NCBI GenBank assembly: GCA_963827755.1
Contig: CAWHCQ010000011.1
Span: 151,531-215,530 of the forward strand
DNA: 64,000 nucleotides
From: an uncultured Gammaproteobacteria bacterium
Lineage (GTDB): Bacteria > Pseudomonadota > Gammaproteobacteria > UBA9214
Reading direction: 5' to 3'
In this document: positions 1 through 64,000 of the stretch, piece after piece
Layout of the letters: every line of letters begins with the position of its first letter
Numbering within the stretch: the stretch's first letter is position 1
Translations under genes and position numbers: made by a program
The notes under the pieces: generated by a model
Seen by the model: only the letters and a program-made list of their open reading frames with translations
The model's database searches: none
Told to the model about the DNA's origin: nothing

Positions 1-1004
1 AGTGAGCCGGGCTTGCAGCCGGTGGCCTCGCGTATTTCTTCTTCGAAAGCGAACTGCAAGGGACTGGCGACGGCCTCCAGTTTCTCTGCCTTGACGGCAT
101 TCAGCTCATGGTCGCCGCGCAGGACCAGTGCGACCACGCCGCTTTCGGCACCGCGCACCAGGATGGTTTTTACACAATGCTCCGGCCCGGTTTTCAGGAA
201 GGCGCTGATGTCGCTGATGCTGTGTTGTCCCGGGGTATCGACAGTTTGTATCTCTGCCGCGGGTGCCGGGCGTTCGCCGGCGGGTGGCAGGGCGACGGCG
301 TGTTCCACGTTGGCGGCATAGCCGCTGTCGGAGGAAAAGGCGATGGCGTCTTCGCCGGAATCGGCCAGCACGTGGAACTCGTGGGAAACATTGCCGCCGA
401 TAGCCCCGCTGTCCGCCTCCACGGGGCGGAACTTCATGCCGAGCCTTTCCAGGATGCGGCTGTAGGCGTCGTACATTACCCGGTAGGTTTCTTCCAGGGA
501 CGCCTGGCTGGTATGAAAGGAGTAGGCGTCCTTCATCAGGAACTCGCGTGCGCGCATGATGCCGAAGCGCGGCCGGATTTCATCGCGAAACTTGGTCTGG
601 ATCTGGTAGTAGCTCACGGGCAGCTGTTTGTAGCTGCGGATTTCGTGACGCGCGATATCGGTGATGATTTCCTCGTGTGTCGGGCCGAAACAGAACTCGC
701 GCTGGTGGCGATCCGTGATGCGCAGCAGTTCCGGGCCATATTGCTCCCAGCGCCCGGATTCATGCCAGAGCTCGGATGGCTGCACGGCCGGCATCAACAG
801 CTCCATGGCGCCGGCCTGGTCCATCTCGTCACGGACAATCGTTTCAATCTTGCGCAGTACCCGCAGGCCCAGCGGCAGCCAGCTATAGATGCCTGCCGCC
901 TGCTTCTTCAACATGCCGGCGCGCATCATCAACTGGTGGCTGACGATCTCGGCATCGGCCGGGGTTTCTTTCAGGGTGGAAAGGGGGAAACGGGAAAGGC
1001 GCAT
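1..1004 (-). CDS. proS: Proline--tRNA ligase, 5' part (runs off window start)
   Basis: Manual minus-strand translation from ATG at 1004 reads [48 protein letters not shown]; later LGPTHEE motif; not in the ORF track because its stop lies outside the window. Confidence 0.95.
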
Positions 1005-1074
1005 AATGGGTGACGGGTCTGGTTGAAACAGGCGGTTGATTGTAGTGGCCGCCGGGGTTCAGGTACAGGTTGAT

Positions 1075-1344
1075 CTATGGCTCACCACCCAGTTGTGGCG
1101 GCAGCGGCAGGACATTCACATCTTCACGGTAGTCGAGGATTTCGTAGGCTACGCCCTCGCGCGGCGGGTCGTCGGTGATTTGCCATACACCCTTGTCATT
1201 CTGCCATTTGTAAACCCGGGTGGTTTTTTTACTCAGCCCGGCCTCGGAGGACAGGTCCTCGATCCAGCTCCTGACAACAGGTGTCTGGTATAAATAAATC
1301 CCGCCGATCAGTGCCACGGCAAGCAATATCCAGAGCAGGCGCAT
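1075..1344 (-). CDS. Small membrane-anchored DUF4124-domain protein
   Basis: N-terminal hydrophobic helix and VYKWQNDKGVWQITDDPP motif. Confidence 0.75.
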   Translation of the reverse strand: MRLLWILLAVALIGGIYLYQTPVVRSWIEDLSSEAGLSKKTTRVYKWQNDKGVWQITDDPPREGVAYEILDYREDVNVLPLPPQLGGEP

Positions 1345-1688
1345 TAAAACGTGCCGTTATTCCAGCCCCACATCCTGCGGGGCGCATCGGTAAATTCTAT
1401 ATAGATGCGTGCGCTATCTATACCGGTTTCACTCGAAACCAGCTGGCAGAGCGCTTCCGAGACAGTGGCGGTAATGGACTCCGGCAGGCCGATGCTTTTC
1501 AGCTCGAGGAACGCCAGCGGTTCACCGGTTCCGGCAAATGTCATGGCGGCATTGCTTTCCACCGAGGTCATGACATAGCGCTCGGGCTTGCCCAGCTGTT
1601 CGGCGACCAGCGCAGAGGCCCGTGCGGCGAGCGAACCGGCGTCAGCCCCGGCCAGGGGCTTGTTGGTTTGTATGCGTAAAAAAGGCAT
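1344..1688 (-). CDS. MIF-like phenylpyruvate tautomerase family protein
   Basis: Pro immediately after Met (MPFLRIQTN), LGKPERYVM, C-terminal RIYIEF..WGWNNGTF; 114 aa. Confidence 0.9.
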   Translation of the reverse strand: MPFLRIQTNKPLAGADAGSLAARASALVAEQLGKPERYVMTSVESNAAMTFAGTGEPLAFLELKSIGLPESITATVSEALCQLVSSETGIDSARIYIEFTDAPRRMWGWNNGTF

Positions 1689-1709
1689 TTCAGGATTTTT
1701 CCGGCCCGC

Positions 1710-2201
1710 TCATTCGGTGCAGTATTTTTCGATCTGTTTTTTGGTCGTGTCGATGAGTTTTTTACGTTCTTCATCGGTAGGACGCAGGTATTCGCCCTTG
1801 TCATTGATGAAATTGCGCTGGCTTTTTGTCTCCAGTGCTGCCAGGTTCCGGGTGGCCGCATCACAGTTAATCCGCCTGATTTCAGCATTTTCCTTCTCCT
1901 GTTCAGCCGTCAGGGCATCGACTTCCTTGTCTTTCTTCTCTTTCTCAAGGCGAGCCTGCTGCTTGACTACAGGATTTACGGTGGCTGCAGGGGGGGCAGG
2001 CGGGAGGTATCTTTGTTTGATTTGTTCCGAGTGGACGCCCGAGGGAGGTGGCATTTGCGTGTAGTTGATCTTGCCGTCCTCACCGATCCATTTGTAAATT
2101 TCGGCCATGACCAGGGAGGAAGGTATGAGTGTGCACAGGGCGATCAGGCAGGCGAGCAGTATCCGGCTGCTGCCTTGGGCTGTTGTTCCACGATGTGTCA
2201 T
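1710..2201 (-). CDS. DUF4124-domain secreted protein
   Basis: Signal-like segment then EIYKWIGEDGKINYTQMPP; coiled coil with two Cys; start chosen at ATG 2201. Confidence 0.8.
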   Translation of the reverse strand: MTHRGTTAQGSSRILLACLIALCTLIPSSLVMAEIYKWIGEDGKINYTQMPPPSGVHSEQIKQRYLPPAPPAATVNPVVKQQARLEKEKKDKEVDALTAEQEKENAEIRRINCDAATRNLAALETKSQRNFINDKGEYLRPTDEERKKLIDTTKKQIEKYCTE

Positions 2202-2330
2202 TTTGCGGGGTCCATAAATGAAAACTATGAAGATAGTATGGTTGTTTGCAGGCCAGAACAAGTCACCCGGTCACACATTCAGGCTTTCACCCGGGAGCAT
2301 CGCCGCGTGGCCGCCCGGTCCGTGTATCCC

Positions 2331-2359
2331 TTGACCTTTACTTTGAATATCAGTACTTT
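2331..2359 (+). promoter_or_regulatory. Putative sigma70 promoter of ilvIHC
   Basis: TTGACC-17 nt-TACTTT. Confidence 0.4.
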
Positions 2360-2386
2360 CTACTATTATACTAATGCGACCTGCCG

Positions 2387-2409
2387 GCCCGTTGTTCGGG
2401 CTTTTTTTT
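2387..2409 (+). terminator. Terminator-like hairpin in the ilvI leader (possible attenuator)
   Basis: GCCCG-TTGTT-CGGGC followed by T8, about 50 nt upstream of the ilvI start. Confidence 0.5.
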
Positions 2410-2461
2410 ACCCGCCAAAAAAGGCCGGAAAACAGTGTCTTTGGCATCCAGGAGGATACAG

Positions 2462-4157
2462 GTGGAATTGACCGGCGCGGACATTTTTGTGCGCTCGCTG
2501 CGTGAAGAGGGAGTCGACTTTATTTTCGGTTATCCCGGCGGGGCGGTGCTGCATATCTATGACGCACTTTATACGCAGACAGGATGTGCAGCACATCCTG
2601 GTACGGCATGAGCAGGCGGCTACCCATGCCGCGGATGGCTATGCCCGTGCGACCGGTAAGCCGGGTGTTGTCATCGTGACCTCGGGTCCGGGTGCGACCA
2701 ATGCTGTCACCGGGATTGCAACGGCCTTTATGGATTCGATCCCGATGGTGGTGTTCACCGGGCAGGTGCCTACACACCTGATAGGCAACGATGCCTTCCA
2801 GGAAGCCGACAACATCGGCATTACGCGGCCGTGCGTGAAGCACAACTTTCTTGTGAAAGACGTCAAGGACATAGCCGTGACCATCAAGAAGGCCTTTTAC
2901 GTCGCGACGACCGGTCGACCCGGACCGGTGGTGGTCGATCTGCCGAAAGACATTACGGCGGACAAGGCCGAGTTCCACTATCCGGGCAAGGTCGAGATGC
3001 GCTCCTATAACCCGGTACATGTCGGGCATGCCGGGCAGATCAAGCGTGCAGTCAAACTGCTGAAGAGTGCCAGGCGTCCGATGATCTATACCGGTGGTGG
3101 CGTTATCCTCGGCAATGCCTCGGAGTCACTGACCGAACTGACGCGGTCGCTGGGTTACCCGATCACCAATACATTGATGGGGCTGGGCGCCTACCCTGCA
3201 ACGGACCCGCTGTTTGTCGGCATGCTCGGTATGCACGGGACCTACGAAGCCAATATGGCCATGCATCACTGTGATGTGCTGTTTGCCGTCGGCGCCCGCT
3301 TTGATGACCGGGTCACCGGTAATATCGAAAAATTCTGTCCCCATGCAAAAATTATTCACATCGATATCGACCCTGCAAGCATTTCGAAGAACGTCAAGGT
3401 GGATATCCCCATCGTCGGCTGTGTGGCCAATGTCCTCAAGGCGATGCTGAAGGAAACCGAGGCCGGGAAAAAAGGCCCGGACAAGGATGCCCTGAAGGAG
3501 TGGTGGGCGCAGATCGACGAATGGCGTTCGAAAAACTGTCTCGAGTACAAGATGGATGATGCGGTTATCAAGCCGCAGTATGTAGTGGAGACTCTCTACA
3601 AACTGACCGACGGTGATGCCTTTATTACCTCGGACGTGGGTCAGCACCAGATGTGGGCCGCGCAGTACTACAAGTTCGACAAGCCGCGTCGCTGGATCAA
3701 TTCCGGCGGACTGGGCACGATGGGGTTTGGTTTACCGTCCGCAATGGGTGTGCAACTCGCGTACCCGAATGACACGGTTGCCTGTGTAACAGGCGAGGGC
3801 AGTATCCAGATGTGTATCCAGGAGCTCTCCACCTGCAAGCAGTATGCTTTACCGATCAAGATTATCAATTTGAACAACGGCATGCTCGGCATGGTTCGCC
3901 AGTGGCAGGAGTTCTTCTACCAGAAGCGCTATGCCATGTCGTACATGGAGTCCTTGCCGGATTTCGTGAAACTGGCGGAGAGCTACGGTCATGTCGGTAT
4001 GCAGATCAAAAAGCCGGCGGATGTCGAGGGTGCGCTGATCGAGATGCTGAAAATGAAAGACCGCCTGGTATTCATGGATTTCCTGACGGATGCGACCGAG
4101 AATGTCTACCCGATGATTCCGGCCGGTGGCGGCCAGAACGAAATGATACTCGTTTGA
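2462..4157 (+). CDS. ilvI: Acetolactate synthase large subunit (one apparent frameshift near 2575)
   Basis: GGAGG SD then GTG: [36 protein letters not shown], continuing in another frame as [14 protein letters not shown]..., [19 protein letters not shown] motif. Confidence 0.95.
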
Positions 4158-4158
4158 G

Positions 4159-4650
4159 ATGCGACATATAATCTCGATTCTGATGGAAAACGAGGCCGGT
4201 GCGCTGTCACGGGTTGCCGGGCTGTTCTCGGCGCGCGGTTACAACATCGAGTCGCTGACCGTTGCCCCGACCGAAGATCCCTCGCTGTCACGCATGACGC
4301 TGGTGACACGGGGAACGGAAGAAGTCATCGAGCAGATTACCAAACAGTTGAATAAACTGATTGATGTGGTCAAGTTGATGGATATGACCGATGGCCCGCA
4401 CATTGAGCGCGAGATGATGCTGATCAAGGTGCAGGCTATGGGCGAGATGAGAAATGAGTTGAAGCGCATCTCGGATATTTTTCGCGGACGTGTGATTGAC
4501 GTAACCGATGAAACCTACACGATCGAGTTGACCGGTGCCGGCAACAAGCTGGATGCTTTTATTCAGGCGCTGGATCCGGGACTTATTATCGAGGTGGTGC
4601 GCTCCGGTGTATCCGGGATTGCGCGCGGCGCGCGCTCATTGAAAGTCTAG
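4159..4650 (+). CDS. ilvH: Acetolactate synthase small regulatory subunit
   Basis: MRHIISILMENEAGALSRVAGLFSARGYNIESL ACT domain; follows ilvI. Confidence 0.97.
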   Translation: MRHIISILMENEAGALSRVAGLFSARGYNIESLTVAPTEDPSLSRMTLVTRGTEEVIEQITKQLNKLIDVVKLMDMTDGPHIEREMMLIKVQAMGEMRNELKRISDIFRGRVIDVTDETYTIELTGAGNKLDAFIQALDPGLIIEVVRSGVSGIARGARSLKV

Positions 4651-4699
4651 ACAGGATTTCTATTAACAGGGTGCTGTTGACAGCGGCGCCAATGACTAA

Positions 4700-5734
<1,035 letters not shown>

Positions 5735-5781
5735 GGTCTGGCAGCATCTTCAGGATACGGCTGTCTGACCGGAGTTAGTCC

Positions 5782-6393
5782 GTGAATCGATATACAGTTA
5801 TTGCCAGGGAGGGCCATGCGCCGTTACTGGCAGCCCTGGTCGCCGCCTTCATGGTGTGGCATTTCGTGAGTCTGCCGGCTTCACTGTTCTTCTGGGTGCT
5901 CGTGGGGCTGGTGATTTTTATATTCCGTGACCCGGAACGGAATATCCCTTCAATACCCCTGGCGGTTGTCAGCCCTGCAGATGGGAAAATCGCCTCCATC
6001 GATACGATTTTCGACCCTTACCTTGAACGGCAGAGTATCCGTGTAATCGTGCAGATGCACACCTACGGCGTGTTTACCACGCGCAGCCCGGTGGAAGGCA
6101 AGGTGCAGGAGCCGCCGCACCTGCCCGCAGGTGTAAAAACACCCCACGGTGTCTGGCTGAAGACCAATGAAGACGATGATGTCGTCATGGTCATGAACAG
6201 GGGGCGTCTGAATGCGGGACCGCGCTGTTATATCCGTTTTGGAGAGCGCATCGGACAGGGAAAACGCTGCGGTTTTGTCCCCCTGGGTAGCCAGATTGAT
6301 CTCTACCTGCCTGAACAGTCACGCATCGCCGTTGCGGTCGGCGACTCCGTGCTGGGCGGCGCGGATGTCATCGCAAACCTGGTACATGCTTGA
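5782..6393 (+). CDS. Phosphatidylserine decarboxylase-like protein (short type, divergent)
   Basis: FRDPER, VVSPADG, RSPVEG and LGS cleavage-site-like motif; directly upstream of pssA. Confidence 0.75.
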   Translation: MNRYTVIAREGHAPLLAALVAAFMVWHFVSLPASLFFWVLVGLVIFIFRDPERNIPSIPLAVVSPADGKIASIDTIFDPYLERQSIRVIVQMHTYGVFTTRSPVEGKVQEPPHLPAGVKTPHGVWLKTNEDDDVVMVMNRGRLNAGPRCYIRFGERIGQGKRCGFVPLGSQIDLYLPEQSRIAVAVGDSVLGGADVIANLVHA

Positions 6394-6416
6394 CAAGCCC
6401 GCGGGTTGCAATAGAC

Positions 6417-7181
6417 ATGGATACAGAGGACAAAACACACAAGACTCCGCGCGGCATCTATCTGTTGCCGAATATGATTACAACCGCGGGCCTGTTTGCC
6501 GGGTTTTATGCCATTGTGGCGGCAATGAACAATCGCTTTGAGGCGGCAGCCGTTGCTATCTTTGTGGCCATGATCATGGACGGCATTGATGGACGCGTGG
6601 CCCGCCTGACAAACACACAGAGTGACTTCGGGGTGCAGTACGACAGCCTGGCGGATATGGTCAGTTTCGGACTTGCCCCGGCACTGGTGGTCTATGAATG
6701 GTCGTTGAAGTCGATGGCCAGTTTTGGCTGGGCCAAGCTTGGCTGGCTGGCGGCGTTCGTTTATACAGCCAGCGCCGCCTTGCGACTGGCGCGCTTCAAT
6801 TCACAGGTAGATATTGCCGAGAAGCTGTATTTCAAGGGGCTGCCGAGTCCGTCCGCTGCCGGGTTGCTGGCCGGCATGGTCTGGGTGAGCGCCGATCTCG
6901 GCGTGGCTGGTGAGGATGTCGTGTATGCGGCATTTGTGCTGACTCTCGTCGCAGGCTTGCTGATGGTCAGTAATGTCCGATACTACAGTTTCAAGGAATT
7001 CCACTTCAAGAACCGCGTTTCGTTTATCGCAATGCTTGCCGTGGTGCTGGTCTATGCCTTTGCCTCTATTGACCCTCCCAAGGTTCTGTTTGCCGGTTTC
7101 CTGATCTACATGATATTCGGAATCGTCTATACCTTGCTGGCAATCCGCAAACGGCGAAGGGCGGCAAAACGCGGGGAATAG
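6417..7181 (+). CDS. pssA: CDP-diacylglycerol--serine O-phosphatidyltransferase
   Basis: DGIDGRVARL..S.FG.QYDSLAD CDP-alcohol phosphotransferase motif; LRLARFN. Confidence 0.95.
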   Translation: MDTEDKTHKTPRGIYLLPNMITTAGLFAGFYAIVAAMNNRFEAAAVAIFVAMIMDGIDGRVARLTNTQSDFGVQYDSLADMVSFGLAPALVVYEWSLKSMASFGWAKLGWLAAFVYTASAALRLARFNSQVDIAEKLYFKGLPSPSAAGLLAGMVWVSADLGVAGEDVVYAAFVLTLVAGLLMVSNVRYYSFKEFHFKNRVSFIAMLAVVLVYAFASIDPPKVLFAGFLIYMIFGIVYTLLAIRKRRRAAKRGE

Positions 7182-7201
7182 CCAATCGTCATTCATCGTG
7201 C

Positions 7202-7230
7202 TTGGCAAGTCAGCCACTTTAATCTATAGT
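7202..7230 (+). promoter_or_regulatory. Putative sigma70 promoter for the leuA leader
   Basis: TTGGCA-17 nt-TATAGT, 8 nt upstream of the leader ATG. Confidence 0.55.
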
Positions 7231-7238
7231 CTTTGACC

Positions 7239-7340
7239 ATGATCTGCATTAACAGCACAGGCTGTGTACATCGATTGGCCTCCATTCGGACAGGTTCACT
7301 TCTGCTATCCTTTCTGCGACTGCTGCCTGCGGGCAGATAA
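7239..7340 (+). CDS. Putative leucine-rich leader peptide of leuA (33 aa)
   Basis: MICINSTGCVHRLASIRTGSLLLSFLRLLPAGR*, with a Leu cluster CTT CTG CTA..CTG..CTG CTG. Confidence 0.6.
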   Translation: MICINSTGCVHRLASIRTGSLLLSFLRLLPAGR

Positions 7341-7479
7341 TTCCATACCTGGCGAGGTCAAACGCAGCTAAACAAGAACCAGTCCAGCAGCCCGCAACGG
7401 GGAATCCGGCATGCCGGGTATCATCCTCCGGTGAAACAGGTCATGGCCGCGGCGTGTTGCCAACTCCCGACGGAGTCCG

Positions 7480-9033
7480 ATGATGAGTAATACTGACAAA
7501 TTAATAATTTTTGATACAACCTTGCGCGATGGCGAGCAGAGTCCCGGCGCGTCCATGACCCGGGATGAAAAAGTGCGTATCGCCAGGGCGCTCGAGAAGC
7601 TGCGGGTCGATGTGATAGAGGCCGGTTTCCCGGTTGCCAGTCCCGGTGATTTTGAAGCGGTACAGGCGGTCGCACGTGCGGTGAAGGAGAGCACGGTGTG
7701 TGGGCTGGCGCGTACCCTTGACGGTGATATTGACAGGGCGGGAGAGGCCCTGAAACCGGCGGCCTCGGCTCGAATTCATACCTTTATTGCAACGTCCCCG
7801 GTTCACATGCAGATGAAACTGCGCATGCAGCCGGACCAGGTGGTCGAACAGGCGGTGCGGGCCGTGAAGCGGGCTGGCAGGTATACCGATGATATCGAGT
7901 TCTCCCCGGAGGATGCCGGGCGTTCCGAGTTTGACTTTCTGTGTCGTGTCATCGAGGCCGTTATCGATGCCGGTGCGACGACGGTAAACATCCCGGACAC
8001 CGTGGGCTACAACCTGCCGCACCAGTTTGGTGATTTGATCCGCAGACTGATTGAACGGGTGCCCAATTCCGACAAGGCGATTTTCTCGGTGCATTGTCAC
8101 AACGATCTCGGGCTGGCGGTTGGCAACTCGCTCTCGGCAGTGCTTAATGGCGCCCGCCAGGTCGAGTGCACGATCAACGGGCTGGGCGAGCGTGCGGGTA
8201 ATGCCGCGCTTGAAGAGATTGTCATGACGGTGAAGACCCGCCAGGATGTTTTCCCGTGCCGGACAGACCTCGACACCACGCAGATCATGACCTGTTCGAG
8301 GCTGGTGTCCGGGATCACCGGTTTTGCGGTGCAGCCCAACAAGGCGATCGTCGGCGCGAATGCCTTTGCGCATGAATCAGGTATCCACCAGGACGGTGTA
8401 CTGAAGAGTCGCGAGACCTATGAAATCATGCGTGCCCAGGATGTGGGCTGGGCGGCAAACCGGATTGTGCTCGGCAAGCATTCGGGCCGCAACGCCTTCC
8501 GCACCCGTTTGAAGGAACTCGGTATCGAGCACGGGTCCGAAGAGGACTTGAATGATGCCTTCTCGAGGTTCAAGGACCTGGCCGACAAGAAACATGAAAT
8601 CTTCGATGAAGATCTGCAGGCACTGGTTACGGAATCGGGCCTGGAGTCGGCAGATGACTGGCTCAAGCTGGTGTCCCTGAAGGTCTGCAGCGAGACCGGT
8701 GAAACACCGCATGCCAGAATCGTATTATGGATGGATGGGGCAGAGAAAAAGGCCGAATGCTCCGGAAGCGGGCCGGTGGATGCGGCATTCCGGGCAATCG
8801 AGGAGCTGGTTAACAGCGGCACTGAATTACAGCTCTATTCAGTTAACAATATTACCAGCGGCACGGACTCGCAGGGAGAGGTGACGGTACGTTTGCAAAA
8901 GGGCGGGCGCATTGTTAACGGACAGGGGGCGGATACCGATATTGTGATTGCCTCTGCCAAGTCCTATGTCAACGCCATCAACAAAATCATCAAGCCCGAG
9001 AAGCGTGCGCACCCGCAGATGGGGGATGTCTGA
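7480..9033 (+). CDS. leuA: 2-isopropylmalate synthase
   Basis: [29 protein letters not shown] motifs and C-terminal regulatory domain. Confidence 0.98.
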
Positions 9034-9045
9034 ACAACAGCTGTT

Positions 9046-9696
9046 ATGAATAACAGTCTCAGAAACGACTATCTCAAGGCCATGGGCGTGCAGCAGTGGG
9101 TTGCACGTGATGCTGTTGCTACAGTTGATTCACTGGACTGGGCGGAGCTTGAGAAGCGGGTGTCTGGCTGCAAGCTGTGCGGACTGCAGGAAAGTCGCAG
9201 CCGGACCGTGTTCGGTGCCGGTAACCGGAATGCAGACTGGCTGGTGATCGGTGAGGCCCCGGGAGCCGAAGAAGACCGCCAGGGCGAGCCCTTTGTTGGT
9301 CCGGCCGGCCAATTGCTGAACGCGATGCTGTTTGCTGTCGGGTTGCAGCGCGAGGATGTCTATATCTGCAATATTCTCAAATGCCGGCCACCGGACAACC
9401 GCAATCCGTCAAGGCAGGAAGTCGCTCACTGCCATGCCTACCTGCAGCGGCAGATCGAGCTGATTGATCCCCGCCTGATCCTGGCGGTAGGCGGGGTCGC
9501 TGCAAACAGCCTGCTCGATATGAATGAAAAGGTAGGGCAGTTGCGCGGCAAGGTACACACCTGGGGTGTGCAGGGAATCCCGCTGGTGGTTACCTATCAC
9601 CCTGCTTACCTGTTGCGTTCGCCACTGGAAAAGCGCAAGGTCTGGGATGATCTGGTGTTTGCCCGGTCAATCTGCGCGAGCGGGCATGACGGGTAA
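9046..9696 (+). CDS. Uracil-DNA glycosylase family 4
   Basis: CxxC, GEAPG, KCRPP, TYHPAYLLR motifs. Confidence 0.93.
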   Translation: MNNSLRNDYLKAMGVQQWVARDAVATVDSLDWAELEKRVSGCKLCGLQESRSRTVFGAGNRNADWLVIGEAPGAEEDRQGEPFVGPAGQLLNAMLFAVGLQREDVYICNILKCRPPDNRNPSRQEVAHCHAYLQRQIELIDPRLILAVGGVAANSLLDMNEKVGQLRGKVHTWGVQGIPLVVTYHPAYLLRSPLEKRKVWDDLVFARSICASGHDG

Positions 9697-9729
9697 GATC
9701 CTCTAATCGGTTATATTATCAGTCAAGAT

Positions 9730-10194
9730 ATGAGCGCCATACTGAAAGAACCGGCACTGGATATCCGCCCCATGCAAGAGGCGGATCTGGCCGAGGTGCT
9801 CGAGATAGAACGCGACAGTTACCCCTTTCCGTGGAGCAGTACTATCTTCACGGACTGTCTGCATGCCGGTTACAGTTGCTGGGTTTTCGTGCGCAGCGGG
9901 ATCATCGAGGGTTATGGCGTGCTCAGCGTGGCAGCCGGCGAGTCCCACCTGTTGAATATCTGTGTACGCAAGGCGTCTCGTAAACAGGGGCTGGGCGCAA
10001 AGATGCTGACGCACCTGACGGCGATAGCCCGGCGGCATGAGGCGGAAGTGCTTTTTCTGGAAGTGCGTATGTCCAACAAGGCCGCTCGCAGGCTGTATGA
10101 ATTTGCCGGTTTTAACGAGCTCGGCACCCGGCGGAACTATTATCCGACTGATAACGGACGCGAGGACGCGCTTATTTTTGCGCGCACACTCTGA
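9730..10194 (+). CDS. rimI: Ribosomal protein alanine N-acetyltransferase
   Basis: GNAT fold: HLLNICV, RKQGLG, LEVR.SN..A..LY, RRNYY. Confidence 0.93.
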   Translation: MSAILKEPALDIRPMQEADLAEVLEIERDSYPFPWSSTIFTDCLHAGYSCWVFVRSGIIEGYGVLSVAAGESHLLNICVRKASRKQGLGAKMLTHLTAIARRHEAEVLFLEVRMSNKAARRLYEFAGFNELGTRRNYYPTDNGREDALIFARTL

Positions 10195-10370
10195 CTCGTG
10201 GACGGTACGTATGCGATCGTGCCGCCCGTATCGGCAGGTTGGCCCTGGATAGCGAATCTTTCCTGCAACCCGGGGGCCGGCAACACGGCCAATGCCTGAT
10301 TTTCCACCTGTTTACGCCGCTCTTCAGGTAGAATACGCCACCCTTTTGCATGTGATTTCTCCCGGTTGAT

Positions 10371-11951
10371 ATGAGCAGTTACGAATACGAAGTGGCGCGC
10401 CGCCGCACCTTTGCCATTATTTCCCACCCGGATGCGGGCAAGACCACCCTGACTGAAAAGCTGCTGCTGTTTGGCGGCGCCATTCAACTGGCCGGTACCG
10501 TCAAGGGTCGCAAGGCCGCACGCCATGCAACATCTGACTGGATGGAACTGGAGAAGCAGCGTGGCATCTCGGTGACTTCATCGGTCATGCAGTTTCCCTA
10601 TGGTGACAACATCGTCAACCTGCTGGATACGCCTGGCCACGAGGACTTCTCCGAGGACACCTACCGGACGCTGACGGCGGTTGACTCGGCCCTGATGGTG
10701 ATCGATTGTGCCAAGGGTGTCGAGCAACGCACCATCAAGCTGATGGATGTCTGCCGCCTGCGTGATACCCCGATCTGCACATTTATCAACAAGCTTGACC
10801 GCGAGGGACGTGAGCCCATCGAGCTGCTGGACGAGATCGAGGAGATTCTCAAGATCGAGTGTGCGCCGGTTACCTGGCCAGTCGGGATGGGCAAGCGTCT
10901 AAGAGGTATTTATCACCTGCAGGATGATGCGGTGCACCTGTACGCGCCGGGGAAGAACAATCAGCGCCAGGATGTGAAAGTCATCCAGGGCCTGGACAAC
11001 CCCTTGCTCGACGAGGTGATCGGTGACCATGCGGCAGAACTGCGCGATGAGATCGAACTCGTAAAAGGGGCCAGTCACGGGTTCGACCGGGAGGCCTACC
11101 TGAAAGGCCGGTTAACGCCGGTATTCTTCGGCTCTGCAATCAATAATTTCGGTGTAACCGAGTTGCTGGATCACTTCGTGGCAACAGCACCCTCACCGGT
11201 AGCGCGAGCAACGATGACGCGAACCGTGAGCCCGAAAGAGGAGAATTTTTCGGGATTCGTTTTCAAGATACAGGCCAACATGGACCCGGCGCACCGTGAC
11301 CGTATTGCCTTCCTGCGGATTTGCTCGGGGACTTACAGCAAGGGCATGAAGATGCGCCACGTGCGTATCGGGCGCGATGTGCAGGTTTCCAATGCCGTGA
11401 CCTTCATGGCCTCCGACCGCGGGCATGTTGATGAAGCATACAGCGGCGACATAATCGGCCTGCATAATCATGGCACCATCCGTATCGGTGATACCTTTAC
11501 GCAGGGAGAGGACCTTAAATTTACCGGGATACCGAGTTTTGCCCCGGAACTGTTTCAGCGCGCGATCCTGAAAGACCCCTTGCGGATGAAGGCGTTGCAG
11601 AAAGGGCTGGACCAGTTATGTGAAGAAGGGGCTACCCAGCTATTCAAGCCAATGAAAAACAATGACCTGATCCTGGGTGCGGTGGGCGTCCTGCAGTTTG
11701 ATGTGGTCGCGCACCGCCTGAAAAATGAGTATAAGGTGGAGTGCCAGTTCGAGTCGGTGGCGGTTGCAACCGCGCGCTGGGTTGAATTCGAGGATGCGGC
11801 GACCGAACAGCGCTTTCGCGACAAGGCCTTTGAATACCTTGGAGAGGACCAGAGCGGTGCACTGGTCTATATCGCACCCACACGCGTCAACCTGCAGCTT
11901 GCGATAGAGAAATGGCCGGATGTGAAATTTCACGCGACCAGGGAGCATTAG
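10371..11951 (+). CDS. prfC: Peptide chain release factor 3
   Basis: [28 protein letters not shown] GTPase motifs. Confidence 0.98.
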
Positions 11952-12018
11952 GCAAGCTGTGATTCTCCCGCCATTGCCGCTTTGCCAAGGCGACCCGCGA
12001 TGACAGATCTTTCGGGAT

Positions 12019-12471
12019 TTAAAATTCTATCCAGGTAATGATGTGATCTTCCAGCTCTTCCTTGAGAACATCTGTTTCGCTCACGGTTCTGCCGTGTACG
12101 GAAATACCGGCCCGACGCACACTCTCCGGGTCGCCTGATAACAAGGGGTGCCATGCCTCCAGCTGCTGGCCGTTTGCCAGGCGTCGATAGGCGCAGCTCG
12201 CTGGCAGCCAGTCGAACTGCTCCTGCCTGTCGGGGGACAACAGCATGCAATCGCTGACCAGGGACTCGCGCTCCGGGTAATTCGTACAGTGGCACGAATT
12301 CTCATCCAGCAGGCGGCAGGCAACATTTGTATAAAACAACAACCCTGAATCAATATCTTCCAGCTTGTGCAGGCAGCAGCGGCCGCAGCCATCACAGAGC
12401 GACTCCCATTCTCCCGGGGTCATCTCCTGCAGTGATTTTGTATTCCAAAATGTCCGGGCTTCTGTAACCAT
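12019..12471 (-). CDS. ycgN: YcgN family cysteine cluster protein
   Basis: EWESLCDGCGRCCLHKLED, WLPASCAYR, WHPLLSG. Confidence 0.9.
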   Translation of the reverse strand: MVTEARTFWNTKSLQEMTPGEWESLCDGCGRCCLHKLEDIDSGLLFYTNVACRLLDENSCHCTNYPERESLVSDCMLLSPDRQEQFDWLPASCAYRRLANGQQLEAWHPLLSGDPESVRRAGISVHGRTVSETDVLKEELEDHIITWIEF

Positions 12472-12542
12472 GGGCAAGGTGTCCATTCCTGTTGCTGATG
12501 ATTATCCATGAAAAGCACTCTCTTTGGCGAACAAGGTCGACC

Positions 12543-13799
12543 ATGAGCCTGGAGCGGCAGAAATGGGGCTGGGCGATGTATGACTGGGCCAACTCGGCCT
12601 TCGCCACCACGGTAATGGCCGGTTTTTTCCCGGTATTTTTTAAAGACTACTGGAATGCAGGACTGGATCCGGTAGACAGCACTTTTCGACTGGGTATCGC
12701 CAATTCCCTCGCCAGCCTGCTGATCGTGCTGCTGGCGCCGCTGCTGGGGGCCGTGGCAGACAGGCTCGCCTGGCGCAAGGCCATGTTGCTGGCATTTGCA
12801 TTGCTGGGTTCGCTGATGACTGCGGGGCTGTACCTGGTCGGACAGGGAGACTGGCAGCTGGCCATGTTTCTTTATATTTTCGCCGTCATCGGTTTCTCGG
12901 GCAGTAATATTTTCTATGATTCCCTGTTGCCGTTTGTCAGCCGCGAAAAGGACATGGACAGGGTCTCCGCACTGGGGTTTTCACTCGGCTACCTTGGTGG
13001 TGGCGTGCTGCTTTCATTGAACGTTGGCATGACCCTGCATCCGGAATGGTTCGGCCTGTCAAGTTCAGTCAGCGCGGTGCAATGTTCATTTCTTGTTGTC
13101 GCTGCCTGGTGGCTGGTGTTTTCCATCCCCCTGTTCCTGTTTGTCGAGGAACCGGATGGCATCCGATCGAACTTTTCCGTGCAGGTGTTGCTGGCAGGAT
13201 TCCGGCGTGTCTGGCAGACACTGCACGAGGTCAGGCAGTTACGAAACGTATGGATGTTCCTGGTGGCCTACTGGCTGTATATCGACGGCGTCGATACCAT
13301 TGTCCGCATGGCGGTTGATTACGGAATGTCACTTGGATTTGACAGAAACAGCCTGATTCTTGCGTTACTGCTGACGCAATTTACGGGTTTTCCCTCGGCC
13401 TTGCTGTTTGGCAGGCTGGGCGGCCATTTCGGGGCAAGAGCCGGCATCCTGTTCGGCCTGTCCATTTATGTACTGGTAACGGTGTGGGCATCACGCATGT
13501 CGACAACCGCAGAATTCTATTACCTGGCAGTCATCATCGGATTTGCACAGGGCGGTGTTCAGGCGCTGAGCCGGTCACTGTATGCGCGCATGATTCCTGC
13601 GGGACGCAGTGCAGAATTCTTCGGTTTTTATAATATGCTCGGCAAGTTTGCCGCAATTATCGGTCCTTTTATGGTGGGCTGGGTCGGCGCGCTGTCCGGT
13701 AATCCACGTACCGGTATTTTATCCTTGCTGCTCTTGTTCGTGGCCGGTGCGGCCTTGCTGCTGAAGGTCAGGGAGTCTGGCCCTGCCCGGTCCGTATGA
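12543..13799 (+). CDS. MFS transporter, UMF1/Atg22-like family
   Basis: WAMYDWANSAF start, FYDSLL, QALSRSLY, about 12 hydrophobic segments. Confidence 0.9.
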   Translation: MSLERQKWGWAMYDWANSAFATTVMAGFFPVFFKDYWNAGLDPVDSTFRLGIANSLASLLIVLLAPLLGAVADRLAWRKAMLLAFALLGSLMTAGLYLVGQGDWQLAMFLYIFAVIGFSGSNIFYDSLLPFVSREKDMDRVSALGFSLGYLGGGVLLSLNVGMTLHPEWFGLSSSVSAVQCSFLVVAAWWLVFSIPLFLFVEEPDGIRSNFSVQVLLAGFRRVWQTLHEVRQLRNVWMFLVAYWLYIDGVDTIVRMAVDYGMSLGFDRNSLILALLLTQFTGFPSALLFGRLGGHFGARAGILFGLSIYVLVTVWASRMSTTAEFYYLAVIIGFAQGGVQALSRSLYARMIPAGRSAEFFGFYNMLGKFAAIIGPFMVGWVGALSGNPRTGILSLLLLFVAGAALLLKVRESGPARSV

Positions 13800-14068
13800 T
13801 TGTCATTCACCGCAGCCAGGCAGACGGGCGGCATCGGTTGCCGGTTTTGCAGGGCGGAACCCTGTTTTTATGCGCTGAAAATACAGTATGTGTTATTTCA
13901 TCGGCTGTCTGGATACAACATACTGTGTTCGGAGGCGTCCTGGATGTGTTCCAGGAAATTTTATAACCGACTGAATTTTAGTAATTATTTGAATATGTAT
14001 AATAAAAACAATATAATATCTGTGCTAATTATTAAACCAATTATAAATCGACCCGAGGAGTTCGTGTC

Positions 14069-14969
14069 ATGCATGATTATGTCGACCTGTTGCAACGACG
14101 TCTGCAGCATCTCAAGGTAAGTCACGATGCCTCCTCGAGAGCGATATGGGTCGAATTCAAATACGATAACCGTCCCTGTTTTTCCACTGAATTGCTCGAG
14201 GACGTCTGGACCGTGCAGCGTTCCATCCGCCAGGCCGCCCTGTCCGGCTATCATGAAAATCGTGATGACAGGCTTCTCTTTCAGGTAATCGCTTCTACCG
14301 ACAAAAACGTATTCAGTATGGGGGGTGACCTGGCTTACTTTATCGGGCTGATCGAGGCGAATGATGAAGAAGGTCTCAGGGACTATGCGAAACGTTGTAT
14401 CGACATTCAGTACGCCACTATAAGTCATTACGATATACCGTTTACAAGCATTGCATGCGTGGGCGGGGAAGCCCTGGGCGGTGGATTCGAGGCCGCGTTA
14501 TCAGCCAATGTGCTGGTTGCCGAGCAGCAGGCACGCTTCGGTTTCCCGGAGATTACATTTGGCATGTTCCCCGGGATGGGCGCTTTATCGCTGCTGACAC
14601 GAAAGATCAACCCGTCAATGGCGCGCCGGCTTAGTCATGGACCATCGTATCTACACAGCTGCAGAATTATATGAAATGGGTGTGGTCGATATCCTGGCAG
14701 CGGAAGATGAAGGGCGAGCCGCTGTCAATGACTATATGCAACGCCACATATCGCTGGCCCCCGGATACCACGGTTTCCAGGCGGCGATTGACCGGGTTAA
14801 CCCGGTTAATTATGAAGAAATGTGTGACGTTGTCGGGCTTTGGGTGCAGGCTGCGTTACAGACTACCGAAAAGAACCGGCGCCTGATGGCCTACTTTGCC
14901 CGCGCCCAGGCAAGACGAAGTATCAGTTCTGAAAATATGGCTGAAGTCGTTGATTATAATTCAGCCTGA
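14069..14969 (+). CDS. rpfF: DSF synthase RpfF-like crotonase (apparent frameshift near 14633)
   Basis: FSMGGDLAYF, ALGGGFEAALS and FPEITFGMFPGMGA (both catalytic Glu); continues in the 14637-14969 ORF as YTAAELYEMGVVD; convergent with an rpfC-like gene. Confidence 0.88.
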
Positions 14970-14984
14970 TCAATAAATGATTTG

Positions 14985-17570
14985 TCAGTTGAGCGCGGCC
15001 CTTTTCTCAAATGCAGTTAGCTTGATCTGAAGCAGCTGGACAGCGTCATCTGTTGCGCGACTGATGGCCTGCGCATGTGTAATACCTTTACTGTCAAATT
15101 CATCAGCACCAATGTTCTGTGCAACCTTGCTGAGATATGCGAGCCGGGTTAGCCCAAGGTAAAGTGCACATCCCTTGAGGGCATGAGCATGATCGCTGAA
15201 CGCAGTCCGGTTATGAGCAGCTAAAGCGGATTCAAGGCCCTCGAGATCATTTCTTGCATCGGTTTCGAAATTCCTGATCAGTTCGATAACGAAATCATAA
15301 TTTCCTTCTGTAAGGTTCACGAGTTTTTCAAACTCCTCAGCATCCAGAACCGGAAATGATTCCAGGTCAGGGTCCGGCTGCGTTTCCTGCGGTTTCGCTT
15401 CGGTGGAAAACACGGCATCTGTATCATCAGTATGTAAGGATGCGAAGGTCTCCTGGAGCTTGAACAGTGATACAGGCTTGGTAAGGAACAGGTCAATTCC
15501 AGCGGCCTCGCAAGTCGCCCTGCATTCTTCAGTAGCATCTGCTGTAAGGATGATGAATGGAATGGGCGGATGACCGCCATGCGCAAAACAGTAGGCCTGG
15601 TAGGCTTCAATTCCTCCAAGATCCGGCATATTCTTGTCGACGATTACTGCATCGTACGCGCTGTCCTCAAGTGCGGTAAGGATTGCTTCACCACCATCTA
15701 CGATGGTGTACTGGTGCCCGAGTTTGTCGAGCATACGCTGCAATACAAGCCGGTTGGTCGCGCTGTCGTCGCCAACAAGAATACGTAAGGGTCTGCCTGA
15801 TTTCTGTTCAATGACCTGTTGGTGTGAGAAGTGAATCACATCGTCCTCCTTGCTGTGCCTCGAATAACAGGCATGTAGTACATTGATAAGAATATTTCCC
15901 TCCAGTGGTGGCTCCAGGACGAAAACCTGGTCCTGATTATTTTCATTGATGTTGACTGGATACTGCTCTGTCCCGATGAGGATTATTTTCACCCCGTCGG
16001 GGATGCTCGTATCCTCACCAGAGAGTATTCCCGCGAGTTTCTGCTCATACGGCATACTGTCTATTATCAGGGCTGTATGGTTGCCCTGAGTGAATAGCAG
16101 CCGGCCTGCCTGATCGAAAGTTGTTGCCAGATCACAGGGCATGTTCCATTCTTTCAGGCTGGCGGGGATGCTGTCCTCTGCATCTGCCTGCGGGTTTAGA
16201 TACACTACCCGGCATCGGCTGGTCCATGCCTGACCGTTCACGGCCGCAGCCCGGGTGTTGGCCGCAAACGGGATATCGAACCAGAAGGTAGAACCCACAC
16301 CCGGGGTACTCTGTACACCGATTTGTCCGCCCATCAATTCGACAAGGTTCTTGCAGATGGTCGTGCCCAGCCCGGTGCCGCCATAATTTCTCGATACGCT
16401 GCTATCGGCCTGGGTGAATGGTTCAAAGATCGCCTGGATCCGGTCTGCAGGTATGCCCGTGCCTGTATCGGCAACCTCGAATCTCAATACGGTCTGACCG
16501 GTGTCAATATCGCGTGGATATATACGTATGGAGATGATTCCCTGTGCGGTAAACTTGATAGCGTTTCCGACTAAATTGATAATGATTTGCTGGAGTTTAT
16601 CCGGGTCACCGGTTAGCAGAAAGGGCGTTCGCGGGTCAATTATTTCCTGCAGTTGCAGGCGTTTCCCCTCTATCTGGGGCTGAAAAATTCGCATGGTTGT
16701 GTTGATCAGGGCATAAAGATCAAATTCAATTTGTTCCAGTGTTAATTGACCGGCCTCGATTTTTGACAGGTCGAGAATCTCGTTAATCTGCCGTGCGAGA
16801 GCATGACCGGAAGCATAAATGGTGTCAACATATTCCCTGTCTTCAGGTTCCAGCGGTCTTAATTTCAGCAAGTCTGTCATGCCAAGAATGCCGTTAAGCG
16901 GGGTACGGATTTCGTGTGACATACAGGAAAGAAAATCACTCTTCGCGCGGCTTGCGTCATCTGCGCGCTGCCGGGCTTCGTAGAGTCGTCGGATCAAGAC
17001 GGCGGAATAGGCCGGGATCAACAGTAAAGTACATGCTAGGCCAATTGCCAATTCTTGCGTGGGTCGTCCAGTAAGGGGTGAATTTTGCAACAAATGCAAA
17101 ACCTAGAAGTGATACAGAGGCAGACAGATAAAGATATTTCTCGCCGTAGCGGAACCCATTGCCGAGTGTTACCCAAAGGTAAACACCAAACCATGGTGCG
17201 CCCATATGGTCCAGTTACATAAAGTCCATAACTTAATAGCCCCAATATCTCACAAGATACCTAATAATTCGTCTTGAGGAGGATGGCATATTGCCAGATA
17301 TGCTAGAGAAGATGTGAGATAATAATAGTGCAAAATCAGGAATGATCAGGATAAACCAATATTCCTTTTGACCAATAGTTCAGATACCTGCGTTATCCTC
17401 ATGGTTTAATTATCAAATAAATAGATCATGAAAGCGATAGGGTATAGCGAGTACGTAGTACTGCTTGTTCTTGCTCAGGAGATCCTGTCCAGCCAATCAG
17501 ATCTTAGGCACATCTTGAGCTTATGCAATGAGTCTTTGCTTGGAGAATTTTGTGCCTGGGCTGTAGTCAT
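14985..17570 (-). CDS. rpfC: RpfC-like hybrid sensor kinase (TM-HisKA-HATPase-REC-HPt); 5' transmembrane part broken by several frameshifts
   Basis: [12 protein letters not shown]-box, G boxes, [11 protein letters not shown], HPt HALKG; upstream fragments EQEQAVLR and [13 protein letters not shown] resemble the RpfC/RpfH sensor region; start at 17570 is tentative. Confidence 0.82.
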
Positions 17571-17656
17571 TGCTCTTTTTTAACCTGCACTGGAAGGTAT
17601 TCCTGTTAACAAGACGGATAACGGCAGCGCAGGTATAATGCTTTAAGCGTCATTCT

Positions 17657-17914
17657 GTGGAGAATAATTGCTTGTTGCAAGATACTGTAATTAAAGAAAT
17701 ATCTTCTCATCTCAAGTGCCGGCCTGGAGATATCACGCTGGACATGCGCCTGGACGAATTGGGGATCGATTCACTGGGGGCTATTACTATCATGTACGAA
17801 CTGGAAGACCGGCTGGATGTTGAAATTCCCAATGAAGTCTTTGATAAACTCACAATAGTCAATGACATTGTGAATCAACTGGAACTCCTGCTGGGAAATA
17901 GAAATTCGGAATGA
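17657..17914 (+). CDS. Dedicated acyl carrier protein (NodF-like)
   Basis: LGIDSL phosphopantetheine Ser motif, acidic 85 aa, overlaps the ketosynthase start. Confidence 0.9.
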   Translation: MENNCLLQDTVIKEISSHLKCRPGDITLDMRLDELGIDSLGAITIMYELEDRLDVEIPNEVFDKLTIVNDIVNQLELLLGNRNSE

Positions 17915-19132
17915 CAGGCCGGGTTGTCATTACAGGCCTTGGCAGCGTCTGCGGACTGGGTGTCGGTGTTGCGGCTTTCTGGGATGCTCTCTGCCGGGGA
18001 CATACATCCATCGGGCCGCTGACAGGATTTGCGGACGATGTAAAGATTCAAACCGGTTCTCGACTGGAGGGTTTCCAGCCGGAGCAATACTTCCCGCGGG
18101 ATGTACTGCCACTCCTTGATCGTTTCTCGCAGTTCGCACTATTGGCGGCACGGGAGGCTGTCGAGGATGCCGGGCTTGCTGCAGGCAGTGAAGATCCTGA
18201 GGCAGGCGGCCGCCATTATCGGGACGGGTTGTGGCGGAAAGCAGACGGATGAAGAAACTTATACAAAGCTCTACAAGGAGCAGGGCAAGCGTGTCCACCC
18301 GCTGACCATTCCCAGGGGTATGCCCAGTGCAGCAGCCAGCATGGTCAGCCAGCAGATTGGCATCAAGGGCCCGGTCTTTTCGGTTACCAGTGCATGTGCG
18401 TCTGGCGCCCATGCAATCATCCAGGGCCGCATGATGATTCAGTCGGGGCTGGTGGATATTGCCCTGGTCGGGGGGACCGATGCCCCTTTCACCTATGGTC
18501 TGTTGAAGGCCTGGGAAGCCTTGCGGGTCGTGTCGAATGATACCTGCCGTCCATTTTCAAGCGACCGGTCCGGCATGGTGCTGGGAGAAGGCGCCGGGAT
18601 GCTGATCCTGGAGTCTGAACGGCATGCAAGCCGGCGTGGTGCGCGTATTTATGCCGAATTTGCCGGTTGTGGCATGTCATCTGATGCAGGTCATATTACC
18701 CGTCCGGATATAGACGGTATTTCCAGGGCGATAACAGCTGCCCTTGAAGATGCCGCATTGCCCACAGAATCGGTGGATTACATTAATGCACATGGTACGG
18801 GTACGGTTGCCAACGATCTGGCTGAAACGCAGGCGATAAACAGGGTATTTGGCAGGCATGCCGGCGCCCTGGCGGTTTCTTCAACCAAGTCGATGCATGG
18901 GCATGCGCTTGGGGCAGCCAGTGCGCTGGAACTGGTTGCCACAACCCTGGCGGTGGTAAACAACAGGATACCGCCTACGGCAAATTTTACAGGGCCCGGG
19001 GAGGGATGTGATCTGGATTATGTGCCCAACCTGGCACGAGAGAAACAGGTTGATGTTGCCCTGTCCAATGCATTTGCCTTCGGTGGATTGAATGCCGTCA
19101 TAGCATTGAAATCCTGGGTGCCCGGTGGTTAA
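17911..19132 (+). CDS. Beta-ketoacyl-ACP synthase, NodE/FabF-like (apparent frameshift near 18192)
   Basis: RVVITGLG, TSAC catalytic Cys, NAHGTGT, TKSMHGH, SNAFAFGG; MPSAAA and LKAWEA.R motifs as recalled for NodE. Confidence 0.9.
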
Positions 19133-20213
19133 TTAGCCAGGTTTTCTAAACAGGTAGTGGCTGTTACCGTAGACTGTGCCTTCCATGGGCGCGAAGACGG
19201 CCTTGCAGAGTGAAAAGTATTCATTCCAGTGGGCGATTGCCCTGGTATCAAAGACCGATTTGTACAGGGAAGGGATGTTGTTCCAGTAGCGCCTGTGCCA
19301 TTCATCCAGTGTCCGCCAGTAATTAAGTCCATTTATAAACCAGTTTCCTTCCAGGTCGAGAATGGTCTGTATGACGAAAGAATTCGGCATGAGGCCAGAC
19401 TCTTCCACCAGGGAAATATATACCAATTCTTGTCTTAGTTGGGTCTAGAAATTGTGGGATGACAATCTTTGAGGTAATAAAATGATTGAATGATCTGCCG
19501 CCTGGAATGAGTAGTTTACTTATCTTTTCATGTATCAGAGCTGCATGTTGTATACATGCTCAAATACTGCAACTGGATATTACAAGATCGATAGTTTAGA
19601 TTTCCCAAGCTTCATTAAAGGTAGTTTGTTCGAAAGTACCTTCTATTAATTTAAATTTCCCACTACCTAGAATAGTCTGACGGATTTTGCAATCGTTCTG
19701 TCTCAGGTATGCGATTTGTACAGTGCTTGGGGTAATGCCAACAATCTCAAGATCGGGAAATTCCTCTAAAAGATAGGTCTCGAGAGACCCAAACCCACAG
19801 CCAATGTTGAGAATGCGCTCATGGCCTTCTATTCTTGCGCGTTTTGCAATCAGCGCGAACTTGGCCCGTTGTGCTTCTTCCAGTGATGCGCTGGAGGAGC
19901 GAATTATCTCAGGGGATTCACCATAGTAGGCCATTGAATAGGCCATGTATCGCGTATCAAGAAAGCTTGCAAAGAATTCCGGCCGCTCATCATAGTGGCT
20001 GTCCATCAGGGCTTCTGTTTCTTCCATCATCGGGCCCTGGTCTGTTGATATGCCCAATGATTGGAGAGTAACAGGGTTATCTGAAAGGCGCCTGTATTCA
20101 CGCTCGAAGTAGCGGACCAGATGGTCTTCATGCCTGGCAAGTTCATCGCTACCCGGGCCAAAAATATTCTTGCTGGCGAGCAGGTCGCTGATTTCTTTAT
20201 CGAGAATTGCCAT
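19133..20213 (-). CDS. Class I SAM-dependent methyltransferase, CFA-synthase/CMAS family (several frameshifts)
   Basis: HYD, YS, LEEAQRAK, LNIGCGFG; manual reading of 19426-19600 gives VFEH and IYFPGG; C-terminal YWRTLDEW..WNEYFSLC. Confidence 0.82.
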
Positions 20214-20331
20214 CAGATATTCGGATTACTGATCCTGTTGCAGGATATCGCTCGTGGAATGTGAGCGAGTGTAACCCATAATTTGCAAACTGGCAGCAGC
20301 CAGGATCAGGGGGGTAAGAGTCGTATGGACC

Positions 20332-21390
20332 TTATCGACTGTGTGCCAGTGGCTTGTCCGGCAGCATGCCGTGTATTTTTGTTATCTTGTCGAGTTGGGT
20401 TTTGAAGGCCGTAAAACATTCCGGATCAAAGTGCTTGCCGCTGTGGTTTTCCATGTATTCAAGCGCGGCTTGCATGGACCAGGCATTTTTATAAGGGCGA
20501 TCAGATACCAGTGCATCATAGACGTCGGCGACGGCCACGATGCGTGCCTCAATCGGGATATCTTTACCTTTTTTGCCGTAAGGGTAGCCGGTGCCGTCGA
20601 ATTTTTCATGATGCCCGAGTGCGATAATGCCGCCCAGCTGCAGGTACTTTGAAGGACTGTCCTTCAGAATCTCATACCCGATTGTGGTGTGATTCTTCAT
20701 TATCTCGAATTCTTCAGCCGTCAGTTTACCGGGTTTGAGCAGGATACCGTCCCTGATGCCAATCTTGCCGATGTCGTGCATGGGTGCTGACATTTCAATG
20801 ATTTCTGCATCCGCCTCGGAGAATCCCATTTGTTCTGCTATGAGACGTGAATACTTCGCCATGCGAATAATGTGATTGCCTGTTTCCTCGTCCCGATATT
20901 CTCCGGCCCTCGCCAGCCGCAGCAGGGTTTCACGTTCGCGTAATCTGATTTCACTGGTAGCCTCGGCAACACGTCGTTCAAGCCAGCGGGAGCGGTCGCT
21001 GATAATCTTGTATTGCTGCGACTGGGTCAGCAGGTTGCGGCAGCGTGCGCGGCATTCATAGTGGTCAACCGGTTTCATCAGGAAGTCGGTGGCCCCGGCC
21101 TCCAGCGCATCGTAACGCACTTTTATGTCTTCAATGGAAGTCACCATGATGACAGGGATATGAGCGCAGGCCGGGTTGCTACGGAACTTCCTGATAAATT
21201 CAACGCCATTCATTTCCGGCATCTTGTAATCCACCAGCACCAGGTCGGCGGCTCTTTTTACCGTCCATTCGAGCGCCTCTACCGGGTTCGCAAACGCCTC
21301 TGTAACGAGGTTTCGCTCAAGCGTACTGACCAGCTGTTGCAGGATTTTGCGGCTGGTAAGCTGGTCATCAATGATCAGAATTGTCGCCAT
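20332..21390 (-). CDS. rpfG: RpfG-like REC + HD-GYP c-di-GMP phosphodiesterase
   Basis: REC domain (IIDD, LVDYKMP, KP) then YRDEETGNH, HDIGKIG, HHEKFDGTGYP; in the rpfF/rpfC cluster. Confidence 0.88.
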   Translation of the reverse strand: MATILIIDDQLTSRKILQQLVSTLERNLVTEAFANPVEALEWTVKRAADLVLVDYKMPEMNGVEFIRKFRSNPACAHIPVIMVTSIEDIKVRYDALEAGATDFLMKPVDHYECRARCRNLLTQSQQYKIISDRSRWLERRVAEATSEIRLRERETLLRLARAGEYRDEETGNHIIRMAKYSRLIAEQMGFSEADAEIIEMSAPMHDIGKIGIRDGILLKPGKLTAEEFEIMKNHTTIGYEILKDSPSKYLQLGGIIALGHHEKFDGTGYPYGKKGKDIPIEARIVAVADVYDALVSDRPYKNAWSMQAALEYMENHSGKHFDPECFTAFKTQLDKITKIHGMLPDKPLAHSR

Positions 21391-21716
21391 ACGAATTCAC
21401 AAGTACCTGTCAAAATCCACGATAAATGCCTTCAAGGCCGCCCGTCTTGTCCCGGGTGCCCGGCCCGCAAACCAGAATAATGTCATAACTATATGATGTA
21501 ATATATGAAACATATTCTGTTACCCGACAAAACATGCTATCGGCAGAAGCGCATATATATTGAGTCTTGATACCGGGCTTGATTCCGGGCCGGTTACCGT
21601 TCCCTTGAAATCTCAACCGCCCGGTTAACTGGTCAAATTACCCTGTGCAGCCGGCCATCCTTGCAGCAGAACGCATGCCCGGTAGAATGTCGCCGAAAAG
21701 AGCCCGGGAATAGAGT

Positions 21717-21941
21717 ATGGTTGATGATCGCAAGAATGAGCCAAAAGTGCCTTCGTTTCTGGACGTGCTGGGAAGCGTCCTGGCGAGTATGTTCGGTGTG
21801 CAAAGTAATCGTAAGCGTGAAGAAGACTTCACCCACGGGAAGCCTTCGCAGTACATCGTCATCGGCTTGATCGTGACGATAGTTTTTATTTTGACAATCT
21901 GGGGGGTGGTCAAGCTGGTGATGAAGCTGGCGGGTATCTAG
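21717..21941 (+). CDS. DUF2970 family small membrane protein
   Basis: SVLASMFGVQSNRKREEDF motif plus C-terminal TM helix. Confidence 0.85.
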   Translation: MVDDRKNEPKVPSFLDVLGSVLASMFGVQSNRKREEDFTHGKPSQYIVIGLIVTIVFILTIWGVVKLVMKLAGI

Positions 21942-22019
21942 TTGCGGTGTGCCGGGAAGTCACCACCTGACAGACGGTCATATCTGAACCACCGTCCTTC
22001 ATTAATAATGCAGTAAAGG

Positions 22020-24785
22020 TCAAAGCGCCTGGATCTTTTCTTTTTGTCCTTCCAGGTTATTGATGACCGAGCCAAGTTCGGTCGCACGTGCACGTTCCTT
22101 TTCGACGACATCGGCCGGGGCCTTGTCTACAAAGCCCGGGTTGAGAAGTTTTTTCTCGCAGCGGCCCAGTTCATTTATCTTCTTCTCGAGTTCTTTAGTC
22201 AGTCGCAGGATCTCGCTGTCCTTGTCGATCAGGCCTGCAAGCGGAATCAGCAGTTTCATATCGCCGACCAGCGCGGTGGAAGACTCCGGTGCTGTTTTAT
22301 TTACATCCAGCCAGGTAACGGATTCAATACGGCCGACACTCTCGAGGTAACGCCGGTTTCTGTCGAGCCGTTGCCTGTCTGTTGCAGAGCCATCCTGCAG
22401 CAGTACGGGTAACAACTTGCGGGGGTCGATATTCATGCCGCTGCGAATCTTGCGCACTCCTATAATGAAATCCTTCACCCAGTTGATTTCCGCAAGCGCA
22501 TTCCGGTCGATCTTGCCGGTGTCGGGTGCCGGGTAGGGCTGGCGCATGATGGTTTTTCCCGCAACACCGGCAAGCGGTGCCATGCGTTGCCAGATCTCCT
22601 CGCTGATGAAGGGGGTCAACGGGTGGATCAGTCTTAAAACGGTCTCCATTACCACGACCAGGGTTCTGCGTGTGCCACGCAGTGCCCCGGCGTCACCGTC
22701 AGGGTCCGTCAGCACCGGTTTCGATAGCTCCAGGTACCAGTCGCAGTATTCGTCCCAGATAAAGGTGTAAATGGCCTGTGCTGCAAGGTCAAAGCGGTAG
22801 TTTTCGATGGCCTCGATGACTTCCTGTTCGGTCTGCTGCAGCAGGCTGATTATCCATCGATCGGCATCATTCAGCAGCACCTCGCTGCCGTCCTGGCCGC
22901 AGTCCTGGCCCTCGGTATTCATCAGCACATAGCGGGCGGCGTTCCACAGCTTGTTGCAGAAGTTGCGGTAGCCCTCGATCCGTCCCAGGTCGAAGTTGAT
23001 GTCACGGCCGGTGGAGGCGAGGGCGGCAAAGGTAAAACGCAAGGCATCGGTACCGAATGCCGGTATGCCGTCCGGAAAGTCCTTGCGGGTCATCTTGTCG
23101 ATCCTGTCCGCCATCTTCGGCTGCATCAGGCCGGCGCGGCGCTTGGCAACCAGTGCCTCCAGCTCGATGCCATCGATCAGGTCGATCGGGTCGAGTACAT
23201 TGCCCTTGGACTTGGACATTTTCTGGCCGTGTGCATCGCGCACCAGCCCGTGAATATAAACCTCCCGAAACGGGACTTCACCGGTGAACTTGAGCCCCAT
23301 CATGATCATGCGGGCGACCCAGAAGAAAATTATGTCAAAACCGGTGACCAGTACGCTGGTCGGGTAGAAGGTGTTCAGTTCTTCGGTCTTTTCCGGCCAG
23401 CCCAGCGTGCTGAAAGGCCAGAGCGCGGATGAGAACCAGGTATCGAGTACGTCTTCATCCTGGTGCAGGGCGAGTTCATCATCCAGGCCGTGTTTTTCAC
23501 GCGCTTCTTTCTCGCTGCGCCCGACGTAGATATTGCCGGCCTCGTCATACCAGGCCGGTATCCGGTGTCCCCACCAGATCTGGCGCGAGATGCACCAGTC
23601 CTGGATATTGCGCATCCATTCGAAATAGGTGTTCTTCCAGTTGTCCGGCACGAATTTGATGCGCCCGTCCTCGACCGCCCTGATGGCCGGTTCCGCCAGC
23701 GGTGCGATCTTCACAAACCACTGGTCGGTCAGGAACGGCTCAACCACGGCGCCGGAGCGGTCGCCGCGCGGCACCATCAGTTTGTGGTCCTCGACCTTCT
23801 CCAGCAGTCCCGCAGCCTCGAGGTCGGCGACGATCTGCCTGCGCGCCTCGTAACGATCCATGCCGCCGTACCGGCCGGGGGCCTCGTCATTGATGCAGGC
23901 ATCGATGGTGAGAATATTGATCACCGGCAGGTCGTGACGCTTGCCCATTTCGTCGTCATTGAAATCATGGGCCGGCGTGATTTTCACGCAGCCGGTGCCG
24001 AATTCCGGGTCGACATAGTCATCGGCGATGACGGGAATGTCACGGTCCGTCAGCGGCAGGCGAATGTGCTTGCCGATCATCGACTGATAGCGCTCGTCGT
24101 CGGGATGCACGGCGACCGCCGTGTCGCCGAGCATGGTCTCGGGCCGCGTCGTGGCGACGACGAGACTGCCGGAGCCGTCTGCCAGCGGATAGCGCATGTG
24201 CCAGAGATGGCCATCTTCCTCTTCGGAAACCACCTCGAGATCGGATACCGCGGTGTGCAGCACCGGGTCCCAGTTCACCAGGCGCTTGCCGCGGTAGATC
24301 AGGCCTTCTTCATAGAGGCGGACAAAGGTCTCCCTGACGGCCTGTGACAGGCCCTCGTCCATGGTGAAGCGCTCACGGCTCCAGTCCACGGATGAACCCA
24401 TGCGCCGCAGCTGGCGGGTAATGGTCCCGCCGGATTCATGTTTCCACTCCCAGATGCGCTTGATGAATTTCTCGCGGCCGAGATCATGCCGGGTCAGGCT
24501 GTCGCTGTTGAGCTGGCGTTCGACCACCATCTGCGTCGCGATGCCCGCATGGTCGGTGCCGGGCTGCCACAGGGTGTTGTCGCCGCGCATGCGGTGGTAG
24601 CGGGTCAGCGCGTCCATCAGGGTGTCCTGAAAGGCGTGCCCCATGTGCAGGCTGCCGGTTACATTCGGCGGCGGAATCATGATGCAGTAGGGCGCACCTT
24701 CACCGGAAGGCGCAAAATGTCCTTCCCGCTCCCAGGTTTCGTACCATTGCTGTTCTATGGCGTGCGGATTGTAGGTCTTTTCCAT
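22020..24785 (-). CDS. valS: Valine--tRNA ligase
   Basis: [24 protein letters not shown]; 921 aa. Confidence 0.99.
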
Positions 24786-24881
24786 GGCTGGCGTTATTCA
24801 GTCAAGCGGGACCCGGGCGAGGCCAGGGCGATGGATTATACCTGAAGGAAGTGTTTTTTCAGGGTTGCCCCCGACTACCGT

Positions 24882-25258
24882 TTATTCAGGGCTGTCGCCG
24901 GACACCTGCAGGGCCTCGGCAACCATGTCGGGCAGGGCGGATTCAAGCTGCTGACGAACGGCTTCAGACGATATCGCATCACTGTCATTCAGTGCCATGC
25001 CAATGGCCTGTTCGAGGACGGGTTGTAATGCCTGCTCCATTTGCTGGCAGACGCTGCGGGTAAGTGTGGCGGCGACTTCCTCGATCTGTTTTCGGAACGA
25101 CTCATTACCCAGCAGTTCATCGGCAATCTCCCGGGGCGCCATGTCCGATGCCCGCCTGGCGAGGCGCATGTCCGGCGGCTCCGGTTCATAATCGTCGCGC
25201 ACGATGTCCGTCAGTATCGGGATACCTTCTTCGTCGAGAGACAGTTCTTCAGCGTTTT

Positions 25259-25262
<4 letters not shown>
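24882..25262 (-). CDS. Acidic hypothetical protein between holC and valS
   Basis: Overlaps the holC stop; IPILTDIV motif; acidic helical composition. Confidence 0.7.
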
Positions 25263-27172
<1,910 letters not shown>

Positions 27173-27332
27173 GCAGCGTCCCTTTATGTGATGATGGTTG
27201 TGATTGCAGTTCGCGGGCCTTGTGTTATACGGTAGTCGCGTTCCTGATCGATGCCTGCCAGCAGCGTTAATATATCAGGGAAGTGTACTGGAAGCAGGCA
27301 TGATTTTCATGCTGCCAATCGGGCCCATCCGG

Positions 27333-28432
27333 ATGATCCGTGTTTTTGATCGTTACCTGCTAAGAGAAGTGATTCACGGCTGGCTGGTCGTGACCGTCAT
27401 CCTCTGGCTGATTCTTGTCAGTAATCGACTGGTGCAGTACCTGGGTGATGCAGCAGCCGGTGAGATACCGGGTAACGTGGTGTTTAAACTGCTGGGTCTG
27501 AAGATGGTCTGGTACCTGGTGCACGTGGTCCCGTTCGCCCTGGCGCTGGGCGTGATTATCGGGCTGGGCCGCATGTATCGCGATAATGAAATGACCGTGA
27601 TGGCGGCCTGCGGGGTCGGGCCCGGACAGATCTACAAGCCACTGCTGACACTCGGCGTCGTCGTCGCTGTTCTGCTTGGCTGGCTGTCGCTCTATGCCGG
27701 ACCAGCCGTCGAGGGTATGAGTCTGCAGGTAAGGGCATGAAGCAGAACAGCAGGCAGATCTTACGGTGCTGGGCGCGGGTCGCTTCAATGCCATACAGGG
27801 TGGCCGCCTGACGTTTTATGCCGAACGACTCTCAAAGGACAAGCAGCAGATGGAGAACCTGTTTATTGTTGTCAGCGGCCATGCTGGCGACGAAACTGCC
27901 CTGCAGCTATTAAGGGCAGAGTCTGCCTACCGAAAACGGGATACAGCAAGCGGTGATGATTTCCTGGTGCTGGTCGATGGTTACCGTTACGAAGGCACGC
28001 CCGGCATGAAAAACTACCGGATTATGAAGTTCGGGGAATACGGTGTACGTATTGATTTGCCGGGCGTGCAGAGAGTCTCCTCGAAGCTGGTTGCGACGCC
28101 AACCGCACTGCTGCTTGGTTCGGCTGATCCTGAAAAGCGTGCCGAGCTGCAATGGCGTCTCGCCATGCCGTCTGTCGGTCATGGTGTTGCTGTTTCTCTC
28201 GGTGCCGCTGTGCAAATCCTCGCCGCGACAGGGTCGTTATGGCCGCCTGGTGATGGCCATCCTGCTGTTCGTGGTCTATTACAACCTGCTGGGCGCCGCA
28301 AAGGTGTGGGTTGAGCAGGGCGACGTGCCGGCCTCTATCGGCCTGTGGTGGGTGCCGCTATTGACCGTAATCCTGGCCCTGGTCCTGCTCAACAGTGACC
28401 GGCTGGCCGGCCGCTTCGGGCGTTCTGCATGA
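27333..28432 (+). CDS. lptF: LPS export ABC permease LptF (apparent frameshifts near 27740 and 28170)
   Basis: DRYLLRE, LGRMYRDNEM, DGYRYEG, AELQWRL, PRQGRY across three frames; divergent from pepA. Confidence 0.9.
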
Positions 28433-29490
28433 AGATCCTGGACCGCTACATTGCAGTGGCGATTGCTGCAGGCACGGGGATTGCGCTGCTGGTCATCGTT
28501 GGCCTGGATGTTTTCTTTAACATCATCGGCCAGCTGGACAAGGTTGGCGTGGGTACCTACAGCCTCTGGAAGATGTTCCTGTTTGTCGCGCTGACGACAC
28601 CGAAAAGCATCTACGAGATGTTCCCGATGGCCGCGTTGCTTGGCAGCCTGATCGGCATGGGTATGCTGGCAGCCAGCAGTGAGCTGATTGCCATGCGGGC
28701 AAGCGGCATCCCGGTCTGGCGCATTGTGCGATCGGTGCTGCAGGCCGGCGTGCTGATGCTGGTTGTGGTCGTCATGGTTGGTGAGCTGGTCGCACCACCG
28801 GCGGAACACTACGGACAAAAATTGCGCGCTGCCGCCACCAACAAGGCGGCGAGCTTCCTCGGCACCCTGGGCCTGTGGGTGCGTGATGGCAACTATTACA
28901 TCAATGTAAAGAAGATCCTCAGCGACGAAAACCTGGCCGGTCTCACGATCTACGAGTTCGAGGACGATTCCAGTCTGTCCGTGATCACGACATCTGCGCA
29001 GGCGCAGGTTGAAAACGATGTATGGCAGCTGATCGATGTCGAGCAGACACGGTTCGATGATAACCAGGTGGTAGTGCAGCACTATGATCAGCTGGAGCGG
29101 CAGACGCTGGTATCACCCGAGTTGCTCAGCGTCGTCGTGATGAAGCCGCAGACCATGTCGGTTGTCGCTATTTCCCAGCTGGTTGATTACCTCGAGGAGA
29201 ATGGTCTTGATGCACAACAGTACCGTTACGCCTTCTGGGGGCGCCTGATGACCCCGTTTGCCTCGCTGGTCATGCTGCTGGTATCCGTGCCCTTCGTCTT
29301 CGGCGGCTTGCGTTCCGTGCCCACGGGACAGCGTATTTTTATCGGCATTCTTGTCGGCTTCGGGTTTTACGTGGTCACCCAGATTTCCAGCCAGATGGGG
29401 CAGGTATACGGGATCAACCCGCTACTCGCCACGCTGGTGCCAGGTCTTTTGTTCATGTTGCTCGGTATTCGTGCAATTCAAAAGATCTGA
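28429..29490 (+). CDS. lptG: LPS export ABC permease LptG
   Basis: MKILDRYI, LAASSELIAMRASG, PFVFGGLRS. Confidence 0.95.
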   Translation: MKILDRYIAVAIAAGTGIALLVIVGLDVFFNIIGQLDKVGVGTYSLWKMFLFVALTTPKSIYEMFPMAALLGSLIGMGMLAASSELIAMRASGIPVWRIVRSVLQAGVLMLVVVVMVGELVAPPAEHYGQKLRAAATNKAASFLGTLGLWVRDGNYYINVKKILSDENLAGLTIYEFEDDSSLSVITTSAQAQVENDVWQLIDVEQTRFDDNQVVVQHYDQLERQTLVSPELLSVVVMKPQTMSVVAISQLVDYLEENGLDAQQYRYAFWGRLMTPFASLVMLLVSVPFVFGGLRSVPTGQRIFIGILVGFGFYVVTQISSQMGQVYGINPLLATLVPGLLFMLLGIRAIQKI

Positions 29491-29492
29491 TT

Positions 29493-29927
29493 CTATTTCG
29501 GCAGCCTGACGATCACCGACTCCGAGAAGCGGTCATGCCAGGTCATTTTGTCCCGATCGACCAGCATCCACAGAAAACCCAGCCCGGCAAACGCCAGGGA
29601 AGGGATGGCGACCAGGAAACGCAACAGGGCCTGCCAGATAGTGATGGGACGTCCATCGATGTTCTGAATGCGCAGTCTCCATGCACGCATACCCAGGGTC
29701 TGGCCGCCGTGCAGCCAGAACCAGGCATAGAAAGAAAAGCAGATCAGGAACAGCAGGGTCCTGAAAAACGGATTGTGCGTATGCAGTGTGCCCCTGGTAA
29801 CCAGTAACGCGATCGCCGTTGCGATCACCAGTACCGAGAGCAGTAACAGCGAGTCATAGAATATTGCGGCCAGGCGGACAAGCAGGCCAGCCGGTTTGTA
29901 GCCGGGTTTATTGTCAGGTTTGTCCAT
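29493..29927 (-). CDS. RDD family membrane protein
   Basis: RLAAIFYD, GQTLGMRAW, WHDRFS. Confidence 0.92.
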   Translation of the reverse strand: MDKPDNKPGYKPAGLLVRLAAIFYDSLLLLSVLVIATAIALLVTRGTLHTHNPFFRTLLFLICFSFYAWFWLHGGQTLGMRAWRLRIQNIDGRPITIWQALLRFLVAIPSLAFAGLGFLWMLVDRDKMTWHDRFSESVIVRLPK

Positions 29928-30018
29928 TATAATCTTTTGCTGCACTGGCCGGAATCGCGCAATTTCCCCTGACCGCATCAGCCCCGGGCCGGGTTGCAGG
30001 CCGTGAACAGCATGTAAA

Positions 30019-30093
30019 TGGTGCTCCCTAGGGGACTCGAACCCCTGTTACCGGCGTGAGAGGCCAGTGTCCTAACCACTAGACGAAGGGAGC
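30019..30093 (-). tRNA. tRNA-Glu (anticodon CUC)
   Basis: GCTCCCTTCGTCTAGTGGTTAGGACACTGGCCTCTCACGCCGGTAACAGGGGTTCGAGTCCCCTAGGGAGCACCA: cloverleaf, anticodon loop CT-CTC-AC, encoded CCA. Confidence 0.95.
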
Positions 30094-30154
30094 AGTACAG
30101 GGCTTGAAAGCGATGGTATTATACGCCCTGTCTTTTCATCTACAAGTAAATACA

Positions 30155-31480
30155 GTGAGCGAAGCCGGCAGCGTAAAAATACATACCGAACCCGACATTA
30201 TCACCCGTGCCGAGCATTCGATTTCCCGCGGCAATATCAGCCCCAATGCGCTGAAGGTGTTATATCGATTAAAGGATTCCGGTTACCAGGCGCACCTGGT
30301 GGGCGGCGGTGTGCGTGACCTGCTGCTGGGGCGTGAGCCAAAAGACTTCGATATCGTGACCGATGCGGTCCCTGAAGACGTGCGCAGGCTGTTTCGCAAC
30401 TGCCGCCTGATCGGCCGCCGTTTTCGACTCGCGCATGTGCTGTTCGGCCGCGAGGTCATCGAGGTGGCCACCTTCCGCGCCCTGCAGGATGACGATGATG
30501 ACGGGGACAAGCGTCATGTCGATGGTGAAGGCCGCATCGTGCGCGACAATATTTTCGGCAATATAGGAGGCGACGCCTTCCGCCGCGACTTCACGGTAAA
30601 TGCCCTCTATTACAATATTGCGGATTTCTCGATCACCGACTACGCCGGGGGCATGCAGGATATCAAGGCCGGCCTGCTGCGCCTCATCGGTGATCCCGAG
30701 ACCCGCTACCGCGAAGACCCGGTGCGCATGTTGCGCGCTGTCCGCTTTGCCACCAAGCTGGGATTTCGTATCGAGAAGAGCAGTGAAGAGCCGATCGAGC
30801 AGCTGGCACCCCTGTTGGCAGATATCCCGCCGGCGCGGTTGTTTGACGAAATGCTGAAGCTGTTCATGGGCGGTCATGCGCTGGCAAACTTTGAAATGCT
30901 GCGCCATTACAGCCTGTTTGGCCAGTTGTTCCCTTTGACGGAGCAGGCCCTGACGCACGAGGAAGAACATTTCCCGTTAACACTGATCAGCCGGGGCATG
31001 GAAAATACCGACACCCGGGTCGGACAGGGCAAGCCGGTAACGCCGGCTTTTCTGTTTGCGTTGTTTCTCTGGCAGCCGGTGCGTGAGCGTGCCGCAATGC
31101 TGGAAGCCGGGGGGCAGCACAAGGCCGAGGCCCTGCAGCATGCCGGCTCGCAGATTATTATCGAACAGGCGGCGATCATGTCATTGCCGCGACGTTTTTC
31201 CCTGCCGATGCGCGAGATATGGATGCTGCAGCTGCGTCTCGAGAACATGGGCGGTCGACGCAGTATGCGTGTCCTTGCCCATCCGCGCTTCCGTGCAGCC
31301 TATGATTTTCTGTTGCTGCGCGGCGAAGCCGGCGAGGTGTCACGCGAAGCGGGCGAATGGTGGACAGAGCTGCAGGAAAAAAACCCGTCAAATGTTGCAC
31401 AGGCAGACAGCGAGCCGCGTGCAGGAAAAGGCCGGCGCCGTCGCCGTCCGCGTAAACGGTCCGGTGGAGGCCAGTCATGA
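30155..31480 (+). CDS. pcnB: Poly(A) polymerase I
   Basis: LVGGGVRD..PKDFD, LIGRRFRLAHV signature, RRDFT, basic C-terminal tail; start codon uncertain. Confidence 0.95.
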   Translation: MSEAGSVKIHTEPDIITRAEHSISRGNISPNALKVLYRLKDSGYQAHLVGGGVRDLLLGREPKDFDIVTDAVPEDVRRLFRNCRLIGRRFRLAHVLFGREVIEVATFRALQDDDDDGDKRHVDGEGRIVRDNIFGNIGGDAFRRDFTVNALYYNIADFSITDYAGGMQDIKAGLLRLIGDPETRYREDPVRMLRAVRFATKLGFRIEKSSEEPIEQLAPLLADIPPARLFDEMLKLFMGGHALANFEMLRHYSLFGQLFPLTEQALTHEEEHFPLTLISRGMENTDTRVGQGKPVTPAFLFALFLWQPVRERAAMLEAGGQHKAEALQHAGSQIIIEQAAIMSLPRRFSLPMREIWMLQLRLENMGGRRSMRVLAHPRFRAAYDFLLLRGEAGEVSREAGEWWTELQEKNPSNVAQADSEPRAGKGRRRRRPRKRSGGGQS

Positions 31481-31968
31481 CAGTTCGTGCTTACATCGGT
31501 ATAGGAAGCAACCTGGACAACCCGGTTGCACAGGTCAAGGATGCCTTCGAAGAAATCGGATACCTGCCGGATTCCATTATTTTTGCGAAATCCAGTCTCT
31601 ACGGGTGCAAGCCAATGGGGCCGTCAGACCAGCCGGATTATGTCAATGCGGTTGCGGCACTGGATACCCTGCTGTCTGCCGAGGACCTGTTCCGCGAACT
31701 GGTAAAGATTGAAGACATGCAGGGGCGAACCCGGGATGGCGAGAAATGGGGTCCGCGTGTGCTGGACCTGGATTTATTGCTCTATGGCAAAAAGAAGATC
31801 AGCAAGAAGGACCTGATCGTGCCCCATCCCGGCATGCATGAACGTGATTTTGTCATCATTCCCCTGGCTGAAGTCGCGGGCAATATCAGTATTCCGGGCC
31901 TTGGCAAGCTGGGAGGCCTGCTGGGCCAGTGCGAGAATCATTCAGTGAAGAAACTGGTTACCGGTTAA
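31477..31968 (+). CDS. folK: HPPK (6-hydroxymethyl-7,8-dihydropterin pyrophosphokinase)
   Basis: IGIGSNL, WGPRVLDLDLL, PHP..HERDFV. Confidence 0.96.
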   Translation: MTVRAYIGIGSNLDNPVAQVKDAFEEIGYLPDSIIFAKSSLYGCKPMGPSDQPDYVNAVAALDTLLSAEDLFRELVKIEDMQGRTRDGEKWGPRVLDLDLLLYGKKKISKKDLIVPHPGMHERDFVIIPLAEVAGNISIPGLGKLGGLLGQCENHSVKKLVTG

Positions 31969-32618
31969 TGGCTGAAGCACCACCGGGTTATATTGCCGTT
32001 GAGGGACCGATCGGTGTTGGCAAGACCAGCCTGGCGCGGCGTCTTGCAGAAAGCTTCGAGACCGACCTGGTGCTGGAAGGTTCCGACGAAAACCCTTTTC
32101 TGGAACGCTTCTACCAGGACCCGCGCGCGGGCGCATTGCCGGCGCAGTTGTTTTTTCTGTTCCAGCGGGCACGCCAGATCGAGGCCATGCGCCAGGCCGA
32201 CATGTTCCAGCCGGTGCGTGTCACCGATTTCATGATGGAAAAGGACCACCTGTTTGCCGAGCTGACGCTGGATGCCGAGGAGCTGAAGCTTTACCAGCAG
32301 GTCTACGACCACGTTACCGTGGATGCGCCGGTACCGGACCTGGTGATTTATCTGCAGGCCCCCGAGGATATTCTGCTGAAACGCATTGCCAAGCGCGGTA
32401 TCCGCTACGAGCGCAAGATCGATGCGAACTACTTGCGCAGCCTCTCCGATGCCTACGCCCGGCTGTTTCTTGACTATGACGCAGCGCCTTTATTGATTGT
32501 CAATGCGGCGAATATCGACCTTGTTGACAACGAGGAGGATTATGCCGCCCTGCTGGAAGAGATCCATGCCGCGAGGAAAGGGCGGCAGTACTTTAACCCG
32601 ATGTCGGCGGCTATCTAG
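31968..32618 (+). CDS. Deoxynucleoside kinase
   Basis: VEGPIGVGKT P-loop, NPFLERFY, PDLVIYL. Confidence 0.93.
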   Translation: MAEAPPGYIAVEGPIGVGKTSLARRLAESFETDLVLEGSDENPFLERFYQDPRAGALPAQLFFLFQRARQIEAMRQADMFQPVRVTDFMMEKDHLFAELTLDAEELKLYQQVYDHVTVDAPVPDLVIYLQAPEDILLKRIAKRGIRYERKIDANYLRSLSDAYARLFLDYDAAPLLIVNAANIDLVDNEEDYAALLEEIHAARKGRQYFNPMSAAI

Positions 32619-32730
32619 CGCGGTCTGCTCCTGCTGCCGGTTCACTCTTCGAACAAGACAGAGAATTCCCTCTCCCTTCGGGAAAGGGCCAGAAACCATG
32701 TCCGGCTTGTACAAACGGGGCCGCAATGTA

Positions 32731-33543
32731 ATGACAGACGAAGATAAAAATTCACCGGTCACACTCGCTGACCTGCAACGCATGAAACAACGGGGCGAGA
32801 AAATCGCCTGCCTGACCTGCTATGACGCGAGTTTTACCAGGCTGCTGGAAACTGCCGGTATCGATATGTTCATTATCGGCGATTCTCTCGGCATGGTGTT
32901 GCTGGGTTATGACTCTACCGTACCTGTCACCATGGAGGACATGATCCATCATGCCGCCAGTGTCGCGCGCGTCGGCCGGCATGCCTGGCGGGTGGTTGAT
33001 TTGCCCGCCGGGAGCTACGAGACCCGCTCGCAGGCGCTGGAAAATGCCCGCCGCCTGGTAGACGAGGGCGGGGCGGACATGGTCAAGCTCGAGGGCGGAA
33101 CCCGCATGGCGGGGATCGCCGCGCACCTGGTACAGCACGGTATCCCGCTCTGTGGTCATGTCGGCCTGCTGCCGCAATCCGTCGAGGAACTCGGCGGATA
33201 CAGGGTCCAGGGGCGCGATGAGGCCGGGGCGAGGGCGATCATGGAGGATGCGAAGGCCCTCGAGCAGGCCGGCGCCGGCTTGCTGGTGATGGAATGTATT
33301 CCATCGCCACTGGCGGCCGGGATCAGCGCCAGCCTGGGTATCCCCACCATCGGCATCGGTGCCGGGCCCGGCTGTGACGGCCAGGTGCTGGTGCTGTATG
33401 ACATGCTCGGTATCGCGGCACAAAAAACTCCGCGCTTCGTGAAAGATTTTTTGCAGGATTCCGGCAGCATAGCCGCGGCGGCGGGCGCCTACATCAAGGC
33501 GGTGAAAGATGGCAGCTACCCGGCGCCGGAGCATGAGTACTGA
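32731..33543 (+). CDS. panB: 3-methyl-2-oxobutanoate hydroxymethyltransferase
   Basis: LTCYD, GDSLGMV, VKLEGG, IGIGAG..DGQVLV. Confidence 0.96.
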   Translation: MTDEDKNSPVTLADLQRMKQRGEKIACLTCYDASFTRLLETAGIDMFIIGDSLGMVLLGYDSTVPVTMEDMIHHAASVARVGRHAWRVVDLPAGSYETRSQALENARRLVDEGGADMVKLEGGTRMAGIAAHLVQHGIPLCGHVGLLPQSVEELGGYRVQGRDEAGARAIMEDAKALEQAGAGLLVMECIPSPLAAGISASLGIPTIGIGAGPGCDGQVLVLYDMLGIAAQKTPRFVKDFLQDSGSIAAAAGAYIKAVKDGSYPAPEHEY

Positions 33544-34394
33544 TGGAAACAATCACCTCTGTTGCAGAATTACGTGCGCACACCAGGGCGTGGCGCCTGC
33601 GCGATGAGGCGATCGCTTTTGTCCCGACCATGGGTAGCCTGCATGCCGGCCACTTGAAACTGGTGCAGCATGCAAAGGCAATTGCGCCACGGGTCGTTGT
33701 CAGTATCTTTGTCAACCCGCTGCAGTTTGCGCCCGATGAAGATTATGAAAGTTATCCGCTTACCCTGCAGCTCGATACCGGGGCACTGCTGGAAGCGGAT
33801 GCAGATGTGCTGTTCGCCCCCGGCGTAGCCACCATGTACCCGGGCGGCATCAAGCGGGCAACATCGGTTGTCGTTCCCGGGCTGAACAGCATCCTCGAAG
33901 GCGAGCACCGGCCGTCCCATTTCAACGGTGTGACAACGGTTGTCGCGAAACTCTTCAACATGGTGCAACCGGATATCGCGGTTTTCGGCGAGAAGGACTA
34001 CCAGCAGTTGTTGATTATTCAACGCATGGTGAGCGACCTGGACATGCCCGTGAGGATTGAAGCGGTTGAAACCGTGCGTGAACCCGACGGCCTCGCCATG
34101 AGTTCGAGAAACAATTACCTGCAGCCTGCGGAGCGTGCGCTTGCGCCGCAGCTGCACCAGGTACTGCTCGACGTGAAGACCATTGTCGAGGCCGGTGAAA
34201 CCGATTTGCGGGGTGTCGAGCAGGCCGCCGTGCAACAGCTGGCCGAGGCGGGACTGGCGGCGGATTACCTCAGTATTCGCCGCCGTTCTGATCTTGCGCC
34301 GCCGGCCGCCGCTGACCGGCAACTGGTGGTGCTGGCGGCGGCCCGCATCGGGGCGACCCGCCTGATTGACAATATTTGTATATCAATAACTTAG
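33543..34394 (+). CDS. panC: Pantoate--beta-alanine ligase
   Basis: VPTMG.LHAGH, FGEKDYQQ, AMSSRN, RLIDN. Confidence 0.97.
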   Translation: METITSVAELRAHTRAWRLRDEAIAFVPTMGSLHAGHLKLVQHAKAIAPRVVVSIFVNPLQFAPDEDYESYPLTLQLDTGALLEADADVLFAPGVATMYPGGIKRATSVVVPGLNSILEGEHRPSHFNGVTTVVAKLFNMVQPDIAVFGEKDYQQLLIIQRMVSDLDMPVRIEAVETVREPDGLAMSSRNNYLQPAERALAPQLHQVLLDVKTIVEAGETDLRGVEQAAVQQLAEAGLAADYLSIRRRSDLAPPAAADRQLVVLAAARIGATRLIDNICISIT

Positions 34395-34500
34395 TGGCAA
34401 TACTTAATATGGAAACTATATGGGTTCCTTGCAGTCTAATGTTTGCTACAGCATAATCCCTCCCTGTTTTTGACGAGGGGTCAAGGAGCCTTTCCCGCGC

Positions 34501-34881
34501 ATGCAAATCAGCCTGTTAAAATCCAAACTGCACCACGCCAATGTCACGCATTCGGAACTCGAGTACGAAGGCTCCTGTGCCATTGACGGCGCCTTGCTGA
34601 AGGCGGCCAATATCCAGGAATACGAGCAGATCCAGATCTACAACCTGGACAACGGCGAACGTTTCACGACCTATGCCATTCGCGCAGAAGACCATTCCGG
34701 AATCATCTCCGTGAACGGTGCCGCGGCGCACAAGGCGAATCCCGGCGACCGTGTCATCATCTGTACCTACGCAATGCTGTCACAACAGGAAGCCAGCGTC
34801 TTCAAGCCGACGTTGATCTATCTCAACGAGGCCAACCGGATCAAGGATATGCGTCACGCCATACCTGTCCAGGTTGCCTGA
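34501..34881 (+). CDS. panD: Aspartate 1-decarboxylase
   Basis: KSKLH, YEGS cleavage site, [13 protein letters not shown]. Confidence 0.97.
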
Positions 34882-35114
34882 TTTCACAACCCTGTGCCAG
34901 CGGATTTCCGCCGGCGGAATATCTCCCGGTTGATTGCACCATGCCGTACCCGTCCTGCACCGGGCCGGGCATGCAGTCCCCTTCAGGTGTGTTTTAAAAC
35001 CGGATCCTGCGGTGGATTCTGTAACTATCCGGGATGAATAGGAAAAATAGCTGTTACCCTTTTCGGGTCGCTCGCGTTAAAGGTATGCGTAACCCGAAAA
35101 ATCAGGAGTCAGTT

Positions 35115-35752
35115 ATGAAAACGCATCGCATATCCCGAACCATCGTCGCCGCCATGGTGGCCGTCTCACTCGCCGGCAGCGGCAGTGCCTGGGCCGATCG
35201 CAAGAATGACCAGCGCGGCTACAGCCGTGACCACAGCGGTCAGCACGACAAACGCGGCCATGACCGGCGCCAGAGTAGTCATAATGACAAGCGTGCCTAT
35301 GACCGCCGTCACGATCGTCATAATGACAAGCAGTACGCCTACAAAAAGCACAAGAAGTACAAGAAGTACAAGCAAAAGCATCATTACAAGGATCGTTACA
35401 AGCCCCGGTATTATCGGGGTTATGGCGGCAGCTCTTACTACTACGCAACAATGACGACAATGACGACGATCTGCTGATCGGTCTGTTGATGGGTGGCTTG
35501 ATCGGTTATGCCATCAACAGTGCGCAGGATAACGGCTACGGATACGACAGCTACCCGCAGTCCGGTACCCGGCAGGATGCGCAGGCAGCGATCTATGAGG
35601 CAAGCAGCCCTGGCGAGGGCACCTGTCTGCAGGAACGCGAATACCAGATGAAAGTGATTGTCGGTGGCCGCACGGTCGATGCCTATGGCACCGCCTGCCT
35701 GCAGCCCGACGGTTCCTGGAGCCGGGGCCCGGCAAAAACGGAAACATTCTGA
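35115..35752 (+). CDS. Secreted protein with His/Asp/Lys-rich low-complexity region, glycine zipper and 17-kDa-surface-antigen-like C-terminus (apparent frameshift near 35447)
   Basis: Signal peptide ending AWA; HDKRGHDRR..KKHKKYKKYK; LLMGGLIGYA; REYQ..VIVGG..AYGTACLQPDGSW. Confidence 0.7.
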
Positions 35753-35788
35753 CGCTGCGCACCGTCCTCCGGCCTGCCTGATCACGGG

Positions 35789-35817
35789 GTAGGCCGGATC
35801 AGGCGCAGCGGATCCGG
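35789..35817. repeat. GTAG-type REP palindrome
   Basis: GTAGGCCGGATCAGGCGCAGCGGATCCGG. Confidence 0.6.
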
Positions 35818-35878
35818 GATGGACGGGCCAGGGTACAGCTGCCCGGACCGTCACAACACGCCTTCTCCGCCTGCGCTA

Positions 35879-36631
35879 TTACAGGCCCTGCTCCGGGCGG
35901 CGCCATTCATCCACCAGCCGCATTGCCCGCTCGTAATGGCTGCCCTGCCAGTAAATCCGGCCGCAGCCGCTGCACATCCTGAAGCGGTTGTAATAGCGGC
36001 GCGTCTTCGGCTCGAGGCGTGCCTCGATGAGTTGCTTGTCAACAGCCTGCAAGATGCCATTGCAGCGGATGCAGCGGGTGAACGGCGCGATCAGCCTGTA
36101 CAAATCGAAACGTGACAGGACCTCCGGCACCTGTAGCCGTGGCCGCACCTCGCGCACAAAATAGCCGTGCGTAATAATCTTGTGCTGCAACAGACTGCGG
36201 TCCCGCGTTAACAGCGTCCGCTGTTGCCTGGCAGAAATGCTCGCCACGGTCGCATCTTCATAGTCATTCGAATAGAGACAGTCAAACCCGAGCAGGCGCA
36301 GGTAGCGCGCCAGCCGCCCGAGGTTGGTATCGAGGATAAACGTCGGGTTGCGCAGGGGTGCAGGCCGCAGGCGAATCAGAGGGCTCACATCGAGGCTTTC
36401 GAACAGGGGGTAGACGCTGATGCGGTCGCCGTCCTGCACGATCCACGAGAAATCGACCGACTTGCCGTTGACGAGGATGATTTCCACCTCCGTGTGCGGC
36501 ACCCCGAAGGACTCGATCATGTCCTTCACCGAGGTGCGCCGCTCGAAGTCATGCGTGATATCCGTCTTGCGCAGCCTCGGCGCGAGGAAATCATTCAACT
36601 CTTCATAGAAGCGTAACTGCACCCGTGCCAT
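35879..36631 (-). CDS. Mut7-C RNase (PIN) protein with N-terminal ubiquitin-like domain and Zn ribbon
   Basis: RFYEELNDFL, SVKDMIESFGVPHTEV, LGRLARYLRLLGFD, LLTRD, CxxC..CxxC, YWQGSH. Confidence 0.9.
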   Translation of the reverse strand: MARVQLRFYEELNDFLAPRLRKTDITHDFERRTSVKDMIESFGVPHTEVEIILVNGKSVDFSWIVQDGDRISVYPLFESLDVSPLIRLRPAPLRNPTFILDTNLGRLARYLRLLGFDCLYSNDYEDATVASISARQQRTLLTRDRSLLQHKIITHGYFVREVRPRLQVPEVLSRFDLYRLIAPFTRCIRCNGILQAVDKQLIEARLEPKTRRYYNRFRMCSGCGRIYWQGSHYERAMRLVDEWRRPEQGL

Positions 36632-36634
36632 GCC

Positions 36635-37507
36635 TTAGCCCACGATCAGAAACACACCGAGTATCATCAACACCCCCGCCACGAGGTTCTTCGTCAGGCC
36701 TTTTTCGCCAAACAGCCATGCCCCGTAGAGCATGCCGAACAGCAGGCTGGTGCGTTTTACCGCGATCATGTAGGCGACCTCGATATGCTCAATGGCGTAA
36801 AAATGCGTCACTACCATCGCGGCCATGAACACACCTATACCCAGGTGCGCAAGCGGGTGGCGGCCAAGTGCGCGCCAGCTATGAACATTGCGCGAGGCAA
36901 ACACCACGGCCGATGCAATGCCCAGGGTGACGAAATAAAACGGTCCGAAAAATTCCGGCGTGACGTGTAACAGGGCGGCCTTGCTGAATACACTTGTCAG
37001 GCTGTAGATCGCCGCCGTCATCAGCATCAGCCGCGAGCCGCGTACCCTGACGATCGCACGAAACGGTGCCAGCACATTCCGGTCCGCACCGTTGGGCGTA
37101 GTCCTGACATTTAATATCCATGCACCGCACACCACCAGCATAATCCCGGCAAATCCCGTGCGGGTAACCGACTCGCCGAGGAAGACGAACCCCGTCAGCG
37201 CGATAAATACCGGGGTAAACGCAAGATAGGGCAGGGTCAATGACAGCGGAGACTCGCGGATCGCCTGCATGTACAGCCACATGGCAAGCAGCTCCAGCGG
37301 CAGCAACAGCGCCATCCAGCCCCAGAAAACCATCGACAACTGCGGCCAGGGTTGCAGCAGCAGCCATGGCAGCAACAGCGCACCTGAAACGCCGAAGCGC
37401 ACCAGTACCAGTTCCCCCGGCCGGTAGTGCGCAAGATAGCGCTTGGTCAGCATATCCGCCGTGGCAAGAAAGAACGCAGACATCAGGGTCAGGCCAAGCC
37501 AGTTCAT
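36635..37507 (-). CDS. DMT/EamA family transporter
   Basis: About 10 TM segments, SPLSLTLP, AVKRTS..FGE. Confidence 0.88.
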   Translation of the reverse strand: MNWLGLTLMSAFFLATADMLTKRYLAHYRPGELVLVRFGVSGALLLPWLLLQPWPQLSMVFWGWMALLLPLELLAMWLYMQAIRESPLSLTLPYLAFTPVFIALTGFVFLGESVTRTGFAGIMLVVCGAWILNVRTTPNGADRNVLAPFRAIVRVRGSRLMLMTAAIYSLTSVFSKAALLHVTPEFFGPFYFVTLGIASAVVFASRNVHSWRALGRHPLAHLGIGVFMAAMVVTHFYAIEHIEVAYMIAVKRTSLLFGMLYGAWLFGEKGLTKNLVAGVLMILGVFLIVG

Positions 37508-37563
37508 CGTCGCAGTATATCCGCTCCCTGCAATGTGCAGTAGCAAGAACCGGGCCCGAATCT

Positions 37564-37680
37564 ATCGCGCTTGAGAAGCGCTCCTACACTATTTGATGCC
37601 ATTGCCGTGCGGATGAATCGCGCTTGAGAAGCGCTCCTGCACTATTTGATGCCATTGTAGGAGCGCTTCTCAAGCGCGAT
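37564..37680. repeat. Cluster of three REPs (GTAGGAGCGCTTCTCAAGCGCGAT type)
   Basis: Two tandem reverse copies with a repeated linker ACTATTTGATGCCATT, plus one inverted copy. Confidence 0.85.
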
Positions 37681-37746
37681 TGATTCACGCACCATCCTGT
37701 CAAACTGCTATTCTCTGAATACGACCACAACAGCCGTACAAAAACC

Positions 37747-38418
37747 ATGCGCCTGATACCTGTTTGTCCACTGCTTGTCCTCTGCCTGCTGTTGCCGTCC
37801 CTGCAGGCCGCTGCCGCTGACGACGCACAGGCGTGGCTGGAAGCGGATGATTACAGCAGCACCCTGCAGGTCAATGAAGGCGACCTCGAATTCCTCCAGG
37901 AGCCACCGGAGGGCCGGGTATTGCAGACCCGCAACCGGCTTACCATCATCCCATCAAGCCTGCACACCGGCTGGGTACGGCTGTACCAGTGCCAGAGCAA
38001 CATCGACCCGGTTGACGCGGTGCAGATTATGTATCGCTACCACGGCCTGCGTAACCTGCGGGTGACCTCGAGCAGCGGGATGAAACGCGCCTGGGTGAAA
38101 GACAACAGCGTGCAGATGGAACAGGTAGAGGAATGGGGCGAGGTCTGTATCAGGGCCGAGGTGCAGGTTCTCAAGTCTGACGCGGAGGGCGGCTACACGC
38201 TGCAGAGCGGACCCTTTCACCGGCGTTTCCTCGACGGTTATTACCCGGTCCACCTCGATTACCGCATCCGCTGGCCGGCCGGCCTGCTGCAACTGGAGTC
38301 GGTTGAACCGGAGATGCAGCAGGGATTCCCGATTCGTGTTCGCCCCGGCGAACTGGCTATCGACACCCTGTTTGAAGGCAAGCTCACGATAAAGAGCAAG
38401 TGGCGTACGCTGCGATAA
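37747..38418 (+). CDS. Secreted hypothetical protein
   Basis: Signal peptide, 223 aa, host-like codon usage; no family recognised. Confidence 0.7.
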   Translation: MRLIPVCPLLVLCLLLPSLQAAAADDAQAWLEADDYSSTLQVNEGDLEFLQEPPEGRVLQTRNRLTIIPSSLHTGWVRLYQCQSNIDPVDAVQIMYRYHGLRNLRVTSSSGMKRAWVKDNSVQMEQVEEWGEVCIRAEVQVLKSDAEGGYTLQSGPFHRRFLDGYYPVHLDYRIRWPAGLLQLESVEPEMQQGFPIRVRPGELAIDTLFEGKLTIKSKWRTLR

Positions 38419-38425
38419 CGTGCAA

Positions 38426-38501
38426 TTCGCCAGCTGGCGCTGGCTCCTGCAATTCATCGAGGGCGCGGGATCACCTGCAGGAGCGAGCGCCAGCTCGCGA
38501 A
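38426..38501. repeat. Inverted REP doublet
   Basis: TTCGCCAGCTGGCGCTGGCTCCTGC ... GCAGGAGCGAGCGCCAGCTCGCGAA. Confidence 0.8.
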
Positions 38502-38532
38502 GGGTGCGCTAGAATGATCCCCAACAGGGAGA

Positions 38533-39252
38533 GTGCCTATGAAATGCAGTGTGGAACGCCTGATCGAGGCGCTGATTGGAATAGAACTTGCCCAGCAGCG
38601 CAAGGCAAACGAAGAGCGGCTGGAAAAGGAGCGCCAGGCGAGGTACGTGGTCACCGTCTCGCGCGGCTTCGGTTCACTTGGCAAGCAAGTCGCACAGGCG
38701 CTTGCAGACCGTCTCGGTGTGAGGTGCTGCGACCGTACCATTCTCCAGGAAGTGGCGATGCGTGCCAACGTCGACATCGAACTGGTTAAAAAACTCGATG
38801 AAAATATCGAGCAGAGCCGGGCGAAACCGTGGAAGGCCTTCTTCAGCGACAAGTCGTACTCGAAGGAACGCTACCTGCACCACCTGGTGAAGGTGGTCCT
38901 CAATATCTCGAAAAAGGGCGGTGTCATCGTCGGCCGCGGCGCCCACCTGATTCTCGGCCCCAAAAGGGCCTTTCGCATCCGCATCGTCGGCACGCCGGAT
39001 ATCTGTGCCGCACGCGTTGCCGCGCGTGAGGACATCGACCTCGATGCCGCGAGGAAACGCGTCAAGACCATCAACCGGCAGCGCGCGGAATACCTCAAGG
39101 AGCTGTATGGCGAAGGTATCAACGACTGCAGCGACTACGACCTGGTGATCAACTCGGACCGCTACGAGGTCCCGCAAATGGTCCACCTTGTTCTCGAGGC
39201 GATGCAGCAGGCCGGCTACGATATTCCACAAAAACTCCTGCAAACCGCCTGA
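38533..39252 (+). CDS. Cytidylate kinase-like family protein
   Basis: VTVSRGFGSLG, VIVGRGAHLIL, YDLVINS. Confidence 0.85.
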   Translation: MPMKCSVERLIEALIGIELAQQRKANEERLEKERQARYVVTVSRGFGSLGKQVAQALADRLGVRCCDRTILQEVAMRANVDIELVKKLDENIEQSRAKPWKAFFSDKSYSKERYLHHLVKVVLNISKKGGVIVGRGAHLILGPKRAFRIRIVGTPDICAARVAAREDIDLDAARKRVKTINRQRAEYLKELYGEGINDCSDYDLVINSDRYEVPQMVHLVLEAMQQAGYDIPQKLLQTA

Positions 39253-39350
39253 GCCTGCGCATCAATCGCGCCTGCAGGGCGCGCCGGTACCGGAATCAAC
39301 AAGCCGCAGGGACGGATCGCTTCCGCGATCGATCCTGCAGTCGCTGCGAT

Positions 39351-39851
39351 TCAGAACAGAAGCTTCTCCTCGATAGCCGCGATGCCGGCCATGGCGCAGG
39401 CATCATCGGCCTCGCCACTGGGGGCCCCGGAAACCCCGACGGCCGCGACGATCGAGCCCGCCGCCTCGACCAGCACGCCGCCACCCAGCATCAGGGCATT
39501 ATCGACGAAGCGCACCCCCGATTGCGGGCCCGCCTGGGTTTCTTCTGCCATTGCCAGGGTATTGGAACGGAAGCTGGTCGCCGTCCAGGCCTTGCGGGTG
39601 GCGGTATTCGGGGTGTGCTGGCCGGCATAACGGTCGCGCAGCATCACCTGCGGTGTGCCGGAGCGATCGACCACGGCCACACTGATCTGGTAACCCTGTT
39701 TGCGGCAGGCTGCCAGCGTGGCCTGCGCCAGTTCCAGCGCGGTCCCGGGGCTAAGCGCCTTGTAGCTGATCAGTGCCTCCTCCTCGGCAACAACCGGCAG
39801 GCTGGTCAGTACGGCGGCCACGGTGGCGGCTATGAGTGTTTTACTTTTCAT
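39351..39851 (-). CDS. GlcG/HbpS family heme-binding secreted protein
   Basis: Signal peptide, VAVVDRSG, RKAWTA, GGGV..AVGVSGAP..D..CA..GI. Confidence 0.9.
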   Translation of the reverse strand: MKSKTLIAATVAAVLTSLPVVAEEEALISYKALSPGTALELAQATLAACRKQGYQISVAVVDRSGTPQVMLRDRYAGQHTPNTATRKAWTATSFRSNTLAMAEETQAGPQSGVRFVDNALMLGGGVLVEAAGSIVAAVGVSGAPSGEADDACAMAGIAAIEEKLLF

Positions 39852-40004
39852 GATGTACTCCTCGTTGTGATTGCGATGTCCATGGACCAATAGTAGACCG
39901 AAAAAGGCGCGGTGTTGCTGCCGCTTGCTTATATATTTCAGCCTGCCTGCCGAATACTCCAGGGAGAGGCCATTCATCAGCGGCCAACCCGGGGATACCG
40001 CAGC

Positions 40005-40664
40005 ATGGAAAACAGCCACACCCTCAGCCTTTCCGGCGGACTCTACGGCGATCGCTCGGTGCTGTTTCTGTTACTGTCCAACCTGTTCACCATCGTGCTG
40101 GCCGTGCTGCAGCAGTGGGATGTCTATACCCTGATGTGGATTTACTGGGGCCAGAGCGTGGTGATCGGTTATTTCAACGTGCACCGCATCCTCGATCTCG
40201 AGAAATTCTCCACGAAGAATTTCACCATCAACGACAAGCCGGTGGACCCCACACCCGAGACGCAACGCAAGACCGCGGGATTCTTCGCGCTGCATTACGG
40301 ACTCTTCCATTTTGCCTACCTGGTGTTTTTGCTGGGCGAGGCCGGCAAACAGCACACCTTCCCGTTAATATACGTCGCACTCTGTATGCTTGCCTTTTAT
40401 TTCAATCACCGTTTTTCCTATCACTACAACCGCGAACGTGAGCGCGACGATATCCCGAACATCGGCCACATCATGTTCTTTCCTTACCTGCGCATCATCC
40501 CCATGCACCTGATGGTTGTCATGGGCGGAAAGTTTCTCGGCAGCAACAGCAGCGCGCTGCTCATATTCCTGCTGCTGAAGGCCGCGGCGGACGTTACCAT
40601 GCACGTGGTTGAGCACGCCATGGCACGCAGCCGGGCAAGGCGCGCAACACGACCTTTGCCCTGA
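40005..40664 (+). CDS. DUF6498-like membrane protein
   Basis: LMWIYWGQS, FFALHYGLFH, PYLRIIPMH. Confidence 0.75.
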   Translation: MENSHTLSLSGGLYGDRSVLFLLLSNLFTIVLAVLQQWDVYTLMWIYWGQSVVIGYFNVHRILDLEKFSTKNFTINDKPVDPTPETQRKTAGFFALHYGLFHFAYLVFLLGEAGKQHTFPLIYVALCMLAFYFNHRFSYHYNRERERDDIPNIGHIMFFPYLRIIPMHLMVVMGGKFLGSNSSALLIFLLLKAAADVTMHVVEHAMARSRARRATRPLP

Positions 40665-40698
40665 GTGCCAGGCCGTCCCGCACCGGACCGGCCTGCAT

Positions 40699-40850
40699 TC
40701 AGCCCGGTTCGCCGACGTAGCCGCGCAGCGCCAGAACCCGTTCCGGCAGGGTGATGTTGATGCGTTTGGCCTTGCTCGCCGGCCTGGAAAGATCGACCTT
40801 CACCAGAGCCCGGGTACCGTCGGCATACCCGTCAATCGCACAGTCGGTAG
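40699..40850 (-). pseudogene. Remnant of a HicB-family antitoxin C-terminus
   Basis: YADGTRALVKVDLSRPASKAKRINITLPERVL with no N-terminal domain and no partner gene. Confidence 0.55.
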
Positions 40851-40967
40851 CCAGGATGGAGTGAAACGCAATCCGGGAATGCGCAGGTCCGAATCCCCGG
40901 ATTCCACCTTGTTTCAACGGGCTACCGGTTTTTCCTGTAAAATAAGCACCCCAACAGGAAACCCGCC

Positions 40968-43154
40968 ATGCCCCCCATCACCATCCCGCAGGCCGAGACC
41001 GCGCTGTACGACTACCCGAAGTACTGGGCCGAGTGTTACGGCAGCAGTGACTTCCTGCCCGTATCCAGGGCGGAGATGGACGCGCTCGGCTGGGATTCCT
41101 GCGACATCATCCTCGTCACCGGCGACGCCTACGTCGACCAGCCGTCCTTCGGCATGGCCATCATCGGCCGGCTGCTGGAGGCGCAGGGGTTTCGCGTCGG
41201 CATCATCGCGCAGCCCGACTGGCATGCAAAAGAGCCGTTCATGGCGCTCGGCAAACCGAACCTGTTCTTCGGCGTCACCGCCGGCAACATGGACTCCATG
41301 ATCAACCGCTACACCGCCGATCGCAAACCGCGCTCGGACGATGCCTACACGCCCGGCGGGCAGGGCGGGGCGCGCCCGGACCGCTCTTCGCTGGTCTACA
41401 GCCAGCGCTGCAGGGAGGCGTACGCGGACGTGCCGATCGTGCTCGGCGGCATCGAGGCATCCCTGCGGCGCATCGCGCACTACGACTACTGGTCGGACAC
41501 GGTGCGCCGTTCCATCCTGCTCGATGCGCAGGCCGACATCCTTTTATACGGCAATGCCGAGCGCGCCATCGTCGAGGTCGCGCACCGCCTGTCACGCGGC
41601 GAGCCCGTCGAGCGCATCACCGACGTGCGCGGCACGGCCTTCATCCGCCGCGACACGCCGGAAGACTTCCAGGAGATCGACTCCACGCGCATCGACCGCC
41701 CCGGTCGCATCGACAGCATCGTCAATCCCTACATCAACACACAGGCCATGGACGCCTGCGAAAAACAGCGCCGCAATGCACAGCAGGTCGGCATTGACGA
41801 AAACGGCGCCGTGATCGTCGAGTTCACCCGGCCGAACAGACTCGACCGCGACGAAAACGGTCATCCGCCTGCCGTCGTTCGAGAAGGTGCGCAACGACAA
41901 GGCGCTCTACGCCCACGCCAACCGCGTGCTGCACCTCGAGACCAACCCCGGCAATGCGCGCGCCCTGGTGCAGCAGCCACGAGGGCCGCGACCTCTGGCT
42001 GAACCCGCCGCCGATCCCGCTTGAGCACGGAAGAAATGGACTACGTCTTCGGCATGCCGTATGCGCGCGTGCCGCATCCGTCCTACAAAGGCAAGAAGAT
42101 CCCGGCCTATGAAATGATCCGCTTCTCGGTGAACATCATGCGCGGCTGCTTCGGCGGCTGCACCTTCTGCTCCATCACCGAGCACGAGGGCCGCATCATC
42201 CAGAACCGCTCGGAGGAATCGATCCTCAACGAGGTGAAGGACATCCGCGACAAGGTGCCGGGCTTCACCGGCGTGATCTCCGACCTCGGCGGCCCGACCG
42301 CGAACATGTACCGCATCGCCTGCAAGACACGCGAAATCGAGGCCGCCTGCCGCCGGCCGAGCTGCGTCTATCCCGGCATCTGCACGAACCTCAACACCGA
42401 CCACTCCGCACTGACGCAACTCTACCGCGAGACCCGCAAGCTGCCCGGCATCAAGAAGGTGCTGATCGCCTCGGGTCTGCGCTACGACCTCGCCATCGAA
42501 GACCCGGAATACGTCAAGGAACTGGTCACCCACCACGTCGGCGGCTACCTGAAGATCGCCCCGGAACACACGGAAGCCGGCCCGCTGTCGAAGATGATGA
42601 AACCCGGCATCGGCAGCTATGACAGGTTCAAACAGCTGTTCGAGAAATTCTCCAAAGAGGCCGGCAAGGAACAGTACCTGATCCCGTATTTCATCGCCGC
42701 CCACCCCGGCACCACCGATGAGGACATGCTGAACCTCGCGCTGTGGCTGAAAAAGAACGACTTCCGCGCCGACCAGGTGCAGGCGTTCTACCCGTCGCCG
42801 ATGGCCACCGCGACCGCCATGTTCCACACCACCAAAAACCCGCTGAAGAAAGTCAGCTACAAGAGCGCCACGGTGGAAAGCGTCAAGGACCCCGCGCAAC
42901 GCAAACTGCACAAGGCCCTGCTGCGCTACCACGACCCGAACAACTGGCCGCTGCTGCGCGAAACACTCAGGAAGATGGGCCGCGCCGACCTCATCGGCGA
43001 TGGCGAACACCAGCTCATTCCCAAAGACCAGCCGAATGACAAGGCCTACCAGGCACCGCGGCGTAAAAACTCACAGGCCGCCCACCAGCGCCGCACCAAG
43101 GGCAAGAAAATACTCACCCAGCACACCGGCCTGCCACCGCGCAGCAGCCGTTAA
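40968..43154 (+). CDS. ygiQ: YgiQ family radical SAM protein (apparent frameshifts at about 41855-42020)
   Basis: [47 protein letters not shown]. Confidence 0.93.
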
Positions 43155-43171
43155 TCTTCTATTTCGTAGCC

Positions 43172-43420
43172 ATCAATCGCACGCCTGATGGGTACGCTTC
43201 GCTTTACCCATCCTACGATTTAAAGCCCGAACCCTACGCCAATACCGAAATTGATGCCGGTGCCTTCGCTGCTTGGGCCACGACCCGTAGGATGGGTAAA
43301 GGAGCGCAGCGACGTACCCGTCAATCGCACACCCGATGGGTACGCTTCGCTTTACCCATCCTACGATTTAAAGCCCGAACCCCACGCCAATACCGAAATT
43401 GATGCCGGTGCCTTCGCCGC
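43172..43420. repeat. BIME-like array of three REPs (GTAGGATGGGTAAAG..TACCC type) with a duplicated slp 3' end
   Basis: GATGGGTACGCTTCGCTTTACCCATCCTACGATTTAAAGCCCGAACCC..TGCCTTCGC occurs twice about 149 bp apart, with an inverted REP between the copies. Confidence 0.85.
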
Positions 43421-43859
43421 CCCTGGTCCTGGGCCACAGGGTGAGCTGCCGCGCACTGATCACCGGGAAGTTATAGGTCGTCTCACCAACCCGTCCCGCC
43501 CGGGTACCGGTTAGCGTCCCGACCACGCTGATCAGCCGGCCTTCGGCATAGCTTTCGGGTTCCAGGTAACCGGCCTTGTCGAGGATAAAGCGTCCCAGCG
43601 GATCGCTGTCGCGCTGCGGCCGCTCGTTCGAATCGAGCGGGTAGGCCAGCACCTCGATCTGCGTGCTGTCTTTCATGTTGGTGGTTTGAATGATGACGCC
43701 GCCCCAGAGCACGTCTTTCCCGCTGGCCGGCTGCGGCGCGCCGGCGACACTCCGCGGTGTCAGCGAACGGTCGACCCCGCTGCTGTCAATGGTCGGACTG
43801 CTGGTACAGGCACTCAACAGCAGGAGCGGGATGAATAAAAGATTGAAACGCTGCAGCAT
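43368..43859 (-). CDS. Slp family outer membrane lipoprotein
   Basis: LSAC lipobox, VLWGGVI, YPLD..RP, GRF, GYLEP. Confidence 0.9.
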   Translation of the reverse strand: MLQRFNLLFIPLLLLSACTSSPTIDSSGVDRSLTPRSVAGAPQPASGKDVLWGGVIIQTTNMKDSTQIEVLAYPLDSNERPQRDSDPLGRFILDKAGYLEPESYAEGRLISVVGTLTGTRAGRVGETTYNFPVISARQLTLWPRTRGGEGTGINFGIGVGFGL

Positions 43860-43870
43860 GATAATCCTCC

Positions 43871-44431
43871 TCAACGCCAGTGGCGGTAGGGGTAACCATA
43901 GGGATACCAGGGGTCGTACCACGGCCGGTACCAGGGATCGTACCAACCGGGATATTCGTGGCCGTAGGGCCTTTCAGTTTCCACGGGCCACAGGTACCAG
44001 GCATTCGCCTGGACGACAGGATAAGTATAAGGATATTCGCCGACCTTGCCGGCCTCGGTGTGCGAGAGCGTACCCGTGACGGTGACCCGCCGATCCGCGG
44101 CATAGACCTTCGGGTCGAGAAATTCAGGCACGATGGCAATGAAGCGCCCGGCGCTGTCATCGGTGAACGCCGGCTCCCCGGAATCGCCCAGCGGCCTGCC
44201 GAGCACGGTAAGCCGGGTGGCGTCTTCGCGGTTGCCGGTTTCGATGATCGTACCGCCCCAGCGTACCGGCCGCCCCGGGTAGTCGGCGGGTTGCGCCCGC
44301 ACCTCGGCAAGCGACGCACTGCCGGCGGGCGCTTCCCTTATCAGCGGTGGAACCTGCGAGGCGCACGCATGTAACAGCAGGGTCAGCAGCAGGGCGAAGC
44401 CGGATTTTGCAACGGGGTAACGCATGTACAT
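43871..44431 (-). CDS. Slp family outer membrane lipoprotein (paralog) with Pro/Trp/Tyr-rich tail
   Basis: LHAC lipobox, VRWGGTI, GRFIA, FLDPKVY, YPYTYP. Confidence 0.9.
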   Translation of the reverse strand: MYMRYPVAKSGFALLLTLLLHACASQVPPLIREAPAGSASLAEVRAQPADYPGRPVRWGGTIIETGNREDATRLTVLGRPLGDSGEPAFTDDSAGRFIAIVPEFLDPKVYAADRRVTVTGTLSHTEAGKVGEYPYTYPVVQANAWYLWPVETERPYGHEYPGWYDPWYRPWYDPWYPYGYPYRHWR

Positions 44432-44466
44432 AGTCTAGATGATTAGCGACTGCTCGTGTGCATTCC

Positions 44467-44548
44467 TTCGCCAGCTGGCGCTGGCTCCTACGATATATTG
44501 GGGCGCACGGTTCTCTTTTTTTTGTAGGAGCGAGCGCAAGCTCGCGAA
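44467..44548. repeat. Inverted REP doublet
   Basis: TTCGCCAGCTGGCGCTGGCTCCTAC ... GTAGGAGCGAGCGCAAGCTCGCGAA. Confidence 0.8.
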
Positions 44549-44716
44549 CAGCGCCTCGCAGGCGCGAAGCCATTATTCCACCGGTCACAACAATATCCCC
44601 CACCCCCGACACCCGTACTAACGATCTTTTGCAAACCGCCCCCCAACCCCTTATCGTTCCCGGTTCAACAAGCCGGACACATAAATACCCGCCAGCCACA
44701 AGGAAACACACAACCC

Positions 44717-46088
44717 ATGCACTACAAAACCATTGATGCCGTGATTACCCCGGAGGGCAGCCTCGACGTCCTCTCCAGGGCCGAGGTGGCCAAGCTGCTC
44801 GATACCAGCACCGGCGGCCTCTACACCACGCTGCGCAACTGCGCGCTGGCGGTACTCAACGTCGGCAGCGAACTCGACAACGCCAAGGAGTTACTGGAGC
44901 GCTACCAGGTCCTTCGACATCGAGATCCTGCCCGAGGAGCGCGGCATCAAGCTGAAGGTCACCGGGGCGCCGGCCAGTGCCTTCGTCGACGGCGTCATGA
45001 TCAAGGGCATCGCCGAGCACCTGCTGGCGGTGTTGCGCGACGTGGTCTACGTCAGCGACAAGATCGCCACCAACCCGAAGTTCGACCTGCTGTCCTCGGA
45101 AGGCATCACCAACGCCGTGTTCCACATGTTGCGCAACGCCAATATCCTGCGCCCGAACCTCAACCCGCGCACGGTGGTCTGCTGGGGCGGCCACTCGATC
45201 AGCCGCAAGGAATACGACTACACCAAGGAAGTCGGCTACCAGCTGGGGCTGCGCGGCATGGACACCTGCACCGGTTGCGGCCCGGGCGCGATGAAGGGCC
45301 CGATGAAGGGCGCGACCATCGGCCACGCCAAGCAGCGCATCCGCGACGGGCAATACCTCGGCATCACGGAACCGGGCATCATCGCCGCGGAATCACCCAA
45401 CCCGATCGTCAACGACCTCGTCATCCTGCCGGACATCGAGAAACGCCTGGAGGCATTCGTGCGCACCGCGCACGGCATCGTGGTGTTTCCCGGCGGCGCC
45501 GGCACCGCCGAGGAGATCCTCTACATACTCGGCCTCCTGCTGCACCCGGACAACGCCGACCTGCCGTTTCCGCTGGTCTTTACCGGCCCGGCCAGCAGCA
45601 AGGACTACTTCGAGCAGATCGATACCTTCATCAAGGCCACCCTCGGCGCCGCGGCACAGAGCCGGTACACCATCATCGTCGATGACCCCGTGCGTGTCGC
45701 CGTCGAGATCAAGGCGGGCATCGCCGCGGTGCGTGCCTACCGCAAGCAGCACGATGACGCCTATTATTTCAACTGGCGGCTGTCCATCGAGCACGAATTC
45801 CAGCAGCCGTTCATCCCCAGCCATGAAAACATGCGCAACCTCGAACTGCGCCACGACCTGCCCGGTCACACGCTGGCCGCCAACCTGCGGCGCGCGTTCT
45901 CCGGCATCGTCGCCGGCAACGTCAAGGACGAGGGCATCCGCGCCATCGAGAAACACGGCCACTTCGAGATACGCGGCGACGCCGCCATCATGGGCCCGCT
46001 GGATTCACTGCTGAAGTCGTTCGTTGCGCAACAGCGCATGAAACTGCCGGTGACGGACTACGTGCCGTGTTATCGCATTATCAAATAA
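44717..46088 (+). CDS. ppnN: Nucleotide 5'-monophosphate nucleosidase (LOG family; apparent frameshift near 44910)
   Basis: LRNCALAVLN, AFVDG.MIKGI, VCWGGHSI, GCGPGAMKGPM, PGGAGTAEE, QQRMKLP. Confidence 0.93.
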
Positions 46089-46133
46089 CGCGGCGGCATT
46101 CGGGAACAGCCGGGGCGTGTTCGTGCACGGTCA

Positions 46134-46285
46134 ATCGCGGATGAGATCCGCTCCTGCAATGTTAATTATGTGCGCAGAGTAGGAGCGGATCTAATCCGCG
46201 ATCACCCGGCATGCGTTCCTATCGCGCTTGAGAAGCGCTCCTGCGCTACGCATCAACACCTGCAGGAGGGCCTTGCAGGCGCGGC
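46134..46285. repeat. Mixed REP cluster (three variants)
   Basis: GTAGGAGCGGATCTAATCCGCGAT doublet, ATCGCGCTTGAGAAGCGCTCCTGC, GCAGGAGGGCCTTGCAGGCGCG. Confidence 0.75.
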
Positions 46286-46384
46286 TTGCCAATAAATACA
46301 TGAGTCCCCGGCGTATTGTCGTTAAACTGCAGGCAGGCCCGGTCGCAGCACCCGCCCTCAACCGGGCCCGCAGGGGAGAACATC

Positions 46385-47743
46385 GTGGAATCGGATCACA
46401 TCAAATGCCCGCAGTGCGGTACCGAGATCGAGGTCGGCGAGGTGCTGGCCCGGCAGGTCACGGAGGCCGTCGAGGCGCGCCTGCGCGCGGAGGCCGAGGC
46501 CCGGCTGAAGCAGGCGGTCGCCGCCGCCCAAATCAAGGAGCGCGACGCCGTCTCCCTGCAGCTCAGGGACATGCAGTCGCAGCTGGCCGAGAAGGACAAG
46601 GCGGTGAAAGACGCGGAGGCGAAGGAACTCACCCTGCGGGCACAGCAGCGCGAGCTGGCCGCGCGCGAAAAGCAGCTCGAGCAGGATGTGGAAAAACGCC
46701 TTGCCGTGCGCGAGCAGGAACTCACCCGGCAAATCCGGGAACAGGCCGGCAAGGCATCCGCGAAACAACTGGAAGCGCTGCAACTGGCGATTAAGACCAA
46801 AGACAGCGCCATGGACGAGGCGCGCACCCGCGAGGTGGCGCTGCTCAAGGAAAAGGCGGCACTGGAAGAGGCGCGCAAGGACGCGGAGCTGGTCTACCAG
46901 CGCAAGCTGGCCACGGAGCGCCGGCAACTCGAGCAGCAACTGATCGAGAAATATTCAAGTGAAGCCGACCTCAAGCTGAAGGAACGCGACAAGCAGATCG
47001 AGGACCTGCGCAAGTCACTCGCCGAGGCGAAGCGCAAGAGCGAGCAGGGCTCGATGGAAACCCAGGGCGAGGCGCTGGAGCTGGACCTGGAGGCCAACCT
47101 CGGCCTGCATTTCCCGCACGACGAAATTGCCCCCGTACCCAAGGGAATCCGCGGCGCGGATGTCATCCAGACGGTGCACACCCCGGGCATGCCGGCCTGC
47201 GGCGCGATCATCTGGGAGACCAAGAACACCAAGGCCTGGAACAGCGCCTGGATCGACAAGCTGAAAGATGACCGGCGCGCGGTCGGCGCCAACCTCGCCG
47301 TGCTGGTGTCCACCGAACTGCCGGAAGGCATCAGGACTTTCGGCGAGCTCGACGGCGTCTGGGTGTCGACGGTCGCCGCTTATATCCCGCTGGCCATGGC
47401 GCTGCGCCAGCAACTGGTGCAGGTCGGCTTCGCGCGCAGCGCCTCGGAGGGCAAATCGGAAAAGATGGAACTGGTCTACGAATACCTCTCCGGCGATGCC
47501 TTTCGCCACAAGGTCGAGGCGATCGTCGAGACCTTCGTCGGCATGCAGGAGCAGCTCAACAAGGAGAAACGCGCCTACGCCCGTCTCTGGAAAGAGCGCG
47601 AAAAGCAGATCGAACGCATCGTCGAAAACACCGCCGGCATGTACGGCGACGTGCGCGGCCTGATCGGCTCCGCCGTCCCGGAGATCAAGGCCCTGACCCT
47701 CGACGCCGAAGACCTGCTGCTGGATGTAGACGACCAGGAATAA
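46385..47743 (+). CDS. DUF2130 family protein (CxxC, long coiled coil, putative nuclease-like C-terminal domain)
   Basis: IKCPQC, QGSMETQGEALE, FPHD.I..VPKG..GAD, IIWETK..W...W..KLK.D; GGAG then GTG start. Confidence 0.85.
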   Translation: MESDHIKCPQCGTEIEVGEVLARQVTEAVEARLRAEAEARLKQAVAAAQIKERDAVSLQLRDMQSQLAEKDKAVKDAEAKELTLRAQQRELAAREKQLEQDVEKRLAVREQELTRQIREQAGKASAKQLEALQLAIKTKDSAMDEARTREVALLKEKAALEEARKDAELVYQRKLATERRQLEQQLIEKYSSEADLKLKERDKQIEDLRKSLAEAKRKSEQGSMETQGEALELDLEANLGLHFPHDEIAPVPKGIRGADVIQTVHTPGMPACGAIIWETKNTKAWNSAWIDKLKDDRRAVGANLAVLVSTELPEGIRTFGELDGVWVSTVAAYIPLAMALRQQLVQVGFARSASEGKSEKMELVYEYLSGDAFRHKVEAIVETFVGMQEQLNKEKRAYARLWKEREKQIERIVENTAGMYGDVRGLIGSAVPEIKALTLDAEDLLLDVDDQE

Positions 47744-47760
47744 CCGCACCAGGCGCACCG

Positions 47761-47898
47761 TTCGCGAGCTGGCGCTCGCTCCTACACGTGACACCTTCGC
47801 GACCTGCGATCGCGCACTGTACGGATTCGCGCAGCGTTCGCGAGCTGGCGCGCCACATGCGATTTCGCGCACCTTCGCGAGCTGGCGCTCGCTCCTAC
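47761..47898. repeat. Tandem REP cluster
   Basis: TTCGCGAGCTGGCGCTCGCTCCTAC twice plus degenerate copies. Confidence 0.8.
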
Positions 47899-47955
47899 AA
47901 TGTGATCCCGTGCGATTATTTTGACCTGAACACCACGGGGTGAGACGCTCAACGC

Positions 47956-48942
47956 ATGGGTACGCTGTACAGCACCGATCGCGAAGTACTGGAGACGGCC
48001 GTCCGCTGGCTGGAGGAGGGGCGGCGTGCGGCGCTGGTGACCGTGGCGAAGACCTGGGGGTCGTCGCCGCGGCCGGCCGGCGCGCTGATGCTGATGGCGA
48101 CGGACGGGGCCTTCGTCGGCTCGGTGTCGGGCGGTTGCGTGGAGGAGGACCTGGTCTTGCGCTACCGGAACGGGCAGCTCGGCGGCGGGTTTCCGACCCT
48201 GATCGATTACGGCGTCGACCGCGCGACGGCGACCCGCCTCGGACTGCCCTGCGGCGGGCGGCTGGAGCTGCTGGTCGAACAGCTCGACAGCGCGGCCCCG
48301 CTCAGGCAGCTGCTGGACAAGATCAAATCAAATCAACTGGTGGCGCGGCGCGTCTGCCTGGGTACCGGCGAGGCCAGCCTGCACGCGGTGTCCGATGCCG
48401 CCGATGCCTTCAGCTACCGGGACGACACGCTCACCAAGGTGTTCGGCCCGCGCTGGCTGTTGCTGCTGATCGGCGACGGCCAGCTGGCCCGGTACGTCAC
48501 GCAGATCGCGCTGCTGCTGGATTACCGCGTCATCATCTGCGACCCGCGCGATACGCCGGTGGCGGAAGCGCTCCCGGACGGTGTCGAGCGGGTGCAGATG
48601 ATGCCCGACGAAGCGGTGCAGGCCTGCGTGCAGCATCCGCGCAGCGTGGTCGTGGCGCTCACCCACGATCCGAAGCTCGACGACATGGCCCTGCTCGATG
48701 CCCTCAATTCACAGGCGTTCTACGTCGGCGCGATCGGCTCGCAACTGAACAGCGAGCGGCGCCGTGAACGCCTGCAGGCCATGGGCCTCACGCCCGCGCA
48801 ACTGCAGCGCCTGCACGCCCCCGTCGGCCTGCCGCTCGGCAGTCATGCGGCACCCGAGATCGCGCTGGCCATCATGGCCGAGGTCACGCAGTTGCGAAAC
48901 ACGGCGTCGCAGGCCGCCGCGTCCGTTCCGGTGAACGCATGA
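47956..48942 (+). CDS. XdhC family molybdoenzyme accessory factor
   Basis: WGSSPRPAG, GSVSGGCVE, GLPCGG, LTHDPKLD, YVGAIGS, PEIALAI. Confidence 0.93.
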   Translation: MGTLYSTDREVLETAVRWLEEGRRAALVTVAKTWGSSPRPAGALMLMATDGAFVGSVSGGCVEEDLVLRYRNGQLGGGFPTLIDYGVDRATATRLGLPCGGRLELLVEQLDSAAPLRQLLDKIKSNQLVARRVCLGTGEASLHAVSDAADAFSYRDDTLTKVFGPRWLLLLIGDGQLARYVTQIALLLDYRVIICDPRDTPVAEALPDGVERVQMMPDEAVQACVQHPRSVVVALTHDPKLDDMALLDALNSQAFYVGAIGSQLNSERRRERLQAMGLTPAQLQRLHAPVGLPLGSHAAPEIALAIMAEVTQLRNTASQAAASVPVNA

Positions 48943-49031
48943 AGCCGTTCGCGACCGCTATCCTGCTGGCCGAAGTCACGCCGATGCGAAACACGGCATC
49001 GCACGCCGCCGCACACGTTCCCGGTGAACAC

Positions 49032-49621
49032 ATGAAGCCGTCCGCCACCGGTACTCCTGCTGGCCGCGGGGCAGGGCACGCGCTTCGGCGGCAACAAGCT
49101 GCTGCATCCGCTGGCCGACGGCACGCCGCTGGCCGTTGCCTGTGCGCGCAGGCTGCGCACGGTGCTGGCCCACTGCATTGCCGTGGTCGACGACAGCGGC
49201 AGCGAGGTCGCAGGCTTGCTCGCCGGGGCGGGCCTCGAGGTCATCAGCAATCCGCGCGCGCGCGAGGGCATGGGCACAAGCATCGCCGCGGGCGTGGCCG
49301 CAAGTGCCGATGCCGGCGGCTGGGTGATTGCCCTGGCCGACATGCCCGACATCCCTGCAAGCGTCATCCGCTCGGTGGCCGACGGGCTGGCGCGCGGCGC
49401 GGACATCATCGCACCGGTGTATCGCGGCCGGCGCGGCCACCCGGTCGGCTTTGCGCCGCGCCACGCAGCAGGCCCTGCAGGCCCTGCACGGTGATCGCGG
49501 TGCGCGCGACATCATCGACGCCCACCGCGACACCCTGGAACTGATCGAGACCGCGGACAGCGGCGTCCTCCACGACATCGACACCCCGGACGCGCTGTCC
49601 AGCCGCCCGCCAGCTCCCTGA
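49032..49621 (+). CDS. Molybdenum cofactor cytidylyltransferase MocA-like (apparent frameshifts near 49053 and 49470)
   Basis: LLAAGQGTRFGGNKLL, GMGTSI, ALADMP, GHPVGF, GDRGAR, DIDTP across frames. Confidence 0.85.
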
Positions 49622-49704
49622 TAACGCTGCAAAGACACCCGCACCACGCAGCGGCCATGGCAGCCTGCCGAATATTCAACTACCATCACGGTTGCCCCGA
49701 CACT

Positions 49705-49737
49705 CCCTCTCCCTCCGGGTGAGGGTTGGGGAGAGGG
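49705..49737. repeat. CCCTCTCCC-type palindrome
   Basis: CCCTCTCCC..GGGGAGAGGG; a partial relative lies near 32668. Confidence 0.55.
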
Positions 49738-49801
49738 AATAAAAAATCAAGGAACCTTTGATTGATGTATGACATCACGGAATTCAGATCTTGCACGACC
49801 T

Positions 49802-49871
49802 GTAGGGTGCGTTTTACGCACCATGTCTCATCGGTTTGTGCGGGTTCCCCGGTGCGTGGAACGCACCCTAC
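49802..49871. repeat. Inverted REP doublet (GTAGGGTGCG type)
   Basis: GTAGGGTGCGTTTTACGCACC ... GGTGCGTGGAACGCACCCTAC. Confidence 0.8.
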
Positions 49872-49913
49872 GAGGGCTCAGGCAATTCAAACCGGGTCAA
49901 CAGGAGGTCGGTC

Positions 49914-50375
49914 ATGCTGCACTTGAACGTCAACGGTCAGCGCCACGCGCTGGACATCGACCCCGACACGCCGCTTTTGTGGGCGCTGCGCGATCACCTG
50001 CACCTGCAGGGCACCAAGTACGGCTGCGGCATCGGCCTGTGCGGTTCCTGCACGGTGCACATCGATGAGCGCGCCGTGCGCGCCTGCCTGGTGACGGCCG
50101 GCGCCGTCAGCGGCAAGGCCATCACCACCATCGAGGGCCTCGGCGTGGACAGCGCGCCGCTGCAACTTGCCTGGGAGGCGTTCCAGGTGCCGCAGTGCGG
50201 CTACTGCCAGCCGGGCATGATCATGGCAAGCATTGCCCTGCTGCGCGACAAGCCCTCGCCCACCGATGCCGACATCGACACCGCGATTACCAACATCTGC
50301 CGCTGCGGGACCTACAACCGCGTGCGCCAGGCAATCCACGCGGCCGCGAAAAAGCAGGAGAGCAAAGATGTCTGA
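49914..50375 (+). CDS. (2Fe-2S) subunit, isoquinoline 1-oxidoreductase alpha-like
   Basis: [28 protein letters not shown]. Confidence 0.93.
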
Positions 50376-52543
50376 AGCCATCAAGCTGACACGCCGCGCC
50401 TTCCTGGTGCGCGGCAGCGCGGCCGGCACCGGCCTGTTGCTGGGCTTTCACCTGCCGGCGCGGAACAAGCTGTCCGCCGCCCCCGCAACAAATGCAGACG
50501 CCGGCCAGCCGGCCGCGGTCAATGCCTGGATCGAGATCGGCGCGGACGATCAGCGTGCTGATCCGCGTCGCACGCTCCGAGATGGGGCAGGGCATCTTCA
50601 CGGCGCTGCCCATGCTGGTGGCCGAGGAACTGGACTGCGACTGGAGCAAGGTGCGCGCCGAGTACGCCTCGGCCAACGAGAACCGGCGGCGCGACAATGT
50701 CTTCCAGTCGATGAGCACCGGCGGCAGCCGCTCCATACGCGGCTCCCAGGATTACCTGCGCACGGCCGGCGCCACCGCGCGCGAACTGCTGGTCAGCGCC
50801 GCGGCCGCCCGCTGGCAGGTGCCGGTGGACGAATGCAGCGCCGCAAACAGCGTGATCACCCACGGGCCCACCGGCCGCACGCTGCGCTTCGGCGCCGTGG
50901 CCGCGGCGGCCGCGCAGCTGGAAGCGCCGGACCAGGTGTTTCTCAAGGAACCGGAGGAATGGCGGCTGCTCGGCACCCCGGTGCCGCGCCTGGACGTGCC
51001 GGACAAGATCGCGGGCAAGCCGGTGTTCGGCGCCGACGTGGAACTGCCCGGCATGCTGCACGCCGCGATCCGCGCCTGCCCCGTGTTCGGCGGCACGCTC
51101 AAACAATATGACGCGGCCAGCATCGAAAAGCGGCCCGGCGTCGTGCAAGTGGTGGCGCTGAAGGATGCCGTGGCGGTGGTGGCGAAAAGCTGGTGGCAGG
51201 CGCACCAGGCCCTGCTGGACCTGTCCGTGACCTGGGACGAGGCCGGCAACGGCGGCATCGACGACGCCGCCATCCGCGCCAGTCTCGAGGCCGGCCTCAC
51301 CGCCGCCGACGCCGTGGTCATGGCCGAAACCGGCCGACCGGACAGCGCCTTTGCAGCGCCCGCCAAAAAGATCGAGGCGACCTTTTATGCGCCCTATCTC
51401 GCCCACGCGACCATGGAACCGATGACCTGCACCGCCAACGTGCACAAGGACGGCCGGGTCGAGGTGTGGGTGCCCACCCAGAACGCCAGCGCCAGCCTGG
51501 AGACAGCCGCGCGCACCGCGGGCGTCGACCCGCTGCGGGTCGAGGTGCACAACACCCAGCTCGGCGGCGGTTTCGGCCGGCGCGGCGCCAACCAGGACTT
51601 TACCGAGCAGGCGGTGCGCATCGCCATGGCCGTCGGCCGGCCGGTCAAGCTGTTCTGGTCACGCGAGGAAGACACGCAGCATGACTTTTACCGCCCGGCC
51701 AGCATGGCGCGCTTCACGGCGGCGCTCGACAACAAGGGACGGCTCACCGCTATGCAGGCGCGCGTCAGCGCACCGTCCATCCTGACCTCGCTGGGCATGA
51801 AGCCCAATGACGGGACCGACGCGGTCGCGCTGCAGGGCATCGCCGACCATTTCTATGCCGTGCCCCATTACCGGGCGGACTATGCCCTGCGCACGCTGCA
51901 CGTGCCGGTCGGGTTCTGGCGTTCGGTGAACCATTCCCAGAACACCTATTTCCGGGAACACTTTATCGACCAGGTGGCGCGCGCGGCCGGGCAGGACCCC
52001 TATGAATTCAGGCTCGGCCTGCTTAAGGATGCACCGAAACAGCGCGCGGTGCTCAAGGCCGCCGCGGACAAGGCCGGCTGGGGCACGCCGCTGCCCGCCA
52101 ACACGCACCGCGGCATCGCCGTCGAGACGGCCTACGGCAGTCACTGCGCCCAGGTGGTGGAGGTCCGCGTCAACGCCGACGGCACGTTCAAGATGCTGCG
52201 CGTCGTCTGCGCCATCGACCCCGGGCACGTGGTCAACCCGGACACCATCGAAGCCCAGGTGGAAAGCGGCATCACCTACGGCCTGACCGCCGCCCTGTTC
52301 GGCGACATCAACATCGACAAGGGCCGCGTACAGCAGGGCAACTTCCACGACTACCCGATGCTGACCCTGGCACAAATGCCGGTAGTCGAAACCCACATCG
52401 TAGCCAGCGGCGACTTCTGGGGCGGCATGGGCGAGCCGCCGCTACCGCCGGTTGCCCCCGCACTCTGCAACGCCCTCTACGCCGCCACCGGCACCCCCAT
52501 CGACTCACTCCCCCTGAGCACCCATTCCCTGCACCCCGCCTGA
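50368..52543 (+). CDS. Molybdopterin-binding subunit, isoquinoline 1-oxidoreductase beta-like, with Tat signal (apparent frameshift near 50550)
   Basis: TRRAFL Tat motif, [28 protein letters not shown]. Confidence 0.9.
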
Positions 52544-52560
52544 CAAAAGCCACCCGTCGT

Positions 52561-52760
52561 GCAGGAGCCAGCGCCAGCTGGCGAATTATTCACGCACCCT
52601 TCGCGAACTGGCGCTCGCTCCTACATATGATCCTGCGCACCGTTCGCGAGCTGGCGCTCGCTCCTACGGGTGATCCTGCGCACCGTTCGCGAGCTGGCGC
52701 TCGCTCCTACATGTGATCCTGTGCACCATTCGCGAGCTGGCGCTCGCTCCTGCATGTGAT
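52561..52760. repeat. Tandem array of four 43-bp REP units plus one inverted REP
   Basis: TTCGCGAGCTGGCGCTCGCTCCTAC separated by near-identical linkers (..TGATCCTGCGCACCG). Confidence 0.9.
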
Positions 52761-52794
52761 CCTGGACCGATGGGGTCTGATCACATTGATTTCC

Positions 52795-52839
52795 TTGATA
52801 ATACCCAAATCGGGGCCTATAATACCCAAAATGGGTATT
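52795..52839 (+). promoter_or_regulatory. Sigma70 promoter with probable autoregulatory operator for the MNT-HEPN operon
   Basis: TTGATA-17 nt-TATAAT; ATAATACCCAAA repeated; palindrome AATACCCA-AAA-TGGGTATT. Confidence 0.7.
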
Positions 52840-52855
52840 TAATGAGAGTGCTGCC

Positions 52856-53470
52856 ATGCCATCAACCACCATCGGTGACGCCTTGTTCACCAAAACACAA
52901 CAGCGCGTGTTGAGCTTGCTGTACGGAAAACCCGACCGGAGTTTTTACACCAACGAGATCGTGCGCCGGGCTGACATGGGGCGGGGCACAATCAGTCGTG
53001 AACTCGCCCGGCTGGTTTCTGCCGGTTTGCTCGTGATCACCCGCGTGGGGAATCAACACCACTACCGGGCCAACCCCGATACTCCTGTCTATAACGAGTT
53101 GCTGGGCATCGTCAGAAAGACGTTTGGCATCGCCGATGTGATCAGGGCGGTGCTGGCGCCAGTGGATGACCAGATTGACTGGGCATTTGTTTATGGTTCT
53201 ATCGCCAAAGGTGAGGATGCCGCCAGCAGCGATATTGATTTACTGGTTGCAACGGAGTCTTTGGCCTACGCCGATTTAATGAAGGTTCTTACGCAGGCCG
53301 AGCAGTTACTTGACCGGCCAGTTAACCCATCCATCTATACACTCGAGCAGATCAAAAACAAGGTGCATGATAAAAATGCATTCTTGAGCCGGGTGATGGA
53401 ACAGCCAAAGCTGTGGGTTAAAGGAAGCAAGGATGACATTGGATGGACTGGACAATTTAGTAAAAATTAA
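52856..53470 (+). CDS. wHTH + minimal nucleotidyltransferase (MNT) antitoxin-like protein
   Basis: N-terminal HTH (ISRELARL..AGLL) and YGSIAKG....SDIDL pol-beta motif. Confidence 0.85.
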   Translation: MPSTTIGDALFTKTQQRVLSLLYGKPDRSFYTNEIVRRADMGRGTISRELARLVSAGLLVITRVGNQHHYRANPDTPVYNELLGIVRKTFGIADVIRAVLAPVDDQIDWAFVYGSIAKGEDAASSDIDLLVATESLAYADLMKVLTQAEQLLDRPVNPSIYTLEQIKNKVHDKNAFLSRVMEQPKLWVKGSKDDIGWTGQFSKN

Positions 53471-53864
53471 ACAACTAAAAGTTGAGCCACCCGATCAGAC
53501 CGAGTTTGACGGCATGGTGAACTCAGCCAGGAGTCGTCTACAGGATTCCAGGATCGAAGGGTTATCCGAGGGTGGCCGGTTTTCCCTTGCGTATAGTGCA
53601 GCCCATGCATTGGCCCTGGCAGCAATGCGCTGGCATGGGTATCGTTCAGACAAGCGCTATCTGGTATTCCAGTGTTTACAACATACGGTTGAATTGGAGC
53701 ATGCAAAATGGCGTGTGCTCGATAAATGCCATACGCAGCGTAATCTTGCTGAGTACGAGGGTCATCTGGAAATCACGCCACAGTTACTTCAAGAATTAAT
53801 TGACATAACAGAAGAGTTGTTGAAATCAGTTGAAGCCCTGGGCCCGGTAAAAAACATCTCCTGA
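53433..53864 (+). CDS. HEPN-domain protein (partner of MNT)
   Basis: Overlaps the MNT gene, helical, AYSAAH and RNLAEY motifs. Confidence 0.7.
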   Translation: MTLDGLDNLVKIKQLKVEPPDQTEFDGMVNSARSRLQDSRIEGLSEGGRFSLAYSAAHALALAAMRWHGYRSDKRYLVFQCLQHTVELEHAKWRVLDKCHTQRNLAEYEGHLEITPQLLQELIDITEELLKSVEALGPVKNIS

Positions 53865-54716
53865 TCAGGTTGCAGTCATCAGGCTTTCAACTTTCCCGCT
53901 AAAAAAACGATTACCCCAAAGTTTCAGGCTCTTCCTCTCTGCAGTGTTCAGGAAGCGTTCGACATCCTGAATGGCTTCATTCCAGTTAACTGCTGCTACT
54001 TTCTCAAGCAGAGTGCGAGTTAACCACCCGGCATCAATCTCTATAGCTTGTCCTTCCCACGGGCCATATTGATGCAGCGCAGCCTGCAGGTGTGGAAGAT
54101 TGGGCTGGATCCCTTGTTTCACGTACCAGTTAAAGTCATACCAGTCACGGCCCTTCAAATAAGGCCTGCAAAGCAAGGCATGAATCTTTAGAGAGAAATT
54201 ACTGCTTAAATCCTGGTGGCATACCTCAAAATCCAAAGGAAAGTCCAGGTAGCTGAATTCAAAGCCTGAGCCCTCTGGCGGGTCCACATCAATTTCCAGT
54301 TTGATGTTGAGTTTCTGGTCAGAGTTATCTCGATAGAAAGACAGGTTCAATTGATTGCTGACTGAATTATTTTTAAGCAAGGCCTTTTTTACACGCTGAT
54401 CCATTCGGCTTTTGTCGAGCACCTCGGATTGCAGTCCGAACTCCTTAAGCCCCTCAATCAGGTGATCAAGATAGCCACCCCATTTGAATTCCGGGTTGGG
54501 TTTCCTGAGAATGAAGTCGAGATCTTCGGAGAATCTAGGCAGCTTATGCAAAATGCGCAAGCTGGTCCCGCCTTGAAACGCAGCCACTTCAAAAAATTCC
54601 GCTCGCCACAATGAATAGAGCGCAATCTCCTGCAGTATCTCTTTGGTAGCCTGTTCCTCCTCCACCGGATTACTGGCTTTATAGCTGTCCAGTTGCTGTT
54701 GAATGAGTTCAATCAT
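53865..54716 (-). CDS. AbiEii/AbiGii family nucleotidyltransferase toxin (type IV TA)
   Basis: FQGGTSLR, RFSEDLDF, KIHALL.R, KGRDWYD. Confidence 0.92.
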   Translation of the reverse strand: MIELIQQQLDSYKASNPVEEEQATKEILQEIALYSLWRAEFFEVAAFQGGTSLRILHKLPRFSEDLDFILRKPNPEFKWGGYLDHLIEGLKEFGLQSEVLDKSRMDQRVKKALLKNNSVSNQLNLSFYRDNSDQKLNIKLEIDVDPPEGSGFEFSYLDFPLDFEVCHQDLSSNFSLKIHALLCRPYLKGRDWYDFNWYVKQGIQPNLPHLQAALHQYGPWEGQAIEIDAGWLTRTLLEKVAAVNWNEAIQDVERFLNTAERKSLKLWGNRFFSGKVESLMTAT

Positions 54717-55362
54717 TGCCTAACTCCCTGGCCAAAGACTCGAGAAACACTGTAACCCGTTTGTGCTTGTAAACCAGTTGCAAGGTTCTGATATCTGTAC
54801 GCGTTACCTGCCGCAGGTATTCGTAATCAATACGCAGGCCGTCCTGTAGCCACCCCATTCCTTTCCATTCAATCTTCCTGAGGCACACCAGGTCCATTAA
54901 TGCGCGGACAGGCCTGGCGACAAGTGCGGTTTGCTTATTGATCTGCTCACGATCAACCAGCTCAAGAAAATAACCCGCATGCGTCGCCAGTGGATGAAAG
55001 CTGAAGTTTCCAAATAACGGATATTCGTATTCATGAGACTTGCGGCCGGGTGTCACGCTTGCTGTTGTATACACCGACTCGGGGATCCAGCCATGGTGCG
55101 CCAGCGCAGTTTCAAACGACACATAGCTCCCCGGTACGAATACCTGGGCCAATGCAAAAGGGTGGGCCGTGTAATCACGGTATCGCTCAGCTAATAAATA
55201 GGTGCCCCGGCGCAGACGCAGCAACTCGCCTGCTTTTATGGCCCGGTTCACCAGACTATGCCGGCGTTGAGGGGTGCCACTGATCAGCCGGGCCAACTGC
55301 GTATCAACAATCACCCGATTTTTAAAACCCTCGTTAATCAGCTGTTCGGTTAATGTCTGCAT
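54709..55362 (-). CDS. AbiEi family antitoxin
   Basis: LRLRRGTY, SYVSFETALAHHGWIPE; overlaps the AbiEii start. Confidence 0.88.
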   Translation of the reverse strand: MQTLTEQLINEGFKNRVIVDTQLARLISGTPQRRHSLVNRAIKAGELLRLRRGTYLLAERYRDYTAHPFALAQVFVPGSYVSFETALAHHGWIPESVYTTASVTPGRKSHEYEYPLFGNFSFHPLATHAGYFLELVDREQINKQTALVARPVRALMDLVCLRKIEWKGMGWLQDGLRIDYEYLRQVTRTDIRTLQLVYKHKRVTVFLESLARELGND

Positions 55363-55656
55363 GGCGCTACGACGGTGTGGCGTTAAACAGAGTAGATAAT
55401 TACAGAAACTTCCATAAAATGAAAGTATTAAGAATTATTATACCGTGTTGTTTTTTCAACCATCTGATATATATGCTTATTAAGCAACCAGATGCCACAG
55501 GGTGCAATTGAAAAAATGATCATTTCTTACGCAGAGACACCGGCCACGCCCCACACACCAGGCAAATGCACCCTACAACTGGTGGCAGCCAGTCACGCAG
55601 GCCGGGACAAGGAGCATGGCGACGGATCCGGCGCAGGTGCCCCCGGTTCCACCCCT

Positions 55657-55950
55657 TCACGGCTGACGCCATTTTTCAGGATCCCGGGCGCAGTGCATTA
55701 CAGCGAGCACAGTAATTTGGTCGCCTTCCAATACAAAAAAGACACCATAGGGGAACCGGCGTAATAACGCCCGCTGTACCGTTCTGTAAACAATGGGGAA
55801 GCGTGCAGGATTTGCCTGTATCGATTTCAGCGTTCGTTCCATGACCGCCAGGAAATCAGAACCAAGACCGGGTACTTTCTCGTTGTACCATTTACAGGTC
55901 TCGACAAGATCCTTTTCGGCTTCCTGCCGCAGGATCATTTTGTAATTCAT
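55657..55950 (-). CDS. RelE/ParE family toxin
   Basis: AEKDL..WY...GLG.DF, RRFPYGVFF, VLAVMH..RDP..W. Confidence 0.88.
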   Translation of the reverse strand: MNYKMILRQEAEKDLVETCKWYNEKVPGLGSDFLAVMERTLKSIQANPARFPIVYRTVQRALLRRFPYGVFFVLEGDQITVLAVMHCARDPEKWRQP

Positions 55951-56168
55951 CCGTGTTTTAGAATTCTTTCCTTAACATCCTTCCAGGGTGACCCGCTGTC
56001 CGGGTCCTGGTGATAGGCGTCCAATCGCTGATCCAGCTCTGCGCGCTGGGTATCGGAAAGCTCAATAGCTTCAGGCACTTCGGCAATACTATCCCAAAGA
56101 TCTTCGACCAGGCGTAACCGCTCCGTTACCGGCATGCCAAGTAAGTCATTGACTGTGATGGGTTTCAT
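55947..56168 (-). CDS. Addiction module component (putative antitoxin)
   Basis: ERLRLVEDLWDSI, ELDQRL, SPWKDVK; 4-bp overlap with the toxin gene. Confidence 0.88.
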   Translation of the reverse strand: MKPITVNDLLGMPVTERLRLVEDLWDSIAEVPEAIELSDTQRAELDQRLDAYHQDPDSGSPWKDVKERILKHG

Positions 56169-56339
56169 AGCTTTCAACCTAGCACTCCCTGTAATACTTT
56201 TCCAGTTCAGTATCTGTCTGTTACTGCCGGATTCCGCTGCGCTCCGTTTAGCGTGAGTGGTGCGGCATATATATACGTTACTGCCAATAGCACAGGTGTC
56301 TCCCGCATCCACTCGACGCTATCGTCAGATTTCATTCTG

Positions 56340-56636
56340 TTAGATCAGGTAGCGGTCAATATCAAGTGAGCCATGGAAGATACCCAGGATATCTATGTCT
56401 CCTGACTCTTTTATAAGGTAGGTAATTCGATAATGACCGTAGAGAAGAATACGCACATTTCGGCCAGATATTGTTTGGTACTTGTGTCCGATCTCAGGGT
56501 GCTCAATTAACACCTGTGCTTTTTCGAATATAGATGATATGACTTTTTCAGCAGCATCCGGACTGTCTAGTGAAATGTACTCAAAGATATCCTGAAGCCA
56601 TTGAGCCGACTCCTCAGTCCATCTTATTTCTGCCAT
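56340..56636 (-). CDS. ParE family toxin
   Basis: WTEES..WLQDIFEYI..DSPDAA, HPEIG, HYRITY, ILGIFHG. Confidence 0.9.
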   Translation of the reverse strand: MAEIRWTEESAQWLQDIFEYISLDSPDAAEKVISSIFEKAQVLIEHPEIGHKYQTISGRNVRILLYGHYRITYLIKESGDIDILGIFHGSLDIDRYLI

Positions 56637-56809
56637 GATCGGATACGGTGCCCCATTTCCTCGTTGGAAATAGTTCTCCCTTTATCCGAGTCCGCCAGGC
56701 CTCGTTGGACCATCAAATTAAACGCCAACTCCCGCAGAATCTCATCATATGAGCTATCATCCGGTTGATTCTGAATCAGTTTTGTAAGTTCGTCTTTGAC
56801 TGTCGCCAT
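56624..56809 (-). CDS. ParD-like antitoxin
   Basis: AGGAGG SD; PDDSSYDEI, RGLADSDKGRTISNEE; overlaps parE. Confidence 0.85.
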   Translation of the reverse strand: MATVKDELTKLIQNQPDDSSYDEILRELAFNLMVQRGLADSDKGRTISNEEMGHRIRSWQK

Positions 56810-56885
56810 GAGTTCCTCCTTTCCAAAATTAATTCTAGCCCCTGGAGGTAAAAATTGAAATCTAACATCCGGGCTACCCGGCTGG

Positions 56886-57176
56886 CTACGCCGCATCCTC
56901 ATCGACTTCAACGGCAATCTTCAGGCCCAAGGCGTGCAGCAACCGATCCAGGCTGTTCAAGCCGGGGTTGCCCTTGCCGGATAACATCCGGTACAGGCTT
57001 TCCCGGTTCAGCCCGGTCGCCTCTGCCAGTTTGCTCATACCGCCGAGACGCGCCTCGGCTACATTACGCAGTGCGATCAAAAACAGCTCCTTGTCACCAT
57101 CCTCAATGGCGGCATTCAGGTAGCCCGCCGCCTCGACTGGATCTGCAAGTGCTTCGATCAGGTACTCCGAGCACAT
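56886..57176 (-). pseudogene. Addiction module antidote, HI1420-like HTH protein; 5' end doubtful and toxin partner absent
   Basis: AAGYLNAAIED, ALRNVAEAR.GMSKLAE.TGLNRESLYRMLS..GNP. Confidence 0.75.
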
Positions 57177-57225
57177 AGGCCGGGAAAAGGCGCGCAGCAA
57201 CGGACCCGGCAAACCAAAACTGAAA

Positions 57226-57492
57226 CTACGCCACCCCGCGCCGCTTGCCCGCCACGTCCAGATCCCACGTCGCCTGTAGATTCATCCACAACTTCGCAGA
57301 TGTCCCCAACACCTCCGCCAGGTCCAGCGCCGATTCTGCCGTAATCCCGCGCTTGCCCTTGATGAGTTCATTAAGCCGCGCACGCGTCCACCCCAGTTCC
57401 ACGGCAAATGCCGTCTGGGTAATACCCGCCGGCTGCAAGAATTCTTCCAGCAGGATCTCGCCGGGATGAAAGGGATTGGCCGGTTGTCTCAT
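57226..57492 (-). CDS. higA: HigA family antitoxin
   Basis: HPGEILLEEFL, LNELIKGKRGIT, WMNLQ. Confidence 0.92.
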   Translation of the reverse strand: MRQPANPFHPGEILLEEFLQPAGITQTAFAVELGWTRARLNELIKGKRGITAESALDLAEVLGTSAKLWMNLQATWDLDVAGKRRGVA

Positions 57493-57505
57493 CGCATCAA
57501 CTCAC

Positions 57506-57796
57506 TCAATGGTAATCCACCACCTCGACTTCAAAGGCATTGCCATTCTGCCAGCGAAACACGACCCGCCATTGCTCGTTAATGCGGATCGAGTGTTTGC
57601 CCTTGTAGTGACCCTTGAGTGCCTCCAGCCGGTTGCCGGGCGGCACTCGCAGATCCTTCAGCTCGGCGGCATCATGCAGGTACAACAATTTACGCCGTGC
57701 GATGCGTCTCAAGTCAGCTGCAAAGGCACGTGTCGCCCGGGAGTGGCGGTCAAAATACAGGTCTTCGGCCAGCCGGTTCCCGAACGAATCAATCAT
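57506..57796 (-). CDS. higB: HigB family toxin
   Basis: [30 protein letters not shown]. Confidence 0.93.
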
Positions 57797-57833
57797 GTGT
57801 TATCAGGTTATCGGATAACGATAATATTTTCAA
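57797..57833 (-). promoter_or_regulatory. higBA promoter and operator
   Basis: TTGAAA-17 nt-TAACCT, 8 nt before ATG; palindrome GTTATC-G-GATAAC. Confidence 0.6.
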
Positions 57834-57955
57834 GAGGCCAATCAGAAGAGTTTTCATAAAACCGCCCGCCACAACCACAGAAGAAAACCTGTGCCCGGCA
57901 CACAATCTCTCCTATTATCAGAACAACAGTCCAGCGATCCCGCGTGTATCCGCCC

Positions 57956-58201
57956 ATGCCCTACAAGACCCTCACCGATCTCCCCGAAAGTGTCCGCAAC
58001 CACCTGCCCGAACACGCCCGGGAAATCTACCTGGCCGCCTTCAACAGCGCCTGGGAAGAGTACGCCGCCCCCGGCGATCGGCGCGGCAAGGCCTCCCGCG
58101 AAGAGGTCGCCCACAAGGTCGCCTGGGCCGCCGTCAAGAAACTCTACGAAAAAAAGGCAGACAAATGGCACCGCAAGCAGGATGCGCCCCGCGCACCCTG
58201 A
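57956..58201 (+). CDS. chaB: ChaB family protein
   Basis: MPY....[34 protein letters not shown]. Confidence 0.92.
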
Positions 58202-58249
58202 ATCAACGCAGAGATTTTCTTTTTCAATTTACAGACGTTCCATTGTATT

Positions 58250-58274
58250 GTAGGAGCCAGCGCCAGCTGGCGAA
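58250..58274. repeat. Single REP
   Basis: GTAGGAGCCAGCGCCAGCTGGCGAA. Confidence 0.75.
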
Positions 58275-58317
58275 CACCCGACACCCACTGCACCCGCACC
58301 AAAGGCACCCCCACCCC

Positions 58318-59025
58318 ATGACCACCCCCTTCACCCCGTTAAGCGAAGCCGAACTCGAACGCCTCGGCGAGTTCCTGCTGGACCGCATCCCCGAAGACGC
58401 CGATGCCGACTACACCGAAGACACCGATGAGGGCATCCTCGATGTCTCCGAGCTGGATGGTTTCCTGACCGCCATCGTCAGCGGCCCGGTGATGATCCCG
58501 CCCTCGCAATGGCTGCCGGCGGTGTGGGGTGATTATGAGACGGTGTGGGAGAATGAAAAAGAGTTCGAGGAGATCCTCACCCTGATGATGCGCCACATGA
58601 GCGATATCGCCGCGATGTTAATGGAGCAGCCGGCAGATTTCGAAGCACTCTTCCTGGAGAGTGGGGTGAAAGAAAAGACCTACACCATCGTCGACGAATG
58701 GTGCGAGGGTTACCTGCGCGGCGTGGCGCTGGCAGCCGCGCAGTGGGACAGCGCCGGAGAGGAGATGGCCGTGCTGCTCACGCCCATTCGCGCATTTACC
58801 GAGGCAACGCACTGGCGCGGGCACGATTTCGACAGGAATGAAATTGAAAATCTGCAGCAGGCCATCGAACCCAATGTCCGCGAGATCCATGCCTGGTGGC
58901 TGGCGCGGCGATCTGAAGATGCATCACCCATGAAGCCGCAGCGCCGGCTCGAGCCGCGGGTGGGCCGAAACGACCCGTGCCCGTGCGGCAGCGGGAAGAA
59001 ATACAAGAAATGTTGTCTGCATTGA
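58318..59025 (+). CDS. YecA/UPF0149 family protein with SEC-C motif
   Basis: [11 protein letters not shown]....[31 protein letters not shown]. Confidence 0.92.
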
Positions 59026-59074
59026 TGCGGGCAGGCGGACTAGTCTGCGGGCGCGACTTTCAATCCAACCCCGT

Positions 59075-59182
59075 GTAGGAGCGGATCCAATCCGCGATGC
59101 CCATAATTCAACCGCTGTAGGAGCGGATCCAATCCGCGATGCCCATAATTCAACCGCTGTAGGAGCGGATCTAATCCGCGAT
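59075..59182. repeat. Three tandem 42-bp REP units
   Basis: GTAGGAGCGGATC(C/T)AATCCGCGAT with identical linker GCCCATAATTCAACCGCT. Confidence 0.9.
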
Positions 59183-59190
59183 GGTTTTTG

Positions 59191-59628
59191 CTATACGATG
59201 GCCTCAATTCCTATCACCAATTTCAAACCCAGTGCTTCGAGCGCAGCTTCCAGCCGGGGCAGTTTCGATCGGTGGTGCGGGTCGAGTAAACGACGCACTT
59301 CTTTTTCATCAGCGCCCAGGCGTTGCGCGAGTTCTGTGTTCTTTATACCGGCATCCTTTACCGCCATGTAAAGCGCTGCCTTTACCGCTACCTGCGCCGG
59401 CACCGGCACCCTGTGCTGCCTGTGTTTTTTGGGGCTGGGTTGCGGGATGGATTCTCCACGGTTAATCCGCCCTGCAATAGCTTCTTCAAGTGCATCTGCC
59501 GCATTATGCAGGGATTCCCCGACAGAGTCTCCGTCAGTTGCCGCTTCCGGAAAGTCCGGGAAAGTAACCAGAAAAAAGCCTGCCTTGTCTTTCTGCACCC
59601 TGGCGGGGTAGGCGAATTGTTCATTCAT
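59191..59628 (-). CDS. hicB: HicB family antitoxin, copy 1
   Basis: VTFPDFPEAATDG, IPQPS, C-terminal HTH. Confidence 0.9.
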   Translation of the reverse strand: MNEQFAYPARVQKDKAGFFLVTFPDFPEAATDGDSVGESLHNAADALEEAIAGRINRGESIPQPSPKKHRQHRVPVPAQVAVKAALYMAVKDAGIKNTELAQRLGADEKEVRRLLDPHHRSKLPRLEAALEALGLKLVIGIEAIV

Positions 59629-59843
59629 CGTTCAATATCCGATTTGCTTAGCCCAGGATCCCGTAACAATTTCAGCAACAGGCCGGGTCCGATTTCCTTC
59701 TTGCGATCTTTCAGAATCGTGAAGCGTTTCCCGAGATACAGCGTCGCATGACTGCCTTTGCCCCGTTCATGCACCAGTTTCAGCTGCAGGTTTCGATTAC
59801 GCGCAAGGCGTCGCAAACGTTTCAGCAACTCGTTACCATTCAC
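59625..59843 (-). CDS. hicA: HicA family toxin, copy 1
   Basis: RGKGSH motif, small basic protein upstream of hicB; GTG start at 59843 preferred. Confidence 0.88.
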   Translation of the reverse strand: MNGNELLKRLRRLARNRNLQLKLVHERGKGSHATLYLGKRFTILKDRKKEIGPGLLLKLLRDPGLSKSDIER

Positions 59844-59848
59844 AGACA

Positions 59849-59877
59849 AGTATCGGACAAAAATGTCCGTGTATCAA
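59849..59877 (-). promoter_or_regulatory. hicAB promoter with operator (duplicate at 62285-62313)
   Basis: TTGATA-17 nt-GATACT with palindrome CGGACA-TTTT-TGTCCG in the spacer. Confidence 0.65.
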
Positions 59878-60012
59878 GTTTTAATATAAATTCCACGGTG
59901 TATCTCCAGAGAATCCAGAGCTAAACCGTAATTGAGGCAGGTATTTATATCTGTCAGCCAGTCACTGACTACTGTGTCAGATAAGGGAGCGCCTCGCAGG
60001 CGCGATGCCTTT

Positions 60013-60342
60013 TGTGTCGACCAGCGATGACTTGAACCGGCCTTCCCGGAGTGTGCCGGTGCGGCGGTAGGATCTGTTAATCGTCCGGACAAAATCCCTG
60101 CTCAAATCCTGCATGACTCTGGATACACCGTCTGGTGTGGACGGTGTCATGAGTAGATGCACGTGGTTGGTCATCAAGACATAGGCATGCAGGCAGCAAT
60201 CATGTATTCGGCAAGCCGGGTCCAGTAAATTCAGGTAAAGTCGGTAATCTTCATCGGTATAGAAACAGGCCTGCCGATTATTACCACGCTGGGTAACATG
60301 TTGTGGGACACCCGGGATGTTCAGGCGGGCTGGTCGTGGCAT
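60013..60342 (-). pseudogene. Truncated Y1 HUH transposase (TnpA-REP/RAYT family)
   Basis: MPRPAR..PGVPQHVTQRGNNR, LMTNHVHLL (HUH), GRFKS; cut at the duplication boundary before the catalytic Tyr region. Confidence 0.88.
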
Positions 60343-60422
60343 GCGATGACTCCGAAAATGGAGTCATCACGATAATGGCATGGGTATTCAGTGGAAACCG
60401 GTGGAAGCTGTATATGTATGTC

Positions 60423-60445
60423 AGAAAATGTATCCGACCCCTTTA
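60423..60445. repeat. 23-bp end repeat upstream of the transposase
   Basis: AGAAAATGTATCCGACCCCTTTA. Confidence 0.85.
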
Positions 60446-60479
60446 AGATTTTTTTATAAAAAACCGGGATAATTGGCGT

Positions 60480-61577
60480 ATGGAATCATTTCATTGGGAC
60501 AATAACTTTGTAACAGGGTTGCCTGACATTGACCGCCAACATCAACATCTGGTCAGTCTCATCAACAAGTTCGGAAATCTTCTGGCTGAAAATCAAATTG
60601 TATTTGTTGATATTGAAGCGATCTTCAGGGAGCTTGCTGACTATACCCGGTACCATTTCCGGGAAGAAGAAGCATTGATGTCCCAGGTTGGCCTGGACCG
60701 GCGCCACCTCGATCCTCATGTCGAGGCACATCATGCCTTCCTGCAAGAAATAACTTCCATGCATTCTGCTATCTCCCGGGATAATCCTGATTCAGCAAAA
60801 AATCTGCTGGACTTTCTTACTCACTGGCTTGCCTATCATATCCTGGGTACGGATCAGAACATGGCAAGGCAGATTGAAGCTGTACAGTCCGGGGTGAATC
60901 CGGGGCGGGCCTTTGAAGCAGAAGAGAGGGAGAGTGACAAGGCTACCAAACCATTGCTGATCGCCCTGAACGGGTTGTTTGAGCAGTTATTAATGCGCAA
61001 CAAGGAGCTGATTCAGCTAAACCTGTCGCTCGAGGAAACAGTAGCACAACGAACCAGGGAGCTTTCAGAGGCCAACCTTCATCTTGAAAAACTTTCCCTG
61101 ACCGATGTTCTCACCGGACTCCCGAATCGTCGCCATGCCATGCGAAGTCTTGCCTCTGTATGGGAAGAATCGATTCAAAATGATACGCCACTGTCTTGCA
61201 TGATGATCGATGCGGATCATTTCAAGGAGATTAATGACAACCATGGTCATGATGCAGGTGATGTCGTGCTGTCTGAATTGGCCAAAACGCTGCAGCATTC
61301 CCTGCGAACTGACGATACTGTCTGCCGCCTGGGCGGCGATGAATTTTTCATTATCTGTCCCGACACGGATATAAAGGGTGCAATACATGTTGCAGAGCTG
61401 ACCCGCGAGAACGTATCGGAACTTCGTGTGCCTGTCGGAGACGGCGCCTGGCATGGCAGCATCAGTGTCGGAGTTGCATGCCGGACTCCTGATGTAAAGA
61501 CCTGGGAAGGGTTGGTCAAGGCGGCGGATCAAAATGTTTATGCTGCCAAGCAGGCAGGCAAGAATTGCGTGAAATAA
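60480..61577 (+). CDS. Bacteriohemerythrin-GGDEF diguanylate cyclase
   Basis: IDRQH, HFREEE, H...H, WLAYHI...D iron ligands; coiled coil; RTDD I-site and GGDEF. Confidence 0.93.
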   Translation: MESFHWDNNFVTGLPDIDRQHQHLVSLINKFGNLLAENQIVFVDIEAIFRELADYTRYHFREEEALMSQVGLDRRHLDPHVEAHHAFLQEITSMHSAISRDNPDSAKNLLDFLTHWLAYHILGTDQNMARQIEAVQSGVNPGRAFEAEERESDKATKPLLIALNGLFEQLLMRNKELIQLNLSLEETVAQRTRELSEANLHLEKLSLTDVLTGLPNRRHAMRSLASVWEESIQNDTPLSCMMIDADHFKEINDNHGHDAGDVVLSELAKTLQHSLRTDDTVCRLGGDEFFIICPDTDIKGAIHVAELTRENVSELRVPVGDGAWHGSISVGVACRTPDVKTWEGLVKAADQNVYAAKQAGKNCVK

Positions 61578-61579
61578 AA

Positions 61580-61628
61580 TAAAGGGGTCGGATACATTTT
61601 CTTCCAGAAAATGTATCCGACCCCTTTA
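61580..61628. mobile_element. Perfect 23-bp inverted-repeat hairpin: 'empty' element made of both transposase-associated ends
   Basis: TAAAGGGGTCGGATACATTTTCT-TCC-AGAAAATGTATCCGACCCCTTTA. Confidence 0.75.
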
Positions 61629-61629
61629 A

Positions 61630-62064
61630 TTAGATGGCCTCAATTCCTATCACCAATTTCAAACCCAGTGCTTCGAGCGCAGCTTCCAGCCGGGGCAGTT
61701 TCGATCGGTGGTGCGGGTCGAGTAAACGACGCACTTCTTTTTCATCAGCGCCCAGGCGTTGCGCGAGTTCTGTGTTCTTTATACCGGCATCCTTTACCGC
61801 CATGTAAAGCGCTGCCTTTACCGCTACCTGCGCCGGCACCGGCACCCTGTGCTGCCTGTGTTTTTTGGGGCTGGGTTGCGGGATGGGTTCTCCACGGTTA
61901 ATCCGCCCTGCAATAGCTTCTTCAAGTGCATCTGCCGCATTATGCAGGGATTCCCCGACAGAGTCTCCGTCAGTTGCCGCTTCCGGAAAGTCCGGGAAAG
62001 TAACCAGAAAAAAGCCTGCCTTGTCTTTCTGCACCCTGGCGGGGTAGGCGAATTGTTCATTCAT
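61630..62064 (-). CDS. hicB: HicB family antitoxin, copy 2
   Basis: Near-identical to copy 1 (EPIPQ vs ESIPQ; ends EAI* vs EAIV*). Confidence 0.9.
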   Translation of the reverse strand: MNEQFAYPARVQKDKAGFFLVTFPDFPEAATDGDSVGESLHNAADALEEAIAGRINRGEPIPQPSPKKHRQHRVPVPAQVAVKAALYMAVKDAGIKNTELAQRLGADEKEVRRLLDPHHRSKLPRLEAALEALGLKLVIGIEAI

Positions 62065-62448
62065 CATTCAATATCCGATTTGCTTAGCCCAAGATCCCGT
62101 AACAATTTCAGCAACAGGCCGGGTCCGATTTCCTTCTTGCGATCTTTCAGAATCGTGAAGCGTTTCCCGAGATACAGCGTCGCATGACTGCCTTTGCCCC
62201 GTTCATGCACCAGTTTCAGCTGCAGGTTTCGATTACGCGCAAGGCGTCGCAAACGTTTCAGCAACTCGTTACCATTCACAGACAAGTATCGGACAAAAAT
62301 GTCCGTGTATCAAGTTTTAATATAAATTCCACGGTGTATCTCCAGAGAATCCAGAGCTAAACCGTAATTGAGGCAGGTAGTTATATCTGTCAGCCGGTCA
62401 CTGACTACTGTGTCAGATAAGGGAGCGCCTTGCAGGCGCGATGCCTTT
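61633..62448. repeat. 816-bp direct repeat, copy 2
   Basis: Matches 59197-60012. Confidence 0.95.
62064..62279 (-). CDS. hicA: HicA family toxin, copy 2
   Basis: RGKGSH; ends DLGLSKSDIE* versus DPGLSKSDIER* in copy 1. Confidence 0.88.
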   Translation of the reverse strand: MNGNELLKRLRRLARNRNLQLKLVHERGKGSHATLYLGKRFTILKDRKKEIGPGLLLKLLRDLGLSKSDIE

Positions 62449-62479
62449 AATCCAACCACGCAGTTGTTTCTTCAGAACA

Positions 62480-63868
62480 CTACAATTCCAGCACCTCCCC
62501 CTGCTCCGGCACATCCGCCCGCAGCCCCAGTTCACGCTCCAGCCGGTCACGGAAATCCTGCTTGGACTGTAATTCGCCGTGCACGACATGCACGGCCGTG
62601 CCCTTGTCAAAACTTCCGGCCCAGCGGCACAGGTCATCGGCATCGGCATGCGCGGACAGGCCGCCGACAGTGTGGACCTGCGCGCGTACCCGGTACATGT
62701 CGCCGTGTATCTTGACCTTGTTGTCACCCTCCACCAGCTTGCGGCCCAGGGTACCGTATGCCTGGTAACCGACAATCATGATATGCGTGCCATTGCGGGA
62801 AATATTTTGCTTGAGGTGGTGCACGATGCGTCCGCCGTTGCACATACCGCTGCCGGCGATAATGATGGCGCCGCTCTTGACTTCATTTAACGCCATCGAC
62901 TCTTCCACGCTGGTCGTGAGGTGCAGTTGTTCCAGCGGCGGCATCTCGTTGATATTGCGCCGCAGGCGCGTTGCCTCCTCGTCGTAGAGGTGCGGGTAGT
63001 CCCAGTAGACCTTGCTGGCCTTGATGGCCATCGGGCTATCAAGATAGACCTCCCAGCGGTCCAGCCCCCATTCATCATAATATTTGCCAAGGAAATACAG
63101 AATTTCCTGGCTGCGGCCAACCGCGAAGGCGGGAATCAGCACGTTGCCGTGCTGGTGCCGGGCTGCGCTGATAATCTCGCCGATTTCATCGATCGTCTTC
63201 TGCCGGTCACGGTGGAGGCGGTTACCGTAGGTGCTTTCGATCAGCAGGTGGTCCGCCTCGCGGATCACGGCCGGGTCATTCAGGATCGGCGTGTCATACT
63301 GGCCCAGGTCTCCGCTGAATACGATCTTGCGCTGTACGCCGTTTTCATTCAGCCACACCTCGACACTGCACGATCCCATGATATGCCCGGCATCCTGAAA
63401 GCGGATGCTGATGCCCGGCAGGATTTCCTGTTTCTCGCAGTAGCGCATGCCGACGATGTTCGCCAGCGCACCGCGTGCATCCTGCACGGTGTACAGCGGT
63501 TCGATCAGCGGCTTGTTCTTGCGCTTGCGCCACTTGTTCTCGTACTGCGCATCGCGTTCCTGCAGCGAAGCGGAATCCTCCAGCAGGATTTCACACAGGT
63601 CGCCGGTCGCATGATGTGCATAGATCGGTCCCTGGTACCCCTGCTTCACCAGCAGCGGCAGCCGGCCCGAGTGATCGATATGCCCGTGGCTGAGGACCAC
63701 GGCACTGATGTCATCCGGTGAAAACGGAAACGGCTCGCGGTTTTTGGCTTCCACCTTTCGGCGGCCCTGGATCAGACCGCAGTCCAGCAACACCAGGTGG
63801 CCGTTGGCACGCAGGATATGACACGAGCCGGTGATTCCGCTGGTCGCGCCATAGAATTCGATGTGCAT
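62480..63868 (-). CDS. MBL-fold beta-CASP metallo-hydrolase (RNA-processing family)
   Basis: LLDCG, SHGHIDHSG, AGHIMGS, FSGDLG, ESTYG, PAFAVGRSQE, LSAHAD. Confidence 0.93.
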   Translation of the reverse strand: MHIEFYGATSGITGSCHILRANGHLVLLDCGLIQGRRKVEAKNREPFPFSPDDISAVVLSHGHIDHSGRLPLLVKQGYQGPIYAHHATGDLCEILLEDSASLQERDAQYENKWRKRKNKPLIEPLYTVQDARGALANIVGMRYCEKQEILPGISIRFQDAGHIMGSCSVEVWLNENGVQRKIVFSGDLGQYDTPILNDPAVIREADHLLIESTYGNRLHRDRQKTIDEIGEIISAARHQHGNVLIPAFAVGRSQEILYFLGKYYDEWGLDRWEVYLDSPMAIKASKVYWDYPHLYDEEATRLRRNINEMPPLEQLHLTTSVEESMALNEVKSGAIIIAGSGMCNGGRIVHHLKQNISRNGTHIMIVGYQAYGTLGRKLVEGDNKVKIHGDMYRVRAQVHTVGGLSAHADADDLCRWAGSFDKGTAVHVVHGELQSKQDFRDRLERELGLRADVPEQGEVLEL

Positions 63869-63925
63869 GGTCAGGCCCCCCGCAAGCTGCAATGCATGAG
63901 ATCAGTAATTTTACACCGGGTCAAA

Positions 63926-63948
63926 TAAAGGGGTCGGATACATTTTCT
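63926..63948. repeat. 23-bp end repeat downstream of a minus-strand gene entering from the window end
   Basis: TAAAGGGGTCGGATACATTTTCT, identical to 61580-61602. Confidence 0.85.
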
Positions 63949-63958
63949 TCCATTTTCT

Positions 63959-64000
63959 TCAGGTTTGGGTTTTCCTGGGTCTGCCGCGTTTCCCCTGTCC
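63959..64000 (-). CDS. Probable C-terminus of a second Y1 HUH transposase (runs off window end)
   Basis: Reads GQGKRGRPRKTQT*; a GRPRK tail is typical of this transposase group, and it abuts the 23-bp repeat; only 13 codons visible. Confidence 0.5.
   Translation of the reverse strand, partial: GQGKRGRPRKTQT

Follow-up and report, generated by a model that had tools for sequence, protein, structure and literature searches.

In the prevailing view RpfF, acting alone, draws DSF signals from the housekeeping fatty-acid pool. The genome of a marine-sediment sulfur bacterium, a UBA9214 gammaproteobacterium, raises the question of whether this is always so: in the 64-kb stretch of its DNA that we analysed (the window), genes for an acyl carrier protein (ACP), a ketosynthase (KS) and a CMAS-family methyltransferase lie between rpfC and rpfG (Table 1). 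On balance we favour the reading that the locus is an expanded DSF-family (RpfF/RpfC/RpfG) quorum-sensing system in which this trio makes a modified signal, and that the breaks in the genes of the window are assembly errors.

Table 1. Features of the rpf-like locus and its flanks, in window coordinates
Feature	Position	Strand	Basis
Atg22-like MFS gene, flank	12492-13799	+	
rpfF-like crotonase, putative DSF-type synthase	14069-14969	+	Pfam ECH_1, tblastn
rpfC-like hybrid sensor kinase (membrane N-terminus, HisKA, HATPase_c, REC, HPt)	14985 to about 17570	-	Pfam, translation, tblastn
Short divergent spacer between rpfC (-) and ACP-KS (+)	17571-17656		Coordinates, composition
ACP, stand-alone, 85 aa, intact	17657-17914	+	Pfam PP-binding
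FabF-like elongating beta-ketoacyl-ACP synthase (KS)	17911-19132	+	Pfam ketoacyl-synt N and C domains
CMAS-family SAM-dependent methyltransferase	19133-20213	-	Pfam CMAS on both pieces
rpfG, REC and HD-GYP response regulator (c-di-GMP phosphodiesterase type), intact	20332-21390	-	Pfam Response_reg, HD_5, HD
valS, flank	22020-24785	-	

Pfam and tblastn against intact relatives place the six genes between the MFS gene and valS, as a preliminary description of this DNA had it. That description also called the block AT-richer, which holds for most of positions 14000-22000 (GC 0.42-0.53, against 0.55-0.63 in the flanks) but not for the KS gene (0.57-0.58) or part of rpfC (0.56). The AT-richest 500-base bins, 17000-17999 (GC 0.42-0.47), lie around the spacer between rpfC and the ACP gene, and the KS start overlaps the ACP stop by 4 bases. 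The claim that no rpfB ligase is adjacent was borne out, as none of the 59 ORFs scanned in the 64-kb window (12 + 47) contained an AMP-binding (acyl-CoA ligase, rpfB-like) domain.

The window rpfF is 67% and 60% identical, in two frames, to the intact protein of genome G007 (tblastn). In a PDB sequence search, its RpfF-like relatives match the RpfF-type structures 7zq7, 3m6m, 5fus and 6dgn at E values of 4e-46 to 5e-40, with the next-best crotonases at 1e-17. Both Glu motifs (GGGFE and PE), whose glutamates we take to be the catalytic E141 and E161 of X. campestris numbering, align to 3m6m, do not vary among the 18 sequences aligned and are present in the first reading frame of the window gene. 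With the NCBIfam RpfF equivalog NF053515, whose cut-off is 550 bits, the RpfF-like protein scores only 187.3; it passes the generic crotonase model NF006452 (301.7 against 177). The adjoining rpfC is convergent with rpfF, its four signalling domains were found by Pfam, and tblastn gives 48% identity over 835 aa, intact relatives having 853-859 aa. In the membrane input domain the N-terminal segments are hydrophobic, and there is a shared ...YLWV..GNGFRYG motif that many plain-type RpfC homologues have too; the domain is interrupted in the window copy. RpfG has HD, HHE and GYP all present and is 80% identical to G007 RpfG (tblastn).

The ACP carries DSL, which we take to be the ACP serine motif. 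In the window KS we see Cys and two His motifs of the patterns that we assume to mark a KS active site; the Cys motif occurs in 43 of 44 sequences and the first His motif in all 44, and the second (GHALGAAS) was read by eye in the window sequence only. Intact KS relatives have 402-404 aa. The KS falls short of the TIGR03150 fabF equivalog (428 against a cut-off of 493.75), passes the subfamily model NF005589 (416 against 387) and is 45% and 37% identical to the other KS genes of the same genome. The methyltransferase is 59% and 72% identical, in two frames, to an intact relative (tblastn). Intact relatives have 350-385 aa, and four of them pass Pfam CMAS with 98.8-120 bits (cut-off 27), while the CFA synthase equivalogs are far from reached (84 against 400, 79 against 650). 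These scores place the enzyme in the CMAS superfamily but not in the CFA synthase family. Its best solved relatives are plant N-methyltransferases (6e-17), CFA synthases match at 1e-14 and mycolic-acid methyltransferase structures at 1e-10 to 1e-9; being about equally distant from the first two, it has a substrate that is not readable from sequence. Homologue names were generic among the matches listed (120 proteins), and the ESM Atlas gave generic CMAS clusters only, without a structure.

A search for rpfF and rpfC together with ACP, KS and CMAS genes across genera, which the preliminary description had proposed, had a positive outcome in neighbourhoods gathered from both the KS and the RpfF side. 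The KS survey covered 80 loci. Among the 40 with a close KS (at least 59% identity), 35 have at least one rpf gene and 17 have all six genes; three of the five without rpf genes are on contigs of 2.1-4.2 kb. The other 40 loci, mostly from Acidobacteriota, have rpf genes in no case. Taking these acidobacterial ACP-KS pairs for housekeeping fab genes was considered and rejected, as the neighbours at L051 and L063 are not fab genes; rpf genes are absent there too. The cultured Sedimenticola selenatireducens DSM 17993 has all six genes between hrpB/HAD flanks, unlike those of the window.

The RpfF survey used a scan with alignment A1, an earlier single-protein RpfF scan having given only 10 loci. 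In a quick IQ-TREE tree of 105 distinct RpfF-like proteins, a single branch with an SH-aLRT value of 99 separates 44 rows from 61. The 44-row side comprises 23 rows with KS and methyltransferase, 13 with KS, one with the methyltransferase only, six too short to judge and one degraded locus; on the 61-row side, KS and methyltransferase occur in just one row. Thirty-six of the 37 KS-linked RpfF-like proteins are thus on one side of the branch. At L036, an ACP-KS-methyltransferase set is paired with an RpfF from the opposite side of the tree. One such RpfF clade would also be expected from a single ancestral insertion of the three genes followed by vertical descent, and related loci do not count as independent. 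Gene order is shuffled at L042, L036, L035/43/46 and L019 with the set still together, and a second, divergent module copy of the same make-up is found at L122, L125 and L128.

The methyltransferase is not obligatory, since it is missing at L020 and L116. A gene for a B12/radical-SAM protein of about 503 aa stands in its place at L106, L107 and L110; such a gene lies upstream of rpfF at L102 and, at L134, beside an rpfF that is paired with a GGDEF-EAL protein. The neighbourhoods suggest that this gene often replaces the missing methyltransferase.

A further comparison comes from the window's own genus. In a profile of 37 genomes, KS and methyltransferase are found in six, all among the seven with the window's RpfF type, and in none of the 30 others; the seventh (G012) breaks at contig ends. 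Nineteen congeners carry a plain RpfF type only. Four congeners (G003, G017, G002 and G018) have a plain set at the same locus, in the order prfC-CxxC-(MFS)-rpfF-rpfC-rpfG-valS. Their RpfG is 79-83% identical to that of G007, but identity is 33-39% for RpfF and 33-36% for RpfC (G018: 25-44%, in pieces). The contrast between RpfG at 79-83% and RpfF/RpfC at about 33-39% indicates that the trio travels with synthase and sensor. Its co-variation with these two, and not with rpfG, fits a role in signal making. The preliminary description had named absence of the trio from homologous rpf loci as evidence against its proposal. The trio is indeed absent in these four congeners, though with a different, plain rpfF-rpfC, and it is present in other relatives; we read the trio-less loci as one of two alternative cassettes and not as a refutation.

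The genes could also act downstream of the signal. The trio would then be an output, a lipid-remodelling unit (for example for cyclopropanated or branched membrane acyl chains) under RpfC/RpfG, with RpfF working on ordinary acyl-ACPs like its Xanthomonas counterpart. This is what one might suspect from the layout, in which rpfG and the methyltransferase lie on one strand, the methyltransferase downstream, and the divergent spacer is common to ACP-KS and rpfC. Named relatives in this enzyme family act on lipids of the membrane or cell wall, and close ACP-KS pairs occur with no rpf genes within 10 kb at L053 and at L050, where a FeeM-like gene and a canonical CFA synthase lie alongside. We nevertheless consider an output role unlikely: within the genus the trio is exchanged along with rpfF and rpfC while rpfG stays conserved, and the radical-SAM replacement also adjoins an rpfF with a different type of receptor (L134). 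Moreover, the methyltransferase aligns only to the catalytic part of CFA synthases (query 71-340 on 6bqc chain 118-362), and the N-terminal part left without a counterpart is presumably the membrane-binding domain.

Four of the six genes (rpfF, rpfC, KS and methyltransferase) are interrupted in the assembly; ACP and rpfG are intact. The frame break noted earlier in rpfF was confirmed, one extra base near 14631-14634 dividing the gene between two frames, but the breaks extend to the other three genes as well. Contigs from runs X1 and X4 lack the extra rpfF base. In rpfC only 14985-17099 is open, the N-terminal sensor part (17100-17570) being broken by many stops and many small insertions. The KS gene is split into two frames by one extra base near 18194, which is absent from X3 and X4 contigs, and the methyltransferase has two in-frame stops with small insertions and frameshifts between 19360 and 19697 (from translation, and for the insertions from comparison with L024).

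Were these stops and frameshifts real, the locus would be a decaying pseudogene cluster that has lost DSF-type signalling. The neighbouring valS, MFS and prfC genes have no internal indels, and decay has a parallel in a relative with a closed chromosome (L098) that keeps rpfF, with rpfC cut to REC-HPt and ACP, KS, methyltransferase and rpfG gone. The character of the breaks, however, makes decay an improbable account of the window. Bacterial gene decay is biased towards deletions, whereas inside coding sequence we count some 25 small insertions and hardly any deletions; apart from single ones they are packed into two patches, each about 300 bp long, with the rest of each gene open. One-base insertions also break a ygiQ-like gene of the window, and three split the essential gene lptF, which in G012 is open over at least 405 aa. 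All three checkable insertions (14630, 17057 and 18193) are missing from every covering contig in four runs, these contigs being independent and near-identical. No contig of at least 95% likeness over 17263-17513 or 19522-19772 was found in the four runs, which carries no evidential weight because the inserted bases alone would bring a contig under the 95% limit. In X1, one contig skips 17205-17525. Insertions in rpfC and the methyltransferase gene are far denser than in the remainder of the window, an unevenness that would be explained by supposing a locally unpolished consensus. Hypermutation behind the rpfC stops was rejected, there being no excess of G>A or C>T in any 300-base bin relative to G012. 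The interruptions of the four genes are most likely assembly errors, and the organism therefore probably has an intact system.

The trio might also be hitch-hiking neutrally, as an unrelated ACP-KS-methyltransferase unit inserted once in an ancestor between rpfC and rpfG and then inherited. This would account for nearly all KS-linked RpfFs falling in one clade, but it is very improbable given a linkage that outlasts several rearrangements and differing flanks, a second divergent module copy that keeps its make-up and a methyltransferase position refilled by another SAM enzyme.

Observed here are the identities of the genes, their catalytic motifs, the conserved linkage and the way in which the trio co-varies with synthase and sensor. 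If the trio makes a modified signal, we infer from the gene content the following chemical steps, their order and their product. The private ACP and FabF-like KS would perform the last chain extension on a carrier apart from bulk fatty-acid synthesis, and housekeeping FabG would reduce the 3-oxoacyl-ACP. The CMAS-family SAM methyltransferase, or the B12/radical-SAM enzyme in some lineages, would put a methyl or methylene on the chain. The RpfF-type crotonase would dehydrate the 3-hydroxyacyl-ACP and hydrolyse the thioester, freeing a modified 2-enoic acid. The membrane sensor RpfC would detect this signal and phosphorylate RpfG, whose HD-GYP domain would degrade c-di-GMP.

Literature searches found no published description of an rpf layout with ACP, KS and methyltransferase, in agreement with the preliminary description. 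In our reading the locus is a conserved, so far undescribed DSF variant, and its signal is probably a chemically modified one. In Xanthomonas campestris, rpfB-rpfF are convergent with rpfG-rpfH-rpfC and the substrate of RpfF is acyl-ACP, according to PMC4504480. The window shares with this system the RpfF-type crotonase with both Glu motifs, the convergence of rpfC and rpfF, and an RpfG of REC-HD-GYP type. It differs in the three genes between rpfC and rpfG, in having no rpfH and no rpfB-like ligase in its 64 kb, and in an RpfF type below the NCBIfam equivalog cut-off; its hosts are marine sulfur-oxidising gammaproteobacteria, the canonical ones xanthomonads. The same source (PMC4504480) describes RpfF-1/RpfC-1 and RpfF-2/RpfC-2 of Stenotrophomonas maltophilia as matched alternative variants. 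The window's genus likewise has two rpfF-rpfC types at one locus, but these are just 33-39% identical and one has three added biosynthetic genes. The Burkholderia BDSF system (BCAM0581 with RpfR, PAS-GGDEF-EAL) shares the synthase family (5fus, E 5e-40), and a similar pairing with a GGDEF-EAL protein is seen at L134; the window, by contrast, uses RpfC/RpfG in place of an RpfR-type receptor and has a private ACP-KS.

Beyond the DSF family, mycobacterial FAS-II combines a dedicated ACP, an elongating KS of KasA/B type and CMAS-family SAM enzymes thought to be active on ACP-bound chains. The combination in the window is alike, but it is a two-enzyme unit tied to signalling rather than to the making of cell-wall lipids, and the sequences are distantly related. 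In the Ralstonia Phc system, the PhcB methyltransferase produces methyl 3-hydroxy fatty-acid esters that are sensed by PhcS/PhcR. Here the likeness would be a SAM methyltransferase tailoring a signal derived from fatty acids, with a two-component system as its reader; to our knowledge Phc has no RpfF, ACP or KS.

More tentatively, these loci may be exchangeable signal cassettes. The private ACP-KS would determine the chain, and a SAM enzyme, CMAS-type and B12/radical-SAM being interchangeable, would add a methyl or cyclopropane mark for a matched RpfC to read. Synthase and sensor would be exchanged together at a single chromosomal site, with RpfG conserved. We hold this broader reading as possible, short of probable. 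Much as with agr or ComQXP pherotypes, the fatty-acid dialect would then differ between close relatives, here among marine sulfur oxidisers, some of them related to animal symbionts. A clade that is widespread and brings its own carrier, condensing and tailoring enzymes would, if real, alter the view that RpfF alone accounts for DSF synthesis, and it predicts new signal structures. Such a private route may also shield bulk lipid synthesis from the broad thioesterase activity of RpfF, which would fit the missing linked rpfB. It would also give the specificity of signals between close relatives a genetic explanation. With the full set present in cultured, harmless Sedimenticola selenatireducens DSM 17993 the idea is testable.

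The six-gene order given in the preliminary description, with rpfF, rpfC, an ACP, a ketosynthase (KS), a methyltransferase and rpfG between an MFS gene and valS, was borne out by ORFs, Pfam and tblastn. The KS start overlaps the ACP stop by four bases. The block had also been called AT-richer, which holds for most of it (GC mostly 0.42-0.53, compared with 0.55-0.63 outside) with the exception of KS. As claimed, no rpfB acyl-CoA ligase adjoins the locus; no such domain was found among the 59 window ORFs scanned. The window belongs to a MAG of 2.85 Mb in 52 contigs, its relatives are labelled uncultured Ectothiorhodospiraceae or Gammaproteobacteria, and near-identical DNA was found in sediment metagenome runs. 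Elsewhere in the window, a hemerythrin-GGDEF diguanylate cyclase (60480-61577) is a possible partner of RpfG in c-di-GMP turnover, and a row of mobile or defence-type genes (52856-60342) includes a Pol-beta nucleotidyltransferase, an AbiEii toxin, three antitoxin-like ORFs (Unstab_antitox, HI1420-downstream type and HicB-like) and an IS200-type Y1 transposase.

Genes of the locus and its flanks, called from the ORF listing and Pfam, plus tblastn against intact relatives
Feature	Position	Strand
Atg22-like MFS	12492-13799	+
rpfF-like crotonase	14069-14969	+
rpfC-like hybrid kinase	14985 to about 17570	-
ACP	17657-17914	+
FabF-like KS	17911-19132	+
CMAS-family methyltransferase	19133-20213	-
rpfG (REC-HD-GYP)	20332-21390	-
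valS	22020-24785	-

Four of the six locus genes are broken in this assembly, and all six are open in relatives. Frame shifts lie near 14631 in rpfF and near 18194 in KS, the rpfC frame is open only as far as 17099 with many stops upstream of that, and the methyltransferase gene contains two stops and frame changes. Such breaks could mean that the locus is in real decay, a process that in bacteria is biased towards deletions. Alignment of the window to genome G012 of its genus and to the related locus L024 (about 80% identity) revealed some 25 small insertions, and hardly any deletions, within the locus genes; the insertions are concentrated in two patches (17200-17530 and 19360-19700) with single insertions at 14634, 17050-17059 and 18194; the window's differences had no transition bias. 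Outside the locus, the essential gene lptF (27204-28314) is in two frames from one-base insertions at 27183, 27738 and 28171 relative to G012, whose lptF is open over at least 405 aa, and the adjoining lptG (28429-29490) is intact. We read the lptF split as an assembly error. A ygiQ-like radical-SAM gene (40968-43154) is split as well, with frame changes near 41960-42023 and its Radical_SAM_N domain shared out over two ORFs. Logan contigs from four sequencing runs (X1-X4) were also checked, and the extra bases at 14630 (X1, X4), 17057 (X2) and 18193 (X3, X4) were omitted in all covering contigs. Because the insertions come with hardly any deletions, the same signature marks lptF and the ygiQ-like gene, and the bases that could be checked are absent from independent contigs, the breaks are most likely consensus errors of the assembly rather than decay, and the window's copy is probably intact in nature. 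One X1 contig passes from 17205 to 17525 and leaves out 319 bases of the part of rpfC that encodes the sensor.

Within the genus (37 genomes, the window's included), this RpfF type occurs in seven genomes, at 49-100% identity to RpfF of G007, the source of intact reference proteins. Another 19 hold only an RpfF of 33-44% identity, and 11 gave no RpfF match at E 1e-30. KS (E 1e-90 or better) and the methyltransferase (at least 52% identity) were each found in six genomes, all among these seven, and in none of the other 30; in the seventh, G012, contig ends fall exactly where the two genes are expected. Four loci of the plain type, without the ACP-KS-methyltransferase trio, were fetched (G003, G017, G002 and G018). 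All occupy the same site, in the order prfC, CxxCxxCC, MFS, rpfF, rpfC, rpfG and valS, with no MFS match in G003. Compared with G007, their RpfG (79-83%), prfC (78-83%) and ValS (70-87%) are alike but their RpfF (33-39%) and RpfC (33-36%; 25-44%, in pieces, in G018) are divergent. These comparisons indicate that the synthase-sensor pair has been exchanged at a fixed site and that the trio accompanies one version of the pair. Stenotrophomonas maltophilia is a known case of matched RpfF/RpfC variants (PMC4504480). In G007 itself (L009:8382-9960), an insertion sequence (rve integrase and HTH ORF) lies between KS and methyltransferase genes, and the flanking genes are still open.

That the trio is a neutral hitch-hiker at this site is a rival reading, unlikely in view of a linkage that survives rearrangements and different flanks. 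Using the intact KS of G007 to scan a single genome from each species, we kept 80 loci and annotated them by tblastn with the six G007 proteins. KS identity was at least 59% in 40 of these, and 35 of the 40 carry at least one rpf gene. ACP was present in 38, RpfC in 31, methyltransferase in 29, and RpfF and RpfG in 24 each; 17 have all six. Recurrence in several genera, which the preliminary description had proposed as a check for a conserved system, was thus observed. Among the five without rpf genes, three are contigs of only 2.1-4.2 kb, and in the long loci L050 and L053 the rpf genes are truly absent. The other 40 loci (KS 46-55%, one partial 60%; mostly Acidobacteriota) have no rpf genes. 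Among the named hosts are Sedimenticola selenatireducens DSM 17993 and BK-1, S. thiotaurini, Thiohalobacter and MAGs labelled Chromatiaceae, Acidiferrobacterales and Arenicellales. The DSM 17993 order (hrpB, rpfF, rpfC, ACP, KS, methyltransferase, an extra REC-HPt gene, rpfG, HAD) keeps the core seen in the window with different flanks, and gene-order variants occur in L042, L036, L035/43/46 and L019. Sedimenticola-type loci (e.g. L025, L027, L028, L105, L108; L031:12369-13946) encode a ~525-aa REC and HPt protein between methyltransferase and rpfG. In L050:7364-13002, the close ACP-KS pair adjoins a fatty-acid hydroxylase, a canonical CFA synthase and a FeeM-like N-acyl amino acid synthase fused to an aminotransferase.

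From the RpfF side, a scan with alignment A1, made from 18 RpfF-like proteins, detected 574 relatives, and the best 80 were retained. A quick tree was built from 105 distinct RpfF-like proteins, excluding the window's broken copy, matches below 80% query cover, stop-containing sequences and exact duplicates. One branch (SH-aLRT 99) divides it into two sides. Side A (44 rows) comprises 23 loci with both KS and methyltransferase genes, 13 with KS, one with methyltransferase only (a 2.8-kb contig), six too short to judge and one degraded locus, L098. Side B (61 rows) is of plain rpfF/rpfC-rpfG loci or lone rpfF, with only one KS and methyltransferase case (L036). In L098:9983-12237, from a closed MAG chromosome with the same MFS-rpfF locus, rpfF is retained, rpfC has shrunk to a 443-aa REC-HPt protein, and no ACP, KS, methyltransferase or rpfG gene turned up within 10 kb, apparently a genuine loss in this lineage. 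L122, L125 and L128 hold a second, divergent rpfF-rpfC-ACP-KS(-methyltransferase) copy (RpfF about 41% identical); L128 shares a Thiohalobacter MAG with L040, a contig with rpfC, ACP, KS and the methyltransferase start.

The methyltransferase passed the Pfam CMAS model and none of the CFA synthase equivalogs, and among solved structures its best matches are plant N-methyltransferases (6e-17) and CFA synthases (1e-14). In L106, L107 and L110 a ~503-aa protein, convergent with KS, takes the place of the missing methyltransferase. It has a radical-SAM core, and in its N-terminal part it resembles B12-binding/radical-SAM models (PhpK, HpnJ, HpnR, ladderane-lipid), every match under cut-off. A gene of this type lies upstream of rpfF in L102, and in L134:7582-13534, from a MAG labelled delta proteobacterium, one adjoins rpfF and a GGDEF-EAL gene, an arrangement reminiscent of an RpfR-type DSF system that has acquired the same kind of tailoring enzyme. 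Both the methyltransferase and the radical-SAM protein are absent from L020 and L116. The alternation of two unrelated SAM enzymes beside the synthase suggests that the signal chain is C-methylated or cyclopropanated.

RpfF enzymes dehydrate 3-hydroxyacyl-ACP and cleave the thioester, a broad thioesterase activity offset by RpfB (PMC4504480). Here the private ACP and KS would supply RpfF, the SAM enzyme would put a mark on the chain, and the product would be read by RpfC/RpfG. A less likely alternative is that the trio is an output lipid unit, a reading that fits the CMAS family of its methyltransferase but not the restriction of the trio, in the genus, to one synthase-sensor version. A full-text literature search, with subscription journals mostly outside its coverage, found no paper describing this layout, in line with the preliminary description, which knew of none. 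The locus is a genuine variant of the DSF system, conserved and so far undescribed, with putative signal chemistry.
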